Source: Escherichia phage JM17 | Reading direction: 5' to 3' (one strand) | Sequence record: PP400779 | DNA length: 64,000 bases | Shown here: piece by piece, positions 1 through 64,000 of the stretch | Numbering within the stretch: the first letter of the stretch is position 1 | Layout of the letters: each line of letters opens with the position of its first letter | The notes under the pieces: generated by a model | Told to the model about the DNA's origin: nothing | Database searches by the model: none | What the model saw: only the letters and a program-made list of their open reading frames with translations | Program-made: the position numbers and the translations under genes

Positions 1-12
1 TCATAAAACCAG

Positions 13-41
13 TTTACATCCTCGATAGATATGTTAAGATT
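13..41 (+). promoter_or_regulatory. early-type promoter candidate (GTTTAC -35, TAAGAT -10)
   Basis: gtttac at 13-18, 17-nt spacer, taagat; same tgttaagat -10 context recurs at 29691-29700; lies at window edge. Confidence 0.3.
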
Positions 42-252
42 AACACCATCTACTATAGAGGAAAATAAAATGACAATTGAAGATAAAGAAATTAAGGTTG
101 ACCAGTACTATTCGGTCAACGGTAATGCAGTACAGATAACCAAAGTTTCAAGCCTGGATGTTTGGTACCGTTCAATCAAATATCCAGAAATTGGTGAAAT
201 GATTTGTGACCGTGGTATCTTCTGTTCAATTGCGAAGGAAATTAAGTCATGA
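31..252 (+). CDS. hypothetical protein (73 aa)
   Basis: ORF in compact same-strand early gene array; no recognisable motif. Confidence 0.3.
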   Translation: MLRLTPSTIEENKMTIEDKEIKVDQYYSVNGNAVQITKVSSLDVWYRSIKYPEIGEMICDRGIFCSIAKEIKS

Positions 253-497
253 TTAGTTTAGATTCAAAGAAAGTTGTTCTAACCCTTAAAGTTAATGACG
301 AACGTCCGGTATTCGTTACCATTTCCGATTTGCATGTTGAAATTGCTAATGACGTTCGTACTTATCAAGCAAATAAAACTCATTGGGATTATATCCCGAT
401 GTTGACGCTTACTCAGCGTTTAGAATCAATCGGTCTTAAAGACCTTTCAGTAAGTGAAGTGAATTTTATCAAACGCGTTGTATCAATCAACCTCTGA
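249..497 (+). CDS. hypothetical protein (82 aa)
   Basis: ORF overlapping upstream stop (ATGA), typical T4-like translational coupling. Confidence 0.3.
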   Translation: MISLDSKKVVLTLKVNDERPVFVTISDLHVEIANDVRTYQANKTHWDYIPMLTLTQRLESIGLKDLSVSEVNFIKRVVSINL

Positions 498-504
498 GGT
501 ACTT

Positions 505-798
505 ATGGGTAAAACATATCGTCGTAAAGATTTGAAAGTTCGCGATTACGACTATTTTGGTAAGCGTAAAGCTCCTGACGGTGTTAGCCACAAAGACATG
601 GTTGAAAACATTTTCCGCTCAGATAAATGGAAACGTATGAAAGGCATTGATTCTGAAGTCAAGAATGAAATGAATCGACAACTCCGCAAAGAAGTTCGTA
701 AGTTGAAAAAAGATGTTTACAGTAAAGAAGAGTATGATTATAATACTTCTCATACTGAAGCCAAACGTAAAGCTAACGAATGTTATCGTTACAGTTGA
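505..798 (+). CDS. hypothetical basic protein (98 aa)
   Basis: ATG at 505 preceded by gaggt RBS; K/R-rich product. Confidence 0.35.
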   Translation: MGKTYRRKDLKVRDYDYFGKRKAPDGVSHKDMVENIFRSDKWKRMKGIDSEVKNEMNRQLRKEVRKLKKDVYSKEEYDYNTSHTEAKRKANECYRYS

Positions 799-805
799 GG
801 AAATT

Positions 806-940
806 ATGAATATCAAACGAATGCTTTTTAAGCAGGGATTATATACTTTAAATGTTAATCCAAAGGGTGATACAACTAAATGGTCTGTAAATGACTGGAT
901 TAAGTTCATCGATGAAAATGGGGCGTGGAACACAAAATGA
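806..940 (+). CDS. hypothetical small protein (44 aa)
   Basis: ATG 806 with gagg RBS 6 nt upstream; short. Confidence 0.25.
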   Translation: MNIKRMLFKQGLYTLNVNPKGDTTKWSVNDWIKFIDENGAWNTK

Positions 941-1137
941 ATCCTGAAAATATTGTGTCATGGCAACTTCGTGAAGAACGTGCCGAATTCTTTGCCAATA
1001 TGAAACTCAACGGCGTTGAGGATGAAGACTTCTTACGCTGGTTCTGGATTTACAAATACAAAGAATGCCAGTACGCTGTACTACTGACTTGTGCAGTTAT
1101 GTACGAAGGCTGGAAAGGCGCTAAAAAGTTCGGATAA
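937..1137 (+). CDS. hypothetical protein (66 aa)
   Basis: ATG 937 overlaps upstream stop (ATGA). Confidence 0.3.
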   Translation: MNPENIVSWQLREERAEFFANMKLNGVEDEDFLRWFWIYKYKECQYAVLLTCAVMYEGWKGAKKFG

Positions 1138-1138
1138 C

Positions 1139-1177
1139 GATTTACAAACTCTTGAGAGCAGAGTATAATGCTCTCAT
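1139..1177 (+). promoter_or_regulatory. early-type promoter with -10 embedded in an 8-bp inverted repeat
   Basis: atttac -35, tataat 1164-1169; arms tgagagca/tgctctca flank -10; 34-nt core identical to 46602-46635. Confidence 0.45.
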
Positions 1178-1206
1178 TGGATAATAAAATAACCGAGGAA
1201 AATAAT

Positions 1207-1539
1207 ATGTCTACTAAAATCAAAAACGTAGTTAATTCTTTCGCTTTCGATAAAGTTGTTGCTCTTCTGGAATCCGGCAATATTGTTACTCCTCAAGTTC
1301 TTGACGCATGGGAATTCCGTCTTTATGAAATCATGCAAAAACACGACCAGAAAATTGGACGTAATTCTATTCGCGAAATTCTAGTACAATATATTCTTTC
1401 TGAATTTGACGTTGCTGCATTTGGTGTTGAATCTAAAGCTTATCAGAAACATGAAATCTCTGAAAAGACTATCCGTCGTATGAAAAATCAGCGTAAGAAA
1501 AAATTCGTTGACCTGAAAATTGTTAAGGCGGCAAAATGA
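1207..1539 (+). CDS. hypothetical protein (110 aa)
   Basis: ATG 1207 with gaggaaaataat RBS context. Confidence 0.4.
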   Translation: MSTKIKNVVNSFAFDKVVALLESGNIVTPQVLDAWEFRLYEIMQKHDQKIGRNSIREILVQYILSEFDVAAFGVESKAYQKHEISEKTIRRMKNQRKKKFVDLKIVKAAK

Positions 1540-1763
1540 GCGTATTAACAGAAACCTTTATTAATGACCTGCGTCTAGCTGGTTACGAAGTTGGTACAAA
1601 TAGCCTAGGTCTTCCTCAGATTGAAGGTCCTGGATTTATTCTAGAATACGAATTCAAACAATGGTGGTTATATGCTACGGTTGACGATGCGTTAAATATT
1701 GATTTTGTTGACCAATTTGATTCGTTGGATGCCGCCTTATTTGCAGCAAAGGAAATAGAATGA
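1536..1763 (+). CDS. hypothetical acidic protein (75 aa)
   Basis: start overlaps upstream stop. Confidence 0.35.
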   Translation: MSVLTETFINDLRLAGYEVGTNSLGLPQIEGPGFILEYEFKQWWLYATVDDALNIDFVDQFDSLDAALFAAKEIE

Positions 1764-1850
1764 AACTATCTTGAATCGCTATAACCGAAGAAAAGTTTGG
1801 TGAATTTTAAGTCGATAACTTTATGAAAGTTACGTATCTTTGATAGTATC

Positions 1851-1889
1851 TCGTGCTTTAAGATAGGTCTCTAAATATTATGATATAAT
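1851..1889 (+). promoter_or_regulatory. middle-type promoter candidate (MotA-box-like TGCTTTA + -10)
   Basis: tcgtgcttta 1851-1860, about 15 nt, tattat 1876-1881, then tataat 1884-1889; upstream of gene 55. Confidence 0.35.
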
Positions 1890-1918
1890 AGACCTATGAA
1901 TTGAGCCAAGAGGTACTT

Positions 1919-2476
1919 ATGACTGAACAAAAACCTAAAAATAACTATGTGAATAATAAAGAGCTTCTCGCCGCTATAATCGAGTGGAAAAAGGAGCTCT
2001 TAAATAATAAAGACCCAAACAAAATTATTCGTCAGAATGATACCATCGGTTTAGCAATTATGCTTATCGCCGAAGGCCTGTCCAAACGTTTCAACTTTTC
2101 AGGATATACCCAGTCTTGGAAGCAGGAGATGATTGCAGATGGGATTGAAGCCTCTATTAAGGGACTTCATAATTTCGACGAAACTAAGTACAATAACCCA
2201 CATGCATACATAACTCGAGCTTGTTTTAATGCTTTTGTCCAACGTATCAAAAAAGAACGTAAGGAAGTTGCAAAGAAATATAGTTACTTCGTTCATAATG
2301 TCTATGACAGTCATGACGATGATATGGTAGCGTTGGTAGATGAAACGTTTATTCAAGACATCTACGATAAAATGACGCATTATGAAGAATCCGCTTATAA
2401 AGCTCCTGGGGCTGAAAAGAAGGAAGTTGTTAGCGATTCGCCTAGTTTGGATTTTTTATATGAGGATGACAATTGA
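1919..2476 (+). CDS. 55: late-transcription sigma factor gp55
   Basis: 185 aa from ATG 1919 ([17 protein letters not shown]...); close match to remembered T4 gp55 sequence and length. Confidence 0.9.
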
Positions 2477-2675
2477 CATCTCTAACTACTTAGAAGAACC
2501 TTTTGACGAAGCAATCCCTTATTTGGTAAAACTGTTGGGTCGTGAATTTAAAATTAATTTTGACATCGACCCTTTGAACCCACATGACGTGTCATTTTCG
2601 ATAAATGGGACTCCGGTTGAGTATGAGTTCTGTATTGAAGAGGGTGGACGTTTTTATTTTAATTTAATGAGATAA
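2460..2675 (+). CDS. hypothetical protein (about 71 aa)
   Basis: ATG 2460 or 2466 overlapping gene 55 end; start uncertain. Confidence 0.35.
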
Positions 2676-2676
2676 T

Positions 2677-3000
2677 ATGACTACCGAGATTATTGAAAAT
2701 AAAGAAGCAGAAGATGCAGTAGCTAAAATGCTACAAGAAATCCAAAAGAAAAATGAAGCTGAAGCACGTAAAAAATCAGAAAAGATTCTTAAAAAGAATC
2801 GTTTTGAACTAAACCGTCTTTATGCTCATGCTCAAGAAGCAGCAATTCAAAACAACTTCGAAGCTTACGAATATGCTATTAAGAAATCTCGGGATATTCT
2901 ACGACAACCATATAATGACAAGTTAATTAAAATCCAGTGGGTTACTACTCGTCAGGCTATTGAGGACATCATTAATGGCGCTAGTTCAAACAAAGTTTAA
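2677..3000 (+). CDS. hypothetical coiled-coil protein (107 aa)
   Basis: ORF begins 2 nt after upstream stop; charged helical composition. Confidence 0.4.
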   Translation: MTTEIIENKEAEDAVAKMLQEIQKKNEAEARKKSEKILKKNRFELNRLYAHAQEAAIQNNFEAYEYAIKKSRDILRQPYNDKLIKIQWVTTRQAIEDIINGASSNKV

Positions 3001-3181
3001 ACGTCTGAAGCTGAACGCAGGGTTCACCCTTAAATTGGGAGGTCCTCTTTGTGTTAAAATTTCTGAAAAGGAATATCACGACGGTTCTATTACAGAAATT
3101 TGTCCGCCTATTGTAAAGGCAGACCCAAAACAACTCGTGTGGGCTGATTCATTTCAAGTTAAGAAATGGTGGAAACGATGA
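2975..3181 (+). CDS. hypothetical protein (68 aa)
   Basis: ATG 2975 with gagga RBS about 8 nt upstream. Confidence 0.3.
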   Translation: MALVQTKFKRLKLNAGFTLKLGGPLCVKISEKEYHDGSITEICPPIVKADPKQLVWADSFQVKKWWKR

Positions 3182-3220
3182 GAGAAATCGGTTTAGGTAT
3201 TTTCTGAGAGATGATTATGC

Positions 3221-3394
3221 ATGACGAACGACCTGACCTCTGAAAATTTCGATAAAATCCGTAAAGGCAAAGCAGAAAGAATGAGACGTTTTAAAGAGTC
3301 TTACGATAAAGCTAAAGCCGAAGGAACTATTACATACAAGCCCATTCGATTTAAAAGTTCAAATGAGCCTCTGTACGGTGTACTATGTGGATAG
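3221..3394 (+). CDS. hypothetical small protein (57 aa)
   Basis: ORF below track cutoff; ends exactly at a UUCG hairpin terminator. Confidence 0.3.
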   Translation: MTNDLTSENFDKIRKGKAERMRRFKESYDKAKAEGTITYKPIRFKSSNEPLYGVLCG

Positions 3395-3418
3395 GAACTC
3401 TTCGGAGTTCCTTTTTTG
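3394..3418 (+). terminator. intrinsic terminator (UUCG tetraloop hairpin + T-run)
   Basis: ggaactc-ttcg-gagttcc followed by tttttt. Confidence 0.6.
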
Positions 3419-3463
3419 CTTTATAAACGGATGATAGAATGAATTAACTAATGAGGAAATAAT

Positions 3464-4483
3464 ATGAAAATTTTGCACTTAGGCGACTTCCATATCGGAG
3501 TCAAACAAGACGACCCATGGGTTCAAGATATTCAACGTGATGGTATTCGTCAAGCAATTGAATACTCTAAGAAACACGGGATTAAAACTTGGATTCAGTA
3601 CGGTGATTGGTTTGACGTCCGTAAAGCAATAACACATCGTACAATGGAATTCAATCGTGAAATCGTTGATATGATTTCTAAAGCAGGCATTCACGTTCAT
3701 GTCACGATAGGAAACCATGACATGGCGTTTAAGAATACAATAACACCTAACACTGTTTCTGAATTGTTAACTCAATTTGAAAACTTTACTATTTACGAGC
3801 ATCCGACTACTGTAGATTTTGACGGATGTCTGATTGATATCGTTCCATGGATGTGTGAAGAAAATACAGGTGAAATCTTAGAGCACATCAAGACTTCTTC
3901 TGCCGCGTATTGTGTTGGGCACTGGGAACTGAACGGCTTTTATTTCTATAAAGGGATGAAGTCTCATGGGCTTGAACCTGATTTCTTAAAGACCTATAAA
4001 CAAGTCTGGTCTGGCCACTTCCACACAATCTCTGAAGCTGCTAACGTCAAATATATTGGGACACCATGGACCCTTACTGCAGGTGATGAGAACGACCCGC
4101 GCGGATTCTGGGTATTTGACACTGATGTTGAACGTATGGAATTTATTCCTAATGAAACAACATGGCATCGACGAATCACTTATCCATTTAAAGGCAAAAT
4201 CAATTATTCTGATTATACTAATCTAGCCGTACGTGTTATAGTATCAGAAATTGATTCAGAGTTGACTAAGTTTGAATCTGAACTTGAAAAAGTAGTTCAC
4301 TCTCTTCGTATGGTTTCTAAAGTTGATAACAGTGTTGAATCTGATGACGACCAGGAAATCGAGATTAAATCACTTCAAGATATCATTAAAGAATATATTG
4401 ACGCGATTCCAGATATCTCAGACGAAGACAGAGAAGCGCTGGTCAAATATTCCAACGAACTTTATATTGAGGCGACACAATGA
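3464..4483 (+). CDS. 47: recombination/repair nuclease subunit gp47 (Mre11/SbcD-like)
   Basis: 339 aa; N-terminal LHLGDFHIG and later GNHD phosphoesterase motifs; synteny 55-47-46. Confidence 0.9.
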   Translation: MKILHLGDFHIGVKQDDPWVQDIQRDGIRQAIEYSKKHGIKTWIQYGDWFDVRKAITHRTMEFNREIVDMISKAGIHVHVTIGNHDMAFKNTITPNTVSELLTQFENFTIYEHPTTVDFDGCLIDIVPWMCEENTGEILEHIKTSSAAYCVGHWELNGFYFYKGMKSHGLEPDFLKTYKQVWSGHFHTISEAANVKYIGTPWTLTAGDENDPRGFWVFDTDVERMEFIPNETTWHRRITYPFKGKINYSDYTNLAVRVIVSEIDSELTKFESELEKVVHSLRMVSKVDNSVESDDDQEIEIKSLQDIIKEYIDAIPDISDEDREALVKYSNELYIEATQ

Positions 4484-4737
4484 CTTTAGATGAATTTAAT
4501 AATGCTGGTCTTGGGCTTGAAGTTGAAATAGACGTTAAAGATGATGATGGATTCGAGAACACTATCAAGTATTGGATTGAACCATTACGTGTTGAAGGCA
4601 ATGAAGTTAAAGCAGTTCATGTCTGCACCGACTGGGCTATTGAATTTAGCTTTAATATAATGGACAACGATACTCCCGGCTCTATTCTTAAAATGGCTGA
4701 AGCGTGTATTGAGGATGCGTATAATGACGAAGACTGA
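4480..4737 (+). CDS. hypothetical acidic protein (85 aa)
   Basis: occupies the interval where T4 carries alpha-gt. Confidence 0.4.
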   Translation: MTLDEFNNAGLGLEVEIDVKDDDGFENTIKYWIEPLRVEGNEVKAVHVCTDWAIEFSFNIMDNDTPGSILKMAEACIEDAYNDED

Positions 4738-4963
4738 TTATGAAATCCATCGTCATGAATTTAGTATTGGTGACGGTTATATTGGTATCGTTGAATGGAC
4801 TGAGAATTACGAGGAATCAACTCCTCGTTTCTTTGGAACAATGTATGTTACCTGTGAGTACGCACCAGGTGTTGTTATGTATGCAGAACTAGATGAATAT
4901 TTTGCTGATAGGGATGACATGTTAAAATATGTAGAGGACTTCATTCGAAGAGAATACATATGA
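4724..4963 (+). CDS. hypothetical protein (79 aa)
   Basis: ATG 4724 with gagga RBS; ends overlapping gene 46 start. Confidence 0.4.
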   Translation: MTKTDYEIHRHEFSIGDGYIGIVEWTENYEESTPRFFGTMYVTCEYAPGVVMYAELDEYFADRDDMLKYVEDFIRREYI

Positions 4964-6648
4964 AATCATTTAAATTAAATCGTGTTCGTTATCAAAACAT
5001 CATGTCGGTAGGTGGGAATCCTATTGATATCCAATTAGATAAAGTCCAAAAGACATTAATCACTGGTAAAAATGGTGGCGGTAAATCTACGATGTTAGAA
5101 GCCATTACTTTCGGACTTTTCGGTAAACCATTTCGTGATGTTAAGAAAGGACAAATCATTAATAGCACGAACAAGAAAGAGCTCTTAGTTGAGCTTTGGA
5201 TGGAATTCGATGATAAAAAATACTTCATTAAACGTGGCCAAAAGCCCAATATTTTCGAAATCTCCGTTGACGGTGTTCGTCTTGATGAATCTGCCAGCAG
5301 TCGCGACTTCCAAGAAGAATTTGAACGTAGCATCGGAATGTCATACGCGTCTTTTAAACAAATCGTTGTGCTTGGGACGGCAGGATATACCCCTTTCATG
5401 GCTCTTAGCACCCCTGCTCGTAGAAAACTTGTCGAAGACCTTTTAGAAGTCGGCACACTCGCTGAAATGGATAAAATCAATAAGTCTCAAGTTCGCGAAC
5501 TTAATTCTCAGGGACAAGTTCTTGATGCCAAGAAAGATGGTGTTATCCAACAAATTAAGATTTATAACGAGAATATCGAACGTCAAAAGAAATTATCTGG
5601 TGATAATGTAGCGCGTCTACAGAATATGTATGACGACCTAGCCAAAGAAGCTCGTTCATTAAAAGCAGAAATTGAAGAAGCTAATGAGCGACTACTTAAT
5701 ATCGTTCTTGATGAAGACCCTACTGAGGCATTCAACAAGATAGGACAAGAAGCATTCTTGATTAAATCTAAAATCGACTCATATAACAAAGTTATTAAGA
5801 TGTATCATGATGGCGGTACATGTCCTACTTGTGCATCACAGTTGCACCAGGGTGACCCTATTGTCTCTAAGATTACCGATAAGCTTCATGAATGTAATCA
5901 CTCATTCGAGCAACTTACCTGTCACAGAGATAATCTGAGTGTCCTAGTGGACGAATATCGAGCTAATGTTAAGACTAAACAGGACCTTGCATCCGATATT
6001 CGTACCAAGAAACAAGCAATGATTGCCACTATTGATAAAGCTAAGAAAGTTAAAGCTGCAATAGAACAAGCCTCGGCGGAATTTATCGACCATGCTGATG
6101 AGATAGCTTTGCTTCAAAAAGAACTTGATAAAATCATTAAAACAAAATCAGATATCGTTCTTGAAAAATATCATCGTGGTATTATCACAGATATGTTAAA
6201 AGATTCTGGTATTAAAGGTGCTATCATTAAAAAATATGTGCCTCTGTTTAATAAGCAGATTAACCATTATCTTAAAATCATGGAAGCCGATTACGTGTTT
6301 TCTATTGACGAAGAATTCAATGAATCTATAAAATCACGTGGCCGTGAAGAGTTCAGTTATGCTTCATTTAGTCAAGGTGAAAAGGCACGTATCGATATCG
6401 CATTGTTGTTTACATGGCGAGATATTGCTGAAAAGGTTTCTGGTGTTAAAATCAACACTCTAATTCTTGATGAGGTTTTTGATGGTGCTGTCGATTCTGA
6501 GGCTGTTAAGGCTATAGATACCATCCTTGGTAGTTTACAAAATACTAACGTGTTCATTATCTCTCATCGAGACCATGACCCTCAACGTTATGGACAACAT
6601 CTTCAAATGAGCAAAGTTGGACGATTTACTGTGATGACTGTCTCATAA
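4960..6648 (+). CDS. 46: recombination/repair ATPase gp46 (Rad50/SbcC-like)
   Basis: 562 aa; Walker A GKNGGGKST, long coiled coil with CPTC zinc hook, C-terminal LILDEVFDG. Confidence 0.9.
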   Translation: MKSFKLNRVRYQNIMSVGGNPIDIQLDKVQKTLITGKNGGGKSTMLEAITFGLFGKPFRDVKKGQIINSTNKKELLVELWMEFDDKKYFIKRGQKPNIFEISVDGVRLDESASSRDFQEEFERSIGMSYASFKQIVVLGTAGYTPFMALSTPARRKLVEDLLEVGTLAEMDKINKSQVRELNSQGQVLDAKKDGVIQQIKIYNENIERQKKLSGDNVARLQNMYDDLAKEARSLKAEIEEANERLLNIVLDEDPTEAFNKIGQEAFLIKSKIDSYNKVIKMYHDGGTCPTCASQLHQGDPIVSKITDKLHECNHSFEQLTCHRDNLSVLVDEYRANVKTKQDLASDIRTKKQAMIATIDKAKKVKAAIEQASAEFIDHADEIALLQKELDKIIKTKSDIVLEKYHRGIITDMLKDSGIKGAIIKKYVPLFNKQINHYLKIMEADYVFSIDEEFNESIKSRGREEFSYASFSQGEKARIDIALLFTWRDIAEKVSGVKINTLILDEVFDGAVDSEAVKAIDTILGSLQNTNVFIISHRDHDPQRYGQHLQMSKVGRFTVMTVS

Positions 6649-6649
6649 A

Positions 6650-6684
6650 CGCTTTAACATGATGTGGTTATAATGACCACATCA
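6650..6684 (+). promoter_or_regulatory. promoter candidate with TATAAT inside a 9-bp perfect inverted repeat
   Basis: cgctttaa box-like element, then tgatgtggt-tataatg-accacatca (6660-6684). Confidence 0.35.
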
Positions 6685-6702
6685 AATTAAATGGAGAACA
6701 AC

Positions 6703-6891
6703 ATGGAGTATTCAACCGGTCAACATCTTCTTGTTGTCCCTGAAATTAAAAAATATGTTTTGACCAATACGTTTTCAGGTGAAGAACATATTGTTACTGA
6801 ACAAATGCTCAAATCTGCTTTTAAAGATGAGTATAATAAAATAATGTCTAATCGCAATTCCGCATGGACAGTTACCGACTTCTACGAATAA
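6703..6891 (+). CDS. hypothetical protein (62 aa; T4 45.2 position)
   Basis: ATG 6703 with ggaga RBS; position between 46 and rpbA. Confidence 0.4.
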   Translation: MEYSTGQHLLVVPEIKKYVLTNTFSGEEHIVTEQMLKSAFKDEYNKIMSNRNSAWTVTDFYE

Positions 6892-6903
6892 GAGAGAAAT
6901 AAT

Positions 6904-7320
6904 ATGTTTACTACTGTTAAAGGTTTCACTGCTGCTGATCTGAAAGTTACTTCTATCCGTACTGACGCTAACCCACATAACCATAATCGTGTTCGTAAAG
7001 CATGGGTCCTGCATTGTGATGAAGCAAGTGCTAAAAAACTCCAATCTTTGCCACAAGAAACTCGTTTTATGATTTATGGTTTTATTGATAACGATGTATC
7101 TGATATGTGGATTCATCTGATGCGTAAGCACTATAAAGATTCTATCGAAGCAGGTGCTAAAATCGTTCTTGATAAAGACGGTTCTGAGCGTCTGGAAGAT
7201 TTCTACTGTGTTGATGCCGACGAACAACTAATTGCAGCTGGCGAAATTGTTGCTTCTAAAATTCCAGAATATATTGAATCACTGCCTGAAGCTATTAAAA
7301 AGCAGATGGTTGCTGCTTGA
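6904..7320 (+). CDS. rpbA: RNA polymerase-binding protein RpbA-like (138 aa)
   Basis: size and position immediately upstream of the gene 45 region as in T4; sequence only weakly recognised. Confidence 0.5.
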   Translation: MFTTVKGFTAADLKVTSIRTDANPHNHNRVRKAWVLHCDEASAKKLQSLPQETRFMIYGFIDNDVSDMWIHLMRKHYKDSIEAGAKIVLDKDGSERLEDFYCVDADEQLIAAGEIVASKIPEYIESLPEAIKKQMVAA

Positions 7321-7325
7321 TAATT

Positions 7326-7850
7326 ATGAATTTAATATATCTTATAACCTTTTATAATCGTGAGATTAAAAATGAATACCCGTGTTATTATATAGGTTCT
7401 AAAGTTTCGTGTCATTTTAATGGAAAGGATATTATTGAAGATTCTACCGGTAAAATATATACCGGTAGTGTTAATTCCTCGTATTCTCCTTTATATAACA
7501 GATTAATAGACCAAGGCGAATATTCTGTAAAAATTTTAGGCGAAACCACATTAGACCCTAGAAGAATAGAAAGACTATTCCAACTCAATGTTAAAGCCGT
7601 TTCAAATGAAAAATATTTTAATAAGGCTTATGCTAACGAGAAGTCTAGAATATCAGCTAAAGGATATGCACCGTATAAAAATTTAAAAACAGGCAAAATA
7701 GTAAAACTTTCTAAAAACGAAATAAACGAAGATTACGTCGGTGTTAGAAAAAATTGCAAATTGTCGGAGAATCATTTAAACGCAATTAGAGAATTTCAAA
7801 AAAACATATTGGACCAAAGAACGAAGAGAGAAAGTTTCTATTCGTTCTAA
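7326..7850 (+). CDS. GIY-YIG homing endonuclease, N-terminal catalytic part (seg-like)
   Basis: IYLITFYNREIKNEYPCYYIGSK matches GIY-(x10)-YIG; AT-rich codon usage unlike flanking genes. Confidence 0.55.
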   Translation: MNLIYLITFYNREIKNEYPCYYIGSKVSCHFNGKDIIEDSTGKIYTGSVNSSYSPLYNRLIDQGEYSVKILGETTLDPRRIERLFQLNVKAVSNEKYFNKAYANEKSRISAKGYAPYKNLKTGKIVKLSKNEINEDYVGVRKNCKLSENHLNAIREFQKNILDQRTKRESFYSF

Positions 7851-7854
7851 AAAA

Positions 7855-8217
7855 ATGTTTAACGATAGAGATTTTGCTTTAAAATTTAAAGATATAATGA
7901 ATTCTCCTAATGTTAAAGATAAAATAAAAATATCTAAAACATTGTATTGGTCTAAACCTGAAAATAGAGCAAAGGCCTCTATCGCAGCTTCGAAAAGAAA
8001 TGCAACCAAAGAATTTAAGGATAAATTCAGAAAATCTAAAGCTAGAGGTACATGGATATTTCATGAACAAAAATTAAAGGAATTGTGGATTGCTTTAGGA
8101 AAACCAAGTTATATTACATTTAGAAAACATGCAATTCAGCATGGTTTTAATGATGAATCATACCAAGGTGCTATCCGGTCTTGGACAAATTATTATGCTA
8201 ATAGGAAACCTAAATGA
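7855..8217 (+). CDS. basic protein, possibly the detached C-terminal DNA-binding part of the GIY-YIG endonuclease
   Basis: starts 4 nt after upstream stop in another frame; same AT-rich codon usage; K/R-rich. Confidence 0.35.
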   Translation: MFNDRDFALKFKDIMNSPNVKDKIKISKTLYWSKPENRAKASIAASKRNATKEFKDKFRKSKARGTWIFHEQKLKELWIALGKPSYITFRKHAIQHGFNDESYQGAIRSWTNYYANRKPK

Positions 8218-8900
8218 AACTTAGCCGTGAAACCGTAAATATTCTGAAAAACTTCGCTTCTATTAACTCTGGCATTCTGCTGAGTCAAGGTAAATTTATT
8301 ATGACTCGTGCAGTTAATGGCACCACTTATGCGGAAGCAAATATCTCTGATGAAATTGATTTTGACGTAGCACTTTATGATTTGAATAGCTTCTTAAGCA
8401 TTTTGAGTCTAGTGTCTGATGATGCTGAAATTTCAATGCACACTGATGGCAATATTAAAATTGCAGATACACGTTCCACAGTTTATTGGCCTGCCGCTGA
8501 CAAGAGCACCATTGTTTTTCCTAATAAGCCAATTCAATTCCCAGTGGCTTCTGTGATTACTGAAATTAAAGCTGAAGACCTTCAACAATTGCTTCGAGTT
8601 TCACGTGGACTTCAGATTGATACAATTGCTATTACAAATAAAGATGGTAAAATTGTTATCAATGGCTATAATAAAGTTGAAGATTCCGGACTAACTCGTC
8701 CTAAGTATTCTTTGACTCTTACTGATTATGACGGTTCTAATAACTTTAACTTCGTAATCAATATGGCTAATATGAAAATCCAGCCAGGTAACTATAAAGT
8801 AATGTTGTGGGGAGCTGGTGATAAAGTTGCAGCTAAGTTTGAAAGCTCTCAAGTAAGTTATGTTATTGCGATGGAAGCCGATTCTACTCACGACTTCTAA
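8214..8900 (+). CDS. 45: sliding clamp gp45
   Basis: 228 aa, same length as T4 gp45; synteny 45-44-62. Confidence 0.9.
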   Translation: MKLSRETVNILKNFASINSGILLSQGKFIMTRAVNGTTYAEANISDEIDFDVALYDLNSFLSILSLVSDDAEISMHTDGNIKIADTRSTVYWPAADKSTIVFPNKPIQFPVASVITEIKAEDLQQLLRVSRGLQIDTIAITNKDGKIVINGYNKVEDSGLTRPKYSLTLTDYDGSNNFNFVINMANMKIQPGNYKVMLWGAGDKVAAKFESSQVSYVIAMEADSTHDF

Positions 8901-8932
8901 GTCAAAGCTTTACGTTTATTGTGATACGATTA

Positions 8933-8950
8933 TGGAGGAGAAATCCTCCA
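8933..8950 (+). promoter_or_regulatory. stem-loop with GAAA tetraloop in 45-44 intergenic region
   Basis: tggagga-gaaa-tcctcca; no T-run; possible translational control or processing element. Confidence 0.35.
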
Positions 8951-8975
8951 GTTTAATGATAATGAGGAAAATTAC

Positions 8976-9938
8976 ATGATTACTATCAATTCCAAAGAAC
9001 ACATTCTAGAACAGAAATATCGTCCTTCTTCCATTGACGAATGTATTCTGCCTGCGTATGACCATGAAACATTCAAGTCTTTAGTATCTAAAGGAAAACT
9101 TCCTCATATTATTTTGCACTCTCCATCTCCTGGTACCGGTAAAACAACCGTAGCAAAAGCATTATGTAATGATATCAATGCCGAAATGATGTTCGTCAAC
9201 GGTTCTGATTGTAAGATTGATTTTGTGCGTGGTCCATTAACTGCATTCGCTCGTTCAGTCTCAATGGAAGGCAAGCCTAAAGTTATTGTTATTGATGAAT
9301 TTGACCGTAGTGGCCTCGCCGAATCACAACGGCACCTTCGTACATTCATGGAAGAATTCTCTAGTAACTGTTCTATTATTATTACTGCCAACAACATCGA
9401 TGGAATTATCGAACCGTTACGTAGTCGTTGTCGAGTTATCGAATTCGGACGTCCAACCGAAGAAGATAAAATCTCGATGATGAAGAAAATGATTCATCGT
9501 ATGGTTGAAATCTGTAAGAATGAAAATATCGAAATCGCGGATATGAAAGTTGTTGCAGCTCTGGTTAAAAAGAACTTCCCAGACTTTCGTCGTACAATTG
9601 GTCAATTAGACCAGTACTCGTCTAAAGGTGTTCTTGATGCGGGTATTTTGTCTATCGTAACTAATGACCGTGGCACAGTCTCTGATGTTATCGAAGCAAT
9701 GAAGAACAAAGATATCAAACAGCTTCGTGCATTAGCTCCAAAATATGCCGCTGATTATTCATGGTTCATCGATAAATTAGTTTCAGAATGTTATGACCAA
9801 GTTGCACCTGGTAAAAGTATTATTTCGCTTTACGAAATTGCAGGTGAAAATAATAAGTTTCATGGACTAGCTAGTAATATTGAATTACATGTTATGTATA
9901 TGCTTCTTCAACTGACTTGTGAATTGACTTGGAAATAA
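8976..9938 (+). CDS. 44: clamp-loader large subunit gp44 (AAA+)
   Basis: 320 aa; Walker [15 protein letters not shown] Walker B, SRC motif. Confidence 0.9.
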
Positions 9939-9939
9939 T

Positions 9940-10503
9940 ATGAACTTATTTGATGATGACGTCCAGCTTAACGAGCACCAAATTGCATGGAAGTCTAACG
10001 ACGCTGATGCGATTCAAAAATGTGCTGACATGTTTAAAGAAAAACCTGAGAATGAATTCTTTAAAATCATTAATGCTATTAATGAAAAGAAATCTATGTC
10101 AATTGCTCAGGTCGACTACTCAAAATTTATGGTTGAGAACTCATTATCCCAGTTCCCAGAATGTATGCCAGCCGTTTACATGATGAACTTAGTCGGTTCT
10201 GAATTAAGTGATGAAGCGCACTTCAACTATATGATGGCGGCAATTCCACGTGGTCGTCGATTCTCTAAATGGGCTAAACTAGTCGAAGACACTTCAGAGT
10301 TACTAGTTATCAAACTGTTGATGAAACATTACACAATCAACATGAATGATGCTACCGAGTATAAGCGGCTCCTTGAAAAAAATAACAAGTTGCCAATAGT
10401 CCTTAAAGAACTGAAGGCCATGGTCACTGATGAGTTTCTCAAAGAAGTTACAAAAAATGTGAAAGAACAAAAACAATTTAAAAAATTAGCATTGGAATGG
10501 TAA
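9940..10503 (+). CDS. 62: clamp-loader small subunit gp62
   Basis: 187 aa as in T4; starts 2 nt after gene 44. Confidence 0.8.
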
Positions 10504-10505
10504 AA

Positions 10506-10874
10506 ATGATCGAAATTAAATTGAAGAACCCCGAAGATTTTCTGAAAGTCAAAGAGACTCTGACCCGTATGGGCATCGCTAATAACAAGGATAAAGTTCT
10601 TTATCAGTCCTGTCATATCCTCCAAAAGCAAGGTAAATATTACATCGTCCACTTTAAAGAAATGCTGCGTATGGACGGACGTCAGGTTGATATTGATGGT
10701 GAAGACTATCAGCGACGTGATTCGATTGCTCAGTTGCTTGAAGACTGGGGCTTGATTGTTATTGAAGACTCTGCTCGTGAAGATCTGTTTGGCCTGACTA
10801 ATAACTTCCGTGTTATCTCTTTTAAACAGAAAGATGACTGGACTTTGAAAGCAAAATATACAATTGGTAATTAA
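10506..10874 (+). CDS. regA: translational repressor RegA
   Basis: 122 aa from ATG 10506 (MIEIKLKNPEDFLKVKETLTRMGIANNKDKVLYQSCHILQK...) nearly identical to remembered T4 RegA. Confidence 0.85.
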   Translation: MIEIKLKNPEDFLKVKETLTRMGIANNKDKVLYQSCHILQKQGKYYIVHFKEMLRMDGRQVDIDGEDYQRRDSIAQLLEDWGLIVIEDSAREDLFGLTNNFRVISFKQKDDWTLKAKYTIGN

Positions 10875-10877
10875 AGC

Positions 10878-10897
10878 AATGGGACTTCGGTCCCATT
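10878..10897 (+). promoter_or_regulatory. UUCG-tetraloop hairpin between regA and gene 43
   Basis: aatgggac-ttcg-gtcccatt, no T-run; terminator or gene 43 translational-operator-like element. Confidence 0.4.
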
Positions 10898-10955
10898 TGG
10901 AGTATAATAAGTTCATCAACAAACAAAAGACAATAACTCGTCTAAAGGAAATTAA

Positions 10956-13667
10956 ATGAAAGAATTTTACTTAACGGTTGAACAGATTGGTGATTCAATT
11001 TTTGAACGTTACATCGATTCTAATGGCCGTGAACGTACTCGTGAAGTAGAATATAAACCATCACTGTTTGCTCATTGTCCAGAAAGTCAGGCTACGAAAT
11101 ATTTCGATATCTACGGTAAGCCGTGTACTCGTAAGTTGTTCGCTAATATGCGTGATGCCTCCCAATGGATTAAACGCATGGAAGATATCGGACTTGAAGC
11201 ACTTGGCATGGACGATTTCAAATTGGCGTATTTGTCTGACACTTATAACTATGAAATCAAATACGACCATACAAAAATTCGTGTGGCTAACTTCGACATC
11301 GAAGTAACATCTCCGGATGGGTTCCCTGAGCCATCACAAGCAAAACATCCGATTGATGCTATCACCCATTATGACTCAATTGACGACAGGTTCTACGTAT
11401 TTGATCTATTGAATTCTCCATATGGTAATGTAGAAGAATGGTCTATTGAAATCGCTGCTAAGCTTCAAGAACAAGGCGGTGATGAAGTTCCATCTGAAAT
11501 TATCGATAAAATCATTTATATGCCGTTCGATAACGAAAAAGAATTGTTGATGGAATATCTCAACTTCTGGCAACAGAAAACTCCTGTCATTTTGACTGGA
11601 TGGAACGTTGAGTCATTCGATATTCCATATGTGTATAACCGAATCAAGAATATTTTTGGCGAATCTACTGCGAAACGTTTATCACCACATCGTAAAACTC
11701 GTGTTAAAGTTATCGAAAACATGTATGGTTCTCGTGAAATCATTACATTGTTCGGTATCTCTGTTCTTGATTACATTGACCTTTACAAAAAATTCTCTTT
11801 TACCAATCAACCGTCGTATTCTCTGGATTACATTTCAGAATTTGAATTGAACGTTGGTAAACTGAAATATGATGGCCCTATTTCTAAGCTTCGTGAAAGC
11901 AATCACCAACGATATATTTCTTATAACATTATCGACGTGTATCGTGTATTGCAAATTGATGCTAAGCGTCAGTTCATCAACTTGAGCTTGGACATGGGTT
12001 ATTATGCTAAGATACAGATTCAATCTGTGTTTAGCCCAATTAAAACATGGGATGCTATTATTTTTAATAGCCTTAAAGAGCAGAACAAGGTGATTCCACA
12101 AGGTCGTTCTCACCCGGTTCAACCTTATCCCGGCGCTTTTGTTAAGGAACCTATTCCAAATCGATACAAATATGTAATGAGTTTCGACCTTACATCTCTG
12201 TATCCAAGTATTATTCGCCAAGTGAATATTAGCCCGGAAACAATAGCAGGAACGTTTAAAGTAGCTCCATTGCATGATTATATTAACGCAATCGCTGAAC
12301 GTCCTTCAGATGTGTACAGTTGCTCTCCTAACGGCATGATGTATTATAAAGACCGTGATGGTGTAGTTCCAACTGAAATCACTAAGGTCTTTAATCAACG
12401 TAAAGAACATAAAGGTTACATGCTTGCAGCTCAACGTAATGGTGAAATAATTAAAGAGGCATTGCATAATCCTAATCTTTCTGTTGACGAACCATTAGAT
12501 GTTGATTATCGTTTCGACTTCAGTGATGAGATTAAAGAAAAGATTAAAAAGTTGTCTGCTAAATCTCTTAATGAAATGTTGTTTAGAGCTCAACGTACTG
12601 AAGTTGCAGGTATGACCGCACAAATTAACCGTAAATTGCTCATCAACTCACTTTATGGTGCACTTGGAAACGTTTGGTTCCGTTATTATGATTTGCGTAA
12701 TGCTACTGCAATCACAACATTCGGGCAAATGGCTTTACAGTGGATTGAACGTAAAGTTAATGAATATCTGAATGAAGTTTGTGGTACAGAAGGTGAAGCT
12801 TTCGTTCTTTATGGTGATACGGACTCTATTTACGTATCTGCTGATAAAATTATCGATAAGGTTGGTGAATCTAAATTCCGTGATACTAACCATTGGGTAG
12901 ACTTCTTAGATAAGTTTGCACGTGAACGTATGGAACCTGCTATTGATAGAGGTTTCCGTGAAATGTGCGAATACATGAACAATAAACAACACTTAATGTT
13001 CATGGACCGAGAAGCTATCGCTGGGCCTCCGCTTGGTTCTAAAGGTATTGGCGGATTTTGGACTGGTAAGAAACGTTATGCATTAAACGTGTGGGATATG
13101 GAAGGTACTCGTTACGCTGAGCCTAAACTCAAAATCATGGGTCTAGAAACTCAGAAATCTTCGACCCCTAAAGCAGTACAGAAAGCTCTTAAAGAATGTA
13201 TTCGTCGTATGCTTCAAGAAGGTGAAGAATCATTACAAGAATATTTTAAAGAGTTTGAAAAAGAATTCCGTCAATTGAATTATATTAGCATCGCGTCGGT
13301 ATCTTCTGCGAATAACATTGCTAAATATGACGTCGGTGGATTCCCTGGTCCTAAATGCCCGTTCCATATTCGTGGAATTCTGACATATAACCGAGCTATC
13401 AAAGGTAATATCGATGCACCACAAGTTGTAGAAGGTGAAAAAGTATATGTTCTGCCTTTACGTGAAGGAAACCCATTCGGTGATAAATGTATCGCATGGC
13501 CTTCTGGTACTGAAATCACAGATTTAATTAAAGACGATGTACTTCATTGGATGGACTACACTGTTCTCCTTGAGAAGACATTTATTAAACCACTTGAAGG
13601 ATTCACATCAGCAGCGAAACTCGATTATGAGAAGAAAGCATCTCTGTTCGATATGTTCGATTTTTGA
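10956..13667 (+). CDS. 43: DNA polymerase gp43 (family B), RB69-type
   Basis: 903 aa; N-terminus MKEFYLTVEQIGDSIFERYIDSNGRERTREVEYKPSLFAHCPESQ and exo/pol motifs (FDIE, YGDTDS) match remembered RB69 gp43. Confidence 0.97.
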   Translation: MKEFYLTVEQIGDSIFERYIDSNGRERTREVEYKPSLFAHCPESQATKYFDIYGKPCTRKLFANMRDASQWIKRMEDIGLEALGMDDFKLAYLSDTYNYEIKYDHTKIRVANFDIEVTSPDGFPEPSQAKHPIDAITHYDSIDDRFYVFDLLNSPYGNVEEWSIEIAAKLQEQGGDEVPSEIIDKIIYMPFDNEKELLMEYLNFWQQKTPVILTGWNVESFDIPYVYNRIKNIFGESTAKRLSPHRKTRVKVIENMYGSREIITLFGISVLDYIDLYKKFSFTNQPSYSLDYISEFELNVGKLKYDGPISKLRESNHQRYISYNIIDVYRVLQIDAKRQFINLSLDMGYYAKIQIQSVFSPIKTWDAIIFNSLKEQNKVIPQGRSHPVQPYPGAFVKEPIPNRYKYVMSFDLTSLYPSIIRQVNISPETIAGTFKVAPLHDYINAIAERPSDVYSCSPNGMMYYKDRDGVVPTEITKVFNQRKEHKGYMLAAQRNGEIIKEALHNPNLSVDEPLDVDYRFDFSDEIKEKIKKLSAKSLNEMLFRAQRTEVAGMTAQINRKLLINSLYGALGNVWFRYYDLRNATAITTFGQMALQWIERKVNEYLNEVCGTEGEAFVLYGDTDSIYVSADKIIDKVGESKFRDTNHWVDFLDKFARERMEPAIDRGFREMCEYMNNKQHLMFMDREAIAGPPLGSKGIGGFWTGKKRYALNVWDMEGTRYAEPKLKIMGLETQKSSTPKAVQKALKECIRRMLQEGEESLQEYFKEFEKEFRQLNYISIASVSSANNIAKYDVGGFPGPKCPFHIRGILTYNRAIKGNIDAPQVVEGEKVYVLPLREGNPFGDKCIAWPSGTEITDLIKDDVLHWMDYTVLLEKTFIKPLEGFTSAAKLDYEKKASLFDMFDF

Positions 13668-13707
13668 TATAATGTCATGGACGGTAAACTAATTAAATGA
13701 GAGAAAT

Positions 13708-14343
13708 ATGAAAACTACTCCTATTACTATCGCTATTGACGCAATCATAAAACAAGCTTCTTCTTTGGCCGCTATGGCCAAAGTAATTAGTCAAAACCCT
13801 GCTCGTTATAATGCTATTCTAGAAACTCTTCGACGCCCTGGACTTAGTAATTATGAAAGCCGGGTAATTATTACAGGTGTTGGTAAGAATGCTAATATCG
13901 CAACTAAAGCTTCCGAGACATTTGCTTCACTAGGTATTCCTAGCATGTATTTGAACACTGGGCATTATTCTCACGGTGATGCAGGATTCATTGCGCCTAA
14001 TGATGTGTTGATTCATATTAGTCGTTCTGGTAAGACTGAAGAAATGATAGGTGTTGCTAAACATCTTCGTATGATTCGTCCTCAGGTTAAACAGATTCTG
14101 TTACATTGTAACCCAGACATTCCACAAGAATACGAAGCTCTTTTTGATTATACGTTCTGTACTGGCATCGCGGTAGAGGTTGATGAGAATTCTCTGGCTC
14201 CGACTATGTCCACTACATTGTTGTTAGCGCTTATCGATACGTTTGCTATCAACCTTTCGTCTGAACGTGGATTTACCTCTAATGATTTCCTTAAGTTCCA
14301 TCCAGGCGGTGCACTAGGTGCCATGTTACGAGGCGAACAATGA
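13708..14343 (+). CDS. SIS-domain sugar-phosphate isomerase (KdsD/GutQ-like; candidate D-arabinose-5-phosphate isomerase)
   Basis: 211 aa; VIITGVGKN...SLGIPSMYLN...HGD...HISRSGKTEE...FLKFHPGGALGAMLRG parallels KdsD SIS core; no CBS domains. Confidence 0.75.
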   Translation: MKTTPITIAIDAIIKQASSLAAMAKVISQNPARYNAILETLRRPGLSNYESRVIITGVGKNANIATKASETFASLGIPSMYLNTGHYSHGDAGFIAPNDVLIHISRSGKTEEMIGVAKHLRMIRPQVKQILLHCNPDIPQEYEALFDYTFCTGIAVEVDENSLAPTMSTTLLLALIDTFAINLSSERGFTSNDFLKFHPGGALGAMLRGEQ

Positions 14344-14483
14344 AAGCAATAACAATAGGACTTTTACTATTGATGCTTGTCATGACTATCTACTGGAGCT
14401 TAACGGCTCCGGTAATGATTCCAACACTTGTAATTGGATGGATTATGATTGGACTACAAGCAAAGTATGAATGCTTTAACTAG
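14340..14483 (+). CDS. small hydrophobic protein (47 aa, two predicted TM segments)
   Basis: ATG overlaps upstream stop (ATGA); below ORF-track cutoff; lies where T4 has imm. Confidence 0.3.
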   Translation: MKAITIGLLLLMLVMTIYWSLTAPVMIPTLVIGWIMIGLQAKYECFN

Positions 14484-14524
14484 AATAGTGTACAATACTC
14501 CTACTTACCAATGAGGACTTTAAC

Positions 14525-16210
14525 ATGAAAAAAGCTGTTATTCTTGGTGCTGGACTGGCAACTCGTTTGTATCCAATAACGCATCATATTCCTAAGGTGC
14601 TTGTTAACTATAAACAAGATACTATTCTGAGCAATTTGTATACAATTTATTCTGACCTTGGCGCAGATGAAATTATTGTAGTAGTTCATTCAAAATTTGC
14701 TGAAACTGTTCGAGCTTATTGTGAACAAGAAGGGTTCAATGTGACTATTCGTACAGTTGATGAAGCGTATGGTTCTGCTTATGCTCTTGCTAAATTACAC
14801 AAAGATTTAGACGGCCATAATGTAATTGTTAACTGGTGTGATATTATTCCTGATTTTGGTTCATGGTCTTGGAATGTTAACGCAATCTATGTTAAGGGTG
14901 ACGAATGTCGATATAATTTCGACGGTGAAAATATCACTAACGTAGGTTCAACAGGTGGTAATGTTGTAGGAATTTATCAGTTCAAAGACTGGGAATTCTA
15001 TATGGGTTCTACTGATGAGGAAATTCATGAATACTGCAAAGGACGTGATTTCGTAGAATTCCTTTACGGCAGCGCATTCAATAAATCAGAGCTTATGAAT
15101 CTAATTGATTTAGGTGATATGCCTAAACTTGAAAAAGCTCATGAAGTTCGTGAACTTAATCGTAGTTTTAATGCAGTTGAAATTGGTGAAGAAACTGTAA
15201 CTAAATTCGCATTAACCGAACAGGGTCGAGCTCTTCAGAAAGATGAGATTTCGTGGTATCTTAAAGTGAAATCAGATTCAGTTCCTCAGTTAGTTTCTGT
15301 TAATGAAAATAACTTTGAAATGGAACGCATTAAAGGTAAGCCTGCATTTGAATATATTAAATCCAAATCAAGTCTTGCTCGTCCACAAATTGTTGATGCA
15401 ATTTTAGATGCACTGAAATTCAGCACAGACACTTATTTTGTAAGTCCTGAAACTGTTCGTCGTGATTTCACTAAAGAATTCTATACGAAAGTTATTGATC
15501 GTTGTGAAAGCATTCAACCATTGATTGATTCATTTGGTAAAATCACACATGTGAACTACACTAAGATTGGACGTCTGAAGCCAATGCTGAAACAAGCTTT
15601 AGAACACCTCATTCGTTATCATAACCGTTCTCAGGGACAGTACTCTGTTATTCACGGTGACCCGAACTTCAGTAATACTATGATTACTGATAATGGCGAA
15701 GTCAAGTTTATCGACCCTCGTGGATATTTTGGTGAAACCAAGATTTACGGGCCAAAATTGTACGATGAAGCTAAAGTGCTTTACGCTGTTTCAGGTTATG
15801 ATGAATTCAATGCTAATCCGACTTGGGGACAGTTTACTATTGATGAAACAACTTGTAATGTGACTATTAACATCAATCCATTAGTTTACAAATATGGAAA
15901 GATGAGTTCGTTTAACGAGTATCATCATTTGGCAGTGGCAATTATCTGGATTGCATTAGGTGGTTATTTCAAGAATAATCCACTTAAAGCGGTAGCCGCA
16001 TATTATAAAGGTATGGAACTTCTGACTAAGCAATTACGTAACATGGGCCGTGTACTTCAGGACGGCTCTATTAGTTATGACGTAGCAGAACCTGTAACGG
16101 CTACTCTGATTACAAAAAATCCTGGTAAATGGGTACTAACTGATAAAGAAACTGGTGTTTCCTATCGTCCAATCGGTGGCGATATCACTCATCAATGGGA
16201 ACGAATTTGA
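14525..16210 (+). CDS. bifunctional sugar-1-phosphate nucleotidyltransferase / APH-fold sugar kinase
   Basis: 561 aa; N-term AVILGAGLATRLYPIT...PKVLV (NTP-transferase G-loop); C-term VIHGDPNFSN...FIDPRG (Brenner HGDxxxxN and DxxG kinase motifs). Confidence 0.7.
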   Translation: MKKAVILGAGLATRLYPITHHIPKVLVNYKQDTILSNLYTIYSDLGADEIIVVVHSKFAETVRAYCEQEGFNVTIRTVDEAYGSAYALAKLHKDLDGHNVIVNWCDIIPDFGSWSWNVNAIYVKGDECRYNFDGENITNVGSTGGNVVGIYQFKDWEFYMGSTDEEIHEYCKGRDFVEFLYGSAFNKSELMNLIDLGDMPKLEKAHEVRELNRSFNAVEIGEETVTKFALTEQGRALQKDEISWYLKVKSDSVPQLVSVNENNFEMERIKGKPAFEYIKSKSSLARPQIVDAILDALKFSTDTYFVSPETVRRDFTKEFYTKVIDRCESIQPLIDSFGKITHVNYTKIGRLKPMLKQALEHLIRYHNRSQGQYSVIHGDPNFSNTMITDNGEVKFIDPRGYFGETKIYGPKLYDEAKVLYAVSGYDEFNANPTWGQFTIDETTCNVTININPLVYKYGKMSSFNEYHHLAVAIIWIALGGYFKNNPLKAVAAYYKGMELLTKQLRNMGRVLQDGSISYDVAEPVTATLITKNPGKWVLTDKETGVSYRPIGGDITHQWERI

Positions 16211-16956
16211 TACATTATCTCTACAAAACTACTAATCTTATAAACGGTAAAGTTTATTTAGGAATGCACTCGGCTGAAGAAGCCGAGCCTTTAGATTTAT
16301 ATAAAGGTTCTGGTAAATTATATAAAAAGGCTGAAAGGAAATATGGGAAGGAAAATTTTCTTAAAGAAATCATTTCCTACCATAGCTCAAGAGAAGAATT
16401 AAAAATAGCTGAAAAGGCTCTAATAACATTAGACATAGTTAAAGACCCAAATTATTACAATCTTAAAACTGGTGGCGAAGGTGGTTCTGACGGGTTATCC
16501 CAAAGGTCCAAGGATAAAATTTCTAAGGCAAATAAAGGACGTTTAGTTGGTGATAAAAACCCAAGATGGGGTAAAACTTTGTCAGCTGAATCTATAGCTA
16601 GGGGTAAAGAAAAGCACAGGAGGTATGGTAAACCTGCATTACATGGTCTAAAGATTAATGTAGATGGCAAATATTATGAATCCTGTCGGGAAGCGGCTAA
16701 AGATTTAGGTATATCTTCTGCCACGATTCAAAAGAGAGTAAAATCGCCTAAATATCTTAATTATCGGTATCAGGACGAAAGCAAAAATGCTCACAAGTCT
16801 CAAAAATTTGTTAAAATAAACGAAAATTACTATGAATCTCTTAGGATAGCTGAAAAGAAAACGGGTATTCCTAGAAAGCGTATAGCTGATAATATTAAAA
16901 ATTCTATTGAAGGATATTGCTATGAAACCATTACATCTTTGCGTGGACGTCGATGA
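16195..16956 (+). CDS. GIY-YIG homing endonuclease (freestanding, seg-like)
   Basis: 253 aa; HYLYKTTNLINGKVYLGMH = GIY-YIG module; AT-rich codons; overlaps both flanking genes. Confidence 0.7.
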   Translation: MGTNLIHYLYKTTNLINGKVYLGMHSAEEAEPLDLYKGSGKLYKKAERKYGKENFLKEIISYHSSREELKIAEKALITLDIVKDPNYYNLKTGGEGGSDGLSQRSKDKISKANKGRLVGDKNPRWGKTLSAESIARGKEKHRRYGKPALHGLKINVDGKYYESCREAAKDLGISSATIQKRVKSPKYLNYRYQDESKNAHKSQKFVKINENYYESLRIAEKKTGIPRKRIADNIKNSIEGYCYETITSLRGRR

Positions 16957-17296
16957 TTGTATAACAGAGTGGAATAACAATCGTGATTACGTGAACTTCA
17001 AACCAGACGTCGAAATGGTGTCTGCCATTAATGCCCTGTATGATGCAGGGCATACAATAACGCTTTACACTGCTCGAGGTATGAAGTCAGTAGGTCCTGG
17101 TCGTATAGCAATTGACATTCTCCCAAGTCTGATTCAGAACTTGGCAAACATTGGCTTGAAGTACCATAATTTGCTAACACATAAACCAGTATATGATTGG
17201 ATTATCGACGACAAAGCTATGCGTCCTGACGAATTCAAAGCTCTTATGAATAAAGGCGAATTCGAAACATTTAAATCATATAAACCGAATCTATAA
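16922..17296 (+). CDS. HAD-like phosphatase (candidate sugar-phosphate phosphatase)
   Basis: 124 aa from ATG 16922; N-terminal hhhhDxDx motif-like LCVDVDDCIT; small size typical of capless HAD. Confidence 0.45.
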   Translation: MKPLHLCVDVDDCITEWNNNRDYVNFKPDVEMVSAINALYDAGHTITLYTARGMKSVGPGRIAIDILPSLIQNLANIGLKYHNLLTHKPVYDWIIDDKAMRPDEFKALMNKGEFETFKSYKPNL

Positions 17297-17353
17297 TAAT
17301 TTAAGTAAGACCTGCAAAAACCATCGCATCAATTAACGTGAGATGCAAAAAAA

Positions 17354-18514
17354 ATGAATACTTTTAAAATTGGAACGAATTTTGATTTAGCTCTTCTTGA
17401 TAAAATCGTAGAGCTCAATAAAACTTATCCTAATAGCTTGATAAACGAAGTATACGGCTCTACAAGAGAAATGGCTTTTGTAGCAGCCAGACCTGATTTT
17501 AGGCTTCCTGACGTTGACAAAAAGATGTTAGAAGATTACGTTAAACGTTGTAACGAATTAGGTATTTGCTTTAACTATACACTCAACACGATAAATCCTG
17601 GTTCAAAAAGAGAACTAGTTGAGTGGAAGAAGAAAGCTATTCAGGATTATGTTCAGTATCTTTGGTCAATAGGCGTATGGCGTATTACTATCGCTAACCC
17701 TGTTGTTATGGAAATTGTTCGTGAAGTCAATAAAGACATTGAGATTGAAGTTTCAACAATTCTACATGTCGATGCTGTAACTCAAATCAAATACTTGCAT
17801 GACCAGTATAATATCAAAAAGGTCTGCTGTGGAATTCATAAGAACCGTTCAGTTTCTTTCCTGAAGCGTGCAGCAGAGTTTTGCAATAAGAACAATATAA
17901 TATTTGAAGTTCTTGTAAATGAGTTCTGTTCTAATGCCGGTAAAGGGTATACAACACATTGTAGCTATCGTGACTCTTGCTATATTTTCCATAGTACTGA
18001 TGTTACAGCTGATGATGCTAAATCCTTAAACGGATATCCTATGCAGCACTGTATTAAAGCTCGTGATACAGACCCATTTAACTGGTTGAGAACTCGTTTT
18101 GTTCGTCCTCAAGATTTGAAACTTTATAATGATATTGGTATCACTCAATTCAAAGTTTCAGGACGTACAGGTAGCACAGACTACATTTTGAAAGTTCTTG
18201 AAGCATACGCTTCTGAAAAGTTTGAAGGTAATTTGTTAGAACTGTGGAAGCCTTTAGAGACTATTTTCACTCTTGAAAATGAGACCGAGTTTTCACATAC
18301 GGTAAATATTGAAACCTCTTTGTTAGATGGCTTTTTAGAAAAAAGGTGGTTCAGACATCCAGATTTCGATTGTGCTAATGAGATCTGCGGGACGACGTGT
18401 ACATATTGTGAAAGATATTATAAACGTCAGTTATCTAAAAATGGGTTAGCAGAAAACTCTATATCTATTATTGATATAACTAACTCTGATGACGCTTTGA
18501 GGTACCCGGAATGA
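17354..18514 (+). CDS. peptidase-U32-family-like protein (PrtC/RlhA/UbiU-like fold), function unknown
   Basis: 386 aa; IGTNFD...VYGS...CFNYTLNT...IEIEVSTILHV...FEVLVNEFCSNAGKGYTTHCSYRDSCYIFHS resembles U32 core incl. Cys cluster; extra CxxxCxxxCxxC near C-terminus. Confidence 0.45.
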   Translation: MNTFKIGTNFDLALLDKIVELNKTYPNSLINEVYGSTREMAFVAARPDFRLPDVDKKMLEDYVKRCNELGICFNYTLNTINPGSKRELVEWKKKAIQDYVQYLWSIGVWRITIANPVVMEIVREVNKDIEIEVSTILHVDAVTQIKYLHDQYNIKKVCCGIHKNRSVSFLKRAAEFCNKNNIIFEVLVNEFCSNAGKGYTTHCSYRDSCYIFHSTDVTADDAKSLNGYPMQHCIKARDTDPFNWLRTRFVRPQDLKLYNDIGITQFKVSGRTGSTDYILKVLEAYASEKFEGNLLELWKPLETIFTLENETEFSHTVNIETSLLDGFLEKRWFRHPDFDCANEICGTTCTYCERYYKRQLSKNGLAENSISIIDITNSDDALRYPE

Positions 18515-18750
18515 TTTCTAGAAAAACTTTTAATCACCAACTTAATGAAGAGATTTTGACTACGAAACTGAACACTAACGAACAAATTCTTAAAAAGGCC
18601 CTTATGGGCCTGTTTGAAACCAAAGCGGCTAAAGTGATTAAAGGACCTGTTCAATTAGAATATTACGCTGATACATTTCTTCATAGTGTTCTTGGAAGTA
18701 TCGATGCTGAAGCTTTACGTTATATCAACATTGCCAAGAAATTCAAATAA
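18511..18750 (+). CDS. hypothetical protein (79 aa)
   Basis: ORF overlapping upstream stop; contains internal hairpin aggccc-ttat-gggcct (18597-18612). Confidence 0.3.
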   Translation: MISRKTFNHQLNEEILTTKLNTNEQILKKALMGLFETKAAKVIKGPVQLEYYADTFLHSVLGSIDAEALRYINIAKKFK

Positions 18751-18792
18751 GCTTTACGAATTGAGTATATAATAAATTGTATTGAGGTAAAC

Positions 18793-19509
18793 ATGGGAAA
18801 ACATAACACAATGAAATATATCAAAGCCGCAGATTTTCAAACCGCATTTAAAGCAGTCAATCGTGAAATTTTAGAAAACCCGGAATTCGTAACTGATTCT
18901 CGTATTGGACGTTGTAATGAAATTGGGTCTATGACAGTAGTTGTTGACACTCCATCATCATTCAAAATGACTGACCCACGTATTAACCGCATCTCTTATG
19001 AATATGCCGAAGACTTCTGGAAGTTTATGATTTCTGGTGGTACCAACGCAGAAGAAGCGTTTAAGGCATATCCTAATGTCGCTAAATTTATTTCTAAACC
19101 AAAATCAGATGTTTTGCCGGCGAACTTCAATACTTTCTATGGTCCTCGCATTGCGGCCCAATTACCAGCTCTTCTAAAAGAACTTAAAGAGAAGCCTAAC
19201 TCTCGAAGAGTTGTGTTCCAAATTCTAGAAAGTTCTGATCAGGCTTTGCTTGATTCGGATGAAACGCTTGAATATCCATGTACTGACTCAGTGACTTATT
19301 ATATTCGTGATGGTAAGCTTTATACCCACTGTCATATGCGTTCTCAGAACTGTGCTGTTGTTATGCAGTTGGATTTTTATCTCCAAGGAAAATTACTTCA
19401 TTATATCGCTAACGAATGCGGTGTAGAAGTTGGTGATTATACTCATACCATGGTAAGTGCCCATGTGTTTGAACGTGATTTTGATTATGTTAAAGGATTC
19501 CTTGACTAA
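18793..19509 (+). CDS. 42: dCMP hydroxymethylase gp42 (thymidylate-synthase fold)
   Basis: 238 aa; TS-family core (NSRRVVFQI, PCTDSVTYYIRDGKLY..MRSQN....LD...GV.VGDY) with Asp at the base-specificity position; synteny 43..42..uvsX. Confidence 0.75.
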   Translation: MGKHNTMKYIKAADFQTAFKAVNREILENPEFVTDSRIGRCNEIGSMTVVVDTPSSFKMTDPRINRISYEYAEDFWKFMISGGTNAEEAFKAYPNVAKFISKPKSDVLPANFNTFYGPRIAAQLPALLKELKEKPNSRRVVFQILESSDQALLDSDETLEYPCTDSVTYYIRDGKLYTHCHMRSQNCAVVMQLDFYLQGKLLHYIANECGVEVGDYTHTMVSAHVFERDFDYVKGFLD

Positions 19510-20408
19510 TGGCTATTTTCCGCGTACCAATCTTGAGTATGCGGTCTTATGAAACTGGACAGTATGCTATCCTTAAGGATGGCAACTTCCAACTTCATTT
19601 GCACCGTGCTAATCCGGGTGATGTGATTACATATCCACGTAATGCATCTGATATTAAAGAATGCGAACGTCTTTTCCCAGAATTTAAGTTTGTTCCATTA
19701 TGGTATAAAGATAACGCTTATAACACTCGTAAATATTTCTGGTCTGAAAATGAATTTGTGGTTGATTCATTAATTGCTTATTATGATTGCGATTTTCTAA
19801 TCACAGATATAACTGGATATGACGGCGCTTTTGATGTAGAATTCAATTTCAATATCACTGCAGACCCTAATAAACCACGTTTTTATATTGACGAATTCTT
19901 AAAAACCGACATGTTGTCGGTTAATCGTTCAATCCAAACAACTGTGTTGAATGAACGTCAAAAAGAAGTGCTGGTTAACGCAGGTGCAGATGGTAATAAG
20001 ATTATCGTAACGCAGAAAGTTATACGTCCTTCCATCATGCAGCGTCTTGTAGGTGATTTGGCTCCTATTTATCTAGATGGTATTTTTCATCCATTTCGAA
20101 TTAGTGACCCGTGCTATCGTTTTGAACAAGTGGTTGAATGTGCAATTCAATTAGGTCAACCGCTTTATATAACCGATCCAAATAATAGCTTTGACAGAAA
20201 TAAGTATCCTGAAGAAGCGTTGATTCGAATTTTTAAACCAACTAAAACTGAGTACTATCAAATTCTTAAAGGACGTCCGAAGATTCAATATTTCGAAAAT
20301 CCTGAAGAAGTATTTCATCCAGGTCTTGGTGAGTTCATCTACTTTAATGCTTTAATTTCTTCACCGTATAATATACCTAAATATGAAGATGTCGTAATCG
20401 AGGAATAA
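19509..20408 (+). CDS. hypothetical protein in the T4 beta-gt slot (candidate DNA-modification transferase)
   Basis: 299 aa; start overlaps gene 42 stop (TAATG); not recognisable as T4 beta-glucosyltransferase. Confidence 0.4.
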   Translation: MAIFRVPILSMRSYETGQYAILKDGNFQLHLHRANPGDVITYPRNASDIKECERLFPEFKFVPLWYKDNAYNTRKYFWSENEFVVDSLIAYYDCDFLITDITGYDGAFDVEFNFNITADPNKPRFYIDEFLKTDMLSVNRSIQTTVLNERQKEVLVNAGADGNKIIVTQKVIRPSIMQRLVGDLAPIYLDGIFHPFRISDPCYRFEQVVECAIQLGQPLYITDPNNSFDRNKYPEEALIRIFKPTKTEYYQILKGRPKIQYFENPEEVFHPGLGEFIYFNALISSPYNIPKYEDVVIEE

Positions 20409-20409
20409 A

Positions 20410-20958
20410 ATGGCTAAAATTATTTTAGTAGATGGCCCGGATAATGCTGGTAAAACAACTTTCATTAATGACATAATGGAAATTAGTGAAAGATATGTAA
20501 AAATTGATTTCCCTAAACGAACAGTTGATGGACGTTTCGATGTTAAGTCTCGAAATGAAGTTGGCTGTTTTGAAACGATGTTGAATTATTTAGACCCTAC
20601 TAAGATTTATCTGTTAGACCGTGGATATATTAGTAACTGGGTTTACGGACGTATTCGACAAGATGCGGACTCGGTTCTTGACGTTTATGAACAGGATTAT
20701 ATTCGTCTTTGCCAAAACCATGATGTGTTCACAATTATTTTAACACGTAACGAAATGACTGAAAGTTTTGAAGATGACCTTATTACTTTGTCTTCATTAG
20801 GTTTTAATACAGTCATTTCACATTTTGAAGAGTTTGCAATTCATAACAAAATCCAAACGTATCAATTACTTAATCATGATGGTGCTAACAAAGTTATAGG
20901 ATTTAATGCAAGCGAACGTAATGATTTGATTACAGAAATCATCAAATGGGCTCGTTAA
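20410..20958 (+). CDS. P-loop kinase, thymidylate-kinase-like
   Basis: 182 aa; Walker A VDGPDNAGKTT and DRGYISNWVYG (DR-Y/F motif of dNMP kinases). Confidence 0.55.
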   Translation: MAKIILVDGPDNAGKTTFINDIMEISERYVKIDFPKRTVDGRFDVKSRNEVGCFETMLNYLDPTKIYLLDRGYISNWVYGRIRQDADSVLDVYEQDYIRLCQNHDVFTIILTRNEMTESFEDDLITLSSLGFNTVISHFEEFAIHNKIQTYQLLNHDGANKVIGFNASERNDLITEIIKWAR

Positions 20959-20978
20959 GAGCCATTTAAAGTTTTAAA

Positions 20979-21003
20979 TGCTGTATAACCCTTAGTATAT
21001 AAT
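20979..21003 (+). promoter_or_regulatory. middle-type promoter candidate upstream of uvsX
   Basis: tgctgta (MotA-box-like, one mismatch), 12-nt spacer, tataat 20998-21003. Confidence 0.3.
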
Positions 21004-21056
21004 CATTTTATCTTTTAAACATGAGTAAAATATAATGATGCCTATGGAAAAATACA

Positions 21057-22229
21057 ATGTCTGATTTAAAATCTCGTCTGATTAAAGCTTCTACTTCTAA
21101 AATGACTGCAGACTTGACTAAGTCTAAGCTGTTTAATAATCGTGATGAAGTCCCTACTCGTATTCCGATGTTGAATATTGCACTAGGTGGTGCTCTGAAT
21201 GCAGGATTGCAATCAGGCTTGACTATTTTTGCTGCACCTTCTAAACATTTTAAAACATTGTTTGGACTAACTATGGTCGCAGCGTATATGAAGAAATATA
21301 AAGATGCAATCTGTTTGTTTTATGACTCAGAATTCGGTGCTTCAGAATCTTACTTCCGTTCGATGGGTGTTGATTTAGACCGTGTAGTTCATACTCCGAT
21401 TCAATCTGTCGAACAACTTAAAGTCGATATGACTAATCAGCTTGACGCTATTGAACGCGGTGATAAAGTTATTATCTTTATCGATTCAATCGGTAATACT
21501 GCATCTAAGAAAGAAACCGAAGATGCATTGAACGAGAAAGTTGTAGGTGATATGTCTCGTGCTAAGGCACTTAAATCTCTTTTCCGTATTGTGACTCCTT
21601 ATCTGACTATTAAAGATATTCCATGTGTTGCAATCAACCATACCGCAATGGAAATTGGCGGATTGTACCCTAAAGAGATTATGGGCGGCGGTACAGGTAT
21701 TCTTTATTCTGCTAACACTGTATTCTTTATCTCTAAACGTCAGGTTAAAGAAGGTACAGAATTGACCGGTTATGACTTCACGTTGAAAGCAGAAAAATCT
21801 CGCACAGTTAAAGAGAAATCTACTTTCCCGATCACGGTTAATTTTGATGGCGGTATTGACCCATTCAGTGGCTTGTTAGAAATGGCAACTGAAATTGGTT
21901 TTGTAGTTAAGCCTAAAGCCGGTTGGTATGCTCGCGAATTCCTTGACGAAGAAACAGGTGAAATGATTCGTGAAGAAAAATCATGGCGTGCTAAAGCTAC
22001 TGATTGTGTAGAATTCTGGGGGCCGTTGTTTAAACATAAGCCTTTCCGAGATGCAATTGAAACTAAATATAAACTAGGTGCTATCTCTTCTATTAAAGAA
22101 GTTGATGACGCTGTTAACGACCTTATTAATTGCAAAGCAACAACTAAAGTTCCGGTTAAAACTTCTGATGCTCCGTCTGCAGCAGATATAGAAAACGACC
22201 TTGACGAAATGGAAGATTTCGATGAATAA
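21057..22229 (+). CDS. uvsX: recombinase UvsX (RecA-like)
   Basis: 390 aa; MSDLKSRLIKASTSKMTADL..., Walker A GPSKHFKT; close to remembered T4 UvsX. Confidence 0.9.
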   Translation: MSDLKSRLIKASTSKMTADLTKSKLFNNRDEVPTRIPMLNIALGGALNAGLQSGLTIFAAPSKHFKTLFGLTMVAAYMKKYKDAICLFYDSEFGASESYFRSMGVDLDRVVHTPIQSVEQLKVDMTNQLDAIERGDKVIIFIDSIGNTASKKETEDALNEKVVGDMSRAKALKSLFRIVTPYLTIKDIPCVAINHTAMEIGGLYPKEIMGGGTGILYSANTVFFISKRQVKEGTELTGYDFTLKAEKSRTVKEKSTFPITVNFDGGIDPFSGLLEMATEIGFVVKPKAGWYAREFLDEETGEMIREEKSWRAKATDCVEFWGPLFKHKPFRDAIETKYKLGAISSIKEVDDAVNDLINCKATTKVPVKTSDAPSAADIENDLDEMEDFDE

Positions 22230-22563
22230 TCTCGATGATTTAAATCTAGAAATCGTTGATGAATCCCCTTCTTCGGAAGGGGAAGACATTCGCAAAGAAC
22301 GAGTGTTTAATGAATCTCTTAAAATTATCCGTTCAGCAATGGAAAATGTCATTCAAGAGATTCTGATTACACTTGAAGACGGTTCCCATCATATAGTCTA
22401 TATTACAAAACTAGACTGGGTTGATGGTAAAATCGTAATGGACTTTGCAGTTCTTGACCAGGACAGAAAAGCAGAACTTGCACCACATGTTGAAAAATGT
22501 GTTACAATGCAAGTACAACAAGCTTTTAATGAACGAACCAAGAAAAAATTTAAATTCTTTTAA
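22222..22563 (+). CDS. 40: gp40-like protein (head vertex assembly, by position)
   Basis: 113 aa from ATG 22222; lies between uvsX and 41 as T4 gene 40. Confidence 0.5.
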   Translation: MNNLDDLNLEIVDESPSSEGEDIRKERVFNESLKIIRSAMENVIQEILITLEDGSHHIVYITKLDWVDGKIVMDFAVLDQDRKAELAPHVEKCVTMQVQQAFNERTKKKFKFF

Positions 22564-22572
22564 GGAGTTATC

Positions 22573-24015
22573 GTGGTAGAAATTATTTTGTCTCATCTCG
22601 TATATGACCAGGCTTATTTTTCTAAGGTCTGGCCTTATATGGATTCTGAGTATTTTGAGCGTGGACCGGCAAAAAATGTCTTTAAAATTATAAAGAGCCA
22701 TGTTAACGAATATAATGCAATGCCATCTATCAATGCGTTAAAGGTGGCTTTAGATAACAGTTCTTTAACTGAAGCCGAATATAAAGGAACTTCAGACCTA
22801 ATTGAAAAATTGGCTGATACTCCTGAAGACCATGAATGGTTGGTTAAAGAAACTGAGAAATATGTCCAGCAAAAAGCGATGTATAATGCTACGTCCAAAA
22901 TCATTGAGATTCAGTCTAATGCTGAACTACCTCCAGAACAACGTAACAAGAAAATGCCTGACGTAGGAGCTATTCCTGATATTATGCGTCAAGCACTTTC
23001 AATTTCGTTCGATAGTTATGTTGGACATGACTGGATGGAAGACTACGAAGCACGCTGGCTTTCTTATCTAAATAAAGCACGTAAGGTCCCGTTCAAATTA
23101 AACATTTTGAATAAAATAACCAAAGGCGGTGCAGAAACAGGTACACTAAACGTTTTAATGGCTGGTGTTAACGTCGGTAAATCTTTAGGCCTTTGTTCAC
23201 TTGCTGCAGATTATCTTCAAACAGGTCATAACGTTCTTTATATTTCTATGGAAATGGCTGAAGAAGTTTGCGCTAAGCGTATAGATGCAAACATGCTTGA
23301 CGTATCACTTGATGATATCGATGATGGTAACGTATCTTATGCTGAATATAAAGCCAAGATGGAAAAATGGCGTTCAAAAACAACATTAGGACGTTTAGTA
23401 GTTAAACAGTATCCTACTGGTGGAGCTAATGCTAATACATTTCGTGCATTGCTTAATGAGTTAAAACTTAAGAAGAACTTTGTGCCATCTGTAATCATGG
23501 TTGATTACTTAGGTATTTGTGGGTCTTGTCGTATCAGAGTTTACACTGAAAATAGCTACACATTAGTTAAAGCTATCGCAGAAGAACTTCGTGCATTAGC
23601 AGTAGAATCTGAAACAGTTCTATGGACTGCAGCTCAAGTGGGACGTGCAGCATGGGATGCTTCAGACATGAACATGAGTGATATCGCAGAATCAGCAGGT
23701 TTACCAGCAACGGCAGATTTCATGTTGGCTGTAATTGAAACCGAAGAACTTGCACAAGCTGAACAACAACTTATCAAACAAATCAAATCACGATACGGCG
23801 ATAAGAATAAGTGGAATAAATTCCTGATGGGTGTACGTAAAGGCAATCAGAAATGGGTTGAGATTGAGCAAGAAGGCATGAACACACCTAACACAGTAAA
23901 TGAAAACGCAGGTGCTCAGATGCGTCAGGCAGAGGTGAATCGTACGGAACGCGTAGGTAAAGCCAAAGCAACACGTGCTGACCTAGATAGCTTAGCCAAT
24001 GAGTTAAAATTTTAA
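22573..24015 (+). CDS. 41: replicative DNA helicase gp41 (DnaB-like)
   Basis: 480 aa, GTG start; MVEIILSHL..., Walker A GVNVGKSLG; close to remembered T4 gp41. Confidence 0.9.
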   Translation: MVEIILSHLVYDQAYFSKVWPYMDSEYFERGPAKNVFKIIKSHVNEYNAMPSINALKVALDNSSLTEAEYKGTSDLIEKLADTPEDHEWLVKETEKYVQQKAMYNATSKIIEIQSNAELPPEQRNKKMPDVGAIPDIMRQALSISFDSYVGHDWMEDYEARWLSYLNKARKVPFKLNILNKITKGGAETGTLNVLMAGVNVGKSLGLCSLAADYLQTGHNVLYISMEMAEEVCAKRIDANMLDVSLDDIDDGNVSYAEYKAKMEKWRSKTTLGRLVVKQYPTGGANANTFRALLNELKLKKNFVPSVIMVDYLGICGSCRIRVYTENSYTLVKAIAEELRALAVESETVLWTAAQVGRAAWDASDMNMSDIAESAGLPATADFMLAVIETEELAQAEQQLIKQIKSRYGDKNKWNKFLMGVRKGNQKWVEIEQEGMNTPNTVNENAGAQMRQAEVNRTERVGKAKATRADLDSLANELKF

Positions 24016-24020
24016 TAAAA

Positions 24021-24041
24021 AGGAGACTTCGGTCTCCTTTC
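24021..24041 (+). terminator. UUCG-tetraloop hairpin after gene 41
   Basis: aggagac-ttcg-gtctcct then ttcgggg (weak U-tract). Confidence 0.45.
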
Positions 24042-24044
24042 GGG

Positions 24045-24074
24045 GTTTACATCTTCCTCTAGGCATGATATGAT
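24045..24074 (+). promoter_or_regulatory. early-type promoter
   Basis: gtttac 24045-24050, spacer about 18, tatgat. Confidence 0.45.
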
Positions 24075-24103
24075 GTACTTACACAAACCAAGAGGAAAAC
24101 ATT

Positions 24104-24478
24104 ATGAATATGTCTCAAGCAATTTTTACTGCAATCACCGAAAACACAACTGTTGAAGTAGTTTCTCCGCTGGCAACCTACGTTATTCTTGCTCCTAAAA
24201 CTATTGTATCTCGTATGGAAAACATGGGCAAACGTATCGTACAAATTGTTGGAGCTGGAAATCAAAAACTTGATTATCTACGAACCATCAAAGCTTATGA
24301 ACATTTCCAACTCGAAAAAGGTTCTCCTATCCAGGTAGAACTCGTAAATGGTGATATCGTTCGAGCAATGTTCCATCATTTCTATGCATTGAATGACCCA
24401 TCTAAAGCGGTTCGTTTAATTGCATATGACGCAAACCAAAACGAAATCAACGCAGATGTATCTAAATTACGTTTTTAA
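24104..24478 (+). CDS. hypothetical protein (124 aa)
   Basis: ORF with aagaggaaaacattATG RBS context downstream of early promoter. Confidence 0.4.
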   Translation: MNMSQAIFTAITENTTVEVVSPLATYVILAPKTIVSRMENMGKRIVQIVGAGNQKLDYLRTIKAYEHFQLEKGSPIQVELVNGDIVRAMFHHFYALNDPSKAVRLIAYDANQNEINADVSKLRF

Positions 24479-24507
24479 GTTTACTTCTCCAGTAGTTGTG
24501 TTATTAT
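24479..24507 (+). promoter_or_regulatory. early-type promoter
   Basis: gtttac 24479-24484, 17-nt spacer, tattat 24502-24507. Confidence 0.45.
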
Positions 24508-24533
24508 AGATCTATCAACTACCGGAGAACAAA

Positions 24534-24851
24534 ATGAAAACCATCGATTGTAAAGCAGAATTTAAGATTTTTTATCATGGTTCAAGTAGTTCAGCTAACA
24601 TCGAAAACATGCTTTGTCCTCCTGAAGAAACAGGAGTTCTGTCTGAAACTGGACGTAAGAAAAACTTGGATCGTGTATTCTTTACTGAAGATATCGGTTT
24701 AGCAAAGATTTATGCAGGACGAGCAGCACGCTCTTATGGAGGTGAACCACGTCTCTATCGAGTAATTTCTCCGGTAGATGTAGTTCAAATGAATGATACT
24801 AAAGGTGCTACAGTTTATCACGCTGAATGGGCATTTTGCGAGGAAATATGA
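24534..24851 (+). CDS. hypothetical protein (105 aa)
   Basis: ORF with ggagaacaaaATG RBS; contains YHGSS...Y...E pattern (weak ART-like hint). Confidence 0.4.
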   Translation: MKTIDCKAEFKIFYHGSSSSANIENMLCPPEETGVLSETGRKKNLDRVFFTEDIGLAKIYAGRAARSYGGEPRLYRVISPVDVVQMNDTKGATVYHAEWAFCEEI

Positions 24852-25036
24852 GCAAATTAACTAAAGTTACTTTTATCGGTTGGTTTAAAAGCGGTGAGAT
24901 GTTCACTAAAGATATCATGTTATCAGGTGATCGCGAAGAAATCGAGTGGGTTACGGTACAACTTGCTGAAGTGAACAACGCATTAGTTAAAGCATTTGTT
25001 AATGACGAGAAAGTTTTCGAAGCAGATTTTCGATAA
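24848..25036 (+). CDS. hypothetical protein (62 aa)
   Basis: ATG 24848 with gaggaaat RBS, overlapping upstream stop. Confidence 0.35.
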   Translation: MSKLTKVTFIGWFKSGEMFTKDIMLSGDREEIEWVTVQLAEVNNALVKAFVNDEKVFEADFR

Positions 25037-25049
25037 TTTTAAAATAACT

Positions 25050-25079
25050 GTTTACAAGCCCCACATACTGTGTTACTAT
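25050..25079 (+). promoter_or_regulatory. early-type promoter
   Basis: gtttac 25050-25055, spacer 18, tgttactat extended -10. Confidence 0.45.
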
Positions 25080-25107
25080 CTTTCTATCAACTACAGAGGA
25101 AATTGAA

Positions 25108-25476
25108 ATGAAAAAATTAATCGCTTTAGCAATGGTATTTGGATTAACCGGATGTGGTGCTCATGGCTTTATCCCTAATAACGTCGGCCAACTGATTTAC
25201 AATCCGAATGTTAAACAATATGAACAACCTAAAGTTGAAGTGGAAGACCCGGTTACTGTAGGTAATCGAATGATTCAAGCTGATGCCCATGCTCAACGTT
25301 ATCGTGACTCTGATACCGTAGCATTGTCAAAAGAACAACGCGTTAAAGAACATTGTCTACAGGCTACTGAAATCGCATTCATTCGCTATGTTGAAACAAC
25401 TGGTAAAGAGCCTACCCAGAAACAAATCGCGAATAACTACGTCCAGTGTATTGAACGTTTAAACAAATTTAATTAA
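25108..25476 (+). CDS. predicted lipoprotein (122 aa)
   Basis: signal peptide MKKLIALAMVFGLTGC with lipobox LTGC. Confidence 0.5.
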   Translation: MKKLIALAMVFGLTGCGAHGFIPNNVGQLIYNPNVKQYEQPKVEVEDPVTVGNRMIQADAHAQRYRDSDTVALSKEQRVKEHCLQATEIAFIRYVETTGKEPTQKQIANNYVQCIERLNKFN

Positions 25477-25479
25477 TTG

Positions 25480-25509
25480 GTTTACACCAAAGTTAAAACA
25501 AGATACTAT
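25480..25509 (+). promoter_or_regulatory. early-type promoter
   Basis: gtttac 25480-25485, spacer 18, tactat (gatactata context). Confidence 0.45.
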
Positions 25510-25537
25510 AAACATAACAAATCAAGAGGAAATTAAC

Positions 25538-25786
25538 ATGGAATTATTCGTAGCTAGTTCAGTAGCAGTTTTAATCGCAGGTATTGGTTCAATCATCATT
25601 TACATGTTGCCTTGGGTAATAGCACTTATTCGTGGCACAAAAAGCACAACAGCAATCTTCTTTGTATCTTTACTCTTTAACTGGACGATGATTGGTTGGA
25701 TTGGAACTTTAATTTGGTCTATCGTTGCCGAAAAGAAATCTGCTCAGCAGCCTCAACAAGTAATTATTATTCGCGAAAAAGAATAA
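25538..25786 (+). CDS. small membrane protein (82 aa, two TM segments)
   Basis: hydrophobic stretches AVLIAGIGSIIIYMLPWVIALI and FFVSLLFNWTMIGWIGTLIWSIV. Confidence 0.45.
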   Translation: MELFVASSVAVLIAGIGSIIIYMLPWVIALIRGTKSTTAIFFVSLLFNWTMIGWIGTLIWSIVAEKKSAQQPQQVIIIREKE

Positions 25787-25790
25787 ACTT

Positions 25791-25822
25791 GTTTACATTA
25801 TAGATGGACTATAGTAGTCCTA
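25791..25822 (+). promoter_or_regulatory. promoter/stem-loop cassette (GTTTAC + ggacta-tag-tagtcc hairpin)
   Basis: gtttac 25791-25796; tatagtagtcct module shared with 45849-45860 and 46361-46372. Confidence 0.35.
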
Positions 25823-25844
25823 TCAAATCAACTAAGGAGTTAAA

Positions 25845-26138
25845 ATGAAAAAGTTATCATTGGCAGCAATCTTACTTGCAGTATCATGTGCACCGTCTCC
25901 AGTTACGGCAGGTTATGATAAAGACCTCTGTGAGTGGTCAATGACTGCAAATCAAGAAGATGTTGAACAACAAATCTTCTCTGATATCATGAACATCACT
26001 AAACGAGACCGTCCTAATATGGTTAATAAAGTTGTTGAACAACTTAAGTCTGGCGGTATCATGCAGTACAATTATGTTTTGTATTGTGACCCTAATTTCG
26101 ATAACAAAGATATCGTAACCGAAATCACAGGTGAATAA
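25845..26138 (+). CDS. predicted lipoprotein (97 aa)
   Basis: MKKLSLAAILLAVSC signal peptide with lipobox. Confidence 0.45.
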   Translation: MKKLSLAAILLAVSCAPSPVTAGYDKDLCEWSMTANQEDVEQQIFSDIMNITKRDRPNMVNKVVEQLKSGGIMQYNYVLYCDPNFDNKDIVTEITGE

Positions 26139-26139
26139 T

Positions 26140-26790
26140 ATGATTTATTATATGCACAAAAATGCGCCATTTAAATATGGTAAATTTCCTAATGCACAAT
26201 GTTATAATATAACGCCGAATGAAAATAATAACGGATACCATCTCGGTGTAATTTTTGTAATTGTTAAAGATAACGAAATCGTTGCCTGGGCAGATTTTAA
26301 AGGTACAACATATGATGTTAATCCTGTGCCTTTCACATATTACAATATAATGGATTTGGCATATGATTATAATTGGTTTACTCATGACACGTTGGCTCAT
26401 ATTGAAGGTGTAGGATTTGACATCTCTTATTCTAGCTATTCATTATGTCCTATGAGCCGATCTCACGGTAAAGATGTATCATATCTTTCAATTCGGAAAC
26501 GTGTAAACTTCAAACGTAGTACAGAGTATGTTGGTGGACTCTTTGTTAAAGATAATAAAATAACCCGTATTAGTTATCCTTTAAGTGTAGGTCAAAAAGA
26601 TGTTGATGTTGATTTAGACTTAACTGAAAGTAACATTAATCGTATTGCTTCTGTATATTTTGATATCGATGAAAAAATTGTAGTGTGTGGATACGAATTA
26701 CCACCTGAAGAAAAGGCTGAAACAATTGAAGTCGAATTAGAAATTTCTGTTGATGACCAAATATTTAACGCATTTATGAATCGAGGTTAA
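26140..26790 (+). CDS. hypothetical protein (216 aa), AT-rich foreign-looking gene
   Basis: ATG 26140; markedly AT-rich codon usage versus neighbours. Confidence 0.4.
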   Translation: MIYYMHKNAPFKYGKFPNAQCYNITPNENNNGYHLGVIFVIVKDNEIVAWADFKGTTYDVNPVPFTYYNIMDLAYDYNWFTHDTLAHIEGVGFDISYSSYSLCPMSRSHGKDVSYLSIRKRVNFKRSTEYVGGLFVKDNKITRISYPLSVGQKDVDVDLDLTESNINRIASVYFDIDEKIVVCGYELPPEEKAETIEVELEISVDDQIFNAFMNRG

Positions 26791-26791
26791 A

Positions 26792-26989
26792 ATGACTACT
26801 GCAATTTGCACTGGTTCTAAAATTAGTGTTTTTACAAGTTTTGAAGATTATGAAGTTGTTTCAAAACACCAATGCCATATTAGCGTAAAAGCTAATGATG
26901 GTGTAATTTGGAATATTCCACACTATGAAGACACTACATATGAAGTCACAGATGCGAACGGTGATAAAGCGATCTTTGTGATTGATTAA
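26792..26989 (+). CDS. hypothetical protein (65 aa)
   Basis: ORF starting 2 nt after upstream stop. Confidence 0.3.
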   Translation: MTTAICTGSKISVFTSFEDYEVVSKHQCHISVKANDGVIWNIPHYEDTTYEVTDANGDKAIFVID

Positions 26990-27008
26990 ATATACTCAGG
27001 AGGTACCT

Positions 27009-27476
27009 ATGGGTATTATTAACACTGCAATAGATTCTGTTTATGCATATAAGTTTATTCGACTAATGCAAAAACCTTTTACCGAATGGAAAGCATACGA
27101 AGCCAAAATCATCGATGAACGTGGAAGTGTTCTTAAACGTCCTTCTACTCCAGAAGAGAAAGCGGCTTATACACCTTTTCATGCTTCAGTTCGTTCAATG
27201 AAGCGAATGATGAGCACTGTTCCAGGTCTTAATGGAATGGCCTCAATGATGTCTGCCTGGAGTGCTGTAGCTTCACGCTATAACATTACAGAAGAACAAC
27301 AGAAAGAAATATTTAAAGAACTCCCTTTATTTGAGGATATGGTTGCTGGTGATTCAGGTGGCAGCCCTCAAGCTATTGCATCAGGAACAACTACAGGTGC
27401 AGTCGTAAATAAAGGCCCCGAACAAATTCCTTCCAAGAAAAGAAAGCGAATTAAAGTAAATATTAATAAGTTGTGA
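27009..27476 (+). CDS. hypothetical protein (155 aa)
   Basis: ATG 27009 with caggaggtacct RBS. Confidence 0.4.
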   Translation: MGIINTAIDSVYAYKFIRLMQKPFTEWKAYEAKIIDERGSVLKRPSTPEEKAAYTPFHASVRSMKRMMSTVPGLNGMASMMSAWSAVASRYNITEEQQKEIFKELPLFEDMVAGDSGGSPQAIASGTTTGAVVNKGPEQIPSKKRKRIKVNINKL

Positions 27477-27515
27477 TAAGATGGCCTTATTAATTTAAGG
27501 CCTCTGGAGAATACT

Positions 27516-28538
27516 ATGGCTGAATGGATAGATAATGAATTTGCTTATCGTGCGTTTTCTCACCTACCTCGTTTTAGACAAATCAATAATTCAAGCACAT
27601 TTAAATTAACATTTCGATGTCCAGTTTGTGGCGACTCCCAGACAGATGCAATGAAAGCTCGCGGATGGTATTACGGTGGTACTCCTGGTAATGTACATTG
27701 CTATAACTGTCAATACCACAATACAATTTCCGGATACTTAAAAGAGTACGATGAAGAGCTTTATCGCGAATATCTAATGGAAGTTCGTAAAGAAAAAGCT
27801 AGAATGGAACCAAAGATTGAAAAGGTTCCTGAAGCTAAGCCGGAGCCAGAGAAAAAGACTATAAATTCTTTGCCGTCTTGTTCTCGTCTGGACAAGTTGC
27901 CTGAAGAGCATCCTATTGTGAAATATGTTAAGTCTCGGTGTATTCCTAAAGAATCATGGAACAGATTATGGTTCACATTAGAATGGCCCAAATTGGTCAA
28001 CAAGATTCAACCTGGTACGTATAAGAAAGAGATTCCCGAACCACGTTTAGTGATTCCTATTTTTAATAAAGACGGGAAGGCCGAGTCATTCCAAGGACGT
28101 GCACTTCGTAAAGATGCTCCTCAGAAATATATCACTATTAAAGCATTTGAGTCTGCAACAAAAATTTATGGTGTTGAACGTGTTAAGGAAGGAGACGTCT
28201 GGGTAATGGAAGGCCCTATTGATAGTTTATTCATACCCAATGCAATCGCTATTACAGGCGGCTCAATAGATTTAGATGTGGTACCATTTAAAGAACGTCG
28301 GGTATGGGTAATGGATAATGAACCTAGGCATCCGGATACTATAGCTCGCATGAAGCGATTAGTTGATGCAGGCGAACGTGTCATGTTCTGGGACCGAGCT
28401 CCATGGAGTTCAAAGGATGTGAATGATATGGTAATGAAAGAAAATGCAACACCACAAGAAATTTTAGAATATATGAAACAGAATATTTCAAGTGGGTTGC
28501 ATGCTAAAATGAGATTATCTCGTTATTCGAAGATTTAA
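27516..28538 (+). CDS. 61: DNA primase gp61
   Basis: 340 aa; N-terminal zinc ribbon CPVCGDS...HCYNCQYH; Toprim-like core; position after 41. Confidence 0.85.
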   Translation: MAEWIDNEFAYRAFSHLPRFRQINNSSTFKLTFRCPVCGDSQTDAMKARGWYYGGTPGNVHCYNCQYHNTISGYLKEYDEELYREYLMEVRKEKARMEPKIEKVPEAKPEPEKKTINSLPSCSRLDKLPEEHPIVKYVKSRCIPKESWNRLWFTLEWPKLVNKIQPGTYKKEIPEPRLVIPIFNKDGKAESFQGRALRKDAPQKYITIKAFESATKIYGVERVKEGDVWVMEGPIDSLFIPNAIAITGGSIDLDVVPFKERRVWVMDNEPRHPDTIARMKRLVDAGERVMFWDRAPWSSKDVNDMVMKENATPQEILEYMKQNISSGLHAKMRLSRYSKI

Positions 28539-28732
28539 ACCAGACCTATAATAGCAAAGGCCAAATCAACTACAGTATCCAATGGAACAGAAGGAACTAT
28601 AATACCATGGGCAACTAACAATGGTGCAATCCCGAAGTTCCATGAAATAATGCCACCTACAACTATTGCAGCGATAGCAGTTTTCTTTTTATTGCCTTTA
28701 ATAGCGTTGATTAACGATGGAAGTTTAAACAT
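28535..28732 (-). CDS. small membrane protein (65 aa) encoded antisense to the early array
   Basis: minus-strand ORF with aaggag RBS 6 nt before ATG; two hydrophobic segments. Confidence 0.45.
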   Translation of the reverse strand: MFKLPSLINAIKGNKKKTAIAAIVVGGIISWNFGIAPLLVAHGIIVPSVPLDTVVDLAFAIIGLV

Positions 28733-28821
28733 AATATCTCCTTAGTTACCTTATTATTTATTACGCTTTATAAAATTAATGTTAGAATTAACTCTCTTAT
28801 ACTGAATTGAAAGGAAAAATA

Positions 28822-29343
28822 ATGGCACACTTTAACGAATGTTCACAACTTATTTCTGGTGTTGATAAAGCAGAAGAAGCTTATTTTAATGCTCTGATTC
28901 ACGAAGATAAAGACCCACTGCAGGTAATGCTTGATATGCAGAAATCTTTACAGGTTCGTCTGGCAAATGACAAGCCTGAACATAACAAACATCCTGATGA
29001 ATTGGCTACTGCTGGTGATGTTGTTGATTGGCTGCGTAATCAGAAAGATTATATTGATGATGAATTTCGTGAACTGCTGACTTCACTTGGCGGTATGAGC
29101 AATGGTGAAAAAGCTGCCAGCAGTGTATGGAAGCCGTGGAAGGCACAACACGCTGAATATCGAAATCGTCGTATCGATGAACTGTCTCCTGAAGACCAGC
29201 TTGAAATTAAATTTGAAATGATTGATATTCTGCATTTCGTTCTAAATATGTTCCAAGGTCTAGGACTTTCTGCTGAAGAAATCTTCAAACTGTATTATCT
29301 GAAAAACCAACACAACTTTGAACGTCAGGATAATGGTTACTGA
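28822..29343 (+). CDS. 56: dCTP pyrophosphatase gp56 (MazG-like)
   Basis: 173 aa from ATG 28822 (MAHFNECSQLISGVDKAEEAY...); all-helical MazG-like composition; position 61..56..soc. Confidence 0.7.
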   Translation: MAHFNECSQLISGVDKAEEAYFNALIHEDKDPLQVMLDMQKSLQVRLANDKPEHNKHPDELATAGDVVDWLRNQKDYIDDEFRELLTSLGGMSNGEKAASSVWKPWKAQHAEYRNRRIDELSPEDQLEIKFEMIDILHFVLNMFQGLGLSAEEIFKLYYLKNQHNFERQDNGY

Positions 29344-29349
29344 TTAAGT

Positions 29350-29357
29350 TATAAATA
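29350..29357 (+). promoter_or_regulatory. late promoter (TATAAATA)
   Basis: exact TATAAATA 32 nt upstream of soc start. Confidence 0.65.
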
Positions 29358-29388
29358 CACCTGTAATTAAACAACAAAGGAGTTAATT

Positions 29389-29625
29389 ATGGGTGGTTAT
29401 GTAAACATCAAAACCTTTACGCATCCTGCTGGTGAAGGTAAAGAAGTTAAAGGTATGGAAGTTTCTGTGCCGTTTGAGATTTATTCAAACGAACATCGGA
29501 TTGCAGATTCTCATTACCAAATCTTTCCATCAGAAAAGGCAGCTTATTCTACTGTAGTTTCTGATGCAGCTGACTGGAAAACTAAGAACGCTGCAATGTT
29601 TACCCCTACACCAGTAAGCGGTTAA
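29389..29625 (+). CDS. soc: small outer capsid protein Soc
   Basis: 78 aa; GYVNIKTF...HYQIFPSEKAAYSTV closely matches remembered T4 Soc; late promoter upstream. Confidence 0.85.
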   Translation: MGGYVNIKTFTHPAGEGKEVKGMEVSVPFEIYSNEHRIADSHYQIFPSEKAAYSTVVSDAADWKTKNAAMFTPTPVSG

Positions 29626-29634
29626 ATAATTTAA

Positions 29635-29661
29635 GGAATCCTTCGGGATTCCTTTTTTTTT
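29635..29661 (+). terminator. intrinsic terminator (UUCG hairpin + T9)
   Basis: ggaatcc-ttcg-ggattcc followed by ttttttttt. Confidence 0.7.
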
Positions 29662-29670
29662 GTTTCTACA

Positions 29671-29700
29671 GTTTACAACCACTAAAAACTGTGTTAAGAT
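29671..29700 (+). promoter_or_regulatory. early-type promoter
   Basis: gtttac 29671-29676, spacer 18, tgtgttaagat. Confidence 0.4.
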
Positions 29701-29728
29701 ATTTTTACTTACTCAAGAGGAGAACAAT

Positions 29729-29956
29729 ATGTTAAATCGTTGGATTAAACCTAATAACACATTAGGTGCTTTGATTGCTCAAGAAGTTTCGTTGAAATAC
29801 GGTCTTGGATATTACGATGATGTGGTCGTACACTCATTCATGATGGATGGTGAAGACGTCAAATTTAATGCCGAAATCCGTTGGGATGATGGTGGTGTTC
29901 GTTTTGTTCGAGGAACAATTAATGCTTACGATACTGAAGAAGTTGTTTGCTGTTAA
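29729..29956 (+). CDS. hypothetical protein (75 aa)
   Basis: ATG 29729 with caagaggagaacaat RBS. Confidence 0.35.
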   Translation: MLNRWIKPNNTLGALIAQEVSLKYGLGYYDDVVVHSFMMDGEDVKFNAEIRWDDGGVRFVRGTINAYDTEEVVCC

Positions 29957-29969
29957 ACCAGGCGAAGGT

Positions 29970-30158
29970 ATGATGCCTATTCCTGATACACACGAAAAAA
30001 GTTGGGAATATATCGGTGACGGAATGATGGAAGAAGTTGTTCGTCCTAAGTCTGCTTCAAGCTCTTCAAGTTATAATCATTCATACGTATCGTCTTGGCC
30101 TGGTGATTCTGGGTCAAGTTATTCTGATTGTGGTTCAAGCTCAGGGAGCTGCGAATGA
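29970..30158 (+). CDS. hypothetical protein with Ser-rich C-terminal tail (62 aa)
   Basis: ATG 29970 with gaagg RBS; C-terminus SASSSSSYNHSYVSSWPGDSGSSYSDCGSSSGSCE. Confidence 0.3.
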   Translation: MMPIPDTHEKSWEYIGDGMMEEVVRPKSASSSSSYNHSYVSSWPGDSGSSYSDCGSSSGSCE

Positions 30159-30334
30159 ACAGATTGGTAAGATGGTTTAAAAGCTGGGACGATGGTGTCG
30201 GTCCAGAAGATTGGCTGGATGTTCTTGAAGAGAATATGGCTAAAGAATTCCAGAAACACGAAGAAAAGCTCGTCGAAGATGAAGGCGAACGTATTGTAAA
30301 ACTTTATATGGGTGAACCATCGAGGAAATTATAA
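30155..30334 (+). CDS. hypothetical protein (59 aa)
   Basis: ATG 30155 overlapping upstream stop. Confidence 0.35.
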   Translation: MNRLVRWFKSWDDGVGPEDWLDVLEENMAKEFQKHEEKLVEDEGERIVKLYMGEPSRKL

Positions 30335-30798
30335 TGGATGCTATGTTATTTAAAATGTATTTGCTTGAAGCCAAGTCGTTTAAACATATACCAGTAGAAG
30401 ATAAGACTCCACTAGAAATAGCTATTCTCATTAACAAAAGTCTAAATAATCCGCAATATATCGTAGAAGAATTCTGCAAATTGCAGATTCCTAAAGGTTA
30501 CAAAATTCGTGTAGATCGAGTTGGAGCTATTACTCATTCTAAAAATTCTCCGTTTAGTCTTGAAGAAGGCATAAAGGACTTAGGTTATGAATCTACGGAA
30601 AATGCCGTTTATGTGAATCCTGAAAAGCGTTTAGACTTGTTTGAAAAGCGAGACCATAAGTATTTTGCCAAAAAATACTTTATTACATCATTAGCAGATT
30701 TAATCCATTTGCAACGAGCTATTTGGAAATTTTTTAAGACAAAAGGTGTAGCACTAGAAACATTCTCTGAACCTGCTAGTTTTTATTTAGGTGAATAA
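30334..30798 (+). CDS. hypothetical protein (154 aa; T4 mrh position)
   Basis: ORF; position between soc and Mod-like genes. Confidence 0.4.
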   Translation: MDAMLFKMYLLEAKSFKHIPVEDKTPLEIAILINKSLNNPQYIVEEFCKLQIPKGYKIRVDRVGAITHSKNSPFSLEEGIKDLGYESTENAVYVNPEKRLDLFEKRDHKYFAKKYFITSLADLIHLQRAIWKFFKTKGVALETFSEPASFYLGE

Positions 30799-30799
30799 T

Positions 30800-30988
30800 A
30801 TGGACCTTATGAGTATGTTTGACGAGCCTGAAGTTGAGGCTCCTAAAGTGCATCGTAGTGAACTTGTTGATGAACTAGATAGTATTATACAGCGTCATGG
30901 CTTTAGTTTACCATTAGATGTCCTGAAAGACCTCGCCTCTTATTATGATGACCCTCCACCATGGAGTCCTTGGAGTCCTTGGAAATGA
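30800..30988 (+). CDS. hypothetical acidic protein (62 aa) ending PPPWSPWSPWK
   Basis: ATG 30800; C-terminus encoded by 9-nt tandem repeat. Confidence 0.35.
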   Translation: MDLMSMFDEPEVEAPKVHRSELVDELDSIIQRHGFSLPLDVLKDLASYYDDPPPWSPWSPWK

Positions 30989-31148
30989 AAGAGAAATTGA
31001 AAGAGAAATTCTTACTAGAAATCAAGGAAAAAGACTTTGAGACATGGTATCGAATGGTGAAAGGGTTGACATTGCTTTTTAAAACATCCTTATTCATGTT
31101 AGAACAACCTGGTCCTGATGGACCTTTAGTAGGAAAGCTTAAAAAGTA

Positions 31149-31177
31149 GTTTACATTCCCTCCTCTCGTGTTATGAT
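31149..31177 (+). promoter_or_regulatory. early-type promoter
   Basis: gtttac 31149-31154, 17-nt spacer, tatgat 31172-31177. Confidence 0.5.
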
Positions 31178-31204
31178 AGGCTTATCTTTAAATGGAGGTC
31201 TATC

Positions 31205-31786
31205 ATGACATGTCAATCTGAACTTCAAGAACGTGAATACCTAACAAATCTGATTGATAGCAAATTCACCCGCCAAGAACAAAACATTCTCTGGGCTTGC
31301 ACCGATTCTAAGGAAGACCCGGATTTTCACTATGAATTAGACCATCTTGTTCGTAAGCATATGACTTCTACAGTACCAGTAGAACTCTACCGCGGTGTAA
31401 CTCCAGAAGAAGTAGAACGTCTTTCCCTTCTTTCTGTTGGATGCCATTGGTCTCCTGGACGAGTAACATCGTTCACAACTGATTTCAGTACAGCTCGTCA
31501 ATTCTCTGGGAGATGGGAATATCAGACGTACACTATTCTTAGTCTCAGGAATGCTCCATTCATTTTTGATTACTACCAAAACATGATTAACATTGTACTC
31601 GCCGGAAAGAACCCTAAGCATGTTATGGAAGAAACGCGTGTTGACGTCCTAGATATGATTGAATCTGAACAAGAGTACATGGTCTCAAGTATCTCTAGAT
31701 TTGAGATTGTGGAAATTGAAGAGTTAGAGTATGACCCTTTGTCTCGAGTATACAAAATCATTCATTTGAAAATGTTGAATTTTTAG
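31205..31786 (+). CDS. modB: ADP-ribosyltransferase, ModB-like
   Basis: 193 aa; R-S-ExE signature (LYRGV, SFTT, ESEQEYMV); paralogous to next gene; position as T4 modB. Confidence 0.6.
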   Translation: MTCQSELQEREYLTNLIDSKFTRQEQNILWACTDSKEDPDFHYELDHLVRKHMTSTVPVELYRGVTPEEVERLSLLSVGCHWSPGRVTSFTTDFSTARQFSGRWEYQTYTILSLRNAPFIFDYYQNMINIVLAGKNPKHVMEETRVDVLDMIESEQEYMVSSISRFEIVEIEELEYDPLSRVYKIIHLKMLNF

Positions 31787-31815
31787 TGTACAAACTCTAC
31801 AGACGATGATACTAT
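31786..31815 (+). promoter_or_regulatory. early-type promoter
   Basis: gtgtac(a) -35 variant, spacer 18, gatactata. Confidence 0.4.
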
Positions 31816-31843
31816 ACCTTTATCAACCAGAGGAGAAACCAAA

Positions 31844-32452
31844 ATGTTTATGCCGTATAACGAGTGTGAAATTGAAGAAATGGTTCGTCGTGCTCAAAAC
31901 CCTGAATATCAAGATGAATTGCAGTATGAAATTGATAGTCAATTCAGCGACATTGAACAAAGTGTCCTGTGGCAGTGTATGGAAAACAAGCCAGACTGTA
32001 TTCAACAGGAGTTAAGTTCAATCGTTCGTAGAAATTGGACGTCTTCTGTTCCTGAGACAATGTATCGTGGAATCTCTAAGAAAACTATGGCCACACTTGA
32101 TGATAAAGGCATTGGTAGTATTATTAAATTTGACAGAGTAATGAGCTTCAGCCCAGTGTTCGGTGTAGCACGTAACTTTGCTTCGTATAATTTTTACGGA
32201 ACATTTAATATGTTCTGCATCAAAGATGCACCATTTGCTTTCAACTTCCGTGAACATATGCTTAACATGATTCTGGCTGCGCCATCTTGTGAGTTCAATG
32301 GAGCTTTCCCTGAAGCGACAAGACGGTCTAATGCCAGACTTATATCCGACGAATGTGAATTTATGCTCCCTATAGGGACTACACTGCGTGTAGATTCTAT
32401 TATTCAAGATGGACGGTATACAATCTGGAATCTGTCTATTCTCGGTTACTGA
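31844..32452 (+). CDS. modA: ADP-ribosyltransferase, ModA-like
   Basis: 202 aa; MYRGI, SFSP, DECEFML (R-S-ExE); tandem paralog of 31205-31786. Confidence 0.6.
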   Translation: MFMPYNECEIEEMVRRAQNPEYQDELQYEIDSQFSDIEQSVLWQCMENKPDCIQQELSSIVRRNWTSSVPETMYRGISKKTMATLDDKGIGSIIKFDRVMSFSPVFGVARNFASYNFYGTFNMFCIKDAPFAFNFREHMLNMILAAPSCEFNGAFPEATRRSNARLISDECEFMLPIGTTLRVDSIIQDGRYTIWNLSILGY

Positions 32453-32605
32453 CTGAATTGGAATAACCGGATGGAACTCAGAACCATTATAACACATAAA
32501 AAATTAAAGCATTTTACGAAAAAAGAGTGTACACTACCTGAGGGCATGTTATTATAAGCTTATCAGCTAAATGACCTTAACGTCCGTAAGACAGAGGAAA
32601 ATATT

Positions 32606-33343
32606 ATGTTATCAAATAACAAAATCAATCGTCGTCTTGACCACACCAGAGCTTCTGCGAAGAGACGCTCTAAGGATTTTAACTTAGACTTTAATTACCT
32701 TAAAAACATTCTTGATCAAAAGGTCTGCGCTTACTCAGGTGAATCTTTTAATAACTCTGTTGAAGGTGAGAAATTATCCTTAGAACGTTTTAATAATGAT
32801 ATAGGCTACATTAAAGGTAATGTTATCCCAGTTAAGAAAAAATATAACACGGCTCGTTCTGATTTAACATTAGAAGAACTTATTGAGAAACGTGATGCCA
32901 TTGCAAGACGTATCGCTAATCCTTCTGCCCGTAAAGTAGAGAAACTTAATCTCGACGAGAAGAAATGGGCCCAAATTAAAAAGGTTTATGGTACTATTTT
33001 AAAAATCCGAGCAAAACGTGAAAATCGTGTTAAGCATATGGCGAACATGATGAAAAATCAACCTTTATCTAACGAATCTAAACTTAGAATTGTTGCTTTG
33101 AAAGCACGCATTAATGGCTCACATCAAGCAGAAGGCCATGAACTTACTAAACTCAACGTTCTTCTTAAAGGCTCTGACTGGAAAACTAAAACTAAATTAA
33201 CTGACGCTGAATCGCTTTTCGATACATATGATAAAGTTATCCAAGGTCTGCAACGTTTTGAAAAGATTAGTTTCATTGGTAAATTAAAATTGAAACGTGG
33301 CTTACCACTTAGCGCATCATTATTCCAACTGATTAAAGGTTAA
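32606..33343 (+). CDS. HNH_3-like domain protein (T4 srd position); endonuclease activity uncertain
   Basis: 245 aa; CAYSGESF...LSLERFNNDIGYIKGNVIPV resembles HNH_3 core but D-H replaced by E-R; K/R-rich C-term; native-like codon usage. Confidence 0.4.
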   Translation: MLSNNKINRRLDHTRASAKRRSKDFNLDFNYLKNILDQKVCAYSGESFNNSVEGEKLSLERFNNDIGYIKGNVIPVKKKYNTARSDLTLEELIEKRDAIARRIANPSARKVEKLNLDEKKWAQIKKVYGTILKIRAKRENRVKHMANMMKNQPLSNESKLRIVALKARINGSHQAEGHELTKLNVLLKGSDWKTKTKLTDAESLFDTYDKVIQGLQRFEKISFIGKLKLKRGLPLSASLFQLIKG

Positions 33344-33345
33344 TT

Positions 33346-33657
33346 ATGGTTTATGTATATGCAATAGTTTATCGAGATATGGAAGGATTTACTGTCCCGG
33401 TTCCACTTGATGAGCATCGTCCTGCAGTATTTTTTAGAAAGGATATTGCAGATAAAGTTTTCGATACTTTGAAAACACAGTATAAAACAGATTTAAAAAT
33501 GGGAGTTCTAAGAATGGTCGAAACTCCGCGTAAGTTCTGGTTTAATAAGCTTGAAATGAAACACGTTAAACTAGATGCGGAGACGCAAAGATTGTATCAA
33601 CGAATCCTGGACACAGGCCGTATTGTTAGTATTCCAATTGCAGGGACTTTACGATGA
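33346..33657 (+). CDS. hypothetical protein (103 aa)
   Basis: ORF immediately upstream of dda, overlapping its start. Confidence 0.4.
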   Translation: MVYVYAIVYRDMEGFTVPVPLDEHRPAVFFRKDIADKVFDTLKTQYKTDLKMGVLRMVETPRKFWFNKLEMKHVKLDAETQRLYQRILDTGRIVSIPIAGTLR

Positions 33658-34967
33658 CATTTGATGATTTGACTGAAGGCCAGAAAAACGCCTTCAACGT
33701 TGTTATGAACGCTATTAAAGAAAAGAAACATCACGTAACTATTAATGGGCCTGCTGGTACAGGTAAAACAACCCTTACTAGATTCATCGTTGAAGCCCTT
33801 ATTTCTTCCGGAGAATCAGGTATTATTTTAGCAGCCCCTACACATGCTGCTAAAAAGGTTCTAAGCAAACTTGCTGGTCAAGAAGCATCGACTATTCATA
33901 GCATTCTTAAAATCAACCCAACTACATACGAAGAAAATGTATTGTTTGAACAGAAAAAGGTTCCCGACTTAGCCTTGTGTCGTGTACTGTTATTTGATGA
34001 AGCGTCAATGTGCGACCGTTCTCTGTTTAAAATAATGTTAGCTAGTATCCCTAAATGGTGCACAGTAATTGGAATCGGCGACCGATGCCAGATTCGTCCG
34101 GTAGACCCAGGCGAATCAACTGCGTATCTAAGTCCTTTCTTCACTCACAAAGACTTCGTGCAATGCAACCTTACAGAAGTTAAACGTAGCAATGCACCAA
34201 TTATTGATGTTGCGACTGACATTCGTAATGGCAAATGGATTTACGATAAAGTAGTTGACGGGCATGGTGTTCATGGATATACAGACCTTAAATCGTATAT
34301 GACGAACTATTTTAACGTCGTTAAAACTCCTGAAGACCTTTTTGAAAATCGAATGATGGCATTCACAAATAAGTCGGTGGACAAGTTAAATTCAATTATT
34401 CGCCGAAAACTTCTTGAAACAGAAAAACCATTTATTAAAGACGAAGTCATTGTTCTACAAGAGCCATTTACTAAGACATATAAGCTAGATGGTAAAAATA
34501 TGACCGAAATGCTTTTCAATAACGGGCAATTCGTTCGTATTCGAGATGCTGTAGAAACGTCTACATTCGTTAAAGCACGTGGTGTTTCAGGCGAATATAT
34601 GATACGATACTGGAATCTTACAGTAGAAACATATGGGGATGATGAAGAATACATCCGCGAAGATATAAAGGTTATTTCTTCTGAAGAAGAGCTTTATAAA
34701 TTCAATTTGTTTTTGGCTAAGACCGCAGAAACATACAAATTTTGGAATAAAGGTGGTAAAGCTCCGTGGAGCGAATTCTGGGATGCTAAACGTATGTTCA
34801 CTAAGGTGAAGGCACTACCGGTATCAACCTTCCATAAGGCCCAGGGTATGTCTGTTGACACGGCCTTTGTTTATACACCGTGTATCCATTATGCTGATTC
34901 AGAATTAGCTAAACAGTTATTGTATGTCGGCACGACTCGTGGTCGGTTTGACGTCCATTTTATTTGA
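33654..34967 (+). CDS. dda: Dda DNA helicase (SF1B)
   Basis: 437 aa; Walker A GPAGTGKTT, LLFDEASM Walker B; length as T4 Dda. Confidence 0.85.
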   Translation: MTFDDLTEGQKNAFNVVMNAIKEKKHHVTINGPAGTGKTTLTRFIVEALISSGESGIILAAPTHAAKKVLSKLAGQEASTIHSILKINPTTYEENVLFEQKKVPDLALCRVLLFDEASMCDRSLFKIMLASIPKWCTVIGIGDRCQIRPVDPGESTAYLSPFFTHKDFVQCNLTEVKRSNAPIIDVATDIRNGKWIYDKVVDGHGVHGYTDLKSYMTNYFNVVKTPEDLFENRMMAFTNKSVDKLNSIIRRKLLETEKPFIKDEVIVLQEPFTKTYKLDGKNMTEMLFNNGQFVRIRDAVETSTFVKARGVSGEYMIRYWNLTVETYGDDEEYIREDIKVISSEEELYKFNLFLAKTAETYKFWNKGGKAPWSEFWDAKRMFTKVKALPVSTFHKAQGMSVDTAFVYTPCIHYADSELAKQLLYVGTTRGRFDVHFI

Positions 34968-34976
34968 GAGAAAATT

Positions 34977-35654
34977 ATGAGCACTGATGTTATTATAGAT
35001 TTTGAAACATTCGGCAATACATCAAAAGCGGCTGTTATTGACCTTGCGGTTATTGCATATAATTCCGACCCTGAAGTTGTTGAATCATTTGAAGAACTTG
35101 TTCAACGAGGTAAGCGAATTAAATTTAATTTAGCTTCTCAGAAAGGGAAGCGAGTTTTCGCTAAATCCACTATGAAATGGTGGAAAGAACAATCGGCTGA
35201 AGCGCGTAAAAACCTGGCTCCGTCTGAAGACGATGTCACTACGCTTGAAGGCATTAAAATCTTTTTAGATTATTGTCGAGCTAATAAAGTTGACCAATGG
35301 AAATCACAGATGTGGTGCCGTGGTATGAGCTTTGACTTCCCGATCTTGGTCGATTTGATTCGTGACCTCTATCGTGATGAAGGTGTTCTTGAACCAGATA
35401 TTGATACTGATAAATTAGAACCTGTTAAATTCTGGGCTCAACGTGATATTCGTACGGCAATCGAAGCTTACTCGTTGACACGAGGATTAAGTATGTGTCC
35501 ATTACCGATGGGTACGCTAAAAGGATTCGTTGCCCATGATAGTATTCATGATTGTGCTAAAGATATTTTGATGTTAAAATATGCTCAGCGTTATGCGCTT
35601 GGCCTTGAAGATGTCCCTGAGAATCCTGACCCGTTAAGTGTAAAACAGCGATAA
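34977..35654 (+). CDS. dexA: exonuclease A DexA (DEDD family)
   Basis: 225 aa; N-terminal IIDFETFG exo I motif; position after dda. Confidence 0.8.
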   Translation: MSTDVIIDFETFGNTSKAAVIDLAVIAYNSDPEVVESFEELVQRGKRIKFNLASQKGKRVFAKSTMKWWKEQSAEARKNLAPSEDDVTTLEGIKIFLDYCRANKVDQWKSQMWCRGMSFDFPILVDLIRDLYRDEGVLEPDIDTDKLEPVKFWAQRDIRTAIEAYSLTRGLSMCPLPMGTLKGFVAHDSIHDCAKDILMLKYAQRYALGLEDVPENPDPLSVKQR

Positions 35655-35659
35655 AACCA

Positions 35660-35689
35660 GTTTACAACCAAGGATGGTTGGAGTATAAT
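35660..35689 (+). promoter_or_regulatory. early-type promoter
   Basis: gtttac 35660-35665, spacer 18, tataat 35684-35689. Confidence 0.5.
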
Positions 35690-35719
35690 GAATCTATCTT
35701 AAACAAAGAGAGAAAAAAT

Positions 35720-36184
35720 ATGATTAATATTGGTGAAATTAAACGTGTATCGACAGCGTCTCGTTCTAAAGCTGCAGGAAAGCTGGTTGAAGTAGTAGGA
35801 CTTCGTACTAATGGCATGGGCCGTATTAAAGAAGTTAAAGTTCGAATCATTCCTAGTTCTGGAAAAACTGAAACTCAGTTCGCCTATGTAAGTCCTAAAT
35901 TCTTGGAAACTCGTGTACGTGTCCAATTTGCTTCAAGCGATATCGTTGAGCCTACTACACAGTTCAAATGGGCCCTTTGCAAAGGCGTTGAATTTATAAC
36001 CGATAAAGAATTTGATTACATCGACGAATACGGTTATCCAAGCAAAACTGATACTATGTGCGGCTTCATCAGCGACCAATGGGTTGAAGATGGTAAAAAG
36101 CTATACAATATTGTATTCTTAGGTGACTTCCGAGTTGTTGAAGAATCTGAAATCACTCGCTATGTGTCTCCTCGTAAAGCTTAA
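35720..36184 (+). CDS. hypothetical protein, paralog A of a tandem pair (MotB position)
   Basis: 154 aa from ATG 35720; shares SRSKAAGKLVEV..VKVR..G..YV...F.E...QFKW.LC..V core with next ORF. Confidence 0.45.
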   Translation: MINIGEIKRVSTASRSKAAGKLVEVVGLRTNGMGRIKEVKVRIIPSSGKTETQFAYVSPKFLETRVRVQFASSDIVEPTTQFKWALCKGVEFITDKEFDYIDEYGYPSKTDTMCGFISDQWVEDGKKLYNIVFLGDFRVVEESEITRYVSPRKA

Positions 36185-36193
36185 GGAATTATT

Positions 36194-36613
36194 ATGAATA
36201 TTGCAAATCTCTCTATTGGTGATTATGTACACGTATCGGATGCTTCTCGCTCTAAAGTTGCTGGGAAGTTGGTTGAAGTTCTTTCTGTGAGTGATCCGGT
36301 TTTTGGACGTAACGAAGTTAAAGTTCGTGACTCCGATGGTAACATTGGTTACGTTAAAAGCCAATTCATTGAACCAGAAGAAAAAGCGTTCAAATGGGGA
36401 CTATGCAGATCAGTTTCTGTTGAAAAAGACCATGAATTCACTATTGCTGCGGCAACTGATGGAACACCGTGGAAAACTAAGCAAATCGCCGGATTTATTA
36501 GCGACCGTTGGGTAGAAGATGGTGTTAAGCTTTATAACATCGTTTTCGCTGGTCAGTTCATGGTAGTTCCTGAATTCCAAATTAAAAAATATAGCCCAGC
36601 TGCTTTCGCATAA
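36194..36613 (+). CDS. hypothetical protein, paralog B of tandem pair
   Basis: 139 aa; DASRSKVAGKLVEV...FKWGLC...GFISDRWVEDGVKLYNIVF parallels paralog A. Confidence 0.45.
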   Translation: MNIANLSIGDYVHVSDASRSKVAGKLVEVLSVSDPVFGRNEVKVRDSDGNIGYVKSQFIEPEEKAFKWGLCRSVSVEKDHEFTIAAATDGTPWKTKQIAGFISDRWVEDGVKLYNIVFAGQFMVVPEFQIKKYSPAAFA

Positions 36614-36617
36614 AATT

Positions 36618-36646
36618 GTTTACTTCTCCTCTGGTTTTGATATTAT
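36618..36646 (+). promoter_or_regulatory. early-type promoter
   Basis: gtttac 36618-36623, 17-nt spacer, tattat. Confidence 0.45.
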
Positions 36647-36672
36647 AACCATATCAACCAGAGGAGAATAAT

Positions 36673-37197
36673 ATGTTAGTTTACCGCGTAGAACGTAGTT
36701 TTTGTACTCAACGTGAATCATTACCAGGAATTGCTATCGAAGACGGTAAAGCCGTCAGAATTTGGGAAACCTCTTGGAATAAAGAACCTCGCTCGCCATA
36801 CGGTTGGTCGGGCACCGACAACTCTGAAGAAACATGGGAGTTCCTTGATAAGCATGGAATACTCTCAGGTAACTTCTACCATCACGGCGACAACTATAAT
36901 GTCCCTAATCGTCCTACAGTAAATGAAGACAAACTCCTTGAACAAAATATCTTAAGATACTATAGAATTGAGCACGCATTTGAATTGAGTGAAGATTGGG
37001 CTCAAGGGTTCTATTTTGGATTTGAAAGTGTTGACGCGGTTTATGCATGGTTTGATGACCAGGTGGATGTTGAACTCTTGAAAGCTAAAGGATACTACAT
37101 CGCGGTCTATGAAGCACCTGATTTCATCCTCGGAAGTTGTCAATTAATGTTTAGACGTTCATTGGCAGAACAAGTTGATTTTATTTTGCTAAAATGA
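36673..37197 (+). CDS. hypothetical protein (174 aa)
   Basis: ORF with accagaggagaataat RBS. Confidence 0.4.
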   Translation: MLVYRVERSFCTQRESLPGIAIEDGKAVRIWETSWNKEPRSPYGWSGTDNSEETWEFLDKHGILSGNFYHHGDNYNVPNRPTVNEDKLLEQNILRYYRIEHAFELSEDWAQGFYFGFESVDAVYAWFDDQVDVELLKAKGYYIAVYEAPDFILGSCQLMFRRSLAEQVDFILLK

Positions 37198-37226
37198 TGT
37201 ACAACAACTATGGTCTATGATACTAT
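37198..37226 (+). promoter_or_regulatory. early-type promoter
   Basis: tgtaca -35 variant, 17-nt spacer, gatactata. Confidence 0.4.
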
Positions 37227-37254
37227 AGATCTATCAAAACAAGAGGAGAATATT

Positions 37255-37482
37255 ATGAAACGTCAAATCATTAAAAACGTAACTACTGATTCAAACATCG
37301 ATGAGTTTGAAGATGTTCTGTTTAATCCTGATTTAGTTGTTGTACAGAAAAACTGGACCGAATTTTTATGCTACACCGAAGTGGTTTACGTTTACGAAAA
37401 ACTCGGCGATGAAATGCCTATCTATGGTATCTTCCGTGAAATCACTGAAAATGGTACAACTTATTGGAAGGAAACTTACTAA
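37255..37482 (+). CDS. hypothetical protein (75 aa)
   Basis: ATG 37255 with aagaggagaatatt RBS. Confidence 0.35.
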
Positions 37483-37892
37483 TGGCTAATAAATTCCGCG
37501 TTAACTCATGGTACCAATTTATAGATAAACGTGCCCAAGAAGAGTTTATTAAAGACCACACTGATAATGGGATTTATGCACGACGTCTTGGCATGGAACC
37601 ATTTAAAGTATTAGATGTTGACCATCTTGGACGTCCTACTAAAATTGTGACATCTGCTGGCACGGTTGGATATGCATCAGGCGGTGATATCCTTGATGAA
37701 AACTTTATCTGGCTTTCCACGAATGAAGCAGAGTTCTTTGACGAAGTTGAAAATCCGTATCAAGCGTCCGAAGAGCAAGATTCTGGTGAACTTGATGAAT
37801 TGTCTGAATTTCCGGCGATGACGATTACTATCGAAAATAACGACCAGGCATGGTCTTTGTATCAAATGTTGAAAGCACATTTTAAGGAATAA
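37482..37892 (+). CDS. hypothetical acidic protein (136 aa)
   Basis: ATG overlaps upstream stop (TAATG). Confidence 0.4.
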
Positions 37893-37894
37893 TA

Positions 37895-38074
37895 ATGCCG
37901 TTATACGACTATAAATGCCAATCTGAAGATTGTGGACATGAATATGAAAAAATTAAAAGGATTTCTGAACGAGAAAACGATGTTTGCCCTGAATGTCATC
38001 GTCTGTCTACTCGTCGGGTTTCTGCTCCTAAACATGTGAACGGTGGTTTTTACGACTTACTTAAGAAGGGTTAA
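37895..38074 (+). CDS. small zinc-ribbon protein (59 aa, FmdB-like CxxC...CxxC)
   Basis: MPLYDYKCQSEDCGHEYEK...DVCPECHRLSTRR; below ORF-track cutoff. Confidence 0.4.
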   Translation: MPLYDYKCQSEDCGHEYEKIKRISERENDVCPECHRLSTRRVSAPKHVNGGFYDLLKKG

Positions 38075-38076
38075 TT

Positions 38077-38502
38077 ATGGCTTTTAAAGGTTTTGAAGTT
38101 GGTAAGAAATATCGTATTATCAAAGGACAGGAAGATAATTTCTTGAGAATTCTTAATACGACTGGTAAACGTCTTAATACTAATCTGCATACTACTTTAT
38201 TGTCCAAAGATTTTATTGTGGAAGAGATGATTGGTTACGGTGTTTCGGTTATTGCTGTAGAAGCCGTAGGCGATTATGGCCGAACTATTCATAGTATGCA
38301 AGGTGATATTCTGCTTTATGGTGCAGAATTTAAATTCTTTGAAGAAGTTCCGGAACCAGATACAGCTGTCGATTTCAAAAAAGGCTCTATAGAATTTGTT
38401 GATGGTTCGGTGATCGTATCAGGCGATGTGGTCATTACAGTTAAAAGTGAACAAGGGCGTTTGGCTGCAATCGATACACTTCAGAAAATTAAATTTAAAT
38501 AA
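38077..38502 (+). CDS. hypothetical protein (141 aa)
   Basis: ORF followed directly by intrinsic terminator. Confidence 0.4.
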   Translation: MAFKGFEVGKKYRIIKGQEDNFLRILNTTGKRLNTNLHTTLLSKDFIVEEMIGYGVSVIAVEAVGDYGRTIHSMQGDILLYGAEFKFFEEVPEPDTAVDFKKGSIEFVDGSVIVSGDVVITVKSEQGRLAAIDTLQKIKFK

Positions 38503-38520
38503 GGGCTTCGGCCCTTTTTG
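38502..38520 (+). terminator. intrinsic terminator (UUCG hairpin + T-run)
   Basis: agggc-ttcg-gccct followed by ttttt. Confidence 0.6.
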
Positions 38521-38565
38521 CTTTAGATTTCGGATGATAGAATACCTTCATAACGAGGAGACAAC

Positions 38566-40383
38566 ATGATTAAAAATGAAATTAAGGTATTGACAGATGT
38601 AGAACATATTAAGAAACGTAGTGGTATGTATATTGGTTCTTCGGCTAAAGAAGCACATGAGCGTTTTTTGTTTGGTAAATATCAACAAGTTGAATATGTT
38701 CCTGGTCTGGTTAAATTAATCGATGAGATTATTGACAACTCGGTTGATGAAGCTATTCGTACATCATTTAAGTTTGCAAATAAAATTGATGTGCAAATTA
38801 AAAATAATCAAGTTTCGGTGGAAGATAACGGACGCGGTATTCCTCAAGGTTTAGTTACTGACCAAACAGGTGAACAAATTCCTGGTCCTGTAGCGGCCTG
38901 GACTATTCCAAAGGCTGGTGGTAACTTTGGTGATGATTCTGAACGCAAGACTGGTGGTATGAACGGCGTCGGGAGTAGTTTAACTAATATCTTCTCTACG
39001 TTGTTTACAGGCATCACGTCAGATGGCGAAAACGAAATCACTGTTAACTGTTCAAACGGAATGGAAAACAAATCATGGTCTTCTAAGAAATCTAAAGGTA
39101 AAGGCACTAAAGTAATCTTCACTCCTGATTTCTCTTCATTTGAAGAGCATAATTTATCTCAAATTTATTTAGATATTACTTTAGACCGACTTCAAACATT
39201 GGCAGTCGTTTATCCTGATATCAAGTTCACATTTAATGGTAAAAAGGTTGATGGTAATTTTAAACGATTTGCTAAACAATTTGGTGAAGATAACATCATT
39301 CAAGAAAATGATAAAGTCTCTATAGCATTCACAACATCACCAGATGGCTTCCGTCATTTAACTTATGTGAATAACATCCATACTAAAAATGGTGGTCATC
39401 ATGTTGAATGCGTAATGGATGATATCTGCGAACATCTTTTGCCGGGTATTAAAAAGAAATATAAGGGTATTGAAGTCACTAAAGCTCGTGTTAAAGAATG
39501 CCTCACAATGTTGATGTTTATTAGAGACATGAGCAACATGCGTTTTGATTCTCAGACTAAAGAACGTTTAACGTCAACGTATGGTGATATTCGTAATCAT
39601 ATCCAATTAGATGCTAAGAAAATTGCTCAGGCACTTCTTAAAAACGAAGCCTTGATTATGCCTATTGTTGAAGCAGCATTAGCTCGTAAATTGGCAGCAG
39701 AAAAGGCTGCAGAAACTAAAGCAGCTAAAAAGGCAACTAAAGCTAAGGTTCATAAGCATATTAAAGCTAACCAATGTGGTAAAGATGCAGATACGACATT
39801 GTTTTTAACAGAAGGTGATTCGGCAATTGGTTATCTCATTGATGTTCGTGACCGTGAACTACACGGCGGATTCCCATTACGTGGTAAGGTGATGAATAGC
39901 TGGGGTATGTCATATGCTGATATGATGAAGAACAAAGAGCTCTTTGATATCTGTGCTATCACAGGTCTTATTCTTGGTGAAAAGGCAGAGAATACGAACT
40001 ATCGTAATATTGCAATTATGACCGATGCCGATCACGACGGTCTTGGAAGTATTTATCCTGCTTTGCTTGCTTTCTTTAGTAATTGGCCCGAATTGTTTGA
40101 ACAAGGACGTATTCGCTTTGTTAAAACACCTGTAATTATTGCACAAATTGGCAAAACTCAAAAATGGTTTTATACTGTAGCTGAGTATGAAGAAGTTAAA
40201 GATACACTGCCTAAGCATAGTATTCGATACATCAAGGGATTGGGCTCACTTCAGCGGGATGAATATAAAGAAATGATTCAAAACCCTGTGTACGACGTAG
40301 TTAAACTTCCTGAAAATTGGAAAGAACTCTTTGAAATGTTGTTGGGTGATGATTCAGAACTTCGTAAAGAATGGATGTCCTAA
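38566..40383 (+). CDS. 39: DNA topoisomerase II large subunit gp39 (GyrB-like), fused 39+60 form
   Basis: 605 aa; GHKL ATPase motifs (DNSVDEAI, EDNGRGIP), Toprim region; length equals T4 gp39+gp60. Confidence 0.9.
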   Translation: MIKNEIKVLTDVEHIKKRSGMYIGSSAKEAHERFLFGKYQQVEYVPGLVKLIDEIIDNSVDEAIRTSFKFANKIDVQIKNNQVSVEDNGRGIPQGLVTDQTGEQIPGPVAAWTIPKAGGNFGDDSERKTGGMNGVGSSLTNIFSTLFTGITSDGENEITVNCSNGMENKSWSSKKSKGKGTKVIFTPDFSSFEEHNLSQIYLDITLDRLQTLAVVYPDIKFTFNGKKVDGNFKRFAKQFGEDNIIQENDKVSIAFTTSPDGFRHLTYVNNIHTKNGGHHVECVMDDICEHLLPGIKKKYKGIEVTKARVKECLTMLMFIRDMSNMRFDSQTKERLTSTYGDIRNHIQLDAKKIAQALLKNEALIMPIVEAALARKLAAEKAAETKAAKKATKAKVHKHIKANQCGKDADTTLFLTEGDSAIGYLIDVRDRELHGGFPLRGKVMNSWGMSYADMMKNKELFDICAITGLILGEKAENTNYRNIAIMTDADHDGLGSIYPALLAFFSNWPELFEQGRIRFVKTPVIIAQIGKTQKWFYTVAEYEEVKDTLPKHSIRYIKGLGSLQRDEYKEMIQNPVYDVVKLPENWKELFEMLLGDDSELRKEWMS

Positions 40384-40404
40384 GCTCCTTCGGGAGCTTC
40401 ATTT
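40383..40404 (+). terminator. UUCG hairpin after gene 39 (weak terminator)
   Basis: agctcc-ttcg-ggagct then tcatttt. Confidence 0.4.
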
Positions 40405-40425
40405 TAATTTTAATAAGGCTTAATT

Positions 40426-41526
40426 ATGAAAGTTATGTTTATCCCATCTCGCGCAGTCCCATTTAACCCAGAACGTGTACAAGGTGGTCTTGAAGCAGTA
40501 CATTTAAATGTGTTGAAATATCTTGTGTCCATCGGTGCTGATATTGATTATATCGGCTTTGATAATGACACGTTTGGTGACTGGAAGGTTAATCATCATC
40601 CTGTTGGTCATCTGACTAAATTCAGTCTAGGTATGAGTTATACTATGGCTCGTAAGATTGTTGAACTAGCCGGCATTAATGAGTACGATTTCGTTGTTAC
40701 AATGGAACCGACCAAACTAACCGTTCAGGCAATTAAAGACGCAGGTCTCTCTAAAGTTCATAAGAATTTTATGGCAACACCATTTGAACCAGTATCTCGT
40801 GGCATTGTTCAAATTTGGGACCAGACTATTCAAATTCGTAAGAATGGTGGTAAGAGTTATGCTCCTACTAAAGCCTTCCGTGAATTTGAACGCAAATATT
40901 GTTATATGACTTCAGGTCTGACTGACAAAATTGATTATGATTATTGGCGAGCAAATCCGTTGTTTGAAGCCGAAGATTATCCGGTTATTTGTTTGAATGA
41001 GAAACCTGAAGTTCTTCCGGCGACGGATCTGATTATTAGTGCACAACGTTATGACACTAAAATGCGTCGTACTGATGTTGCTCTTGAAGCGATTAAAGCA
41101 CTAGGCGAAAATGGTGTAGGATACTGTCCTAGTAAATGGGCACCACCGGCTAAGTATCCTGTTATTATTGATGCTCCACACAGTGAAATCATGGAACGTC
41201 TTAAAACAGCTAAAGCACTTATCAATACGTGTCCTGACACGGGTACGGTAGAGAATAGTTCTATTGAAGCCATCTCTAAAGGTGTCCCTGTGATTCAGTT
41301 AGTTTTTAAGGATTATCCGCACGCGACATTCGAATATGACCCAGATACTGTGCGTGTAGAAATTGATTCCTCTACTCCTAAGAAAGAAGTAGTTGCGCTT
41401 TACACAAAAGCTGTATTAGAATTCACTGACACATACGAAGCTCGAGTTAAACGTGCTGAAGCAGTATGGAAGAAGTATAATCGAGATGCAGTTGTTGCGA
41501 TGTGGGATAAAATCTTCACAGCGTAA
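40426..41526 (+). CDS. GT-B-like glycosyltransferase (candidate hmC-DNA glycosyl/arabinosyl-transferase)
   Basis: 366 aa; C-terminal TGTVENSSIEAISKGVPVI resembles GT4 ExnE donor-binding motif; location between 39 and rIIA. Confidence 0.5.
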   Translation: MKVMFIPSRAVPFNPERVQGGLEAVHLNVLKYLVSIGADIDYIGFDNDTFGDWKVNHHPVGHLTKFSLGMSYTMARKIVELAGINEYDFVVTMEPTKLTVQAIKDAGLSKVHKNFMATPFEPVSRGIVQIWDQTIQIRKNGGKSYAPTKAFREFERKYCYMTSGLTDKIDYDYWRANPLFEAEDYPVICLNEKPEVLPATDLIISAQRYDTKMRRTDVALEAIKALGENGVGYCPSKWAPPAKYPVIIDAPHSEIMERLKTAKALINTCPDTGTVENSSIEAISKGVPVIQLVFKDYPHATFEYDPDTVRVEIDSSTPKKEVVALYTKAVLEFTDTYEARVKRAEAVWKKYNRDAVVAMWDKIFTA

Positions 41527-41618
41527 ATCCTGAATAGCCTGAGGCACTATTACACATAAGATGATAGATTATATGGTCTTTAGTAATAGTGCCCTAGGAA
41601 TCTACTGAAGAGAATATT

Positions 41619-41819
41619 ATGAGAACATATAACGTGGACTTGGAACTTTTTGATAAAGCAGTGCTCCGGGAATTCCGGCTTATCCAAAGATTTTTTGATA
41701 TCGAGTCAGCAGAGTCCTTTAAAGAACGCTTTAAAGAAATTCGATATAAAATACAAACCGATACAGCTACTAAAGAAGAACTTCTCGAAGTGGCAGAAAT
41801 TTTTAAACGTAACTTGTGA
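41619..41819 (+). CDS. hypothetical protein (66 aa; rIIA.1 position)
   Basis: ORF immediately upstream of rIIA. Confidence 0.35.
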   Translation: MRTYNVDLELFDKAVLREFRLIQRFFDIESAESFKERFKEIRYKIQTDTATKEELLEVAEIFKRNL

Positions 41820-41831
41820 TGAGAGAAAAAT

Positions 41832-44045
41832 ATGATTATTGAAACGGCTAAAGAAACGATTATTGGTTCTGGTGGTAAAAGCACAGCATTTACTATTCAA
41901 GGCAATAGCAAAGTTTATAAGATTTTGTCTAATGACCTTTATACAAACAAAGAATTGGCTTGTGTACGTGAATTAATCACAAACTGTATCGATGGACAAA
42001 TTCTTAATGGTTGCACTGATAAGTTTATTGTTCAGGCTCCAGGTCGTTTAGACCCACGTTTTGTAGTTCGAGACTTTGGTCCTGGTATGAGTGATTTCAC
42101 CATTCGAGGTAATGACGAAGAGCCAGGAATCTATAACTCATATTTTGCTTCAACTAAAACATCGAGTAACGATTTCATTGGTGGATTCGGACTCGGTTCT
42201 AAAGCTCCACTAGCATATACCGATACGTTTAACCTTACGTCTTATCACAACGGTGAAGTTCGTGGTTACGTAATCTACCAAGATGACACGGGTCCACAAA
42301 TTAAGCCAACCTTTGTAGATAAGATGGGCCCCGATGACCGTACGGGTGTAGAAGTAGTTGTACCGGTTAACCCAGAAGATTTTGAAAAGTTCGCATCTGA
42401 AATTGCATATGTTATGCGTCCTCTAGGTGATATTGCAGAAGTTCGTGGTGTTAAAGATATTAAATACTTCCCTGAATTTGACGATGTATATTTGGCCAAG
42501 GAAGCTCCATGGGGTGAACGCGGTAATATCATGGCTGTTTACGGTGGTATTGTATATCCAATCGGAAGTGTTATTAAAGAACAAACATGGATGATGACGC
42601 GATGCACTACAGCTTATATTAAATTCCCTATGGGTGAACTAGATGTAGCCCCGTCTCGTGAAGCATTGTCATTTGATAAACGTACAGTAGCAAATATCCA
42701 TAAACGTGTTGCAGAAATCGATGCTAAATTGTTCGCTGAAGATTCTAAGAAATGGATTGATTGTAAATACCCACGTCATGTGTTCCGTGAAATTGATTCT
42801 CTTGGCTATACCGCTCGTAAATACATGGAAAAGGCCGGGTCTAATATTGAATCACTGAAATACTCTAAAGAACAACTAACTTATTCCGAGTTGTACAAAC
42901 GTTTTAAAATGGGGCCTGAGTGGTGTAATCTTGGCGTCGTATACGATATCGTTGAATCCCCTCGTCTTCGTCGTATTCGTGAAAGTGGTAGCTCATCAAC
43001 AACCATTTCAATTAATAGCCTGATTGGCATTAACATTAAAAACGTTGAAATTGTTATTGACGACGTTAAGGGACGCGTTCCATTAATGCGAGCTCTTAAT
43101 TCAATTGAAATGTCTAAAGACGAGGTTAAATTAACCGGTAAAGTTCCACGCGGTTTTGGTAAAAGCGTACTATTCGTTGACCCTACAGACGAAGATGCAA
43201 TGAAACTTCTGGAACGCCTTAAAGTTATCTTTGATGGCGACAACATTAACATGTACAAGACTTCAGAGCTTTTACAAATCGTTAAGCCATGGATTGAAGT
43301 CAAGACTCGTTCTAATGGGCCTCGCCCTAAATCACCGAGTGCCCATCGTTTCTTCAAGAACGAAAACGATGTTTGGGTATCGGAAGATCTCTTTATTCCG
43401 GCAAGTGAAGCAGATGAAATCCAAGGTTATGCTATAGTTCGTAATCGTTCTAATGCTGAATGTCTTGACTCAGATAAAGGTTGGTTGAACTATGACTCCA
43501 ATTTCTTGACCCGTATTGCTGATTTGTCAGGTATTAAAGAGTTCACTGTAGTCCGTCCACAGATTGCTAAGAAAGTTCGTAAACTTGGTGAAGTAGAATG
43601 CTTGTTCGAAAAATCAATTAATGACTATATTACGCTAATTGATAAAGTGGATTATGATGAGTATGTATCACCAAGTCGTAGAGCACAGCCTTATTTGAAT
43701 CATATTACTCGTAATGAAGAGCTTAACTTCCTTAGTAAGTATTTTAGCTCTAAGAACAAAGAAATCAGTAAAGATTTTGCAAAACTTTCAACAGTAAATA
43801 ATCGTTGGGGATGGAATCGATTCGCAGGTGCTGATAACAGAGACCTGAACACGAAGTTAGAATTGTGTGCTAAAATTTTCGATAAGCTTAAAGATAATGC
43901 TTACGATAATGATGATAAAATGGTTATTGAATTCGAAACCAATTATCATATTGTGTCAGAATACATGGGACGACGTGGTACTCTTTCCAAAGAACAGGTC
44001 GCTCAAATCGTTAAATTCATGAAGGCCGTGGAAGCGGCCAAATAA
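41832..44045 (+). CDS. rIIA: rIIA protein
   Basis: 737 aa; MIIETAKETIIGSGGKSTAFTI...ELITNCIDG...GFGLGSK close to remembered T4 rIIA. Confidence 0.85.
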   Translation: MIIETAKETIIGSGGKSTAFTIQGNSKVYKILSNDLYTNKELACVRELITNCIDGQILNGCTDKFIVQAPGRLDPRFVVRDFGPGMSDFTIRGNDEEPGIYNSYFASTKTSSNDFIGGFGLGSKAPLAYTDTFNLTSYHNGEVRGYVIYQDDTGPQIKPTFVDKMGPDDRTGVEVVVPVNPEDFEKFASEIAYVMRPLGDIAEVRGVKDIKYFPEFDDVYLAKEAPWGERGNIMAVYGGIVYPIGSVIKEQTWMMTRCTTAYIKFPMGELDVAPSREALSFDKRTVANIHKRVAEIDAKLFAEDSKKWIDCKYPRHVFREIDSLGYTARKYMEKAGSNIESLKYSKEQLTYSELYKRFKMGPEWCNLGVVYDIVESPRLRRIRESGSSSTTISINSLIGINIKNVEIVIDDVKGRVPLMRALNSIEMSKDEVKLTGKVPRGFGKSVLFVDPTDEDAMKLLERLKVIFDGDNINMYKTSELLQIVKPWIEVKTRSNGPRPKSPSAHRFFKNENDVWVSEDLFIPASEADEIQGYAIVRNRSNAECLDSDKGWLNYDSNFLTRIADLSGIKEFTVVRPQIAKKVRKLGEVECLFEKSINDYITLIDKVDYDEYVSPSRRAQPYLNHITRNEELNFLSKYFSSKNKEISKDFAKLSTVNNRWGWNRFAGADNRDLNTKLELCAKIFDKLKDNAYDNDDKMVIEFETNYHIVSEYMGRRGTLSKEQVAQIVKFMKAVEAAK

Positions 44046-44054
44046 GGAAACATT

Positions 44055-44990
44055 ATGTACAATATCAAATGCTTGTCCCAAGAAGAACAGTTAGAAGCTT
44101 ACGGCCTGGTTGAATCAGGCAAATGGACTCGTAAAGAAATTGCCGATTACTTCGACATTTCAACAGATACTCTTCGTAAGATTGTTAAGAATTTTAAAGC
44201 AGAAGAGAAAGCAGCTGAATTTGAAGATGAAGAACAGGTTCCAGAAAATGATGAACCTATTATCGGCGGACATCGTCCTGAAATCGTATGGAACGCGTCA
44301 TCTAAATTTATTTCAATTATTGAAGGACGCGTAGCATACAATGCGACTCCATCAAGTCATGCAAATTTTGAAGAAATTAAAGCTAATCTGGTCGCAGGAA
44401 ACCTTAGTAAAGCTGTCGAACTTATTAACATCAAGAAAGCTATTACTAAGTTTGTTGATGGTAATGTTACTATTGAAGGTGGTAGTTTATTTTATCAAGG
44501 TATAGAGATTCGTTCAGGGCTGGTTAACCGTATTATTGATTCTATGGAAAAAGGTGAAGACTTTAAATTCTATCTGCCATTCCTTGAAAACCTGTTAGAA
44601 AACCCAAGTGAAAAAGCTGTACAACGTTTATTCGACTTCTTGGTTGCAAACGATATTGAAATCACTGAAGATGGTCATTTCTATGCGTGGAAAGTAGTTC
44701 GTAAGGACTATTTAGACTGCTATAGTGGTACATTTGATAACTCGCCTGGTAAAGTTGTTTCAATGCCTCGTACTCGTGTTAACGATGATGATACTCAAAC
44801 CTGCTCCCGTGGTCTACATGTTTGTGCTAAATCATATATTCGTTACTTTGGTTCAAGCTCAGATAAAGTTGTTAAAGTTAAAGTTCATCCACGTGATGTT
44901 GTATCTATCCCAGTTGACTATGGCGATGCTAAGATGCGTACTTGTCGTTACGAAGTAATTTCAGACGTTACTGAATTATTTGCAGAATAA
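44055..44990 (+). CDS. rIIB: rIIB protein
   Basis: 311 aa; MYNIKCLSQEEQ...FLVANDIEITEDGHFYAWKVV...TCSRGLHVC close to remembered T4 rIIB. Confidence 0.85.
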   Translation: MYNIKCLSQEEQLEAYGLVESGKWTRKEIADYFDISTDTLRKIVKNFKAEEKAAEFEDEEQVPENDEPIIGGHRPEIVWNASSKFISIIEGRVAYNATPSSHANFEEIKANLVAGNLSKAVELINIKKAITKFVDGNVTIEGGSLFYQGIEIRSGLVNRIIDSMEKGEDFKFYLPFLENLLENPSEKAVQRLFDFLVANDIEITEDGHFYAWKVVRKDYLDCYSGTFDNSPGKVVSMPRTRVNDDDTQTCSRGLHVCAKSYIRYFGSSSDKVVKVKVHPRDVVSIPVDYGDAKMRTCRYEVISDVTELFAE

Positions 44991-44995
44991 TAATT

Positions 44996-45018
44996 GGGGA
45001 CTTCGGTCCCCTTTTTTC
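44996..45018 (+). terminator. intrinsic terminator (UUCG hairpin + T-run)
   Basis: ggggac-ttcg-gtcccc followed by tttttt. Confidence 0.7.
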
Positions 45019-45031
45019 TTTAGGGGTAATT

Positions 45032-45319
45032 ATGATTCATCCATTTGACGTATCAGAATCCAAAATTGCTAATCTTCGTGGTCATCATAAGTGTAAATCA
45101 GTTTATTGCGCTAAATTGGTAAAACATCCTGGTGATGCACACTACGGCTGGTTAGAATGCGACGAAGTTGTTATTGAAATCCCACCGGTAGATGCAGAAT
45201 ATCTTGAAGAAGGTGACCGCATTTATTTTGGCGAACTACACATCAGAGGTATCTATGGTAAAGACGAACTTGGGGCTGTTGAGGCTGAAGAGTCTTCCGA
45301 CATTTATCCTGTCGAATGA
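45032..45319 (+). CDS. hypothetical protein (95 aa)
   Basis: ORF downstream of rIIB terminator. Confidence 0.35.
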   Translation: MIHPFDVSESKIANLRGHHKCKSVYCAKLVKHPGDAHYGWLECDEVVIEIPPVDAEYLEEGDRIYFGELHIRGIYGKDELGAVEAEESSDIYPVE

Positions 45320-45335
45320 GTTTTTGACTAGCGAA

Positions 45336-45812
45336 ATGAAGGTTAAGATCGCTGATACTGCTCGGTACTCGTTGAAACAAGATCCAGGTCAAATAAAAGA
45401 AGACGTTGTTCGACGTTGTAAGGTTGCAGTCTTTGCAGAGTATGTAGTAGCAAATTGGCTAGACGGATATGTTAATAAAGGTAATGAAGACGTAGAAGAC
45501 CCGTACACGTATGCATGGGACGTTTTAGCTCATCCTAAGTACTGTGGTCTACGCGTAGAAGTAAAGACCCATCAGATGGATTCGAAATGGATTTCGGTTA
45601 CCACAGGATACAGTGGTGATTATCCGGGTGGCAACGGAATCAACATAGGGCCCTTCCTTAATCATCGAGTCGCTGACTGTATTATTATATTGAATGTCAA
45701 AGAAACCTCACCTGACGTCTTCTCTTATTCTATAAAGTTCGTGGGAGACCATGAAGACCTAAAGAAAATCGTCCGCAAGAGCAACTACAACGGGTGGTAT
45801 CTTCATCTTTAA
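45336..45812 (+). CDS. hypothetical protein (about 158 aa)
   Basis: first in-frame ATG after upstream stop; start uncertain. Confidence 0.35.
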   Translation: MKVKIADTARYSLKQDPGQIKEDVVRRCKVAVFAEYVVANWLDGYVNKGNEDVEDPYTYAWDVLAHPKYCGLRVEVKTHQMDSKWISVTTGYSGDYPGGNGINIGPFLNHRVADCIIILNVKETSPDVFSYSIKFVGDHEDLKKIVRKSNYNGWYLHL

Positions 45813-45824
45813 TTTCATAAAAGT

Positions 45825-45860
45825 GTTTACAACTAAGTAGGACTATGATATAGTAGTCCT
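45825..45860 (+). promoter_or_regulatory. promoter/stem-loop cassette (early promoter + IR aggacta/tagtcct)
   Basis: gtttac 45825-45830, spacer 18, tatagt 45849-45854; 7-bp inverted repeat spans the -10. Confidence 0.45.
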
Positions 45861-45880
45861 ATCTAAAAGAGGATAACATC

Positions 45881-46144
45881 ATGAAATTTAAATTTTTCTA
45901 CGCAAAACATAAAGTAACAGGCGAATTTGTTTCAATGTACAACACCGCAGATGACGAAGGGATGATTTATACCCATTTGGGACTATCTCATTGGGACTCA
46001 GACGTGCCTTATATGTCATCTGAAGCCGAAATAACTCGTTTAGTTAATGGACATATGAACGACCATTTTGGTGTTATTCTTTCTAAAGACCTTAAAGAGG
46101 TTATCAACAAAGGATATATGGAACTCGCGGAAGTTGAGATATGA
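45881..46144 (+). CDS. hypothetical protein (87 aa)
   Basis: ORF with aagaggataacatc RBS after promoter cassette. Confidence 0.35.
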   Translation: MKFKFFYAKHKVTGEFVSMYNTADDEGMIYTHLGLSHWDSDVPYMSSEAEITRLVNGHMNDHFGVILSKDLKEVINKGYMELAEVEI

Positions 46145-46336
46145 GCTCTAAAATGTGGATAGGAATATGGTTGCTTAGTATCCCAATGATTTGTATAATA
46201 TTTTCAATTGTGATGAGGTACTTATGAAAAATGCACTTCTTATTGTACTAAGAACAATTTGTGATGCGTGGTTTTACATCGCATGTTCGTTCACTGGAAC
46301 ATGGTTGGCTTTAACATATTTTAATGTAATTTAATT

Positions 46337-46372
46337 GTTTACATCACGGTAGGATTATGGTATAGTAGTCCT
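46337..46372 (+). promoter_or_regulatory. promoter/stem-loop cassette
   Basis: gtttac 46337-46342, spacer 18, tatagt 46361-46366; tatagtagtcct module. Confidence 0.45.
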
Positions 46373-46394
46373 ACTGAAACATGAGGAACACAAA

Positions 46395-46595
46395 ATGGCT
46401 AAGCTTTTTAAAGATGTTGAAATTGGTGAAAAATTTGTTCTGAATAACGGTCAGCAGCTTATTCGTGTAGCTTCTATCGCCGGACAAACTCATAACTGTA
46501 TCGCCCCAACGTGTTGGACTCGATTCTTTATTGAAGATGACACTGAATGTTTAACTGTTGAAGAGCTTTTTGAACGTTCTGATATGGCCGAATAA
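46395..46595 (+). CDS. hypothetical protein (66 aa)
   Basis: ORF downstream of promoter cassette. Confidence 0.35.
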   Translation: MAKLFKDVEIGEKFVLNNGQQLIRVASIAGQTHNCIAPTCWTRFFIEDDTECLTVEELFERSDMAE

Positions 46596-46597
46596 AA

Positions 46598-46635
46598 TTG
46601 TACAAACTCTTGAGAGCAGAGTATAATGCTCTCAT
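46598..46635 (+). promoter_or_regulatory. early-type promoter with palindromic -10 (duplicate of 1139-1177 element)
   Basis: ttgtac -35, tataat 46622-46627; 34-nt identity with 1144-1177. Confidence 0.45.
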
Positions 46636-46671
46636 GGATTACAAAAACATTAATCAATTGAGGAAATTAGC

Positions 46672-47118
46672 ATGTCCAAATATTTAACTCGTAAAGACCT
46701 TCTGGCAGTTGGCGGTGAAGTTGTTGCAGTAGTTCGTAATGGCGAATACGGTTCTGAAGTTTCTAAAGAGTTTCGTTCTCGTGAAGGTTTTTACTTCTTC
46801 GTTAAAGGTTCATCTGATTGGCGACAAGTAGCAGCACGATTCTTTGTAGGACGTCAACGTTCTAAACAAGGGTTGGATGCAATTCTTTCTCACATTCGTC
46901 AAGGCCGTTCACAACTAGCCCGTACCATGGGCACTAACAATATTGAATATGATGTAATCTTTGTTGCAGCTAAGAACATGAAACCACTGACCACTGGTTA
47001 TGGTAAAGGTCAATTGGCTCTGGCATTCACTCGCAACCATACATCAGAATATCAAACACTCACTGAAATGAACCGTCTTCTGGCAGATAATTTCAAATTC
47101 ATTCTGCAGAGTTACTAA
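46672..47118 (+). CDS. ndd: Ndd-like protein (nucleoid disruption), tentative
   Basis: 148 aa; size and position between rIIB and 52; sequence recollection of T4 Ndd is weak. Confidence 0.4.
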
Positions 47119-47170
47119 TTTATACAGGCCTATTAAGTTGGGCCTTTAATTTATTTTTGAGGTAATTAAA

Positions 47171-47317
47171 ATGGTAGCATGGATTATTGCATTGCTGTGT
47201 TGGTCGTTTTTATTCGTTAACACTTTAGTTACAGGCGAAACAACAGTATTTCAACAGGCCGTATCACAAGGTACCTTAGCGGTCTTAGCTCTTCTTAACG
47301 TGTTAAAAGGCGAGTAA
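47171..47317 (+). CDS. small hydrophobic protein (48 aa)
   Basis: gaggt RBS then ATG 47171; below ORF-track cutoff. Confidence 0.3.
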   Translation: MVAWIIALLCWSFLFVNTLVTGETTVFQQAVSQGTLAVLALLNVLKGE

Positions 47318-47457
47318 TGATTAAGAAAATCTTAGCAGGAGCCTTCGGGCTCTTGTTGTTGCTTACGGTTCTGTACTACGGTGTGATGTTTGGACTAATC
47401 CAAGTAGTGCTTTTCATTTCAGATGTTATAATGGTTATTAGTTCATTAATATGGTGA
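47317..47457 (+). CDS. small hydrophobic protein (46 aa)
   Basis: ATG overlaps upstream stop (TAATG); single TM-like segment. Confidence 0.3.
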   Translation: MIKKILAGAFGLLLLLTVLYYGVMFGLIQVVLFISDVIMVISSLIW

Positions 47458-47461
47458 AAAT

Positions 47462-48787
47462 ATGCAATTGAATTCTCGTAATCTAAAAAGTATTATTGAT
47501 AACGAAGCCTTAGCATATGCGATGTACACCGTTGAAAACCGTGCAATCCCAAACATGATTGATGGATTTAAGCCGGTTCAACGTTTTGTGGTTCATCGTG
47601 CGTTAGATTTGGCTCGTGGTAATAAAGAAAAATTTCATAAACTTGCGTCAATTGCAGGCGGTGTTGCAGATTTAGGTTATCACCATGGTGAATCTTCTGC
47701 ACAAGATGCAGGTGCATTGATGGCTAACACATGGAACAACAACTATCCACTGTTAGATGGCCAAGGCAACTTTGGTTCTCGAACAGTCCAAAAAGCTGCA
47801 GCATCTCGTTATATTTTTGCTCGTGTAAGTAAAAATTTCTATAACGTATATAAAGATACTGAATATGCTCCAGCTCATGAAGATAAAGAACACATTCCAC
47901 CAAAATTCTATCTTCCTATTATTCCGACAGTTCTTTTGAATGGTGTCTCTGGTATTGCAACCGGTTACGCAACAAATATTCTGCCTCATAGTTTTAAATC
48001 AGTCAAAAAGGCTGTATTACAAGCTCTTCAAGGTAAAAATGTCACTAAGCCAAAAGTTGAATTCCCGGAATTCCGTGGTGAAGTACATGAAGTTGATGGG
48101 CGTTATGAGATCCACGGAACATATAAGTTCACATCTCGCACTCAAATGCAGATAACTGAAATCCCATATAAATTCGACCGTGAAACGTATGTGAGTAAGG
48201 TTCTTGACCCGTTGGAAGACAAAGGTCTAATCTCATGGGAAGATGATTGTGGTGAACACGGCTTTGGGTTTAAGGTGAAGTTCCGTAAAGAGTACTCGCT
48301 TCCTGATGATGAAGAGCTACGTCATGAAAAAATCATGAAAGATTTTAGTCTCATCGAACGTCGTTCACAAAACATCACAGTGATTAATGAAAAGGGTAAA
48401 TTAGCTGTCTACGATAACGTAGTGGACTTAATCAAAGATTTTGTTGAAGTCCGTAAGACTTACGTTCAGAAACGTATTGACAACAAAATCCTTGAATCTG
48501 AAAAAGCATTTAAACTGGCTTTTGCTAAGGCACACTTCATCAAAAAAGTTATCAACGGTGAAATTGTGATTCAGGGCAAGACTCGTAAAGCTTTGACTGA
48601 AGAGCTAGCACAAATCGAAATGTATAAAGAACATGTCGATAAACTGGTAGGTCTTAACATCTTCCATATCACTTCCGATGAAGCACGTAAACTAGCAGAA
48701 GAAGCTAAAGCTAAGAAAGAAGAAAATGAGTATTGGAAGTCTACTGATGTTGTGACAGAGTACACTAAAGACTTGGAGGCACTTTGA
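47462..48787 (+). CDS. 52: DNA topoisomerase II medium subunit gp52 (GyrA-like)
   Basis: 441 aa; MQLNSRNLKSIIDNEALAYAMYTVENRAIPNMIDGFKPVQR close to remembered T4 gp52. Confidence 0.9.
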   Translation: MQLNSRNLKSIIDNEALAYAMYTVENRAIPNMIDGFKPVQRFVVHRALDLARGNKEKFHKLASIAGGVADLGYHHGESSAQDAGALMANTWNNNYPLLDGQGNFGSRTVQKAAASRYIFARVSKNFYNVYKDTEYAPAHEDKEHIPPKFYLPIIPTVLLNGVSGIATGYATNILPHSFKSVKKAVLQALQGKNVTKPKVEFPEFRGEVHEVDGRYEIHGTYKFTSRTQMQITEIPYKFDRETYVSKVLDPLEDKGLISWEDDCGEHGFGFKVKFRKEYSLPDDEELRHEKIMKDFSLIERRSQNITVINEKGKLAVYDNVVDLIKDFVEVRKTYVQKRIDNKILESEKAFKLAFAKAHFIKKVINGEIVIQGKTRKALTEELAQIEMYKEHVDKLVGLNIFHITSDEARKLAEEAKAKKEENEYWKSTDVVTEYTKDLEAL

Positions 48788-48864
48788 GTGCCCTAGCCTT
48801 AGGATTTCTCAGTGCAATAGCTGCACTAGTGATTTGGCTGTATTGGTTGGACAAACATGATTAG

Positions 48865-48884
48865 GGAGCTTCGGCTCCTTTTTG
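48865..48884 (+). terminator. intrinsic terminator (UUCG hairpin + T-run)
   Basis: ggagc-ttcg-gctcc followed by ttttt. Confidence 0.6.
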
Positions 48885-48904
48885 TGCATTTTTCTCACAA
48901 AACA

Positions 48905-48933
48905 GTTTACACGTGCTTCAAACATGATATTAT
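48905..48933 (+). promoter_or_regulatory. early-type promoter upstream of motA
   Basis: gtttac 48905-48910, 17-nt spacer, tattat. Confidence 0.5.
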
Positions 48934-48972
48934 AAACCTATCAAAACAAAACAACCGAATTGGAGAAATAAA

Positions 48973-49605
48973 ATGTCTAAAGTTACTTACATCATCAAAG
49001 CTTCTGAAAACGCTCTGAATGAAAAAACTGCTGCAATAATGGTTTATATCATTAAGAACAACTTCACCACTGTTGCCAATGTCCGTGAAGCTCTGGAAGC
49101 AGAATACAGTGCATCAGTTGTTAACTCTAACATTGGTGTATTGATTAAGAAAGGTTTAGTCGAAAAATCTGGTGATGGACTTATAGCAACAGGCGAAGCA
49201 ATGGATATTATCCAAAAAGCTGCAGACCTCTTTGCCCAAGAAAATGCTCCAGAACTTCTTCAGAAACGTAACACCAGAAAAGCACGTGGAGTTACTCCTG
49301 AAATGCATGAATTAGCAAACTTTGTTTTTGAAAATATTAAAGATAAAGTTGAAGTTAAAGAAATTGGTGAAAACCGTAGTAACTTAGAAGTTCGATTTGC
49401 AAAACGAGTTCTAGGTATTCGTCAGATCGAAATTCGTCGAGATGGCGCTCTTAGAATCTTTGCATACAACATGTCAGAAACTGAATCAAAGCTGTTTACT
49501 TCTCTTGAAAATGATGTTAAGATTAAAATCGGTGGTAAATATACTTACATTGACTTCCCTAATGTGTCCAAAGAAATCATTACCCTTGTAACTAATGTAC
49601 TGTGA
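48973..49605 (+). CDS. motA: middle-transcription activator MotA
   Basis: 210 aa; MSKVTYIIKAS...VNSNIGVLIKKGLVEKSGDGLI..GEA close to remembered T4 MotA. Confidence 0.85.
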   Translation: MSKVTYIIKASENALNEKTAAIMVYIIKNNFTTVANVREALEAEYSASVVNSNIGVLIKKGLVEKSGDGLIATGEAMDIIQKAADLFAQENAPELLQKRNTRKARGVTPEMHELANFVFENIKDKVEVKEIGENRSNLEVRFAKRVLGIRQIEIRRDGALRIFAYNMSETESKLFTSLENDVKIKIGGKYTYIDFPNVSKEIITLVTNVL

Positions 49606-49615
49606 GGAATACATA

Positions 49616-49960
49616 ATGAATAAGCTGAATATTATTAACGAACTTCGTAAATGTGCAGAACCTACTCAGGAAGGATGGGATATTTGGTACCATGGAGCTT
49701 ATCTTGGAACTATCGTTAAAGTTAGAGCTGGGTTATATTTAATTATTCGCGAAAATTCTGAATTCCATAATGGAGTAGCTCCTGGTGGTATACGTAAAAA
49801 CTTTATGGCAGCGATCAGTTCATTTGTTGATGCAGCTTACGAAATCTATAAAGAAGATTATAAAGAATATCAGCAGTCACAACCGGTTATTCGTTCAATT
49901 GGTGTTAACAAAGCTCAGCAGAAAACTTTGTGGCAACGTATTAAAGGATGGTTTAAATGA
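49616..49960 (+). CDS. hypothetical protein (114 aa)
   Basis: ATG 49616 with gagga RBS 8 nt upstream. Confidence 0.4.
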
Positions 49961-50418
49961 AAACTTTTAAAGAACGTTTAGCTCTGTTAGATAAAGCTTT
50001 GTCGCGTGAGACTCCGGAAAGTCTGGCTGCTAAATTAGCTTCTTACGGTGGTGAATATACAGAACAAAATGTTTTAGATGAAGTTCCTGAAATCTGTTGG
50101 CAGACTCTGTATTGGGATGAAAACCAAAAGTATCAACGACGAATTGTCTGCGCAGCCAACCGTTTTAAATTAAAAGATGGACGAACTCTTATTATTCCAG
50201 GTGCTCGTCATTATTCTAAAGATATGGCAGAAGTTTTAGATGTAGTTAAACCTCAATTAGTTACTCAACAAGTTTGTGATGATGACCAAGGGTTTATTGA
50301 CCAATATAGTAATTATTGGACACGTGAAGAAGCAATGATTATTGCAACTTACGCTGGACAAGTACGTATTGAACGTGGTGGTAATGAAAAAGAACTTTAC
50401 TCTGAGGACCTTTACTAA
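49957..50418 (+). CDS. hypothetical protein (153 aa)
   Basis: ORF overlapping upstream stop. Confidence 0.4.
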
Positions 50419-50699
50419 TGAATCTTAAACAACTCCAGATTGATGCTATTGAATCACGTATCCAAGATATCAAACGCCTTAATCATATGATGGAAGAAAA
50501 CTATGGTATGTATGCTAATCAGCCTGGTTGGGATGCTTTAGACCATCCTTATTTGGTTAATTTATGTAAAGGTGATACGTTAGCAATTATTCGTGATGGG
50601 TTAAAACCTTTCTTGCGTGACATGTATATTAAAATGAACGAAGAAATTATTAGCTCGTTGCAATATCAATTAAGGAAATTAGATGATGAGAATAATTGA
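50418..50699 (+). CDS. hypothetical protein (93 aa)
   Basis: ORF overlapping upstream stop. Confidence 0.4.
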   Translation: MNLKQLQIDAIESRIQDIKRLNHMMEENYGMYANQPGWDALDHPYLVNLCKGDTLAIIRDGLKPFLRDMYIKMNEEIISSLQYQLRKLDDENN

Positions 50700-50901
50700 T
50701 TCTAAAGCAGATTATTTTAATTCTGTTAATGATAAGAATAAAGCTTTAATTCGCCACTTTATTACTGAGATGGGATATACCGACTCTAAAGATTTGAAAG
50801 AGCACATTGTCGAATGTTCTGTGGCTAAAAAGTTTTCTTTCACAGACAAATGTTTAAACGAGGTTATAAATCATTATGAACAATCTTGTAGCAAAACATG
50901 A
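50683..50901 (+). CDS. hypothetical protein (72 aa)
   Basis: ORF overlapping upstream gene end. Confidence 0.3.
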   Translation: MMRIIDSKADYFNSVNDKNKALIRHFITEMGYTDSKDLKEHIVECSVAKKFSFTDKCLNEVINHYEQSCSKT

Positions 50902-50984
50902 TTTCAATAAGGCTTCCGTCCATAAGGACAAGAAGAAATCAGAACTTCAATCTAAACGTAAACAAAAACATAAGGGTAAAGACT

Positions 50985-51284
50985 ATGCTTACTAAAATCA
51001 AAGAAAATCCTGCCACTGAACTTGTTATTCGATGTGAAGAACTTGCAGAGCTTTATCAGGTTAACCGAGAAGTGTGTCGTAGTGTTATCATAGATATGGC
51101 AGACGAAGTATGTTCTCGTATTCCTTTTAGTGTCGATTTCAATCATATGAAGCCTGGTGAAATCACCATCGTCTTTGGTTCTGACTATACTGAAGAACGG
51201 GCTCTTAATGTCCTAGAATATGAAATGTCATTCTTTGACATACAGGACTACATTGATAGTTATAAGGAACAATATGAGTCATAA
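50985..51284 (+). CDS. hypothetical protein (about 100 aa)
   Basis: ATG 50985 after aaggg RBS; alternative start at 50898. Confidence 0.35.
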   Translation: MLTKIKENPATELVIRCEELAELYQVNREVCRSVIIDMADEVCSRIPFSVDFNHMKPGEITIVFGSDYTEERALNVLEYEMSFFDIQDYIDSYKEQYES

Positions 51285-51435
51285 TCTTCAGAACGTAGTA
51301 GAGGCCGAACGTGAGCGTGAGGCTTTAATCTATAATGAACTATTGGCCTCGTTCTTAGCCTTACACTCGTACGAACAGGAAGACTACATTGATTACGTTA
51401 AAAGCGTAGAAAAAGCCGTTTACAATCAACACTGA
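51274..51435 (+). CDS. hypothetical protein (53 aa)
   Basis: ATG 51274 with taaggaacaat RBS; below ORF-track cutoff. Confidence 0.3.
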   Translation: MSHNLQNVVEAEREREALIYNELLASFLALHSYEQEDYIDYVKSVEKAVYNQH

Positions 51436-51481
51436 TAATGGTACTATACTCCTATCAATTAAGTGGAATGAATAAAACGTT

Positions 51482-51754
51482 ATGAATAAAGACATTGAAA
51501 TCGTACGTGAAATTATTACTATTGCTTCTATTTTGATTAAATTCTCGAGGGAAGATATTGTTGAAGACAGAGCAAGTTTCATCGGATTCTTGAATGAGAT
51601 TGGAATTAAAAAAGATGGTCGGCAGCTAAATCAGAATTCGTTCAGAAAACTAATTACAAATTTAACTGCCGAAGAAAAGAAAACACTGATTAGTGAATTC
51701 AATGAAGGTTTTGAAAATATTTATCGTCATTTAGCGATGTATTCTAACAACTAA
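51482..51754 (+). CDS. asiA: anti-sigma-70 factor AsiA
   Basis: 90 aa; MNKDIEIVREIITIASILIKFSREDIVE...NQNSFRK closely matches remembered T4 AsiA. Confidence 0.9.
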   Translation: MNKDIEIVREIITIASILIKFSREDIVEDRASFIGFLNEIGIKKDGRQLNQNSFRKLITNLTAEEKKTLISEFNEGFENIYRHLAMYSNN

Positions 51755-52414
51755 TTATTTAGCCCTTCCTAGTATTCGGATCGCTTGGTTGCATATAGCC
51801 GCTAAGCGATCTTCCTCAAGTATATTATTCCCCTTATACCAATACATCGTCACAGTTCCAGCATAGATGTTATCCAAATTAAAATATGGACAACTATACA
51901 TATAAGAAAGTTCGGCAGTCTTAGATTTTGTAGGCAAAAATGCAAATTCTGTTTTAGATGAGAAATGACGGCCACTTAAATGAATTATATATTCATTAGC
52001 CGTTTTATCCACTGGGAATCCGCCAAGGGACTTTTCAGAAATTGTGCTAGGTAGTTTGCCTTCATAAGCTATAAGGTCGACAAAATAATTTAAGTTTTTA
52101 GGTCTGAAAGAATACACAGCACTAAAATCTGCACCAGATGAGATATGAACTATTTGCAGTTGTTCTAGAGCCGCAGATTCAAAACGTAAAGCTCGTTCTT
52201 TTTGGATTATTTCAGTATAAGTATCATACTTAGCTCTTACATAATAATCCAGCAAAATACTTCCTTTGTACCATATTAGTGCCATTAGGAACAAAAGAAT
52301 AATTACCGCTACTCGGGACATTAAAACCTTTCCAGTAGCGTTATCTTTGAAAATACGATCTAGCAACCCAAATAGAATATCACTAGGCGAAAATGATACT
52401 TTTGGTGTTGCCAT
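51755..52414 (-). CDS. t: holin T
   Basis: 219 aa; MATPKVSFSPSDILFGLLDRIFKDNATGKVL...CPYFNLDNIYAGT closely matches remembered T4 holin. Confidence 0.9.
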   Translation of the reverse strand: MATPKVSFSPSDILFGLLDRIFKDNATGKVLMSRVAVIILLFLMALIWYKGSILLDYYVRAKYDTYTEIIQKERALRFESAALEQLQIVHISSGADFSAVYSFRPKNLNYFVDLIAYEGKLPSTISEKSLGGFPVDKTANEYIIHLSGRHFSSKTEFAFLPTKSKTAELSYMYSCPYFNLDNIYAGTVTMYWYKGNNILEEDRLAAICNQAIRILGRAK

Positions 52415-52423
52415 AATACCTCC

Positions 52424-52975
52424 TTACTTAAAGATATTTATAATCGCTTTGATAATAGATTTGTTTTCAAGGTCAGGGAATTTAGGGAATTCGCCGCCAA
52501 GATGTTCATGTTTTTCTAAAAGGGCAAAGAATTTTTTGAGCTCTTTAAATTTTCGTTTTTCTTCTCTATTAGCAACCTCTGCGTCAATAAGAGAACTTAA
52601 AACACTGAATAATTTATAGAGTTCATGAATTTTCTTATCACGTTGAACTACGCGTTTATATGCTTCATCTTCCTTCCACCCGTCGTCGGTCCAAATGTCA
52701 AATTCACCAGGTTCTTCTGTAGTAACATTTTGAAGAGCACCTGGAGTGTCAATAACAATTTTTTGCTTATCATAAGTCCATACTGTTTTTCCACGATGGT
52801 CTTCAACATATACCCATTCTTTTTCGCGTTCATCAAATACAACAGCATAGCCTTCTTTAGGGTCTAAAGGTTTTTTAGATGTCGAGTGAGCCGGAAGACC
52901 GAGGCCTTTAACCGGTTTGTAATTTTCTTCTTTGTAAAATTCTTTAGTGTCAAAATAATAATGATATATTTTCAT
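52424..52975 (-). CDS. 38: gp38 (T4-type tail-fibre assembly protein)
   Basis: 183 aa, same length as T4 gp38; follows gene 37; split-SD hairpin in its initiation region. Confidence 0.7.
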   Translation of the reverse strand: MKIYHYYFDTKEFYKEENYKPVKGLGLPAHSTSKKPLDPKEGYAVVFDEREKEWVYVEDHRGKTVWTYDKQKIVIDTPGALQNVTTEEPGEFDIWTDDGWKEDEAYKRVVQRDKKIHELYKLFSVLSSLIDAEVANREEKRKFKELKKFFALLEKHEHLGGEFPKFPDLENKSIIKAIINIFK

Positions 52976-53005
52976 ATTTAGAAGGGGCCGAAGCCCCTCT
53001 CCTTA
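52976..53005 (-). promoter_or_regulatory. translation initiation region of gene 38 with UUCG hairpin between SD and AUG
   Basis: minus strand reads taaggaga-ggggc-ttcg-gcccc-ttctaaat-ATG; SD about 23 nt from AUG unless hairpin forms. Confidence 0.55.
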
Positions 53006-56000
53006 TGCTAAACGAACGATATAGTTAAAAGCAATGTTTTTAACCGTGTTTTCTGTATTACCTGTACTATTTACAGTGATAGTATGACCATGCGAGCCAA
53101 TTGCTACCGAGTGAGTATGAGCACCAATACCTACAGTATGTGTATGGGCACCAATACCTACAGTATGCGCGTGGTTACCCGTAGAGCTAGTAGTACCAGA
53201 CCAAGAGTGTGTATGGTTACCTTCTGTAGATGACTTTGCAATATATTGGCTTGAACCAGGCACGACACCGTTGCTTAGGCCAAAACCAACAACCTGGTTT
53301 CCACTAATTAGAGTAGACCCATTAGGAAATATCCCTGTTGGTTGATTATTAGGACCCCTTGGACCGGTTTGTGAGTGCTGGTGGTTACCTGCTGCACCAG
53401 TAGTACCGCTTACTGTATGGTTATGGTTACCTGTTGTATTGCTAGTCTTCGTACCATAATCAAAGCTTGAAGAGGTTTTAGTACCATAATCAAAACTTGA
53501 TGTGTTTTTAGTACCCAAATCTGTGCTTGATGCACTTGCACTATGGCTATGTGACTTAACACCATCTGCTTCTGTACTTAATACAGCACGCCCAGATGGT
53601 TTACCCTTGATAGTTTGACCACGCATATCCGGAATAGTACCAGTAGGATATGCAACAGCCAATTTTGGGTATGCAGACTTATCAAAAGTCTGTCCTTCCA
53701 TAATAGCGTAACCTTCAGGAGGTGTATCAGTAGGCCAAGGAATCGGAGCACCAATTGGGTAACTCGACACAATATCTGTCTTAAGGTTATTTATTGTGGT
53801 ATTCAAGTTAGCAAAATTACCAGTGCCGCCAGTGATGTTACCATCAGTACCGAATTGAGCATTACCAACTTTTAATGGTTTTGAAAAAAGAACATCGTCG
53901 GTTCTAAATGCAACCCCATGACCTAATGCATTACTATATAAGTTAAGTTCATCTGAACTACCACTCCCATTACCAACGAACCATTTAACCGTATTAGCTT
54001 TTTTACCCTGAATATAAACAGGGTTGGTCGATGAAACCGAGTTAATAATAAGCGCGGCGTTATTAGCGTTAATTGTGATAGCTTGCCCTGATGTTGTTCT
54101 ACTAGTTTCTACTTTAAATCTTCCACCGCCGATATCAACATCATGATCCATGGAAACTTTACCATCACTTAATGTAATATAGAACGGACGTAAATTAGAA
54201 ATACCACCTGATTCACCAGCATTCTGTGGAGTTGGAATAATATAAAGCTTATCTTCAGAACGACGGAAAATAGCCCCGTATTCAGCATTCCAAATTCTTA
54301 ATGCATCAGCTGTTCCGCCGATTTTAACTTGCCCGGTAATAGAAGAACCACCTTGGACAAACAAACCGTTAGACATAGTAACATTGCCACCAAAAGAACC
54401 TGTACCGGAGGCACTTATATTACCAAGGCCTATGATATGGCCTGTTTCGACAGTTCCGTTAAATTTAAAGTTAACCGGACCTACTGTTTCACCAGAAGCC
54501 GGGTTGGTACGTTGAGCATAAAAATAATAACCATGCCCGTCAGCTAATTCAAAAACTGTTTCACGAGTACGATCGCCAGATGCGTTAAATGAATTACCCC
54601 ACGCTTTAATAGATACATAACTTTTATTCTGACCTGCGCGAGTACCACCAGCCCACAGTATAGTTTTAGTGCCATCTGTTGTTGTAGGAGCGTCAAGTTG
54701 AATACCGTCGGGTCTAGCACCAGTAAGAACTAATCCATTATCAAATTTAATTCTTTGTATTGAAGATACTGTTCCGTCGGCATAAAACTGTACATTATTA
54801 GAACCAGTTACCAGTTTCAAAATACCCGGGTTAACTTCCATACCTTCTTGTGTATTAATGTTGGTTTGGCCTTTACCGCGGAAATAGTGGGACATTTTCC
54901 CGCCTGAGTTATAGCCAATATGCGTCTGGCCGTCTCCAGCAGTGTTTTCATCAGCTTGTGTTTGAACCGATAAAAACGCGGCGTTGGTTCCAGGCATAAT
55001 CCATGTTGTACCTTGGTCCTCGGAACGACCAAAAATCGCTTTACGGGTACTACGGAAACTATAAGGAGTAATAGATGCGACAGAATTCCCTGAACCAACT
55101 AAATCATAAACACCGGTTTTTTTGTATGATAGCCCCGTCCCGTTATCGCCTAGAGCTAAATAAACACCGAATCCTAAAGCGGCACCATTACCATAGTCGC
55201 TTGACGGGTATCCTGCAGTCACGGTCCCGATGGCTATGCTATTGCGGACGATCATTCGGCCGTCATTACGAATACCATATAATTTAAATGATGGTGTATT
55301 ACCAGTCCACCAAGAAACTTCATCAGCCTGGTCTGTTTGTGCAGTAACAATTTCATGATACATTGTACCACCGGATTTAGCTCGCACTTTACGAAGATAG
55401 TTTACACCATTCGTTTCACCGGTTCCAGGATAAACATAGTTAACCAAAGATTGTGAATCATATTGTCCAAATGATTTAGAATCATGATTAATTAAATTAA
55501 CACTAATAGTTGGTGTACTAATAGAAGTTAAAGCAGTTAATTTGCGTGCCTGGAAGATACCGCCATCAGTAGAAATGAAATGAAATTCTGAATTTTGAGC
55601 TTCCGCAGCGGTTCCTTGACGAACACGCATTGTAATTACGCCTTCATTTTCAGACTGCGGGTTTGAATATAAAACGCCACGTTCTGAGCCATTTGTATTT
55701 TCAAACCAAAGATGGGCCTTTGCAGTATCATTTATTGCTCTTGTATAAAATGAACCGGATGTTGATCTGAATACTGTAGCAGAAACAATATTACTTGCCG
55801 TAATAGTACCACTTGTAGAAAAATTTCCAAAGTTGTTTATTGGTCCATTGACGCGTAAAGTTCCATCAATAGTTACATTTCCATCAATTTGACCGCCTTT
55901 AGCAATACCTAGATCAATGATATTTCCTGTATCATCTTTAGTAAAAATTGTTCTATCTTTTAAGTTTATAGCCAATTCACCTTCGGCTAATACTGAAGCA

Positions 56001-56059
56001 GCAGGACGTGCACCTGCGGTTTTGCTTCTTTTAAATTGTATTTGTTTTAAAGTAGCCAT
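53003..56059 (-). CDS. 37: distal long tail fibre subunit gp37 (receptor-binding)
   Basis: 1018 aa; Gly/Ser/Thr-rich beta composition; C-terminal His-box repeats (GAHTHT); synteny 34-35-36-37-38. Confidence 0.85.
53093..53174 (-). repeat. tandem 27-nt repeats encoding His-box units near the gp37 C-terminus
   Basis: units gcaccaatacctacagtatgtgtatgg / gcaccaatacctacagtatgcgcgtgg plus a degenerate copy; encode VGIGAHTHT-type repeats. Confidence 0.7.
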
Positions 56060-56067
56060 AAGTCCTC

Positions 56068-56733
56068 TTAATAATAGCCGAAATCTTGAACAGAATCCTT
56101 AATTACGATTTGGTCGAAACGAGGAACGTGATTAGCCTCAGACGCCGGATTCTGTGAGAAAAAGTTTGGTGCTGTTAAAGTACCAGTCATGGTATCGCCT
56201 TTACGCAATACACGGGAATTTGCGTTATCCGTAACAATATTTATTCGTCCATCAACATAGTCCTTTCTAGTAAGGTCATTCGCTGCTATAGGAGCAGACA
56301 TATCGCTTCTTACTTGTCCTGAAGCAGATACAACGCCTTTTGTATTAATATCACCATTACGTGTATTGATTACTACAGTTCTACCCGCTGTTCCTTGTGA
56401 TGATTTAAAACCAATACCATACCATGAAACAATATCAATATTTGCTGTAACAAAAGTAGCTGCATCACCATTACCTGGATAAATACCAGATTGATTTGTA
56501 TTGTTTATAGCATATGGTATTTGAACACCGCCGTTAAATGTTACCTTTGATGCATAAGTACCACCATTAGCTTTAGAAACGAAATCGTTATCAGCAGCTT
56601 GTGGTTTATTATATTCTGAATAGAGTTTAAACGTTTTATACAGGACGTCATCACCTGCTGGCATTAAAGGGAAATTACCTTGATGCCATATAACAGCACC
56701 GCCAGTTGTACTACCAGCTTTTAAATCGGCCAT
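56068..56733 (-). CDS. 36: tail fibre protein gp36
   Basis: 221 aa, same length as T4 gp36; late promoter upstream. Confidence 0.75.
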
Positions 56734-56757
56734 AGTTGTCTCCTTATATGTATACCA

Positions 56758-56765
56758 TATTTATA
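56758..56765 (-). promoter_or_regulatory. late promoter (TATAAATA) for gene 36
   Basis: plus-strand tatttata = minus TATAAATA about 25 nt upstream of gene 36 ATG. Confidence 0.6.
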
Positions 56766-56772
56766 CAAAAAT

Positions 56773-56790
56773 GGGAGACCGAAGTCTCCC
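56773..56790 (-). terminator. UUCG hairpin terminator after gene 35
   Basis: minus strand gggagac-ttcg-gtctccc followed by auuuuug. Confidence 0.55.
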
Positions 56791-56795
56791 TAAAT

Positions 56796-57923
56796 TTATT
56801 CTGATGCTTCTTTAAATTCTTGTCCAAATACCTTACCAGTATCAGTTGAAGATTGAGTAGGTAGTGTCATTATGTCTGGAGTATTTAAAGATTCTGAAAC
56901 ATAATTTACACGAATACCATTTATACCAAACTCAGCAGGTTTTGAAACGCTTCCATTACATGATACTTCAGTGAATATAACGTTTCTTAATCCGCCTTGC
57001 CCGACTGGGGCCGTACGATAACAATAAATCGTGAACCCGTCAGCACCGGCAGGAATTTCTATGTAGTCTTCATATATCTTCCATTCACCTGCAGCCCCAT
57101 CAAAGTTTGTATCCTTAAATGAAATAGGTGAAGTAGAAGGAGATTTAAAGAAACGAATAGAAAGTCGTGTCGTCCCTTGTGCTAACAAATCGGCATCGGC
57201 CATTAGTTGGAATTTCATATAAAGGAAATCTCCAGGCTTCAATTTATACCCAGCGAGAGGTGTAATAACGGACGTTGTAGGCATCCTTTTAATTTCATTA
57301 TTAGTACCTCCAACAACAGATAAAAATGTGTCTGTCGATTCGTACGTACGACTAGGGAAGCCGGTAGCACCAATATCATCGATCGTGTCGTACACAACAT
57401 CAAGTGGTGTACTATAGTCGGTTGAAGTTTTCTTATTACTATACTTAATATGTTCTAGTGCTATAGCATTCTTACCAGAAATATAAAATGCCGAATAAGA
57501 AATGTCCACTATATTTAAAACTTGTTGAGCTAATGGAATAGAAGAACTTCCGGCTTTATTAAACCATGCAAGAACTTCTGGCGGAAAGTTTGTTTTAGCG
57601 TTAGTAACAAGAGCAAATATAAAATTTGAAGCATATGTGTCCATGAAAGTAACAAATGCACTTGACGTGGCGTCGTTTTCAGTAGAGAAATTATATGTCT
57701 TAGATTCAACTACTGCACCCGTTGTAGGATTTATTACACGAACGTTTAATCCAACGGAAAAAACCTGGGACCCAAGTGGATTATCCTGGAACTTAATATA
57801 AGCAGGAGATGTTGATAGCGGGCAAGAGCCCGCTATGCTTAATTTAAATCGTACTGAATTGCTTTCCGATAAAAATGGCGTTTGGACGTATCCTTGTCCA
57901 AACTTAGCCATAAATTTTTCCAT
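56796..57923 (-). CDS. 35: tail fibre hinge protein gp35
   Basis: 375 aa (T4 gp35 is about 372 aa); position between 34 and 36. Confidence 0.75.
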   Translation of the reverse strand: MEKFMAKFGQGYVQTPFLSESNSVRFKLSIAGSCPLSTSPAYIKFQDNPLGSQVFSVGLNVRVINPTTGAVVESKTYNFSTENDATSSAFVTFMDTYASNFIFALVTNAKTNFPPEVLAWFNKAGSSSIPLAQQVLNIVDISYSAFYISGKNAIALEHIKYSNKKTSTDYSTPLDVVYDTIDDIGATGFPSRTYESTDTFLSVVGGTNNEIKRMPTTSVITPLAGYKLKPGDFLYMKFQLMADADLLAQGTTRLSIRFFKSPSTSPISFKDTNFDGAAGEWKIYEDYIEIPAGADGFTIYCYRTAPVGQGGLRNVIFTEVSCNGSVSKPAEFGINGIRVNYVSESLNTPDIMTLPTQSSTDTGKVFGQEFKEASE

Positions 57924-57931
57924 AATACCTC

Positions 57932-60900
57932 TTATTCAATCCACTCGAATTTAACAGATTTATTCACAGGGTCTGGAATAATGCGGACATTACCAATCCT
58001 TAAGAAATCCCTTATTGTCAAGTTTCCGATTGTTGCATTATCAGAAGGTAAAGCACCAATATCAGATGGCTGAGGAGGGTTACCCCCATCAAATACTTGA
58101 ACAAAACTTGACCAAGAATTTTTAGTTTTCTGCCATGTACGAGTCCAACGGGTTGTACGTGCTTCTGGAGTTGTTGGATAAGTAATCCAATCTTGGTAAA
58201 GTGAATCAAGTGTGTTACCAAACTGAGTCAATGTACCAGGAGATTTAACTTCTTCGCCACGTTCTAAGTATGGAAGCCCAGTCACTTCATTAGTTTTTTC
58301 AACCATTTTAAAATAACCTGGGAACTGGTTATAAGTGGCTGAATCGTTAATATCAATTGACCAGAATCCTACATTATCAGATGTTGGCGCACGGGTATAT
58401 AAATCGGATGTTTTAGTACCCTGAGAACGAATTCTCGAGTTAACAGTCAAACCGCCAGAATTTATAGTAGCACCATTGGCAATGATTAAGCCTTCACCAA
58501 TTGTAATCTGACCGGATTGGTTATTAATTGATAATGGACGTAATCCATTAAATCCACCGGTCTGATCACCTGATGCAGTAAGCATAAAATATGTGCTGCC
58601 TCCATCATTGCGAATAAAGAATCCGTAATCACCACTAATTGCTCTGAAAGCATTTGCAGACTTGCTAATGAATTCGCCATTGGCTGTAACTGAACGACCA
58701 AATGTTGCAACGCCATTCGCATTTAACGTGCCTGAAGCGTTAACATTTATTGGCATCACAGTACCATTGATACTAAACGTTATATTCCCGGCTTTATTAC
58801 GTTGAGAATAAAAGTGATTAGATGTTTCATCGCCAACTTCAAATACAGTAGAACGTGTTGTATCTGAACCATCACCAAATTCATTTCCACAAACTCTGAT
58901 AGTCATCGTCTGTGCCGGGTTAGTTCCAGTTTGAGGTCCTTTCTCAAAAATCAGACGAGTTGCCGTTCCAGTATTAGAAATAGTTAATGTACTATTTGCC
59001 GAAACTGAACCACCAAACGTAGCAGTACTAGTTGATACAAGAGGGGCACTCAGATTCGTTTGTTGGGTTAAGGTTAGTGAACCATTAACCGTCTGTGCAA
59101 TGTCCCTACGAATGAACTGAGATGAATCTAGGCCATCTAATAAATTTGCGTCAGCAGCTTTTGCTTTTAATGGCAAATAGTTAGCAAGTACACGGTTTAA
59201 TTCATATGGAGAAATAGCATAACTATTTTTTTCATATGATTCTAAAGGTTGTGTTGAACCAACTGTATCATTACCAACGAATGTAATTGAACCAGATGAA
59301 GTTTTAACAAAACCTCTTATTGCAGTAGTAGCAGCCCATGTCGGTTCATTCTGGACAATCCATTTTAAATTCTTAGGAGATACAGCAGTATTAGCAGAAG
59401 TTCCTGTTACAGTTTCAGCCTGAGTAGCAACCTTAATTACGCCTTCAGACGTTTCAGTGGACTTAGTCCCTAAAAGCTTTTTAGGAGTAATAAGAACATC
59501 ATCTAAAGTTCCTGCATTAGATTCTGCTTGGGTCGCTACACGAAGTGTACCACGTTGTGTTTCATTTGCTTTAGAAATATCAAGAGTATAATGGTTCCAC
59601 AAGGTTCCTTCTTCAATAAGTCCGGAATCAGAATTAACACTGGTACGGTCAGAAGAATCAAAATGAGTTTTAATTTTCAGTGGAGTTGAGATACGAGTAT
59701 CGTCAGTTCCAGTATCAAATTCAACTTGCGTAGCAAGTTCGGCTATGCCGGATAATCCTTCCGTAGCTTTCCTATCATTTAACGTCTTAGGCGTTACTGC
59801 ACGTGTATAATCAGTCCCAGCATTAGTTTCTGTTTGCGTAGCAATTTCAATTAAACCAATACGTCCATCAGTAGAAGTTTTCTTATGTAGTGTTTCAGGA
59901 GTTACTACAGCGTGAGAATAACCTGCTTGTGATTGACCAGCAATTACTTCACTATCAACAGCTAAAATTACTGCACCTTGTTGAGCATAAGTTGCTTTAT
60001 ATTGGTCAAGGGCTTTAGGAGAAATAGTTAAATTATTTACGGTTTTATTATAAACGTTAGTGCCTGCAGCACCACGAGTTTCAGCAGGAGTAGCAGAAGT
60101 AGTTGATACATATTTAACTATACCTGATAGTGTTTCAGAACCCTGACGTGCCTGCAATTTCTTAGGTGTAATAATCGTTGTGTCATCAAGACCAGCATCG
60201 GTTTCGGCCTGAGTAGCAATTTCTGCAAGACCGCGACGAGTTTCAGTTGCTGTACGCTCATTTAGTTTTTTAGGCGTAACAATAGTATCGTCCACAAATG
60301 ATGCTGTGGAATTCTGGTTAACTTGTGCTGTTGTAGCAATTTTAGCGATACCACGTCGAGCTTCAGTTGCTGTACGATTTGCCAACGTTTCAGGAGTAAT
60401 AGCCACTTCTTTAGCTGGAGTATTCTCTAAATCAACATTTGCTTGCGCTTGAGTAGCAAGAGCAATAACACCTAAACGAGCTCGTGTAGCATCAGTTCCA
60501 GCATCAACACGTTCTACAGTTGGGACGTTTTGTTGAACAACCCAATAACGTGTACCAGCAACGGTGTCTTCGATATACGCTAATTCTAATACAGGAACAT
60601 ATGAAGTAGTGCCATTGAATTCTAGTTCAGTAACAGAGACCCATTGAGCATCAGGTGGATATTCAGAACGTTTAGGGAACTGAAGCAATGCAACAGAAGA
60701 AGCAATTGTATCACCTTCGGCAGCTTTAATTTTTACTGTTTGGCCTTTACGCATGTAGTTCATTGAAATTTTAACAGTGTCACCACTCAAAATTCCGGAA
60801 GGCAGCGTAAGATTAATAGTTCCGGCTGTACCGTTATTTGTGCCAAAAATAAGAACTTCTTCATTTGGTCGAATATTTGAATCCGCACGGATAATACGAA

Positions 60901-61807
60901 GACGCGATTTCTGGTCGCCTTCCCATATACGCCATAAACTATTTGCAGCATCAAAAACAAAAAACGCGTCAGAGTCATTTCTGCCTTCGGCAATATGAGT
61001 CCCGACTTCACCAATAGACGTTGTATCATCAAATGTTTTAACAATTGTATGATACAGTGGGTTTAATCTATCTAAATCGACTAGGCTGATTATATCACCA
61101 TTGTTAGCATTACGTGGAAGTGTAATGTTGATTGGTGCTGCACTAGTAAAACGACGAACGATAAAATCATTTGCTTGTGCTTGATATGGTGACGCAGGTG
61201 TAACAGTGATTGATTCTTTACCATAATCGGTAATATACATCTGCCACAAACGATTACTAAACACAAACAATAGTTGTGAACGCGGACGCGTCATTAAAAC
61301 CGTACGAACTTGTTCACCTCTAAAGTTTAAAATACTCTGTACAGACGCGTTAATCTGTACTTTAACTGTCCCGGTTCTTCCACCAATATCAGCCAAAACA
61401 ACAGTATCGCCATCAACCGGCGTATTCGGCAACGTGAAAACCATATCATTGCCGGCACCAGTGTTAACCGAAATCGATTCACCTGAAGAAAGTTGATAAG
61501 TCCCAGAAGCGACAGTTATCCATTGCGCGTCGGTACGAACTGCACGCCATTGTAAAAGGTTAAATGCCCCGGAAGGAGACACGATATCATTTATTGCTTG
61601 ATATAAACGGTTGTCATAAAGAACAACAAATCCTTTGTTATATCCACGTGTAGAATCATATACTTGAACGGTGTTTTCTTGTACCAGGAAGTCAACGTTT
61701 ACGCCATCAGTACCTACTGTACGGTCGGCTAATGCTACGTTAACAATCTTGTCGCCACCGGCGTCCAGACCGTCTTCGGCTCTGAACTTACGTTTGATGT
61801 CGGCCAT
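57932..61807 (-). CDS. 34: proximal long tail fibre subunit gp34
   Basis: 1291 aa; N-terminus MADIKRKFRAEDGLDAGGDKIVNVALADRTVGTDGVNVD close to remembered T4 gp34; internal TPKKL..ATE.RRG repeats. Confidence 0.9.
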   Translation of the reverse strand: MADIKRKFRAEDGLDAGGDKIVNVALADRTVGTDGVNVDFLVQENTVQVYDSTRGYNKGFVVLYDNRLYQAINDIVSPSGAFNLLQWRAVRTDAQWITVASGTYQLSSGESISVNTGAGNDMVFTLPNTPVDGDTVVLADIGGRTGTVKVQINASVQSILNFRGEQVRTVLMTRPRSQLLFVFSNRLWQMYITDYGKESITVTPASPYQAQANDFIVRRFTSAAPINITLPRNANNGDIISLVDLDRLNPLYHTIVKTFDDTTSIGEVGTHIAEGRNDSDAFFVFDAANSLWRIWEGDQKSRLRIIRADSNIRPNEEVLIFGTNNGTAGTINLTLPSGILSGDTVKISMNYMRKGQTVKIKAAEGDTIASSVALLQFPKRSEYPPDAQWVSVTELEFNGTTSYVPVLELAYIEDTVAGTRYWVVQQNVPTVERVDAGTDATRARLGVIALATQAQANVDLENTPAKEVAITPETLANRTATEARRGIAKIATTAQVNQNSTASFVDDTIVTPKKLNERTATETRRGLAEIATQAETDAGLDDTTIITPKKLQARQGSETLSGIVKYVSTTSATPAETRGAAGTNVYNKTVNNLTISPKALDQYKATYAQQGAVILAVDSEVIAGQSQAGYSHAVVTPETLHKKTSTDGRIGLIEIATQTETNAGTDYTRAVTPKTLNDRKATEGLSGIAELATQVEFDTGTDDTRISTPLKIKTHFDSSDRTSVNSDSGLIEEGTLWNHYTLDISKANETQRGTLRVATQAESNAGTLDDVLITPKKLLGTKSTETSEGVIKVATQAETVTGTSANTAVSPKNLKWIVQNEPTWAATTAIRGFVKTSSGSITFVGNDTVGSTQPLESYEKNSYAISPYELNRVLANYLPLKAKAADANLLDGLDSSQFIRRDIAQTVNGSLTLTQQTNLSAPLVSTSTATFGGSVSANSTLTISNTGTATRLIFEKGPQTGTNPAQTMTIRVCGNEFGDGSDTTRSTVFEVGDETSNHFYSQRNKAGNITFSINGTVMPINVNASGTLNANGVATFGRSVTANGEFISKSANAFRAISGDYGFFIRNDGGSTYFMLTASGDQTGGFNGLRPLSINNQSGQITIGEGLIIANGATINSGGLTVNSRIRSQGTKTSDLYTRAPTSDNVGFWSIDINDSATYNQFPGYFKMVEKTNEVTGLPYLERGEEVKSPGTLTQFGNTLDSLYQDWITYPTTPEARTTRWTRTWQKTKNSWSSFVQVFDGGNPPQPSDIGALPSDNATIGNLTIRDFLRIGNVRIIPDPVNKSVKFEWIE

Positions 61808-61837
61808 TCGTTTTTCCTTTATTGTTTCAATAATACT

Positions 61838-61845
61838 TATTTATA
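61838..61845 (-). promoter_or_regulatory. late promoter (TATAAATA) for gene 34
   Basis: plus tatttata = minus TATAAATA about 30 nt upstream of gene 34 ATG. Confidence 0.6.
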
Positions 61846-61847
61846 CC

Positions 61848-61878
61848 AGTTTACGCTTTCAAATGAGTGTGTTACTAT
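61848..61878 (+). promoter_or_regulatory. early-type promoter for rnh (divergent from gene 34 late promoter)
   Basis: gtttac 61848-61853, spacer about 19, tgtgttactat. Confidence 0.4.
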
Positions 61879-61910
61879 AGACAAGTTGACTAACTGAACA
61901 AGAGGTTCAT

Positions 61911-62828
61911 ATGGATTTAGAAATGATGTTGGATGAAGATTACAAAGAAGGTATTGCACTTGCTGACTTTAGTAACATTGCATTGGCAGCCGCATTAAAC
62001 AACTTTGAAGACGGCGATAAAATTACCGTTCCGATGGTTCGCCATGTAATCTTGAATTCAATTCGTAAAAACGTAGTGATGTTCCGTAAGCAAGGCTATA
62101 CAAAATTTGTATTGTGTATGGATAATGCTACTTCGGGTTATTGGCGTCGTGACTTTGCTTACTATTACAAGAAAAATCGTAAAACCGATCGTGAAGCTTC
62201 AAAGTGGGATTGGGAAGGATATTTTACTGCACTCCATCAAGTTGTTGATGAGATTAAGAAATACATGCCATACGTTGTAATGGATATTGACAAGTATGAA
62301 GCGGATGACCATATCGGTGTATTAACTAAATATTTGTCATTAGCTGGACATAAAGTATGTATTGTTGCATCGGATGGCGACTTTACACAATTACACAAAT
62401 ATCCTAACGTTAAACAGTGGTCGCCACCACAGAAAAAATGGGTTAAAATTAAGAATGGTTCTGCTGAAATTGATTGCATGACTAAAATTCTTAAAGGTGA
62501 CCGTAAGGATGGTGTTGCATCTGTTCGAGTTCGTGGCGACTTCTGGTTTACCAGAGTTGATGGTGAACGAACTCCGAGTATGAAAACATCGATTATTGAA
62601 GCAATTGCCAACGACCGTTCTCAAGCTGAAGTATTATTAAGTGCAGAAGAATATAAACGGTATCAAGAAAATTTGGTTCTCATTGATTTTGATTATATCC
62701 CTGATAATATTGCTTCAACCATTATAGAGTATTATAACTCATATAAACAACAACCTAAAGGCAAGATTTATTCATACTTTGTAAAATCTGGTCTTTCTAA
62801 ATTATCAAGTGTAATTAATGAATTCTGA
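61911..62828 (+). CDS. rnh: RNase H (5'-3' exonuclease, FEN-family)
   Basis: 305 aa; MDLEMMLDEDYKEG...YWRRDFAYYYKKNR...SDGDFTQL closely matches remembered T4 RNase H. Confidence 0.9.
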   Translation: MDLEMMLDEDYKEGIALADFSNIALAAALNNFEDGDKITVPMVRHVILNSIRKNVVMFRKQGYTKFVLCMDNATSGYWRRDFAYYYKKNRKTDREASKWDWEGYFTALHQVVDEIKKYMPYVVMDIDKYEADDHIGVLTKYLSLAGHKVCIVASDGDFTQLHKYPNVKQWSPPQKKWVKIKNGSAEIDCMTKILKGDRKDGVASVRVRGDFWFTRVDGERTPSMKTSIIEAIANDRSQAEVLLSAEEYKRYQENLVLIDFDYIPDNIASTIIEYYNSYKQQPKGKIYSYFVKSGLSKLSSVINEF

Positions 62829-62835
62829 GGTAAAC

Positions 62836-63105
62836 ATGGCTAAGAAAGAAGCAGTTGAATTTAATCAAGATGTGCACGGTGAAGAACTGGCTAAACTAGT
62901 CAAGGAAGCTTCCGATAACAAACTTAAAATTTCTGGTTATAATGAACTGATTAAAGACATTCGTACTCGTGCTAAAGAAGAGCTTGGTGTCGATGGAAAA
63001 ATGTTTAATCGTTTGTTAGCTCTTTATCATAAAGACGCTCGTGATCAATTTGAAGCTGAAAACGAAGAGGTAGTCGAGCTTTATGACACAGTTTTCACTA
63101 AGTGA
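62836..63105 (+). CDS. dsbA: late-transcription dsDNA-binding protein DsbA
   Basis: 89 aa from ATG 62836 (RBS ctgaggtaaac); position between rnh and 33. Confidence 0.7.
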   Translation: MAKKEAVEFNQDVHGEELAKLVKEASDNKLKISGYNELIKDIRTRAKEELGVDGKMFNRLLALYHKDARDQFEAENEEVVELYDTVFTK

Positions 63106-63421
63106 TATTAAACCGGTTGATGAGGCCGATTTATCTGAACAAGAATTAGCAGTAAAACACGATAAAGATGATATCGCTAAATTGCTTGACCGACAAGAAA
63201 ACGGATTCATTATCGAATCCATGGTTGAACAATTTGGTATGTCTTATTTAGAAGCAACAACTGCTTTCTTGGAAGAAAATTCTATTCCAGAAACACAATT
63301 TGCTAAATTTATTCCTACAGGAATTGTTGAAAAAATTACAAGCGAAGCAATTGACGAAAACATGCTTCGCCCATCAGTTGCTCGTGGTGAAAAAACTAAT
63401 ACGTTAGATTTCTTATTATGA
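63083..63421 (+). CDS. 33: late-transcription co-activator gp33
   Basis: 112 aa; MTQFSLSDIKPVDE...ETQFAKFIP...KTNTLDFLL closely matches remembered T4 gp33. Confidence 0.85.
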   Translation: MTQFSLSDIKPVDEADLSEQELAVKHDKDDIAKLLDRQENGFIIESMVEQFGMSYLEATTAFLEENSIPETQFAKFIPTGIVEKITSEAIDENMLRPSVARGEKTNTLDFLL

Positions 63422-64000
63422 TTAAAATACGCATGCCTCCTGATGGAGAACGTTATATTAACGGAAAATCGGTATACAAACTATACTTGATGTGCAAACA
63501 ACATTTTAATGGTCGGTATGACGTAATCAAATATAACTGGTGCATGCGTGTTTCGGATAATGCGTATCAAAAACGCCGAGATAAATATTTCTTTGAAAAA
63601 CTAGCAGAGAAATATAAATTGAAGGAACTCACCTTGATATTCATAAGCAACTTAGTTGCTAACCAAGACGCATGGATTGGTGAGATATCAGACGCTGATG
63701 CATTAGTTTTCTATAGGGAATATATTGGACGTCTCAAACAAGCCAAGGAGACGTTTGCTGAAGACGTACGTAACATCTACTATTTCAGTAAGAAAGTTGA
63801 AGTTAGTGCGCTTCAAGAGATATTTGATTATAATAACAACGTTCAGTCGAGCTACATATTTAAATTGCTACAAAGCAATATAATTTCATTTGAAACTTTC
63901 TTATTGTTGGACTCGTTTTTGAATATTATAGATAAGCACGACGAACTCACTGATAACTTAGTCTGGCAAAATTATTCTACCAAATTAAAGGCATATCGAA
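63418..64000 (+). CDS. 59: helicase loader gp59 (5' part; runs off window end)
   Basis: ATG 63418 overlapping gene 33 stop; MIKIRMPPDGERYINGKSVYKLYLMCKQHFNGRYDVIKYNWCMRV matches remembered T4 gp59. Confidence 0.85.
   Translation, partial: MIKIRMPPDGERYINGKSVYKLYLMCKQHFNGRYDVIKYNWCMRVSDNAYQKRRDKYFFEKLAEKYKLKELTLIFISNLVANQDAWIGEISDADALVFYREYIGRLKQAKETFAEDVRNIYYFSKKVEVSALQEIFDYNNNVQSSYIFKLLQSNIISFETFLLLDSFLNIIDKHDELTDNLVWQNYSTKLKAYR

What the first reader, a model, noticed from the sequence alone, without database searches (positions are those of the whole stretch)
28535..28732. Antisense small membrane-protein gene between primase (61) and dCTPase (56)
A 65-aa ORF with two hydrophobic segments and a good RBS (aaggag 6 nt before ATG) lies on the minus strand inside an otherwise strictly plus-strand early array. 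Reverse-oriented small membrane proteins in T-even genomes are often superinfection-exclusion, immunity or anti-defence factors.
Basis: seen in the sequence. Interest (0 to 1): 0.4.

Follow-up and report, generated by a model that had tools for sequence, protein, structure and literature searches.

The report
Conserved late small membrane-protein gene beside primase
The reverse-strand 65-codon ORF is a real, conserved but uncharacterised T4-family phage gene for a small membrane protein, most likely switched on late in infection; databases already list it as a hypothetical protein, although the T4 reference annotation omits it.

Summary
Window 28535-28732 (-) is a 65-aa ORF with AAGGAG 5 nt before the ATG. 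It fills the gap between primase (gene 61) and dCTPase (gene 56) of a Mosigvirus (RB69/JS09-like; 99.9% identical to phage FL18). In phage ST0, the aligned 50 kb carries 85 annotated genes and this is the only one on the minus strand.

It is a real gene: dN/dS is 0.05-0.36, synonymous sites are saturated between genera, one phage has an in-frame indel, and some phages carry tandem paralogues. It matches PHROG 2024 and equals RB69ORF029w, both of unknown function. Orthologues abut the 3' end of the primase gene in at least 9 genera, while the other neighbour varies. The T4 and JS98 reference records leave the orthologue unannotated.

A T4 late-promoter motif (AATAAATA here, TATAAATA or another one-base variant elsewhere) sits 12-24 nt before the start in nearly every lineage. 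The reverse orientation therefore most likely means late, gp55-dependent expression.

The predicted protein has a basic N-terminus, one transmembrane helix with invariant W-N…P, and a short acidic or neutral tail, most likely N-in/C-out. It has no relatives outside these phages and no match in Pfam, NCBIfam, PADLOC or PDB sequences.

The superinfection-exclusion or anti-defence reading is untested. Function remains unknown. My best guess is a late envelope or lysis-timing modulator.

The parts
28535..28732 (-). CDS of a 65-aa small membrane protein (RB69ORF029w / PHROG 2024 family, subtype A), stop codon included
   Evidence: ORF listing and sequence. phrog_2024 match at E=1.9e-27 over residues 1-65 of 65. 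Annotated as a hypothetical protein in ST0, FL18 and RB69. dN/dS 0.05-0.36.
28738..28743 (-). Shine-Dalgarno sequence AAGGAG, 5 nt upstream of the ATG
   Evidence: Read directly from the sequence. An AGGAG-type SD is present at the same place in every orthologue examined.
28755..28762 (-). T4-type late-promoter motif AATAAATA, the A(-13) variant of TATAAATA. The predicted transcription start is near 28749, giving a leader of about 17 nt.
   Evidence: Pattern search and context. The same motif class sits 12-24 nt upstream of the ATG in 9 of the 11 orthologous or paralogous loci listed. A(-13) is the commonest natural variant, at 9 of 50 T4 sites (PMC2988020), and A or T at -13 is common in the T4-like phages studied, RB69 among them (PMC1524935). 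The transcription start is inferred, not measured.
28610..28690 (-). Region coding for the predicted transmembrane helix (residues 15-41), which contains the family-invariant W31, N32 and P37
   Evidence: AlphaFold2 helix 15-41, mean pLDDT 80.7. Hydropathy and Hessa-scale windows. Invariant columns in the family alignment.
28535..28538 (.). 4-nt overlap (TTAA) of the convergent stop codons of this gene and primase gene 61. There is no room for a terminator between them.
   Evidence: Sequence. No terminator-like site was found on the minus strand within 27400-28535. The same abutting, convergent arrangement occurs in T4, JS98, RB69, Moon, Marfa, Kosakonia 305 and others.
28762..28788 (+). Context only: a likely MotA-type middle promoter for gene 56 (aCGCTTtA, 12-nt spacer, TAGAAT), back-to-back with the late motif
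   Evidence: Read from the sequence against the consensus (a/t)(a/t)(a/t)TGCTTtA-N11-13-TAtaAT quoted in PMC1524935. This is inference and was not tested.

Best explanation
This is a real gene, conserved across the Tevenvirinae (RB69ORF029w / PHROG 2024 family). It is transcribed in the direction opposite to the surrounding early and middle genes because it is driven by a T4-type late promoter that depends on gp55, gp33 and gp45 (AATAAATA at 28762-28755).

**Expression (inferred).** The message would appear only after replication begins. It has a leader of about 17 nt with a strong Shine-Dalgarno sequence, and with no terminator it runs on into the antisense strand of the primase gene.

**Product.** The protein is a 65-aa single-pass inner-membrane protein.
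- The N-terminus is a basic amphipathic segment (+5) that stays in the cytoplasm.
- One transmembrane helix (about residues 18-41) carries an invariant mid-membrane Trp-Asn pair and a Pro kink.
- A 24-residue acidic or neutral hydrophobic tail with an invariant G…P-x-V motif faces the periplasm or lies at the membrane interface.

**How it most likely works (inferred).** It acts as a small membrane-embedded modulator. The polar face of the transmembrane helix and the juxtamembrane motif would mediate self-association, or binding to a phage or host inner-membrane partner, late in infection. The most plausible arena is envelope events of the late period: lysis timing, lysis inhibition, or late protection against superinfection.

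**Shown versus inferred.**
- Shown: the ORF, selection at the protein level, synteny, the promoter motif and its conservation, and the predicted helices.
- Inferred: late timing, topology, and mode of action.
- Unknown: the actual target.
For: **Coding**
- Within-genus dN/dS is 0.05-0.36 (for example, window vs L008: 13 synonymous and 3 non-synonymous changes).
- Synonymous sites are saturated between genera, yet protein identity stays at 45-54%.
- Phage a20 has an in-frame 3-codon deletion.
- A tandem paralogue exists in Gaprivervirus TH41 and L009, itself with dN/dS 0.05. ESCO47 also carries two family members.
- 685 of 692 phage records carry a match covering at least 80% of the protein in one piece.

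**Family breadth and synteny**
- Subtype A occurs in Tequatrovirus (T4 included), Mosigvirus and Gaprivervirus.
- Subtype B occurs in Dhakavirus, Gaprivervirus, Marfavirus, Kanagawavirus and Gelderlandvirus. The more divergent Moonvirus copy was found with the B-type query.
- The gene is always convergent with, and abutting, the primase 3' end. The opposite neighbour varies: 56, dam, or a small ORF.

**Late promoter**
- The motif is TATAAATA in Kosakonia 305, Marfa and Q7622; AATAAATA in the window and JS98; GATAAATA in T4; CATAAATA in TH41 and CJ20. All lie 12-24 nt before the ATG, in flanks that otherwise cannot be aligned.
- ATAAATA is depleted in the window: 12 observed against 28.6 +/- 5.5 expected.
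- All four TATAAATA sites in the window sit directly upstream of an SD plus ATG. Two of these genes were identified here, soc and holin t (identities).
- Of the eight non-T variants in the window, only this one precedes an SD plus ATG.
- The phage encodes gp55 at 1901-2476.
- Literature: A(-13) occurs at 9 of 50 T4 late sites, and late transcripts can have either polarity (PMC2988020). T at -13 is poorly conserved in most of the T4-like phages analysed, RB69 among them (PMC1524935).

**Membrane protein**
- GRAVY is 1.24.
- AlphaFold2 has mean pLDDT 80.7, with helices at 3-11, 15-41 and 51-62.
- Only the first hydrophobic window approaches insertion energy. Charge runs from +4 to +7 at the N-terminus to neutral or negative at the C-terminus in all family members.
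- Invariant columns are W31, N32, P37, G43, P47 and V49.
Against: - There is no expression data of any kind. Late timing rests on a short motif, and none of the subtype-A lineages (window, T4, Gaprivervirus) has the consensus T at -13. GATAAATA and CATAAATA are rarer variants of unknown strength.
- Moon and CGG4-1 show only a TATTAAATA-like sequence.
- Topology comes from crude hydropathy, the positive-inside rule, and an AlphaFold2 model built on 9 sequences. A two-helix hairpin, or signal-peptidase cleavage after the invariant A/T/S-x-G (residues 41-43), is not excluded.
- No partner, phenotype or homologue of known function was found. The proposed arena of lysis or envelope events is therefore a prior from T4 biology, not a result.
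- Classical screens for T4 rapid-lysis (r) mutants, as I recall them from the literature (not checked here), did not identify this locus.
Confidence: 0.6

Rival explanations
1. It is a superinfection-exclusion, immunity or anti-defence factor. The small membrane protein would block DNA entry of secondary phages, or neutralise a membrane-associated host defence.
For: - It is a small membrane protein that evolves faster than its neighbours: 53-54% identity between the window and T4, against 74% for primase and 72% for gp56.
- It has two divergent subtypes, with duplication and decay of copies. This pattern is typical of proteins that interact with hosts or competitors.
- The wider neighbourhood holds imm, sp and dmd.
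Against: - It has no similarity to Imm, Sp or any PADLOC family.
- The known exclusion genes in the window are on the early strand.
- A late promoter would give protection only late in infection.
- The gene is nearly universal, with fixed synteny, across at least 9 genera infecting different hosts. That looks more like a core accessory function than a host-specific counter-defence.
Confidence: 0.2
2. It is a holin-like or viroporin-like protein. The single transmembrane helix would oligomerise through its polar Trp-Asn (and, in subtype B, Asp) face to form a small pore. That pore would depolarise the membrane or tune holin triggering late in infection.
For: - The motif implies late expression.
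- The protein is small, with invariant polar residues in the middle of the transmembrane helix.
- One orthologue is labelled 'Holin' in UniProt (A0A482MZV5, phage OE5505).
Against: - The 'Holin' label is a bare annotation with no cited evidence.
- No holin HMM matches in Pfam, NCBIfam or PHROGs.
- The protein lacks the charged hydrophilic C-terminal domain typical of holins. Its charge is at the N-terminus.
- The phage already has the canonical T-type holin at 51755-52414, with its own TATAAATA promoter.
- It is not next to an endolysin gene.
Confidence: 0.12
3. It is a secreted or released peptide. The N-terminal 43 residues would act as a long signal or signal-anchor-release sequence, cleaved after the invariant small-x-Gly (A41-H42-G43). 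This would free a 22-residue acidic hydrophobic peptide into the periplasm.
For: - Residue -1 (G43) is invariant, and residue -3 is always small (A, T or S).
- A helix-breaking Pro lies at -7.
- The N-region is basic.
- About 46% of the transmembrane segment consists of Gly, Ala, Ser, Thr or Asn in the window and T4 copies, counted directly from the sequences.
Against: - The hydrophobic core is 19-24 residues, longer than typical Sec signal peptides.
- Its centre (W-N) is the most conserved part of the protein, which is unusual for a signal peptide.
- The Gaprivervirus copy has a strongly hydrophobic helix.
- No signal-peptide predictor was available.
Confidence: 0.08
4. The main function is at the RNA level. 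The late transcript would serve as an antisense RNA that silences or destabilises primase (gene 61) mRNA late in infection, and the ORF would be incidental.
For: - The stop codons overlap convergently, and there is no terminator-like site on the minus strand inside the primase gene.
- Tight linkage to the primase 3' end is the one invariant feature of synteny.
- Both strands of T4 DNA are known to be transcribed at different times at several sites (PMC2988020).
Against: - Purifying selection at the protein level, a conserved SD and start codon, in-frame indels, and paralogues kept intact as ORFs all show that the peptide itself is selected.
- Antisense read-through may be a side effect or a secondary role.
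- There is no Rfam match.
Confidence: 0.05
5. It is a chance ORF in a non-coding spacer that only carries the promoters for gene 56.
For: - Spurious minus-strand ORFs of similar length are common in this AT-rich DNA.
- The curated T4 and JS98 reference records do not annotate it.
Against: - dN/dS is well below 1.
- The protein is conserved across at least 9 genera, with synonymous sites saturated.
- There is a full-length PHROG match.
- A strong SD is present everywhere.
Confidence: 0.02

Closest known systems
RB69ORF029w (NP_861719) / PHROG 2024 / ST0 gp087 (YP_009608376): hypothetical-protein family of T-even phages
   Same: It is the same gene. The HMM match is full length (E=1.9e-27). It has the same position and orientation between genes 61 and 56.
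   Different: Nothing differs. The family has no assigned function. This work adds its breadth (subtypes A and B, at least 9 genera), the late-promoter motif, and the finding that the T4 and JS98 reference annotations omit it.
T4 late genes placed inside early-gene regions (for example soc, next door at 29389-29625)
   Same: A TATAAATA-class motif lies 20-31 nt upstream of an SD plus ATG, and the gene sits within an early or middle gene cluster.
   Different: soc is co-oriented with the early genes and carries the perfect consensus. This gene is reverse-oriented and uses the A(-13) variant. It encodes a membrane protein, not a capsid protein.
T4 Imm (superinfection immunity protein, 82-83 aa inner-membrane protein; window 25538-25786)
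   Same: Both are small hydrophobic phage-encoded inner-membrane proteins of similar size, in the same genomic neighbourhood.
   Different: There is no sequence similarity. Imm lies on the early strand. From its sequence, Imm appears to have two long hydrophobic segments and a charged C-terminus, whereas this protein has one transmembrane helix and a charged N-terminus.
Holins and pinholins (T4 T, phrog_860; small class II holins such as S21-68)
   Same: Late expression is inferred. The protein is small, membrane-embedded and has polar residues within the transmembrane helix. One orthologue carries a database label of 'Holin'.
   Different: No holin HMM matches. There is no charged C-terminal domain. 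It is not linked to an endolysin gene. The canonical holin T is present elsewhere in the window.
T4 RI antiholin (N-terminal signal or anchor plus periplasmic domain)
   Same: The predicted N-in/C-out membrane-tethered architecture with a periplasm-facing C-terminus, and a possible role in late lysis control (inference).
   Different: The periplasmic part here is only about 24 residues, against about 70 in RI (from my own knowledge of RI, not checked here). The PHROG scan gave no hit other than phrog_2024.

Membership tests
PHROG 2024 / RB69ORF029w family | Full-length profile match | tested here: met
   phrog_2024 at E=1.9e-27, residues 1-65 on profile positions 1-65 of 65.
PHROG 2024 / RB69ORF029w family | Conserved position: convergent with, and abutting, the 3' end of primase gene 61 | tested here: met
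   Window, ST0/FL18, RB69, T4, and 7 further phages of other genera.
T4-type late (gp55-dependent) genes | TATAAATA-class element at about -13 to -6, a short distance upstream of the gene | tested here: met
   AATAAATA at 28762-28755, 22 nt before the ATG. This is the A(-13) variant, which accounts for 9 of 50 T4 sites (PMC2988020). The element is conserved across genera.
T4-type late (gp55-dependent) genes | The phage encodes the late sigma factor gp55 | tested here: met
   Window 1901-2476 (+) matches phrog_234, late sigma transcription factor, at E=3.9e-68.
T4-type late (gp55-dependent) genes | The transcript appears late and depends on gp55, gp33, gp45 and replication | not testable with these tools
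   No expression data are available, and no paper covering this ORF was found.
Holins | At least one transmembrane domain | tested here: met
   AlphaFold2 helix 15-41, plus hydropathy.
Holins | Hydrophilic, highly charged C-terminal domain | tested here: not met
   The C-terminal 24 residues are hydrophobic, with only 2 acidic residues and no Lys or Arg. The charged segment (+5) is at the N-terminus.
Holins | Sequence membership of a described holin family | tested here: not met
   No hits in Pfam or NCBIfam even at E<=10, and only phrog_2024 (unknown function) in PHROGs. The 'Holin' name on A0A482MZV5 is a label only.
Holins | Forms lethal membrane lesions that release endolysin | not testable with these tools
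   This needs expression and proton-motive-force assays. The phage already has holin T at 51755-52414.
T4 Imm / Sp superinfection-exclusion proteins | Sequence homology to Imm or Sp | tested here: not met
   A family HMM searched against all 929 window ORFs hit only the ORF itself; Imm and Sp were not hit. Sp is phrog_1586, and the ORF matches only phrog_2024.
T4 Imm / Sp superinfection-exclusion proteins | Blocks entry of DNA from superinfecting phages | not testable with these tools
   This requires superinfection assays.
Known anti-phage defence system components (PADLOC) | Profile match | tested here: not met
   No families matched at E<=1 for either subtype A or subtype B.

The most novel reading that the evidence does not exclude
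T4, the most intensively studied lytic phage, and all its close relatives would carry an overlooked late gene, absent from the T4 reference annotation. Its single-pass membrane product would be a previously unrecognised component of late envelope control: lysis timing, lysis inhibition, or late superinfection protection. It would act through a conserved Trp-Asn transmembrane face. Its promoter would also send a late antisense transcript into the primase gene.
Probability: 0.2. Interest if true: 0.6.

Novelty: already known. Interest (0 to 1): 0.3.

Why it matters
On its own this is an ordinary outcome. The ORF is a real gene, already catalogued as a hypothetical protein (RB69ORF029w, PHROG 2024).

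The modest added value is threefold:
- The curated T4 record (NC_000866/AF158101, gap 17626-17934) and the JS98 reference record omit a gene that is conserved, under selection, and present in at least 9 genera of T4-like phages.
- Its reverse orientation is explained by a conserved late promoter. This makes it one of the few late genes embedded in the early replication-gene cluster.
- It is a compact, phage-restricted membrane protein with an invariant polar transmembrane motif. A short set of T4 experiments could test its function, which might concern lysis or envelope biology.

Tried and rejected
- **Protein-family searches.** Pfam and NCBIfam at E<=10 returned nothing. PADLOC returned nothing. 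A PDB sequence-profile search gave only noise at E>=0.27. Rfam on 28300-29000 returned nothing.
- **Exhaustive HMMER search.** A profile search of 1.84 billion cluster representatives found only two cluster representatives, one of them from the query alignment itself. No named relatives emerged, so there are no distant functional leads.
- **Word-indexed protein searches.** These gave 7 and then 89 hits. All are T4-like phage or metagenome sequences named 'hypothetical', apart from obvious mislabels.
- **Foldseek against viral structure models.** The only significant hit is the T4-type orthologue itself, labelled 'Holin'. A 65-aa helical model is too simple for fold inference, so PDB and AFDB fold searches were not run.
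- **Sigma-70 promoter and terminator scan.** Hits were at chance level, with none upstream of the ORF on the minus strand. An early promoter for this gene was therefore rejected.
- **Paralogy with other window genes.** The family HMM hit nothing else in the window, Imm and Sp included, so this was rejected.
- **Literature.** Five full-text searches found no paper mentioning this ORF, including one for RB69ORF029w and NP_861719. The Miller 2003 T4 genome review is not held.
- **T4_ev240 truncation.** This turned out to be a 1-nt deletion in an A-run in a T4-like recombinant. It may be a sequencing error and is not informative.
- **Considered but not run.** An AlphaFold run on a fusion of the ORF with holin T was not attempted.
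Full report
**1. What the window is.** The region 27500-29400 is 99.9% identical to Escherichia phage FL18 and about 98% identical to ST0 and other Mosigvirus (RB69/JS09-type) phages. The ST0 record is essentially collinear with the window. It shows the classical T-even early and middle replication-gene cluster on the + strand: gp55, 47/46, 45, 44/62, 43, uvsX, 40, 41, dmd, imm, sp, 61, 56, soc, mrh, modA/B, dda, and so on to rIIA/B, ndd and motA.

**2. The observation.** The ORF at 28535-28732 (-) exists as described: ATG, 65 codons, TAA.
- AAGGAG lies at 28743-28738, 5 nt before the ATG.
- The left neighbour is primase: phrog_47 at E=3e-102, 74% identical to T4 gp61.
- The right neighbour is the dCTPase gp56: phrog_173, 72% identical to T4 gp56.
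- The stop codons of the ORF and the primase gene overlap in a TTAA (28535-28538).
- Of the 85 CDS annotated in 50 kb of ST0, this is the only one on the minus strand.
- The ORF fills what would otherwise be a 283-bp non-coding gap in a very densely coded genome.

**3. It is a real gene.** Length alone is not evidence, since spurious minus-strand ORFs of up to 91 aa occur nearby. The evidence for coding is as follows.
- It gives a full-length match to PHROG 2024, a family of unknown function (E=1.9e-27).
- It is annotated as a hypothetical protein in ST0, FL18, a20 and CJ20, and as RB69ORF029w in RB69.
- tblastn finds it in 692 phage records, and 685 of them carry a match covering at least 80% of the protein in one piece.
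- Nei-Gojobori estimates show purifying selection:
  - window vs L008: 13 synonymous and 3 non-synonymous changes, dN/dS 0.06;
  - T4 vs L011: 0.12;
  - TH41 vs CJ20: 0.36;
  - between genera, synonymous sites are saturated (pS 0.6-0.8), yet proteins remain 45-54% identical.
- Phage a20 has a clean 3-codon deletion.
- Gaprivervirus TH41 and contig L009 carry a second, divergent tandem copy 8 nt downstream. That copy is itself under strong constraint (dN/dS 0.05). In CJ20 the second copy has decayed.

**4. Family and distribution.** Two subtypes exist.
- Type A has the pattern M-x-KL-x2-L-x2-AIKG-x-(K/R)K(K/R)…WNF…P…HG…P-x-V-x-L(D/E)…VD…GL. It occurs in Tequatrovirus (T4 included), Mosigvirus, and as the first copy in Gaprivervirus.
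- Type B has the pattern MG-x-IFYQIWKL…LALDVFLWN…P…G…LP-x-V…EH. It occurs in Dhakavirus (JS98), in Klebsiella Marfavirus and related phages, in Kanagawavirus (Q7622, Kosakonia 305, PEi20) and Gelderlandvirus, and as the second Gaprivervirus copy. The more divergent Moonvirus copy was found with the B-type query.
- Columns invariant across both types are W31, N32, P37, G43, P47 and V49.
- In every genome examined, the gene converges on and abuts the 3' end of the primase gene. The gene on the other side differs: 56, dam in T4, or small unrelated ORFs elsewhere.
- An exhaustive HMMER profile search of 1.84 billion representative proteins returned only two cluster representatives. A word-indexed profile search returned 89 proteins, all from T4-like phages or metagenome contigs. 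The family is therefore restricted to this phage group.
- The curated T4 records (NC_000866.4, AF158101.6) leave the 309-bp dam-61 gap empty, although it holds the 66-aa orthologue at 17738-17938. The JS98 RefSeq record likewise omits its copy.

**5. Why it points the other way: a late promoter.**
- On the ORF's strand, AATAAATA lies at 28762-28755, 22 nt before the ATG.
- ATAAATA is strongly avoided in this window: 12 sites against 28.6 +/- 5.5 in shuffles, and none of the 100 shuffles had fewer than 12.
- All four perfect TATAAATA sites sit 20-31 nt upstream of an SD plus ATG. Two of the genes they precede were identified here: soc at 29389 and holin t at 52414 (identities).
- Among the eight non-T variants in the window, only this one precedes an SD plus ATG.
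- The same element is found upstream of the orthologues, in sequence that otherwise cannot be aligned:
  - TATAAATA in Kosakonia 305, Marfa and Q7622;
  - AATAAATA in JS98;
  - GATAAATA in T4;
  - CATAAATA in TH41 and CJ20;
  - only Moon and CGG4-1 have a looser TATTAAATA.
- According to Geiduschek and Kassavetis (PMC2988020), 32 of 50 T4 late sites are perfect and 9 have A at -13. They also state that late transcripts can have either polarity.
- Nolan et al. (PMC1524935) note that T at -13 is poorly conserved, being A or T, in most of the T4-like phages they analysed; RB69 was among the five studied.
- The late sigma factor gp55 is encoded in the window at 1901-2476.
- No sigma-70-like promoter precedes the ORF on its strand.
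- I therefore infer gp55-dependent late transcription, starting near 28749, with a leader of about 17 nt.
- The same 89-bp intergenic region carries, on the other strand, a good MotA-type middle promoter for gene 56: aCGCTTtA, 12 nt, TAGAAT, at 28762-28788. This was read against the consensus quoted.
- The two stop codons overlap, and no terminator-like hairpin follows on the minus strand. The late transcript must therefore continue antisense into the primase gene, and early primase transcripts must cross this ORF antisense.

**6. The protein.**
- GRAVY is 1.24. Five Lys residues lie in residues 1-17, and two Asp and no basic residues lie in the last 24.
- AlphaFold2, run on a 9-sequence alignment, gave mean pLDDT 80.7. 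It predicts helix 3-11, a 27-residue helix 15-41, a Pro-rich loop 42-50, and a 12-residue helix 51-62.
- On an additive Hessa scale, only the window around residues 18-36 approaches membrane-insertion energy (-2.4 to +3.6 kcal/mol across the family). The best C-terminal window costs +5 to +12.
- The charge asymmetry, +4 to +7 at the N-terminus against neutral or negative at the C-terminus, holds in all members.
- By the positive-inside rule (established knowledge), this predicts a single-pass protein with the N-terminus inside and the C-terminus outside.
- The most conserved residues, W31 and N32, lie mid-helix. An invariant asparagine inside a transmembrane helix is a classical driver of helix-helix association (established knowledge). 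I therefore infer self-association or partner binding within the membrane.

**7. Function.** No homologue of known function exists in Pfam, NCBIfam, PADLOC, PDB sequences or PHROG annotation.
- The family HMM hits nothing else in the window, including Imm and Sp.
- One orthologue is named 'Holin' in UniProt. Against that label: holin HMMs do not match, the charged domain is at the wrong end, and the canonical T holin is present.
- The gene evolves faster than its neighbours (53-54% identity against 72-74%) and shows duplication and loss of copies. This suggests an interaction surface under diversifying pressure.
- My working model is a late-expressed, membrane-embedded modulator of envelope events: lysis timing, lysis inhibition, or late superinfection protection.
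- The rivals, listed with the results that would refute each, are: an exclusion or anti-defence factor, a viroporin or holin-like pore, a cleaved periplasmic peptide, an antisense regulator of primase, and a chance ORF. The last is effectively refuted.

**8. Comparison and verdict.**
- Its interpretation is only partly supported. In this genome the known exclusion proteins, Imm at 25538-25786 and Sp at 25845-26138, are on the early strand. Reverse orientation is better explained by late-promoter control.
- The gene is already in the databases as a hypothetical protein (RB69ORF029w since the RB69 annotation; PHROG 2024), so the feature itself is not new.
- What this analysis adds is the conserved late promoter, the A and B subtypes and their breadth across genera, the fixed coupling to the primase 3' end, the predicted topology, and the gaps in the T4 and JS98 reference annotations.
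- Interest is modest at 0.3. It would rise if the protein proved to be a missing player in T4 lysis or envelope control.
- No publication mentioning the ORF was found in five full-text searches.

Noticed in passing
L003 3239-3439 (= T4 NC_000866 17738-17938, +); L017 3344-3544 (= JS98 NC_010105 15343-15543): The curated T4 (NC_000866.4, AF158101.6) and JS98 reference records leave the orthologue of this gene unannotated. In T4 it sits in the 309-bp dam-61 gap.
   Followed up: yes
L004 2501-2698 and 2707-2907; L009 same coordinates; L005 about 2700-2816: Gaprivervirus TH41 and an IMG/VR contig carry tandem A-type and B-type copies of the gene, 8 nt apart. In CJ20 the B copy has decayed to a 119-nt remnant. 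Phage ESCO47 also has two family members, ESCO47_00130 and ESCO47_00131.
   Followed up: partly
window 28762-28788 (+): A MotA-box-like aCGCTTtA, a 12-nt spacer and TAGAAT form a probable middle promoter for gene 56. It lies back-to-back with the late motif of the reverse gene. In T4, oriA is annotated near the start of gene 56.
   Followed up: no
whole window: The heptamer ATAAATA is strongly under-represented: 12 sites against 28.6 +/- 5.5 in dinucleotide shuffles. This is consistent with selection against stray late promoters. All four TATAAATA sites precede an SD plus ATG, at 29351 (+), 52435 (-), 56758 (-) and 61838 (-).
   Followed up: partly
window 29633-29654: A perfect 9-bp GC-containing hairpin (AAGGAATCC-ttcg-GGATTCCTT) follows soc. 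It has a T-run on the + strand and scores as a terminator on both strands.
   Followed up: no
window 14200-17100 (ST0 gp064-gp067): Arabinose-5-phosphate isomerase-like and phosphoheptose isomerase-like genes sit next to the DNA polymerase gene. From my own knowledge, they are probably part of the RB69-type arabinosyl-hydroxymethylcytosine DNA modification pathway. This was not examined.
   Followed up: no
database records of orthologues (H106, H118, P0029, P0042, A0A482MZV5): Several orthologues carry obviously wrong or unsupported product names: 'DNA packaging ATPase' (VAC36, SAKp28), 'dCTP pyrophosphatase' (CGG4-1, SEA1) and 'Holin' (OE5505).
   Followed up: partly
L025 (T4_ev240 LR597657 about 16195-16320): This T4-like genome has a 1-nt deletion in the AATAAGAAA run of the ORF, which truncates the annotated product. 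It could be a real frameshift or a homopolymer sequencing error.
   Followed up: partly
window 7317-8217 (+) vs ST0 25207-25996: The window has ORFs of 177 aa and 120 aa in the interval where the ST0 record shows a gap of about 790 bp without annotation, between gene 46 and 45.2. They were not examined.
   Followed up: no

Follow-up and report, generated by a model that had tools for sequence, protein, structure and literature searches.

A tandem pair of predicted Mod-family ADP-ribosyltransferase genes in the RB69-like Escherichia phage JM17

Two adjacent genes of Escherichia phage JM17 (sequence record PP400779) most probably encode active, early-expressed ADP-ribosyltransferases of the Mod family, a reading to which we give a probability of about 88%, and of which the activity and the early timing are the parts that we infer. 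Each gene would encode a stand-alone, arginine-specific mono-ADP-ribosyltransferase of ~23 kDa belonging to the R-S-ExE clade. The genes lie in a stretch of 64,000 nucleotides that was analyzed as a whole and is referred to here as the window. A previous inspection of the letters alone had described two adjacent ORFs of 193 and 202 amino acids (aa), and the ORF list gives exactly these two, which we call ORF1 and ORF2 (Table 1). They are separated by 57 nt.

The window is part of the genome of a Mosigvirus (RB69-like T-even phages of E. coli), and the 4.7-kb locus is 98% identical at the nucleotide level to annotated Mosigvirus genomes. By nucleotide comparison, 152 records cover at least 80% of this locus. 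The matching Mosigvirus records label the two genes "modB ADP-ribosylase" and "RNA polymerase ADP-ribosylase" and have the order soc-mrh.2-...-mrh-modA.2-x-modB-modA-srd-dda.1-dda-dexA, which equals that of T4 (mrh-modA.2-modB-modA-srd-dda.1-dda). The ORF pair occupies the conserved early-region position between mrh/modA.2 and srd-dda.1-dda, with the same gene order and flanks in T4, Mosigvirus, and Dhakavirus, and matches in Pfam and PHROG (T4_MRH, Srd, Phage_Y01A, and Dda SH3) confirm the neighboring genes. ORF1 and ORF2 are the modB-position and modA-position genes of an RB69-like T-even phage of the genus Mosigvirus. This gene pair is already known, with modA/modB-type annotation in more than 100 near-identical phage genomes, and the sequence-only reading that singled it out is correct but ordinary. 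Two antisense ORFs (32018-32497 and 31337-31621), having no credible family match and no minus-strand promoter motif, were set aside as spurious. Across the whole window, scans for Rfam families and tRNAs gave no match.

Table 1. Features of the locus, with positions counted from the first nucleotide of the window
Feature	Position	Strand	Basis or details
Predicted T4-early-type sigma-70 promoter before ORF1	31149..31177	+	Motif class, conservation
Elements of the ORF1 promoter	-35 GTTTAC 31149-31154; TGn 31169-31171; -10 TATGAT 31172-31177	+	A-rich sequence upstream
Shine-Dalgarno GGAGG (contains GGAG)	31194..31198	+	6 nt before ORF1 ATG; read from sequence
ORF1 (193 aa), predicted ModB-position ADP-ribosyltransferase	31205..31786	+	ATG start; homology, motifs, fold
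Candidate catalytic residues of ORF1	R63 31391-31393; S89 31469-31471; E155 31667-31669; E157 31673-31675
Predicted T4-early-type promoter before ORF2	31786..31815	+	Same motif class
Elements of the ORF2 promoter	-35 GTGTAC 31786-31791; TGa; -10 TACTAT 31810-31815	+
Shine-Dalgarno GAGGAG (contains GGAG)	31830..31835	+	8 nt before ORF2 ATG; read from sequence
ORF2 (202 aa), predicted ModA-position ADP-ribosyltransferase	31844..32452	+	ATG start; homology, motifs, fold
Candidate catalytic residues of ORF2	R75 32066-32068; S101 32144-32146; E170 32351-32353; E172 32357-32359
Third predicted early-type promoter, upstream of srd	32527..32555	+	GTGTAC ... TGt TATTAT
srd	32606-33343		PHROG 1400, E 2e-99

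Family membership, candidate active-site residues, and predicted fold

The products had been described as tandem, ModB/ModA-like paralogous ADP-ribosyltransferases, with alignment to T4 ModA and ModB proposed as the check. We ran this alignment and found significant homology, with the active-site residues in register. By BLASTP, ORF1 matched T4 ModB at 38% identity (91 bits, E = 8e-28) and T4 ModA at 27% identity (43 bits, E = 4e-10), and ORF2 matched T4 ModB at 30% identity (106 bits, E = 1e-33) and T4 ModA at 30% identity over the full length (73 bits, E = 6e-21). The paralogy held as well, ORF1 and ORF2 being 33% identical over 147 aa (BLASTP, E = 2e-27). PHROG 832, "RNA polymerase ADP-ribosylase," matched both ORFs (E = 1e-38 and 1e-37), and the precomputed Pfam entry PF26816 was present on 33/33 database homologs. 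Given PHROG 832, hundreds of phage homologs, and low dN/dS, neither is a chance ORF. In the local copy of Pfam-A, neither ORF matched any family at E <= 0.1, including ADPrib_exo_Tox, and NCBIfam had no match for either. Because NCBIfam also misses T4 ModA and ModB themselves, we attribute these null results to library coverage and do not count them as evidence against membership.

ORF1 carries the motifs L61-Y-R63-G-V, S89-F-T-T, and E153-S-E155-Q-E157-Y-M-V, and ORF2 carries M73-Y-R75-G-I, S101-F-S-P, and D169-E170-C-E172-F-M-L. The motifs quoted in the sequence-only reading are therefore present in both, but the Ser-x-Ser that it ascribed to each is found in ORF2 only (S-F-S), with S-F-T in ORF1. 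T4 ModB, an active enzyme, likewise carries S-F-T. None of the 35 aligned family members varies at R, G, S, E, or E. R63/S89/E155/E157 of ORF1 and R75/S101/E170/E172 of ORF2 align with R73/S99/E171/E173 of ModB and R72/S96/E163/E165 of ModA, and the invariant G is in register with ModB G74.

The primary mutagenesis paper is reportedly that of Tiemann et al. in 2004. We cite the essential T4 residues through later papers, in which ModB R73A,G74A and ModA E165A are catalytically dead mutants (PMC10468400, PMC11404850). In ModB, R73 is the NAD-binding residue and E173 the catalytic residue (bioRxiv 10.1101/2025.07.11.664405). By analogy, NAD+ would be bound by the conserved Arg (R63 in ORF1, R75 in ORF2) together with the Ser of S-x-S/T (S89 and S101), and catalysis would fall to the second Glu of E-x-E (E157 and E172). 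The first Glu (E155 and E170) may confer arginine specificity, as in the R-S-ExE clade. In the literature searched, we found no biochemistry of the Mosigvirus Mod proteins.

AlphaFold2 models (pLDDT 89.4 for ORF1 and 94.2 for ORF2) predict a C3/iota/VIP2-type ADP-ribosyltransferase fold for both proteins. When either model was compared with the PDB by Foldseek, the top 50 matches were all R-S-E ADP-ribosyltransferases (E ~7e-6, TM ~0.5), those of ORF2 including C3bot, CDTa, iota Ia, XopAI, Vis, and Tre1. A BFVD search with the model of ORF2 gave a TM of 0.86 to a T4-type ModA (phage Sf22) and 0.85 to a ModB (Serratia phage CBH8). Sequence and profile searches of the PDB found no solved structure for any Mod family member. 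Sequence matches to nucleophosmin (E = 0.02) and trigger factor (E = 0.4) were rejected as chance level, and a sub-threshold profile match to XopAI near the E-x-E strand (E = 0.13) agrees with the fold result.

The R-S-E fold is shared with C3bot, iota Ia, CDTa, VIP2, Certhrax, HopU1, XopAI, Tre1, and Vis, and the C3/C2-type toxins and effectors have, like the window proteins, an E/Q-x-E catalytic motif followed by a beta-strand. However, they are 7-18% identical to the window proteins, with TM ~0.5 and no ADPrib_exo_Tox match at E <= 0.1, and they are secreted and act on other targets (actin, Rho, FtsZ, and others). As judged from the predicted models, the resemblance to Pfam ADPrib_exo_Tox and the VIP2-C3 toxins is at the fold level only. 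T4 Alt is another R-S-E clade ADP-ribosyltransferase of the same phage group that also modifies Arg265 of RNA polymerase alpha (PMC2988021), but Alt is large, is packaged in the virion, and falls in a separate family, Alt/VIP2 (PMC9503650). An Alt model was only a distant structural match to that of ORF2 (rank 48, TM 0.46).

Predicted promoters and early expression

The claim that each gene has its own early promoter is borne out at the level of sequence, as both predicted sites belong to a strand-exclusive T4-early motif class. This class has 16 sites on the + strand of the window and 0 on the - strand (0.86 +/- 0.87 in shuffles), and for 14/16 an ATG ORF starts 26-72 nt downstream. The pattern was composed after seeing the sites at this locus, and it is the 13 other strand-exclusive sites that validate the class.

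The ORF1 site (GTTTAC-N14-TGt-TATGAT) begins with the T4 early promoter -35 consensus GTTTAC (PMC1524935; consensus also from PMC2988021). In a generic sigma-70 scan it matched at 10/12 with TG, the best promoter-like site in 29300-35200, and it is kept in Mosigvirus L001/L007, with counterparts ahead of modB in JS10 and T4. The ORF2 site (GTGTAC-N15-TGa-TACTAT) fits the consensus less well, at 8/12, and falls below the threshold of the generic scan; its -35 element shares its first base with the end of the ORF1 stop codon. The site is kept in Mosigvirus L001/L007, and Dhakavirus JS10 has it too, as TTTAC...TGgTACTAT. In T4, modB and modA overlap by ATGA, and for this reason no promoter of the ORF2 type precedes modA. 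No intrinsic terminator was predicted on the + strand between ORF1 and ORF2. In the proposed scheme, host sigma-70 RNA polymerase would transcribe both genes immediately after infection, each from its own T4-early-type promoter, and ORF2 would probably also be reached via read-through from the ORF1 promoter.

Relationship to T4 ModB and ModA and alternative readings

T4 ModB (NP_049636, 207 aa; UniProt P39423) belongs to the same PHROG 832 family as the window proteins, is of the same size, and has the same R-G / S-F-T / E-x-E register. As with ORF1, its gene comes first in the pair and follows modA.2; it has an early promoter, which for ORF1 is predicted, and a Shine-Dalgarno sequence containing GGAG. 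It differs in being just 30-38% identical to the window proteins, in a segment from the PF-x-F strand to E-x-E that is 5-8 residues longer, and in being nearer to the single-copy mod genes of other genera than either window protein. T4 ModA (NP_049635, 200 aa; UniProt P39421) is like ORF2 in being second of the pair and directly upstream of srd, in having R72/E163/E165 in register, and in the model similarity given above. Unlike ORF2, which stands apart from its partner and has a predicted promoter, T4 modA overlaps modB and has none of its own, and ModA represents a divergent lineage. The nearest annotated pair outside the genus is ModB/ModA of Dhakavirus JS10 (ACL78243, ACL78242), at 62% identity for ORF1 and 58% for ORF2. 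This pair belongs to another genus and is known from annotation, but its order, spacing (~55 nt), and three predicted promoters are the same as in the window.

One-to-one correspondence of ORF1 with ModB and of ORF2 with ModA is weakly supported, by gene order and weak sequence signals and with weak support from phylogeny. The best match of T4 ModA in Mosigvirus genomes is at the ORF2 position, and of the two clade HMMs, that of ORF2 gave T4 ModA 95 bits and that of ORF1 31 bits. A ModA relative at 60% identity (P0051) had JS10 ModA and ORF2 as its next-best matches, and at 28 clade-discriminating sites ModA sided with ORF2 by 10:5 and ModB with ORF1 by 8:4. ORF1 clustered with JS10 ModB in 100% of bootstraps and nested among single-copy ModB-like genes in both the small and the broad trees. 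In the small and broad trees, ORF2 grouped with ModA in 40% and ~20% of bootstraps, respectively, and for ORF1 with ModB the values were ~16-33% across the two. The broad tree (neighbor joining, 52 sequences including distant representatives) was unstable, with T4 ModA pulled toward the distant ones, and for this reason we draw no conclusion on orthology from it, for or against.

It is conceivable, though at well under even odds, that both proteins are active Mod enzymes that do not correspond one to one with T4 ModB and ModA and that divide their targets in another way, either through independent duplications or through one old duplication followed by different subfunctionalization. For example, ORF2 could have kept ModB-like translation targets and ORF1 could have gained others. 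Several results point in this direction: both ORFs score higher against T4 ModB than against ModA (91 versus 43 bits and 106 versus 73 bits), T4 ModB itself prefers the ORF2-clade HMM over that of ORF1 (124 versus 89 bits) and is most like single-copy mod genes (175 bits), and T4-type ModA (>=73% identity) is confined to Tequatrovirus, with all others <=35% identical. Gelderlandvirus, Karamvirus, and Jiaodavirus have a single mod gene, 57% of bootstrap trees have a split with the two T4 proteins on one side and the four Mosigvirus/Dhakavirus proteins on the other, and ORF2 has a predicted promoter that T4 modA lacks. However, the common gene order and flanks and the ModA-lineage signals that favor ORF2 argue for correspondence. 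Furthermore, ORF1 and ORF2 formed an exclusive clade in 1% of bootstraps of the broad tree, so the duplication is old and not lineage specific, and the odd placement of T4 ModA, which sits on a long branch of unstable position, looks like long-branch behavior. A functional difference between the Mosigvirus/Dhakavirus pair and T4 ModB/ModA is likewise a tentative proposition: ORF2, which has a predicted promoter of its own and stands nearer than ORF1 to T4 ModB, and the derived ORF1 lineage may divide host targets in another way than in T4, and the same may hold for which of them, if either, carries out RNAylation.

A main role in counter-defense for one or both proteins, through ADP-ribosylation of host immunity or toxin proteins and not reprogramming of transcription and translation, appears improbable. 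In its favor, the ADP-ribosyltransferases of phages are regarded as conflict proteins that evolve fast (PMC9503650), one anti-CRISPR, AcrIF11, is an ADP-ribosyltransferase (PMC12421852), and one Mosigvirus, phiC120, has a clean in-frame deletion of ORF1, as expected of an accessory gene. But neither ORF has a PADLOC match, and the known experimental targets of the family are RNA polymerase alpha and translation proteins only (PMC2988021, PMC3014915, PMC10468400). The dN/dS values against close relatives (0.11 for ORF1 and 0.12-0.15 for ORF2) indicate purifying selection and, on the time scale covered, do not point to an arms race. The phiC120 deletion, together with the S-F-T of ORF1 in place of S-x-S and its shorter segment ahead of E-x-E in the alignment, could also be taken to mean that one paralog is a catalytically dead pseudoenzyme or a decaying duplicate. 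We consider this very unlikely, as both proteins retain R, S, E-x-E, and every other residue that is invariant in the family, the S-F-T of ORF1 has its match in active T4 ModB, both genes are under purifying selection, both folds are predicted with high confidence, and ORF1-type genes are kept across Mosigvirus and Dhakavirus.

Predicted targets and significance

Our preferred reading remains a pair of active, early-expressed Mod enzymes whose modification of host proteins would contribute to phage takeover of gene expression. T4 ModA ADP-ribosylates Arg265 on both RNA polymerase alpha subunits (PMC2988021), and T4 ModB acts on ribosomal protein S1, EF-Tu, and trigger factor and is also able to join NAD-capped RNA to S1 and L2 (PMC3014915, PMC10468400), specificities that are established for T4 ModA and T4 ModB only. 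From gene order and the weak sequence signals, ORF2 would act like ModA on Arg265 of both alpha subunits, and ORF1 would act like ModB on S1, EF-Tu, and trigger factor, also placing NAD-capped RNA onto S1/L2. We lean toward this division of labor, in which RNA polymerase alpha would fall to ORF2 and the translation factors and RNA attachment to ORF1. The earlier suggestion that divergence between the paralogs means different targets is a reasonable inference by analogy with T4, beyond what can be read from the letters.

As a discovery the pair carries little weight, since many published Mosigvirus genomes label these genes as modA/modB-type ADP-ribosylases and work on the family in T4 goes back decades. 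Outside Tequatrovirus, the labels "RNA polymerase ADP-ribosylase" and "ModB" for individual paralogs rest more on gene order than on sequence. The window variants, ~30-38% identical to the T4 enzymes, could therefore help to define RNA polymerase alpha versus S1/L2 specificity and the ability to carry out RNAylation. A second, modest point is the regulatory layout, which is unlike that of T4 in that ORF2 has its own predicted early promoter. If the pair is indeed not equivalent to ModB/ModA, the T4 paradigm would fail to generalize even among the T-even phages of E. coli.

Setting and integrity of the two genes

The modB-position gene (ORF1) and modA-position gene (ORF2) lie in a 4.7-kb region that shares 97.7-98.5% identity across its entire length with numerous sequenced phages of Escherichia and Shigella, with at least 80% of the locus covered in 152 records. 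In the annotated Mosigvirus record LR027383 (Straboviridae, Tevenvirinae), the order runs 56, soc, mrh.2 and, further on, an mrh-like modulator of heat-shock transcription, modA.2, a small ORF, "modB ADP-ribosylase," "RNA polymerase ADP-ribosylase," srd, dda.1, dda, and dexA. T4 shares the order modA.2, modB, modA, srd, dda.1, dda, and Pfam and PHROG matches independently confirm the flanking genes in the window (table). Mosigvirus genome annotations include a 54-aa ORF between modA.2 and ORF1 (30985-31149; PHROG 5790, unknown function), which has no T4 counterpart at that position.

Features of the mod region and early-type promoter motifs
Feature	Coordinates	Strand	Basis
mrh neighbour	30334-30798		Pfam T4_MRH match
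ORF1	31205-31786	+	mechanical ORF list, 193 aa
ORF2	31844-32452	+	mechanical ORF list, 202 aa
srd neighbour	32606-33343		PHROG Srd match, E 2e-99
dda.1 neighbour	33346-33657		Pfam Phage_Y01A match
Dda neighbour	33654-34967		matches to Dda helicase families
Putative promoter before ORF1	31149-31177	+	early-type pattern
Putative promoter before ORF2	31786-31815	+	early-type pattern
Putative promoter before srd	32527-32555	+	early-type pattern
Early-type motifs (16)	13, 24046, 24480, 25051, 29672, 31150, 31787, 32528, 36619, 37198, 45826, 46338, 48906, 49495, 51419, 61850	+	pattern search

The two tandem genes proposed by the sequence-only reading match the mechanical ORF list exactly, and they are paralogs (33% identity over 147 residues, E 2e-27). 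The motifs it quoted are present in both, as L61-Y-R63-G-V, S89-F-T-T, and E153-S-E155-Q-E157-Y-M-V in ORF1 and M73-Y-R75-G-I, S101-F-S-P, and D169-E170-C-E172-F-M-L in ORF2. The description of a shared Ser-x-Ser motif does not hold for ORF1, which carries S-F-T, as does active T4 ModB.

Compared with a 98%-identical relative, ORF1 carried 11 synonymous against 5 non-synonymous differences (dN/dS 0.11), and the corresponding counts for ORF2 were 6 and 3 (dN/dS 0.12); for ORF2 against Escherichia phage phiC120, the counts were 31.5 and 22.5 (dN/dS 0.15). These ratios fall within the range of neighbouring genes and, small as the counts are, all agree, consistently indicating purifying selection on both genes. 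In phiC120 itself, also a Mosigvirus (KY703222, 2492-2626, corresponding to window 31215-31670), ORF1 bears a clean in-frame 447-nt deletion between repeats of the 9-mer AATCTGAAC, one at window 31215-31223 and the other at 31662-31670. The 44-aa remnant is without the Arg and Ser motifs, and ORF2 is intact. Unless the deletion is an assembly artefact, phage propagation apparently does not require ORF1.

Elsewhere in the window, the sole long block of minus-strand ORFs (51755-61807; 219, 183, 1018, 221, 375, and 1291 aa) has sizes and an order that recall its possible T4 counterparts, the long-tail-fibre genes 38-37-36-35-34.

Family membership, active site, and predicted fold

PHROG 832, "RNA polymerase ADP-ribosylase," matched both proteins (E 1e-38 and 1e-37), and PF26816 was present in precomputed Pfam annotation of 33/33 database homologs. 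Neither protein matched the local Pfam-A copy or NCBIfam; NCBIfam was also blank for T4 ModA and ModB, which therefore points to a coverage gap. By BLASTP, ORF1 was 38% identical to T4 ModB (91 bits) and 27% to T4 ModA (43 bits), and ORF2 was 30% identical to each (106 and 73 bits, respectively).

When the two proteins were aligned with T4 ModB and ModA, the R, S, and E-x-E columns were invariant and in register: R63/G64, S89, E155, and E157 in ORF1; R75/G76, S101, E170, and E172 in ORF2; R73/G74, S99, E171, and E173 in ModB; and R72/G73, S96, E163, and E165 in ModA. The same residues were invariant among 35 family members. Catalysis is lost in ModB R73A,G74A and in ModA E165A (PMC10468400; PMC11404850), and ModB R73 and E173 are described as the NAD-binding and catalytic residues (bioRxiv 10.1101/2025.07.11.664405).

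PDB sequence and profile searches found no solved structure of any Mod family member, and the same 2025 preprint describes ModB as likewise without one. AlphaFold2 models based on 35-sequence alignments were of high confidence, with pLDDT 89.4 and pTM 0.84 for ORF1 and pLDDT 94.2 and pTM 0.88 for ORF2. For each model, the best 50 Foldseek matches in the PDB were all R-S-E ADP-ribosyltransferases (E ~7e-6, TM ~0.5), including Certhrax, iota Ia, CDTa, C3bot, VIP2, HopU1, XopAI, Tre1, and Vis. Among predicted viral structures, the ORF2 model matched ModB of Serratia phage CBH8 (TM 0.85) and T4-type ModA of Shigella phage Sf22 (full-length TM 0.86).

Homology, residue register, and predicted ART fold all support the earlier reading of these proteins as ModB/ModA-type ADP-ribosyltransferases, and they belong to the Mod family of the R-S-E clade (named in PMC9503650). 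The finding is correct and already known, with the function annotated for these genes in many public records. The family is small, with 132 clusters (50% identity) among 1.84 billion representatives at E <= 1e-3 and 43 at E 1e-10. In the representative library, several short Mod-like stretches also occur inside proteins of 1,000-4,285 aa (P0059, P0069, P0070, P0072, P0074, and others), candidates for multidomain proteins of the polyvalent or toxin type.

Paralog identity and proposed roles

The mod pair was found in Tequatrovirus, Mosigvirus, and Dhakavirus, and a single gene at the same position in Gelderlandvirus (Melville), Karamvirus, and Jiaodavirus (Mineola). ORF1 grouped with ModB of Dhakavirus phage JS10 at 100% bootstrap, nested among the single-copy genes, and ORF2 grouped with JS10 ModA at 76%. 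An exclusive ORF1-ORF2 clade appeared in only 1% of bootstraps, and the duplication is therefore old. T4 ModA is harder to place, joining the ORF2 clade at 40% bootstrap in a small tree and being drawn toward distant sequences in a broader one. T4-type ModA is confined to Tequatrovirus, and its top match in Mosigvirus genomes is at the ORF2 position; for a homolog 60% identical to ModA (P0051), the next-best matches were JS10 ModA and ORF2. T4 ModA scored 95 bits against an HMM of the ORF2 clade, 31 against that of the ORF1 clade, and 90 against that of the single-copy genes. At 28 clade-discriminating positions, ModA sided with ORF2 (10:5), and ModB (8:4) and the single-copy genes (14:7) sided with ORF1. 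Against equating ORF2 with ModA and ORF1 with ModB, T4 ModB outscores ModA for both ORFs and scores higher on the ORF2 clade (124 bits) than on the ORF1 clade (89 bits). We put at roughly 60-65% the probability of one old duplication, in which the single-copy/ModB lineage persists as the upstream gene and the downstream gene represents the ModA lineage, the latter diverging very fast in Tequatrovirus. This assignment is too uncertain for target specificity to be carried over with confidence.

For proteins with intact NAD-binding and catalytic residues, an ART fold (AlphaFold2), selection, and early-promoter and Shine-Dalgarno signals, all seen here, targets and effects can be proposed by analogy with T4. 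T4 ModA ADP-ribosylates Arg265 of both RNA polymerase alpha subunits, abolishing UP-element and CRP interactions (PMC2988021), and the ModA-type enzyme would likewise modify host alpha. The ModB-type enzyme would modify translation proteins and attach NAD-capped RNA: T4 ModB targets S1, EF-Tu, and trigger factor (Arg45) (PMC3014915) and couples S1 and L2 to NAD-capped RNAs; when it is inactivated, burst size falls and lysis is delayed (PMC10468400).

Putative early promoters and translation signals

T4-type early promoters have GTTTAC at -35, together with TGn and a -10 element (PMC1524935; PMC2988021). A generic sigma-70 scan gave its regional best at 31150-31177 (TTTACA-16-TATGAT with TG, 10/12) and called no site before ORF2. 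The pattern T[TG]TAC-N14-16-TGn-TAnnnT, written after seeing the ORF1, ORF2, and srd sites, occurred 16 times on the + strand of the window and never on the - strand (block shuffles, 0.86 +/- 0.87), and for 14 of them an ATG ORF of 40 codons or more begins 26-72 nt downstream. The 13 further sites and the strand exclusivity establish the class as real. The ORF1, ORF2, and srd motifs are all kept in JS10 and in two further Mosigvirus genomes, so that the claim of a separate early promoter for each gene has support from the sequence. T4 differs because its modB and modA overlap by ATGA, leaving promoters only in front of modB and srd. No + strand terminator is predicted between ORF1 and ORF2, and transcription from the ORF1 promoter is therefore likely to continue into ORF2 as well. 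A hairpin with a perfect 9-bp stem and a trailing T-run (29633-29654), terminator-like on both strands, directly follows soc (29389-29625) and directly precedes the motif at 29672.

The Shine-Dalgarno sequences at 31194-31198 and 31830-31835 both contain GGAG, as does the T4 modB leader. GGAG is the motif cut by T4 RegB endoribonuclease in early mRNAs, and both genes may be subject to RegB-mediated shut-off. More broadly, the 16 early-type motifs can be used directly as a map of where early transcription units may lie in JM17.

Follow-up and report, generated by a model that had tools for sequence, protein, structure and literature searches.

The closest described relative of the protein analyzed here is Srd of bacteriophage T4, a protein that binds host RNase E in its catalytic N-terminal half and enhances host mRNA decay (Qi et al. 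2015, cited in passages of PMC13232886, PMC7430671, and PMC4980113). The literature compares this activity with that of the Escherichia coli adaptor RapZ, likewise a stimulator of RNase E cleavage that binds the enzyme's catalytic half (passages of PMC7430671 and PMC13232886). RapZ has no sequence or fold kinship with Srd and acts on one sRNA, whereas Srd acts on host mRNAs broadly. Among proteins of solved structure, the closest relative is the restriction enzyme PacI (PDB entries 3ldy and 3m7k), a 142-residue homodimer that cuts DNA and has two Cys4 zinc sites. An active enzyme of the HNH type, PacI works without a catalytic His: the metal is held by an Asp and an Asn, and a Tyr of the loop acts as the base (parts of PMC4081073 and PMC5714182). 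Tyr100 is the sole Tyr in this loop and hence the one meant when the literature assigns the general base. [quoted passage not shown] 2017; parts of PMC5714182). [quoted passage not shown]

The window analyzed in this work is a stretch of 64,000 nucleotides from Escherichia phage JM17 (sequence record PP400779). At positions 32606 to 33343 of its plus strand, on which all features described below are located, it contains an ATG-to-stop open reading frame (ORF) of 245 codons and a stop codon, with a Shine-Dalgarno sequence GAGG (32594 to 32597) 8 nt 5' of the ATG. Its product matches PHROG 1400, “Srd anti-sigma factor,” with E=1.7e-99, residues 3 to 245 aligning with positions 5 to 249 of the 251 in the profile. 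In tblastn searches, 1167 phage records contain an srd match, of full length in 1068; the identity is 98% to Mosigvirus phages and approximately 68% over the full length to T4-type srd; T4's own srd gives an 83% match over residues 2 to 96. The gene order, modB (31205 to 31786), modA (31844 to 32452), srd, dda.1 (33346 to 33657), dda (33654 to 34967), and dexA (34977 to 35654), is the annotated order in phage moskry, in agreement with the placement of this gene at the T4 srd position by the first-pass annotation. From the ORF list, the PHROG match, tblastn, and synteny, the frame is identified as the ortholog of srd in a T-even phage of the RB69-like type (Mosigvirus), encoding an early protein with two modules. 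T4 Srd belongs to the same length class and its gene likewise lies between modA and dda.1/dda, and all motif residues discussed below are identical in T4-type Srd; the difference is that the copy in the window comes from the Mosigvirus lineage.

In its composition and codon use, srd is ordinary for the JM17 genome. Its GC content is 34.7%, compared to 37.4 ± 2.6% for the ORFs of the window, and its self-referenced codon adaptation is 0.718, compared to 0.684 ± 0.056. The earlier description of its codon usage as phage-like rather than AT-rich is therefore valid only insofar as srd is typical of this genome. Compared with its closest relatives, srd is shorter by an in-frame deletion of 9 bp close to the Srd N terminus. 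The 153-bp gap upstream of the gene includes a weak promoter-like site, TGTACA-16-TATTAT with a TG (32528 to 32555), which was picked up by a consensus scan whose number of sites was not above the shuffled expectation. No match to the intron model is seen at srd, and there is no second copy of the Srd N-terminal domain within the 64-kb window.

Most database entries name this protein an anti-sigma factor or a decoy of host sigma-70/sigma-S. The srd name (“similarity with rpoD”) stems from a sequence similarity suggested in 1998, and the annotation has been carried over to PHROG 1400, PHROG 4592, and many GenBank records. Profile searches return none of the Sigma-70 region families of Pfam at E<=10 and nothing from NCBIfam. 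The region said to be sigma-like is explained by the HNH-type fold described below, and the experimentally supported partner of Srd is RNase E, not RNA polymerase (passages of PMC13232886 and PMC4980113). We consider it very improbable that Srd acts on sigma factors.

In a Foldseek search with the full-length model, coiled-coil look-alikes (PI3K p85 iSH2, AhlC, and ABC transporters) swamped the output, with PacI in fifth place. They were discarded as non-specific, and the N-terminal domain was refolded alone. The resulting AF2 model of residues 1 to 110 (pLDDT 92.3) has a beta-beta-alpha core. It includes helices at residues 4 to 20 and 29 to 36, a strand at 57 to 61, an omega loop at 62 to 72, a second strand at 73 to 77, and a helix at 78 to 84; the beta hairpin and the following helix, which carries N81, are present in the AF2 models with pLDDT above 90. 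With 64% mean identity among Srd homologs, the core (residues 10 to 87; 32633 to 32866) is the most conserved part of the protein. The top PDB matches of the N-terminal model in Foldseek are all HNH nucleases, including the 4h9d HNH nickase, the Cas9 HNH domain, McrA, and PacI (3ldy_A), the latter with the widest coverage (prob 0.99, TMq 0.61). The Foldseek E-values of these matches are weak (0.016 to 0.04), as is usual for a core of approximately 80 residues. No description of the fold of this domain was found in the papers citing Srd.

Single-sequence searches see nothing of this relationship. For whole Srd, hmmscan against Pfam-A at E<=10 yields only noise (DUF4168, E=0.44) and not a single HNH family, the NCBIfam search is empty, phmmer against the PDB finds only ribosomal protein L17 in the helical part (E=0.3), and BLASTP of the N-terminal part against the PacI fragment gives no match. 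The link to PacI thus comes from profiles. When a profile built from 35 family sequences is compared with all PDB sequences, PacI is the best match (hmmsearch E=2.1e-5, 27.5 bits), and the Geobacter HNH nickase 4h9d is matched weakly (E=0.036). An hhalign comparison with PacI gives 95.5% probability and E=1.4e-8 in the same register as the hmmsearch alignment, and the N-terminal helical extension of PacI aligns with that of Srd as well. In addition, PHROG families annotated as endonuclease, HNH endonuclease, and endonuclease VII match Srd residues 3 to 150 with E-values from 4e-18 to 6e-11. Residues ~10 to 87, with flanking helices to ~105, are accordingly described here as a predicted PacI-class His-Me finger domain that is distinct from HNH_3. 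The HNH-like character of the N-terminal region, which had been noticed from its sequence, is thus borne out by the family profile, the structure prediction, and the Foldseek matches.

The more specific assignment to HNH_3 (Pfam ID PF13392), with the Asp-His pair mutated, did not survive this analysis. The superficial likeness comes from a short strand that ends in an acidic residue and is followed by N ... N. However, besides the absence of any HNH family among the Pfam matches of Srd, a scan of 35 diverse members of the family at E<=1 gives no HNH_3 match (PF01844 is weakly touched by 3 of them), and PacI is the best solved relative both by sequence profile and by coverage. HNH_3 membership of this domain is hardly credible.

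The extent of the family became apparent only in exhaustive searches. A word-indexed homolog search with residues 1 to 110 gave just 5 close fragments, so an exhaustive phmmer search was needed; it recovered 1258 relatives (cluster representatives) at E<=1e-3. The relevant part of Srd reads C41-A-Y-S-G-E-S-F ... L57-S-L-E60-R61-F-N-N-D-I-G67-Y68-I-K-G-N72-V-I-P-V76 and contains the CAYSGESF motif that had been quoted before. In the hmmsearch alignment, residues E60R61, G67Y68, N72, N81, and R84 of Srd correspond to D92R93, G99Y100, N104, N113, and K116 of PacI, respectively. Glu60-Arg61 (codons GAA CGT, 32783 to 32788) is located at the end of strand 1, at the position of the canonical Asp-His, and the “DR” of the family pairs with the “DH” of 4h9d. 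This pair is invariant in 35 Srd homologs; among 233 domain copies from the family, 231 have Asp or Glu at the first position and 229 have Arg at the second. Gly67-Tyr68 (32804 to 32809), near-invariant across the family and placed in the omega loop by both homolog and PacI alignments, has its Tyr in 229 of the 233 copies, and Asn72 (32819 to 32821), the middle Asn of the HNH motif, is found in 232. Asn81 (32846 to 32848), the predicted metal ligand in the alpha helix, is present in 231 copies and is followed by Arg84, just as the second Asn of PacI is followed by a basic residue, Lys116. None of the motif residues varies among the 35 Srd homologs, whose identity falls as low as 28%. In the 97 proteins that have the Srd architecture, defined as a match to a hidden Markov model (HMM) of the C-terminal module, the E-R-Y-N-N set is retained without exception, and position 60 is always Glu and never Asp.

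The zinc site has fared differently. The C41-A-Y-S44 segment (32726 to 32737) aligns with the first CxxC zinc knuckle of PacI, C63-G-Y-C66, and is a remnant of it in which only C41 is kept; the other three PacI-aligned zinc cysteines are gone from Srd, which has S44, V76, and Y80 in these positions. Across the family, C41 is present in 229 of the 233 domain copies, position 44 is mostly Ser or Thr (Cys in only 5), and all four cysteines are kept in only 5 copies.

By these comparisons, the signature of the PacI class consists of an [Asp/Glu]-Arg pair, an omega-loop Gly-Tyr, a structural Asn, and a helix Asn for the metal; the canonical His does not occur in this class. The first-pass annotation was correct in that this His is absent from Srd, with Arg61 in its place. 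It had, however, interpreted Glu-Arg as substituted catalytic residues of an altered or dead site. Because the acidic-Arg pair is family-wide in the 1258 relatives and is also present in the active PacI, it is not a sign of decay; it represents the native signature of the family rather than evidence for inactivation.

Some members of this family are found in mobile elements. The homolog from Escherichia phage ULINTec4 (UCR91771.1) lies within an insert of ~599 bp in a DNA polymerase gene; in relatives with 98% identity this gene is intact and has no such insert. The match of the insert to the group I intron model (RF00028, E=3.4e-8) runs from one end to the other. The homolog from Acinetobacter phage LLY (WEV89177.1) splits an RNA polymerase gene. 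Homologs of the ULINTec4 type have a patchy distribution across unrelated phages and give reciprocal matches with Srd. Like Srd, the ULINTec4 and LLY proteins have the zinc-less form of the domain, with CPVFG or CALSG followed by DR, GY, N, and N..K. In contrast to Srd, they are 128 to 188 residues long, lack the C-terminal module, have Asp instead of Glu, and occur as sporadic insertions. Given their locations in a group I intron and a split polymerase gene, these zinc-less relatives behave as working homing endonucleases, and the family therefore includes mobile, presumably active nucleases. The Srd domain appears to descend from this family with its intron-encoded mobile endonucleases.

Such relatives, as well as the “HNH endonuclease” label of some Srd homologs in GenBank, might suggest that srd itself is a selfish free-standing homing endonuclease gene in the manner of seg and mob in T4, with a product that cleaves phage genomes lacking srd. 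The distribution of srd speaks against this. The sporadic presence and insertion features typical of homing endonuclease genes are seen in the ULINTec4 relative but not in srd, which is found in many genera, in the 1167 records listed above, with identity grading from 98% to ~30%; such broad presence with a gradual fall in identity is characteristic of core genes that are inherited vertically. Its neighbors are conserved, its composition and codon use are those of the genome, it carries no intron signature, and its product has a conserved C-terminal extension of 140 residues that is missing from the mobile relatives, as well as a host-takeover function documented in the literature. We therefore share the initial view that srd is not an active homing endonuclease gene and regard the selfish alternative as extremely unlikely. 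The proposal that Srd contains a “domesticated, catalytically altered HNH fold” can be accepted in its first part, as the locus is fixed and related domains belong to mobile endonucleases that reside in introns or interrupt genes, but not in the residue-substitution argument used to support it.

The C-terminal part of Srd begins with a long helical hairpin, residues 118 to 188 (helices 118 to 150 and 156 to 188; 32957 to 33169), in the full-length AF2 model (pLDDT 88.6). It is weakly conserved, with 27% mean identity among Srd homologs, and Foldseek finds nothing for it but coiled-coil look-alikes. The hairpin is followed by a conserved module, residues 196 to 245 (33191 to 33340), with 55% mean identity and the motif RFE(K/N)(I/L)S..(G/D)KLKLK(R/K)GLPL. 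An HMM of this region matches 97 of the 194 collected proteins. We infer that this module is a candidate RNase E partner-binding or oligomerisation element. Compared to PacI, Srd has one of the four aligned cysteines, Glu for Asp, a helical C-terminal extension of 140 residues, and a role in RNA decay; the acidic-Arg pair in place of Asp-His, the omega-loop Gly-Tyr, and the two Asn residues are common to both.

By orthology, the Srd protein encoded in the window would share the RNase E role of T4 Srd. In the original study, Srd-induced mRNA decay was reportedly gone in RNase E-defective cells and RNA with a 5'-triphosphate still required RppH, which speaks against cleavage of those RNAs by Srd itself. 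We consider it quite probable that Srd is an RNase E activator composed of a domesticated PacI-class domain and a helical C-terminal module. Under this scenario, a PacI-type domain would have been fixed in the phage core genome as Srd, fused to the C-terminal module; it may grip nucleic acid at a backbone phosphate via a metal bound by E60 and N81, with R61 and Y68 alongside, and the helical module may supply a docking or oligomerisation surface. With respect to chemistry, a site that is still competent for nicking or cleavage and a site that is now used for binding only each have a chance slightly below even. The replacement of Asp by Glu and the loss of the zinc cysteines could, either of them, alter or abolish catalysis.

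An alternative is that the domain is a dead pseudo-nuclease, in which the E-R-Y-N-N residues hold together a zinc-less fold or an RNase E-binding surface and neither metal nor nucleic acid is bound. The missing catalytic His, the loss of three of the four aligned zinc cysteines, the Glu found instead of Asp in 97 of 97 Srd-architecture proteins, and the fixed, non-mobile state of srd are all consistent with such an inert scaffold. Glu, however, is acceptable as a metal ligand in other His-Me finger nucleases (e.g., Glu79 of Vvn), the zinc-less CxxS/DR/GY/N/N relatives are found in a group I intron and a split polymerase gene, and all five residues are retained in each of the 97 Srd-architecture proteins despite their deep divergence. 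The sole activity known for Srd, stimulation of RNase E by binding to the N-terminal half of that enzyme, would also fit a scaffold (passages of PMC13232886, PMC7430671, and PMC4980113), but the absence of the His is normal in the PacI class, which is active (parts of PMC4081073 and PMC5714182), and the dead His-Me fingers described in parts of PMC5714182, those of SMAD MH1 and the ENPP nuclease-like domain, are without the catalytic residues. On balance, an inert scaffold is plausible but somewhat disfavored. At the other extreme, Srd could be a working PacI-type, tyrosine-dependent metal nuclease whose chemistry is part of T4 host shut-off and which, tethered to RNase E, may for example introduce nicks into host DNA or cleave RNA. 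We regard this possibility as rather unlikely.

If Srd did prove to be such a nuclease, “stimulation of RNase E” would be only half of its mechanism, and the PacI class, in 2017 a small and mostly giant-virus group, would become a very large phage family, with 1258 cluster representatives and without a Pfam model. Srd is among the very few proteins known to bind and upregulate the catalytic half of RNase E, and its best-conserved third appears to be a nuclease domain of the PacI class in which no catalytic position has been lost, which makes the mode of this upregulation addressable by point mutants. The labels “anti-sigma factor” and “decoy of sigma-70,” carried by more than 1000 phage genomes, would be corrected by this assignment. 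For the scanning of genomes, the absence of the catalytic His from an HNH-like motif does not by itself indicate a dead enzyme. The His-less PacI variant of the HNH fold, although it has no Pfam family, appears to be common in phages, where it occurs both in mobile intron endonucleases and as a domesticated module for host takeover.

The gene at 32606..33343 on the plus strand of the window, which represents a Mosigvirus (an RB69-like T-even phage), is srd. This 245-codon ORF has an ATG start, a TAA stop, and a GAGG sequence 8 nt 5' of the ATG. Its product matches end to end the “Srd anti-sigma factor” family of the PHROG collection of phage protein profiles (E = 1.7e-99), shows 96 to 98% identity to its counterparts in several phages, among them ZQ3 and moskry, where the annotation reads Srd or “putative anti-sigma factor,” and is ~68% identical to T4-type Srd; T4's own srd gives an 83% match over aa 2 to 96 (tblastn). 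The gene order modB, modA, srd, dda.1, dda, dexA is the same as in the annotation of phage moskry, by comparison with which the ADP-ribosyltransferase genes modB (31205-31786) and modA (31844-32452), adjacent paralogues immediately 5' of srd, were named. A non-coding gap of 153 bp, containing only a weak promoter-like site, separates modA from srd, and dda.1 follows at 33346-33657. A 2026 preprint (10.1101/2024.04.04.588121) places the T4 dda.1 and srd transcripts with the NAD-capped phage RNAs of highest abundance. As the first-pass annotation had proposed for its codon usage, the gene is ordinary in composition, with a GC content of 34.7% (versus 37.4 ± 2.6% for the window's ORFs) and a codon adaptation, referenced to the genes of the window, of 0.718 (versus 0.684 ± 0.056). 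Compared with the otherwise identical moskry sequence, the window copy lacks 9 bp (codons N-K-I) in the region 32617-32625 (codons 4 to 7); this deletion is in frame, falls at the start of helix 1, has short direct repeats on both sides (AATAA.AAAAT), and resembles the outcome of slippage.

The same annotation had noted a peptide that is indeed present in Srd (C41-AYSGESF ... L57-SLE60-R61-FNNDIG67-Y68-IKGN72-VIPV76 ... Y80-N81-TAR84) and had read it as an HNH_3-like core with substituted catalytic residues, possibly a domesticated fold. The HNH_3 assignment failed: Pfam searches of Srd and 35 diverse members of its family gave no HNH_3 match (0/35), only weak PF01844 matches in 3/35, and no model covering the family. 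The Pfam profile search of Srd likewise gave no support to the “anti-sigma” or “sigma-70 decoy” label, and single-sequence searches against Pfam, NCBIfam, and PDB sequences found no informative match for the N-terminus. Profiles do support an HNH-type domain. Residues 3 to 150 match the PHROG families endonuclease (4e-18), HNH endonuclease (2e-14), and endonuclease VII (6e-11). The AlphaFold2 model of full-length Srd, built from an alignment of 35 homologs (pLDDT 88.6), predicts helices 4-20 and 29-36, strands 57-61 and 73-77, and helices 78-84 and 89-104, followed by long helices 118-150 and 156-188 and a helical C-terminus. With aa 1 to 110 folded separately from a more diverse alignment (pLDDT 92.3), the top solved-structure matches in Foldseek are all HNH nucleases, including the Geobacter HNH nickase 4h9d, a type II restriction enzyme, Cas9 HNH domains, and McrA. 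The restriction endonuclease PacI (3ldy_A) gives the widest coverage (117 columns), with a probability of 0.99 and a TM of 0.61 on the query. Since the core is so small, the Foldseek E-values are weak (0.016 to 0.04) and carry weight only in combination with the sequence evidence.

That evidence leads to the same enzyme. A family profile of the 35 diverse members, searched against all PDB chain sequences, has PacI as its best match (E = 2.1e-5), followed by the canonical nickase 4h9d (E = 0.036), whose “DH” lies opposite the “DR” of the family. Comparison of the family with PacI by hhalign (95.5% probability, E = 1.4e-8) leaves the register unchanged: Srd C41/S44 align with PacI C63/C66, E60-R61 with D92-R93, G67-Y68 with G99-Y100, N72 with N104, V76/Y80 with C109/C112, N81 with N113, and R84 with K116. 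As Y100 is the sole Tyr of the PacI loop, Srd Y68 is its equivalent. PacI is the textbook exception, an HNH enzyme that lacks the catalytic His, holds a single metal on Asp and Asn, and has a Tyr positioned as general base (PMC4081073). [quoted passage not shown] Srd resembles the PacI-like group in profile similarity and catalytic signature but lacks its Cys4 zinc site. The suggestion that Glu-Arg is a catalytic substitution implying an altered enzyme was therefore not borne out: because active, His-less PacI has the matching signature, Glu-Arg is, by this alignment, native to an HNH class with a working, solved member and not a degenerated Asp-His.

The family is large. An exhaustive phmmer search with aa 1 to 125 against 1.84 billion cluster representatives retrieved 1258 proteins at E ≤ 1e-3, a set that has no NCBIfam or Pfam model and whose database names are split among “anti-sigma factor,” “decoy of host sigma70,” “endonuclease,” “HNH endonuclease,” “endonuclease VII,” and “hypothetical.” Among 233 domain copies from the best 150 of these 1258 proteins plus Srd homologs, the signature is nearly invariant: C41 (229/233), Glu or Asp at position 60 (231/233), R61 (229/233), G67 (227/233), Y68 (229/233), N72 (232/233), and N81 (231/233), with Arg or Lys at position 84 in most. 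Complete zinc knuckles (CxxC ... DR ... GY ... N ... CCxxCN..K) are kept in few members; most, including Srd, have only the first cysteine left. At least six large proteins (300 to 850 aa) carry 2 to 4 tandem copies of the domain, some second copies having Y68 changed to His or R61 lost; BFVD matches to Pithovirus and Clandestinovirus proteins suggest that they come from giant viruses. As a side result, the 2017 census appears to have greatly underestimated how large the PacI class is in phages.

Some relatives seem to be mobile. A tblastn search with the Srd N-terminal domain matched short ORFs in unrelated phages, among them a 128-aa “putative endonuclease” (CPVFG ... HLDRINPKLGYIKGNVAWISGRANRIK) between two DNA polymerase CDS of Escherichia phage ULINTec4. 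Its polymerase insert of ~599 bp occurs in 1 of 172 related records and is absent from the other 171; in K1E-like phages 98% identical to ULINTec4, the polymerase gene is unbroken. Over the insert, group I intron model RF00028 aligns from first to last position (MZ997839.1, 13149-13708; E = 3.4e-8; 39 bits, below the Rfam gathering score of 50), and the endonuclease ORF, of the zinc-less DR-GY-N-N type, lies inside it. In MZ997839.1 the polymerase is annotated as two distinct CDS, with no mention of an intron. In Acinetobacter phage vB_AbaA_LLY, a 188-aa homolog annotated as hypothetical (CALSG ... SIDRVNPELGYVKGNVQWVSWQVNRAK; OQ503491.1, 33420-33983) is flanked by two DNA-directed RNA polymerase CDS, so that a phage RNA polymerase gene would have been split by insertion. 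The ULINTec4-type protein, which matches Srd reciprocally, is scattered among Escherichia, Streptomyces, Ralstonia, Synechococcus, Caulobacter, and crAss-like phages, often within or beside polymerase, primase/helicase, or portal genes. Judging from genomic context, this distribution and these insertion sites are hallmarks of homing endonucleases. As the ULINTec4 and LLY copies are zinc-less too, Cys loss alone would not imply inactivity.

Srd itself fits the first-pass view of a domesticated HNH-type fold that is not a homing endonuclease. It is found in 1167 phage records (1068 full length; tblastn), with identity falling smoothly across genera from 98% to ~30%; the intron model search found no signature at srd, and the window contains no paralog of the domain. 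On this evidence, srd is not mobile. Unlike the mobile relatives, Srd is also extended at its C-terminus. The Srd architecture is defined by a match to an HMM of aa 196 to 245 (motif RFENLS..DKLKLKKGLPL), present in 97 of 194 collected proteins, and all 97 keep E60, R61, Y68, N72, and N81, always with Glu at position 60, where the remaining copies have Asp (81) or Glu (53). Mean identity within Srd is highest in the HNH-like core (64%), compared with 55% in the C-terminal motif and 27% in the helical hairpin; A18, R21, K23, C41, Y43, S44, E60, R61, N64, G67, Y68, G71, N72, N81, and R84 are invariant in 35 homologs (identity ≥28%).

According to published summaries of Qi et al. 2015 (PMC13232886, PMC7430671, PMC4980113), T4 Srd stimulates RNase E, with whose N-terminal catalytic half it associates, and in this way speeds the decay of host mRNA; papers up to 2026 describe Srd in such terms only. 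We infer that Srd may combine an endonuclease domain of the PacI class, now domesticated, with a helical module for docking or oligomerisation. Docking of the C-terminal module on RNase E is a guess, made because this module is conserved and the mobile relatives do not have it. The strict retention of metal ligands, Arg, and Tyr throughout the Srd clade argues that the predicted site is in use, at least for holding a metal and backbone phosphate; in dead His-Me fingers such as SMAD MH1 and the ENPP nuclease-like domain, these residues are lost (PMC5714182). A chemically competent site, possibly with DNA as its substrate, is a serious prospect, if somewhat short of an even chance. The Srd effect is reportedly gone in RNase E-defective cells, and RppH is said to be still required for a triphosphorylated RNA, which counts against mRNA cleavage by Srd itself. 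Weighing this dependence against the residue retention, we give a binding-only site a little under half of the probability as well, other readings taking the small remainder.

A few Srd homologs are already called “HNH endonuclease” by automated annotation, and the PHROG cross-matches imply the link; our literature search found no paper tying Srd to HNH or PacI. The srd gene was already known. What is added is the assignment of a domain within its known product; this is no novel type of system, but it provides a concrete, cheap experimental handle on RNase E activation by a phage protein.
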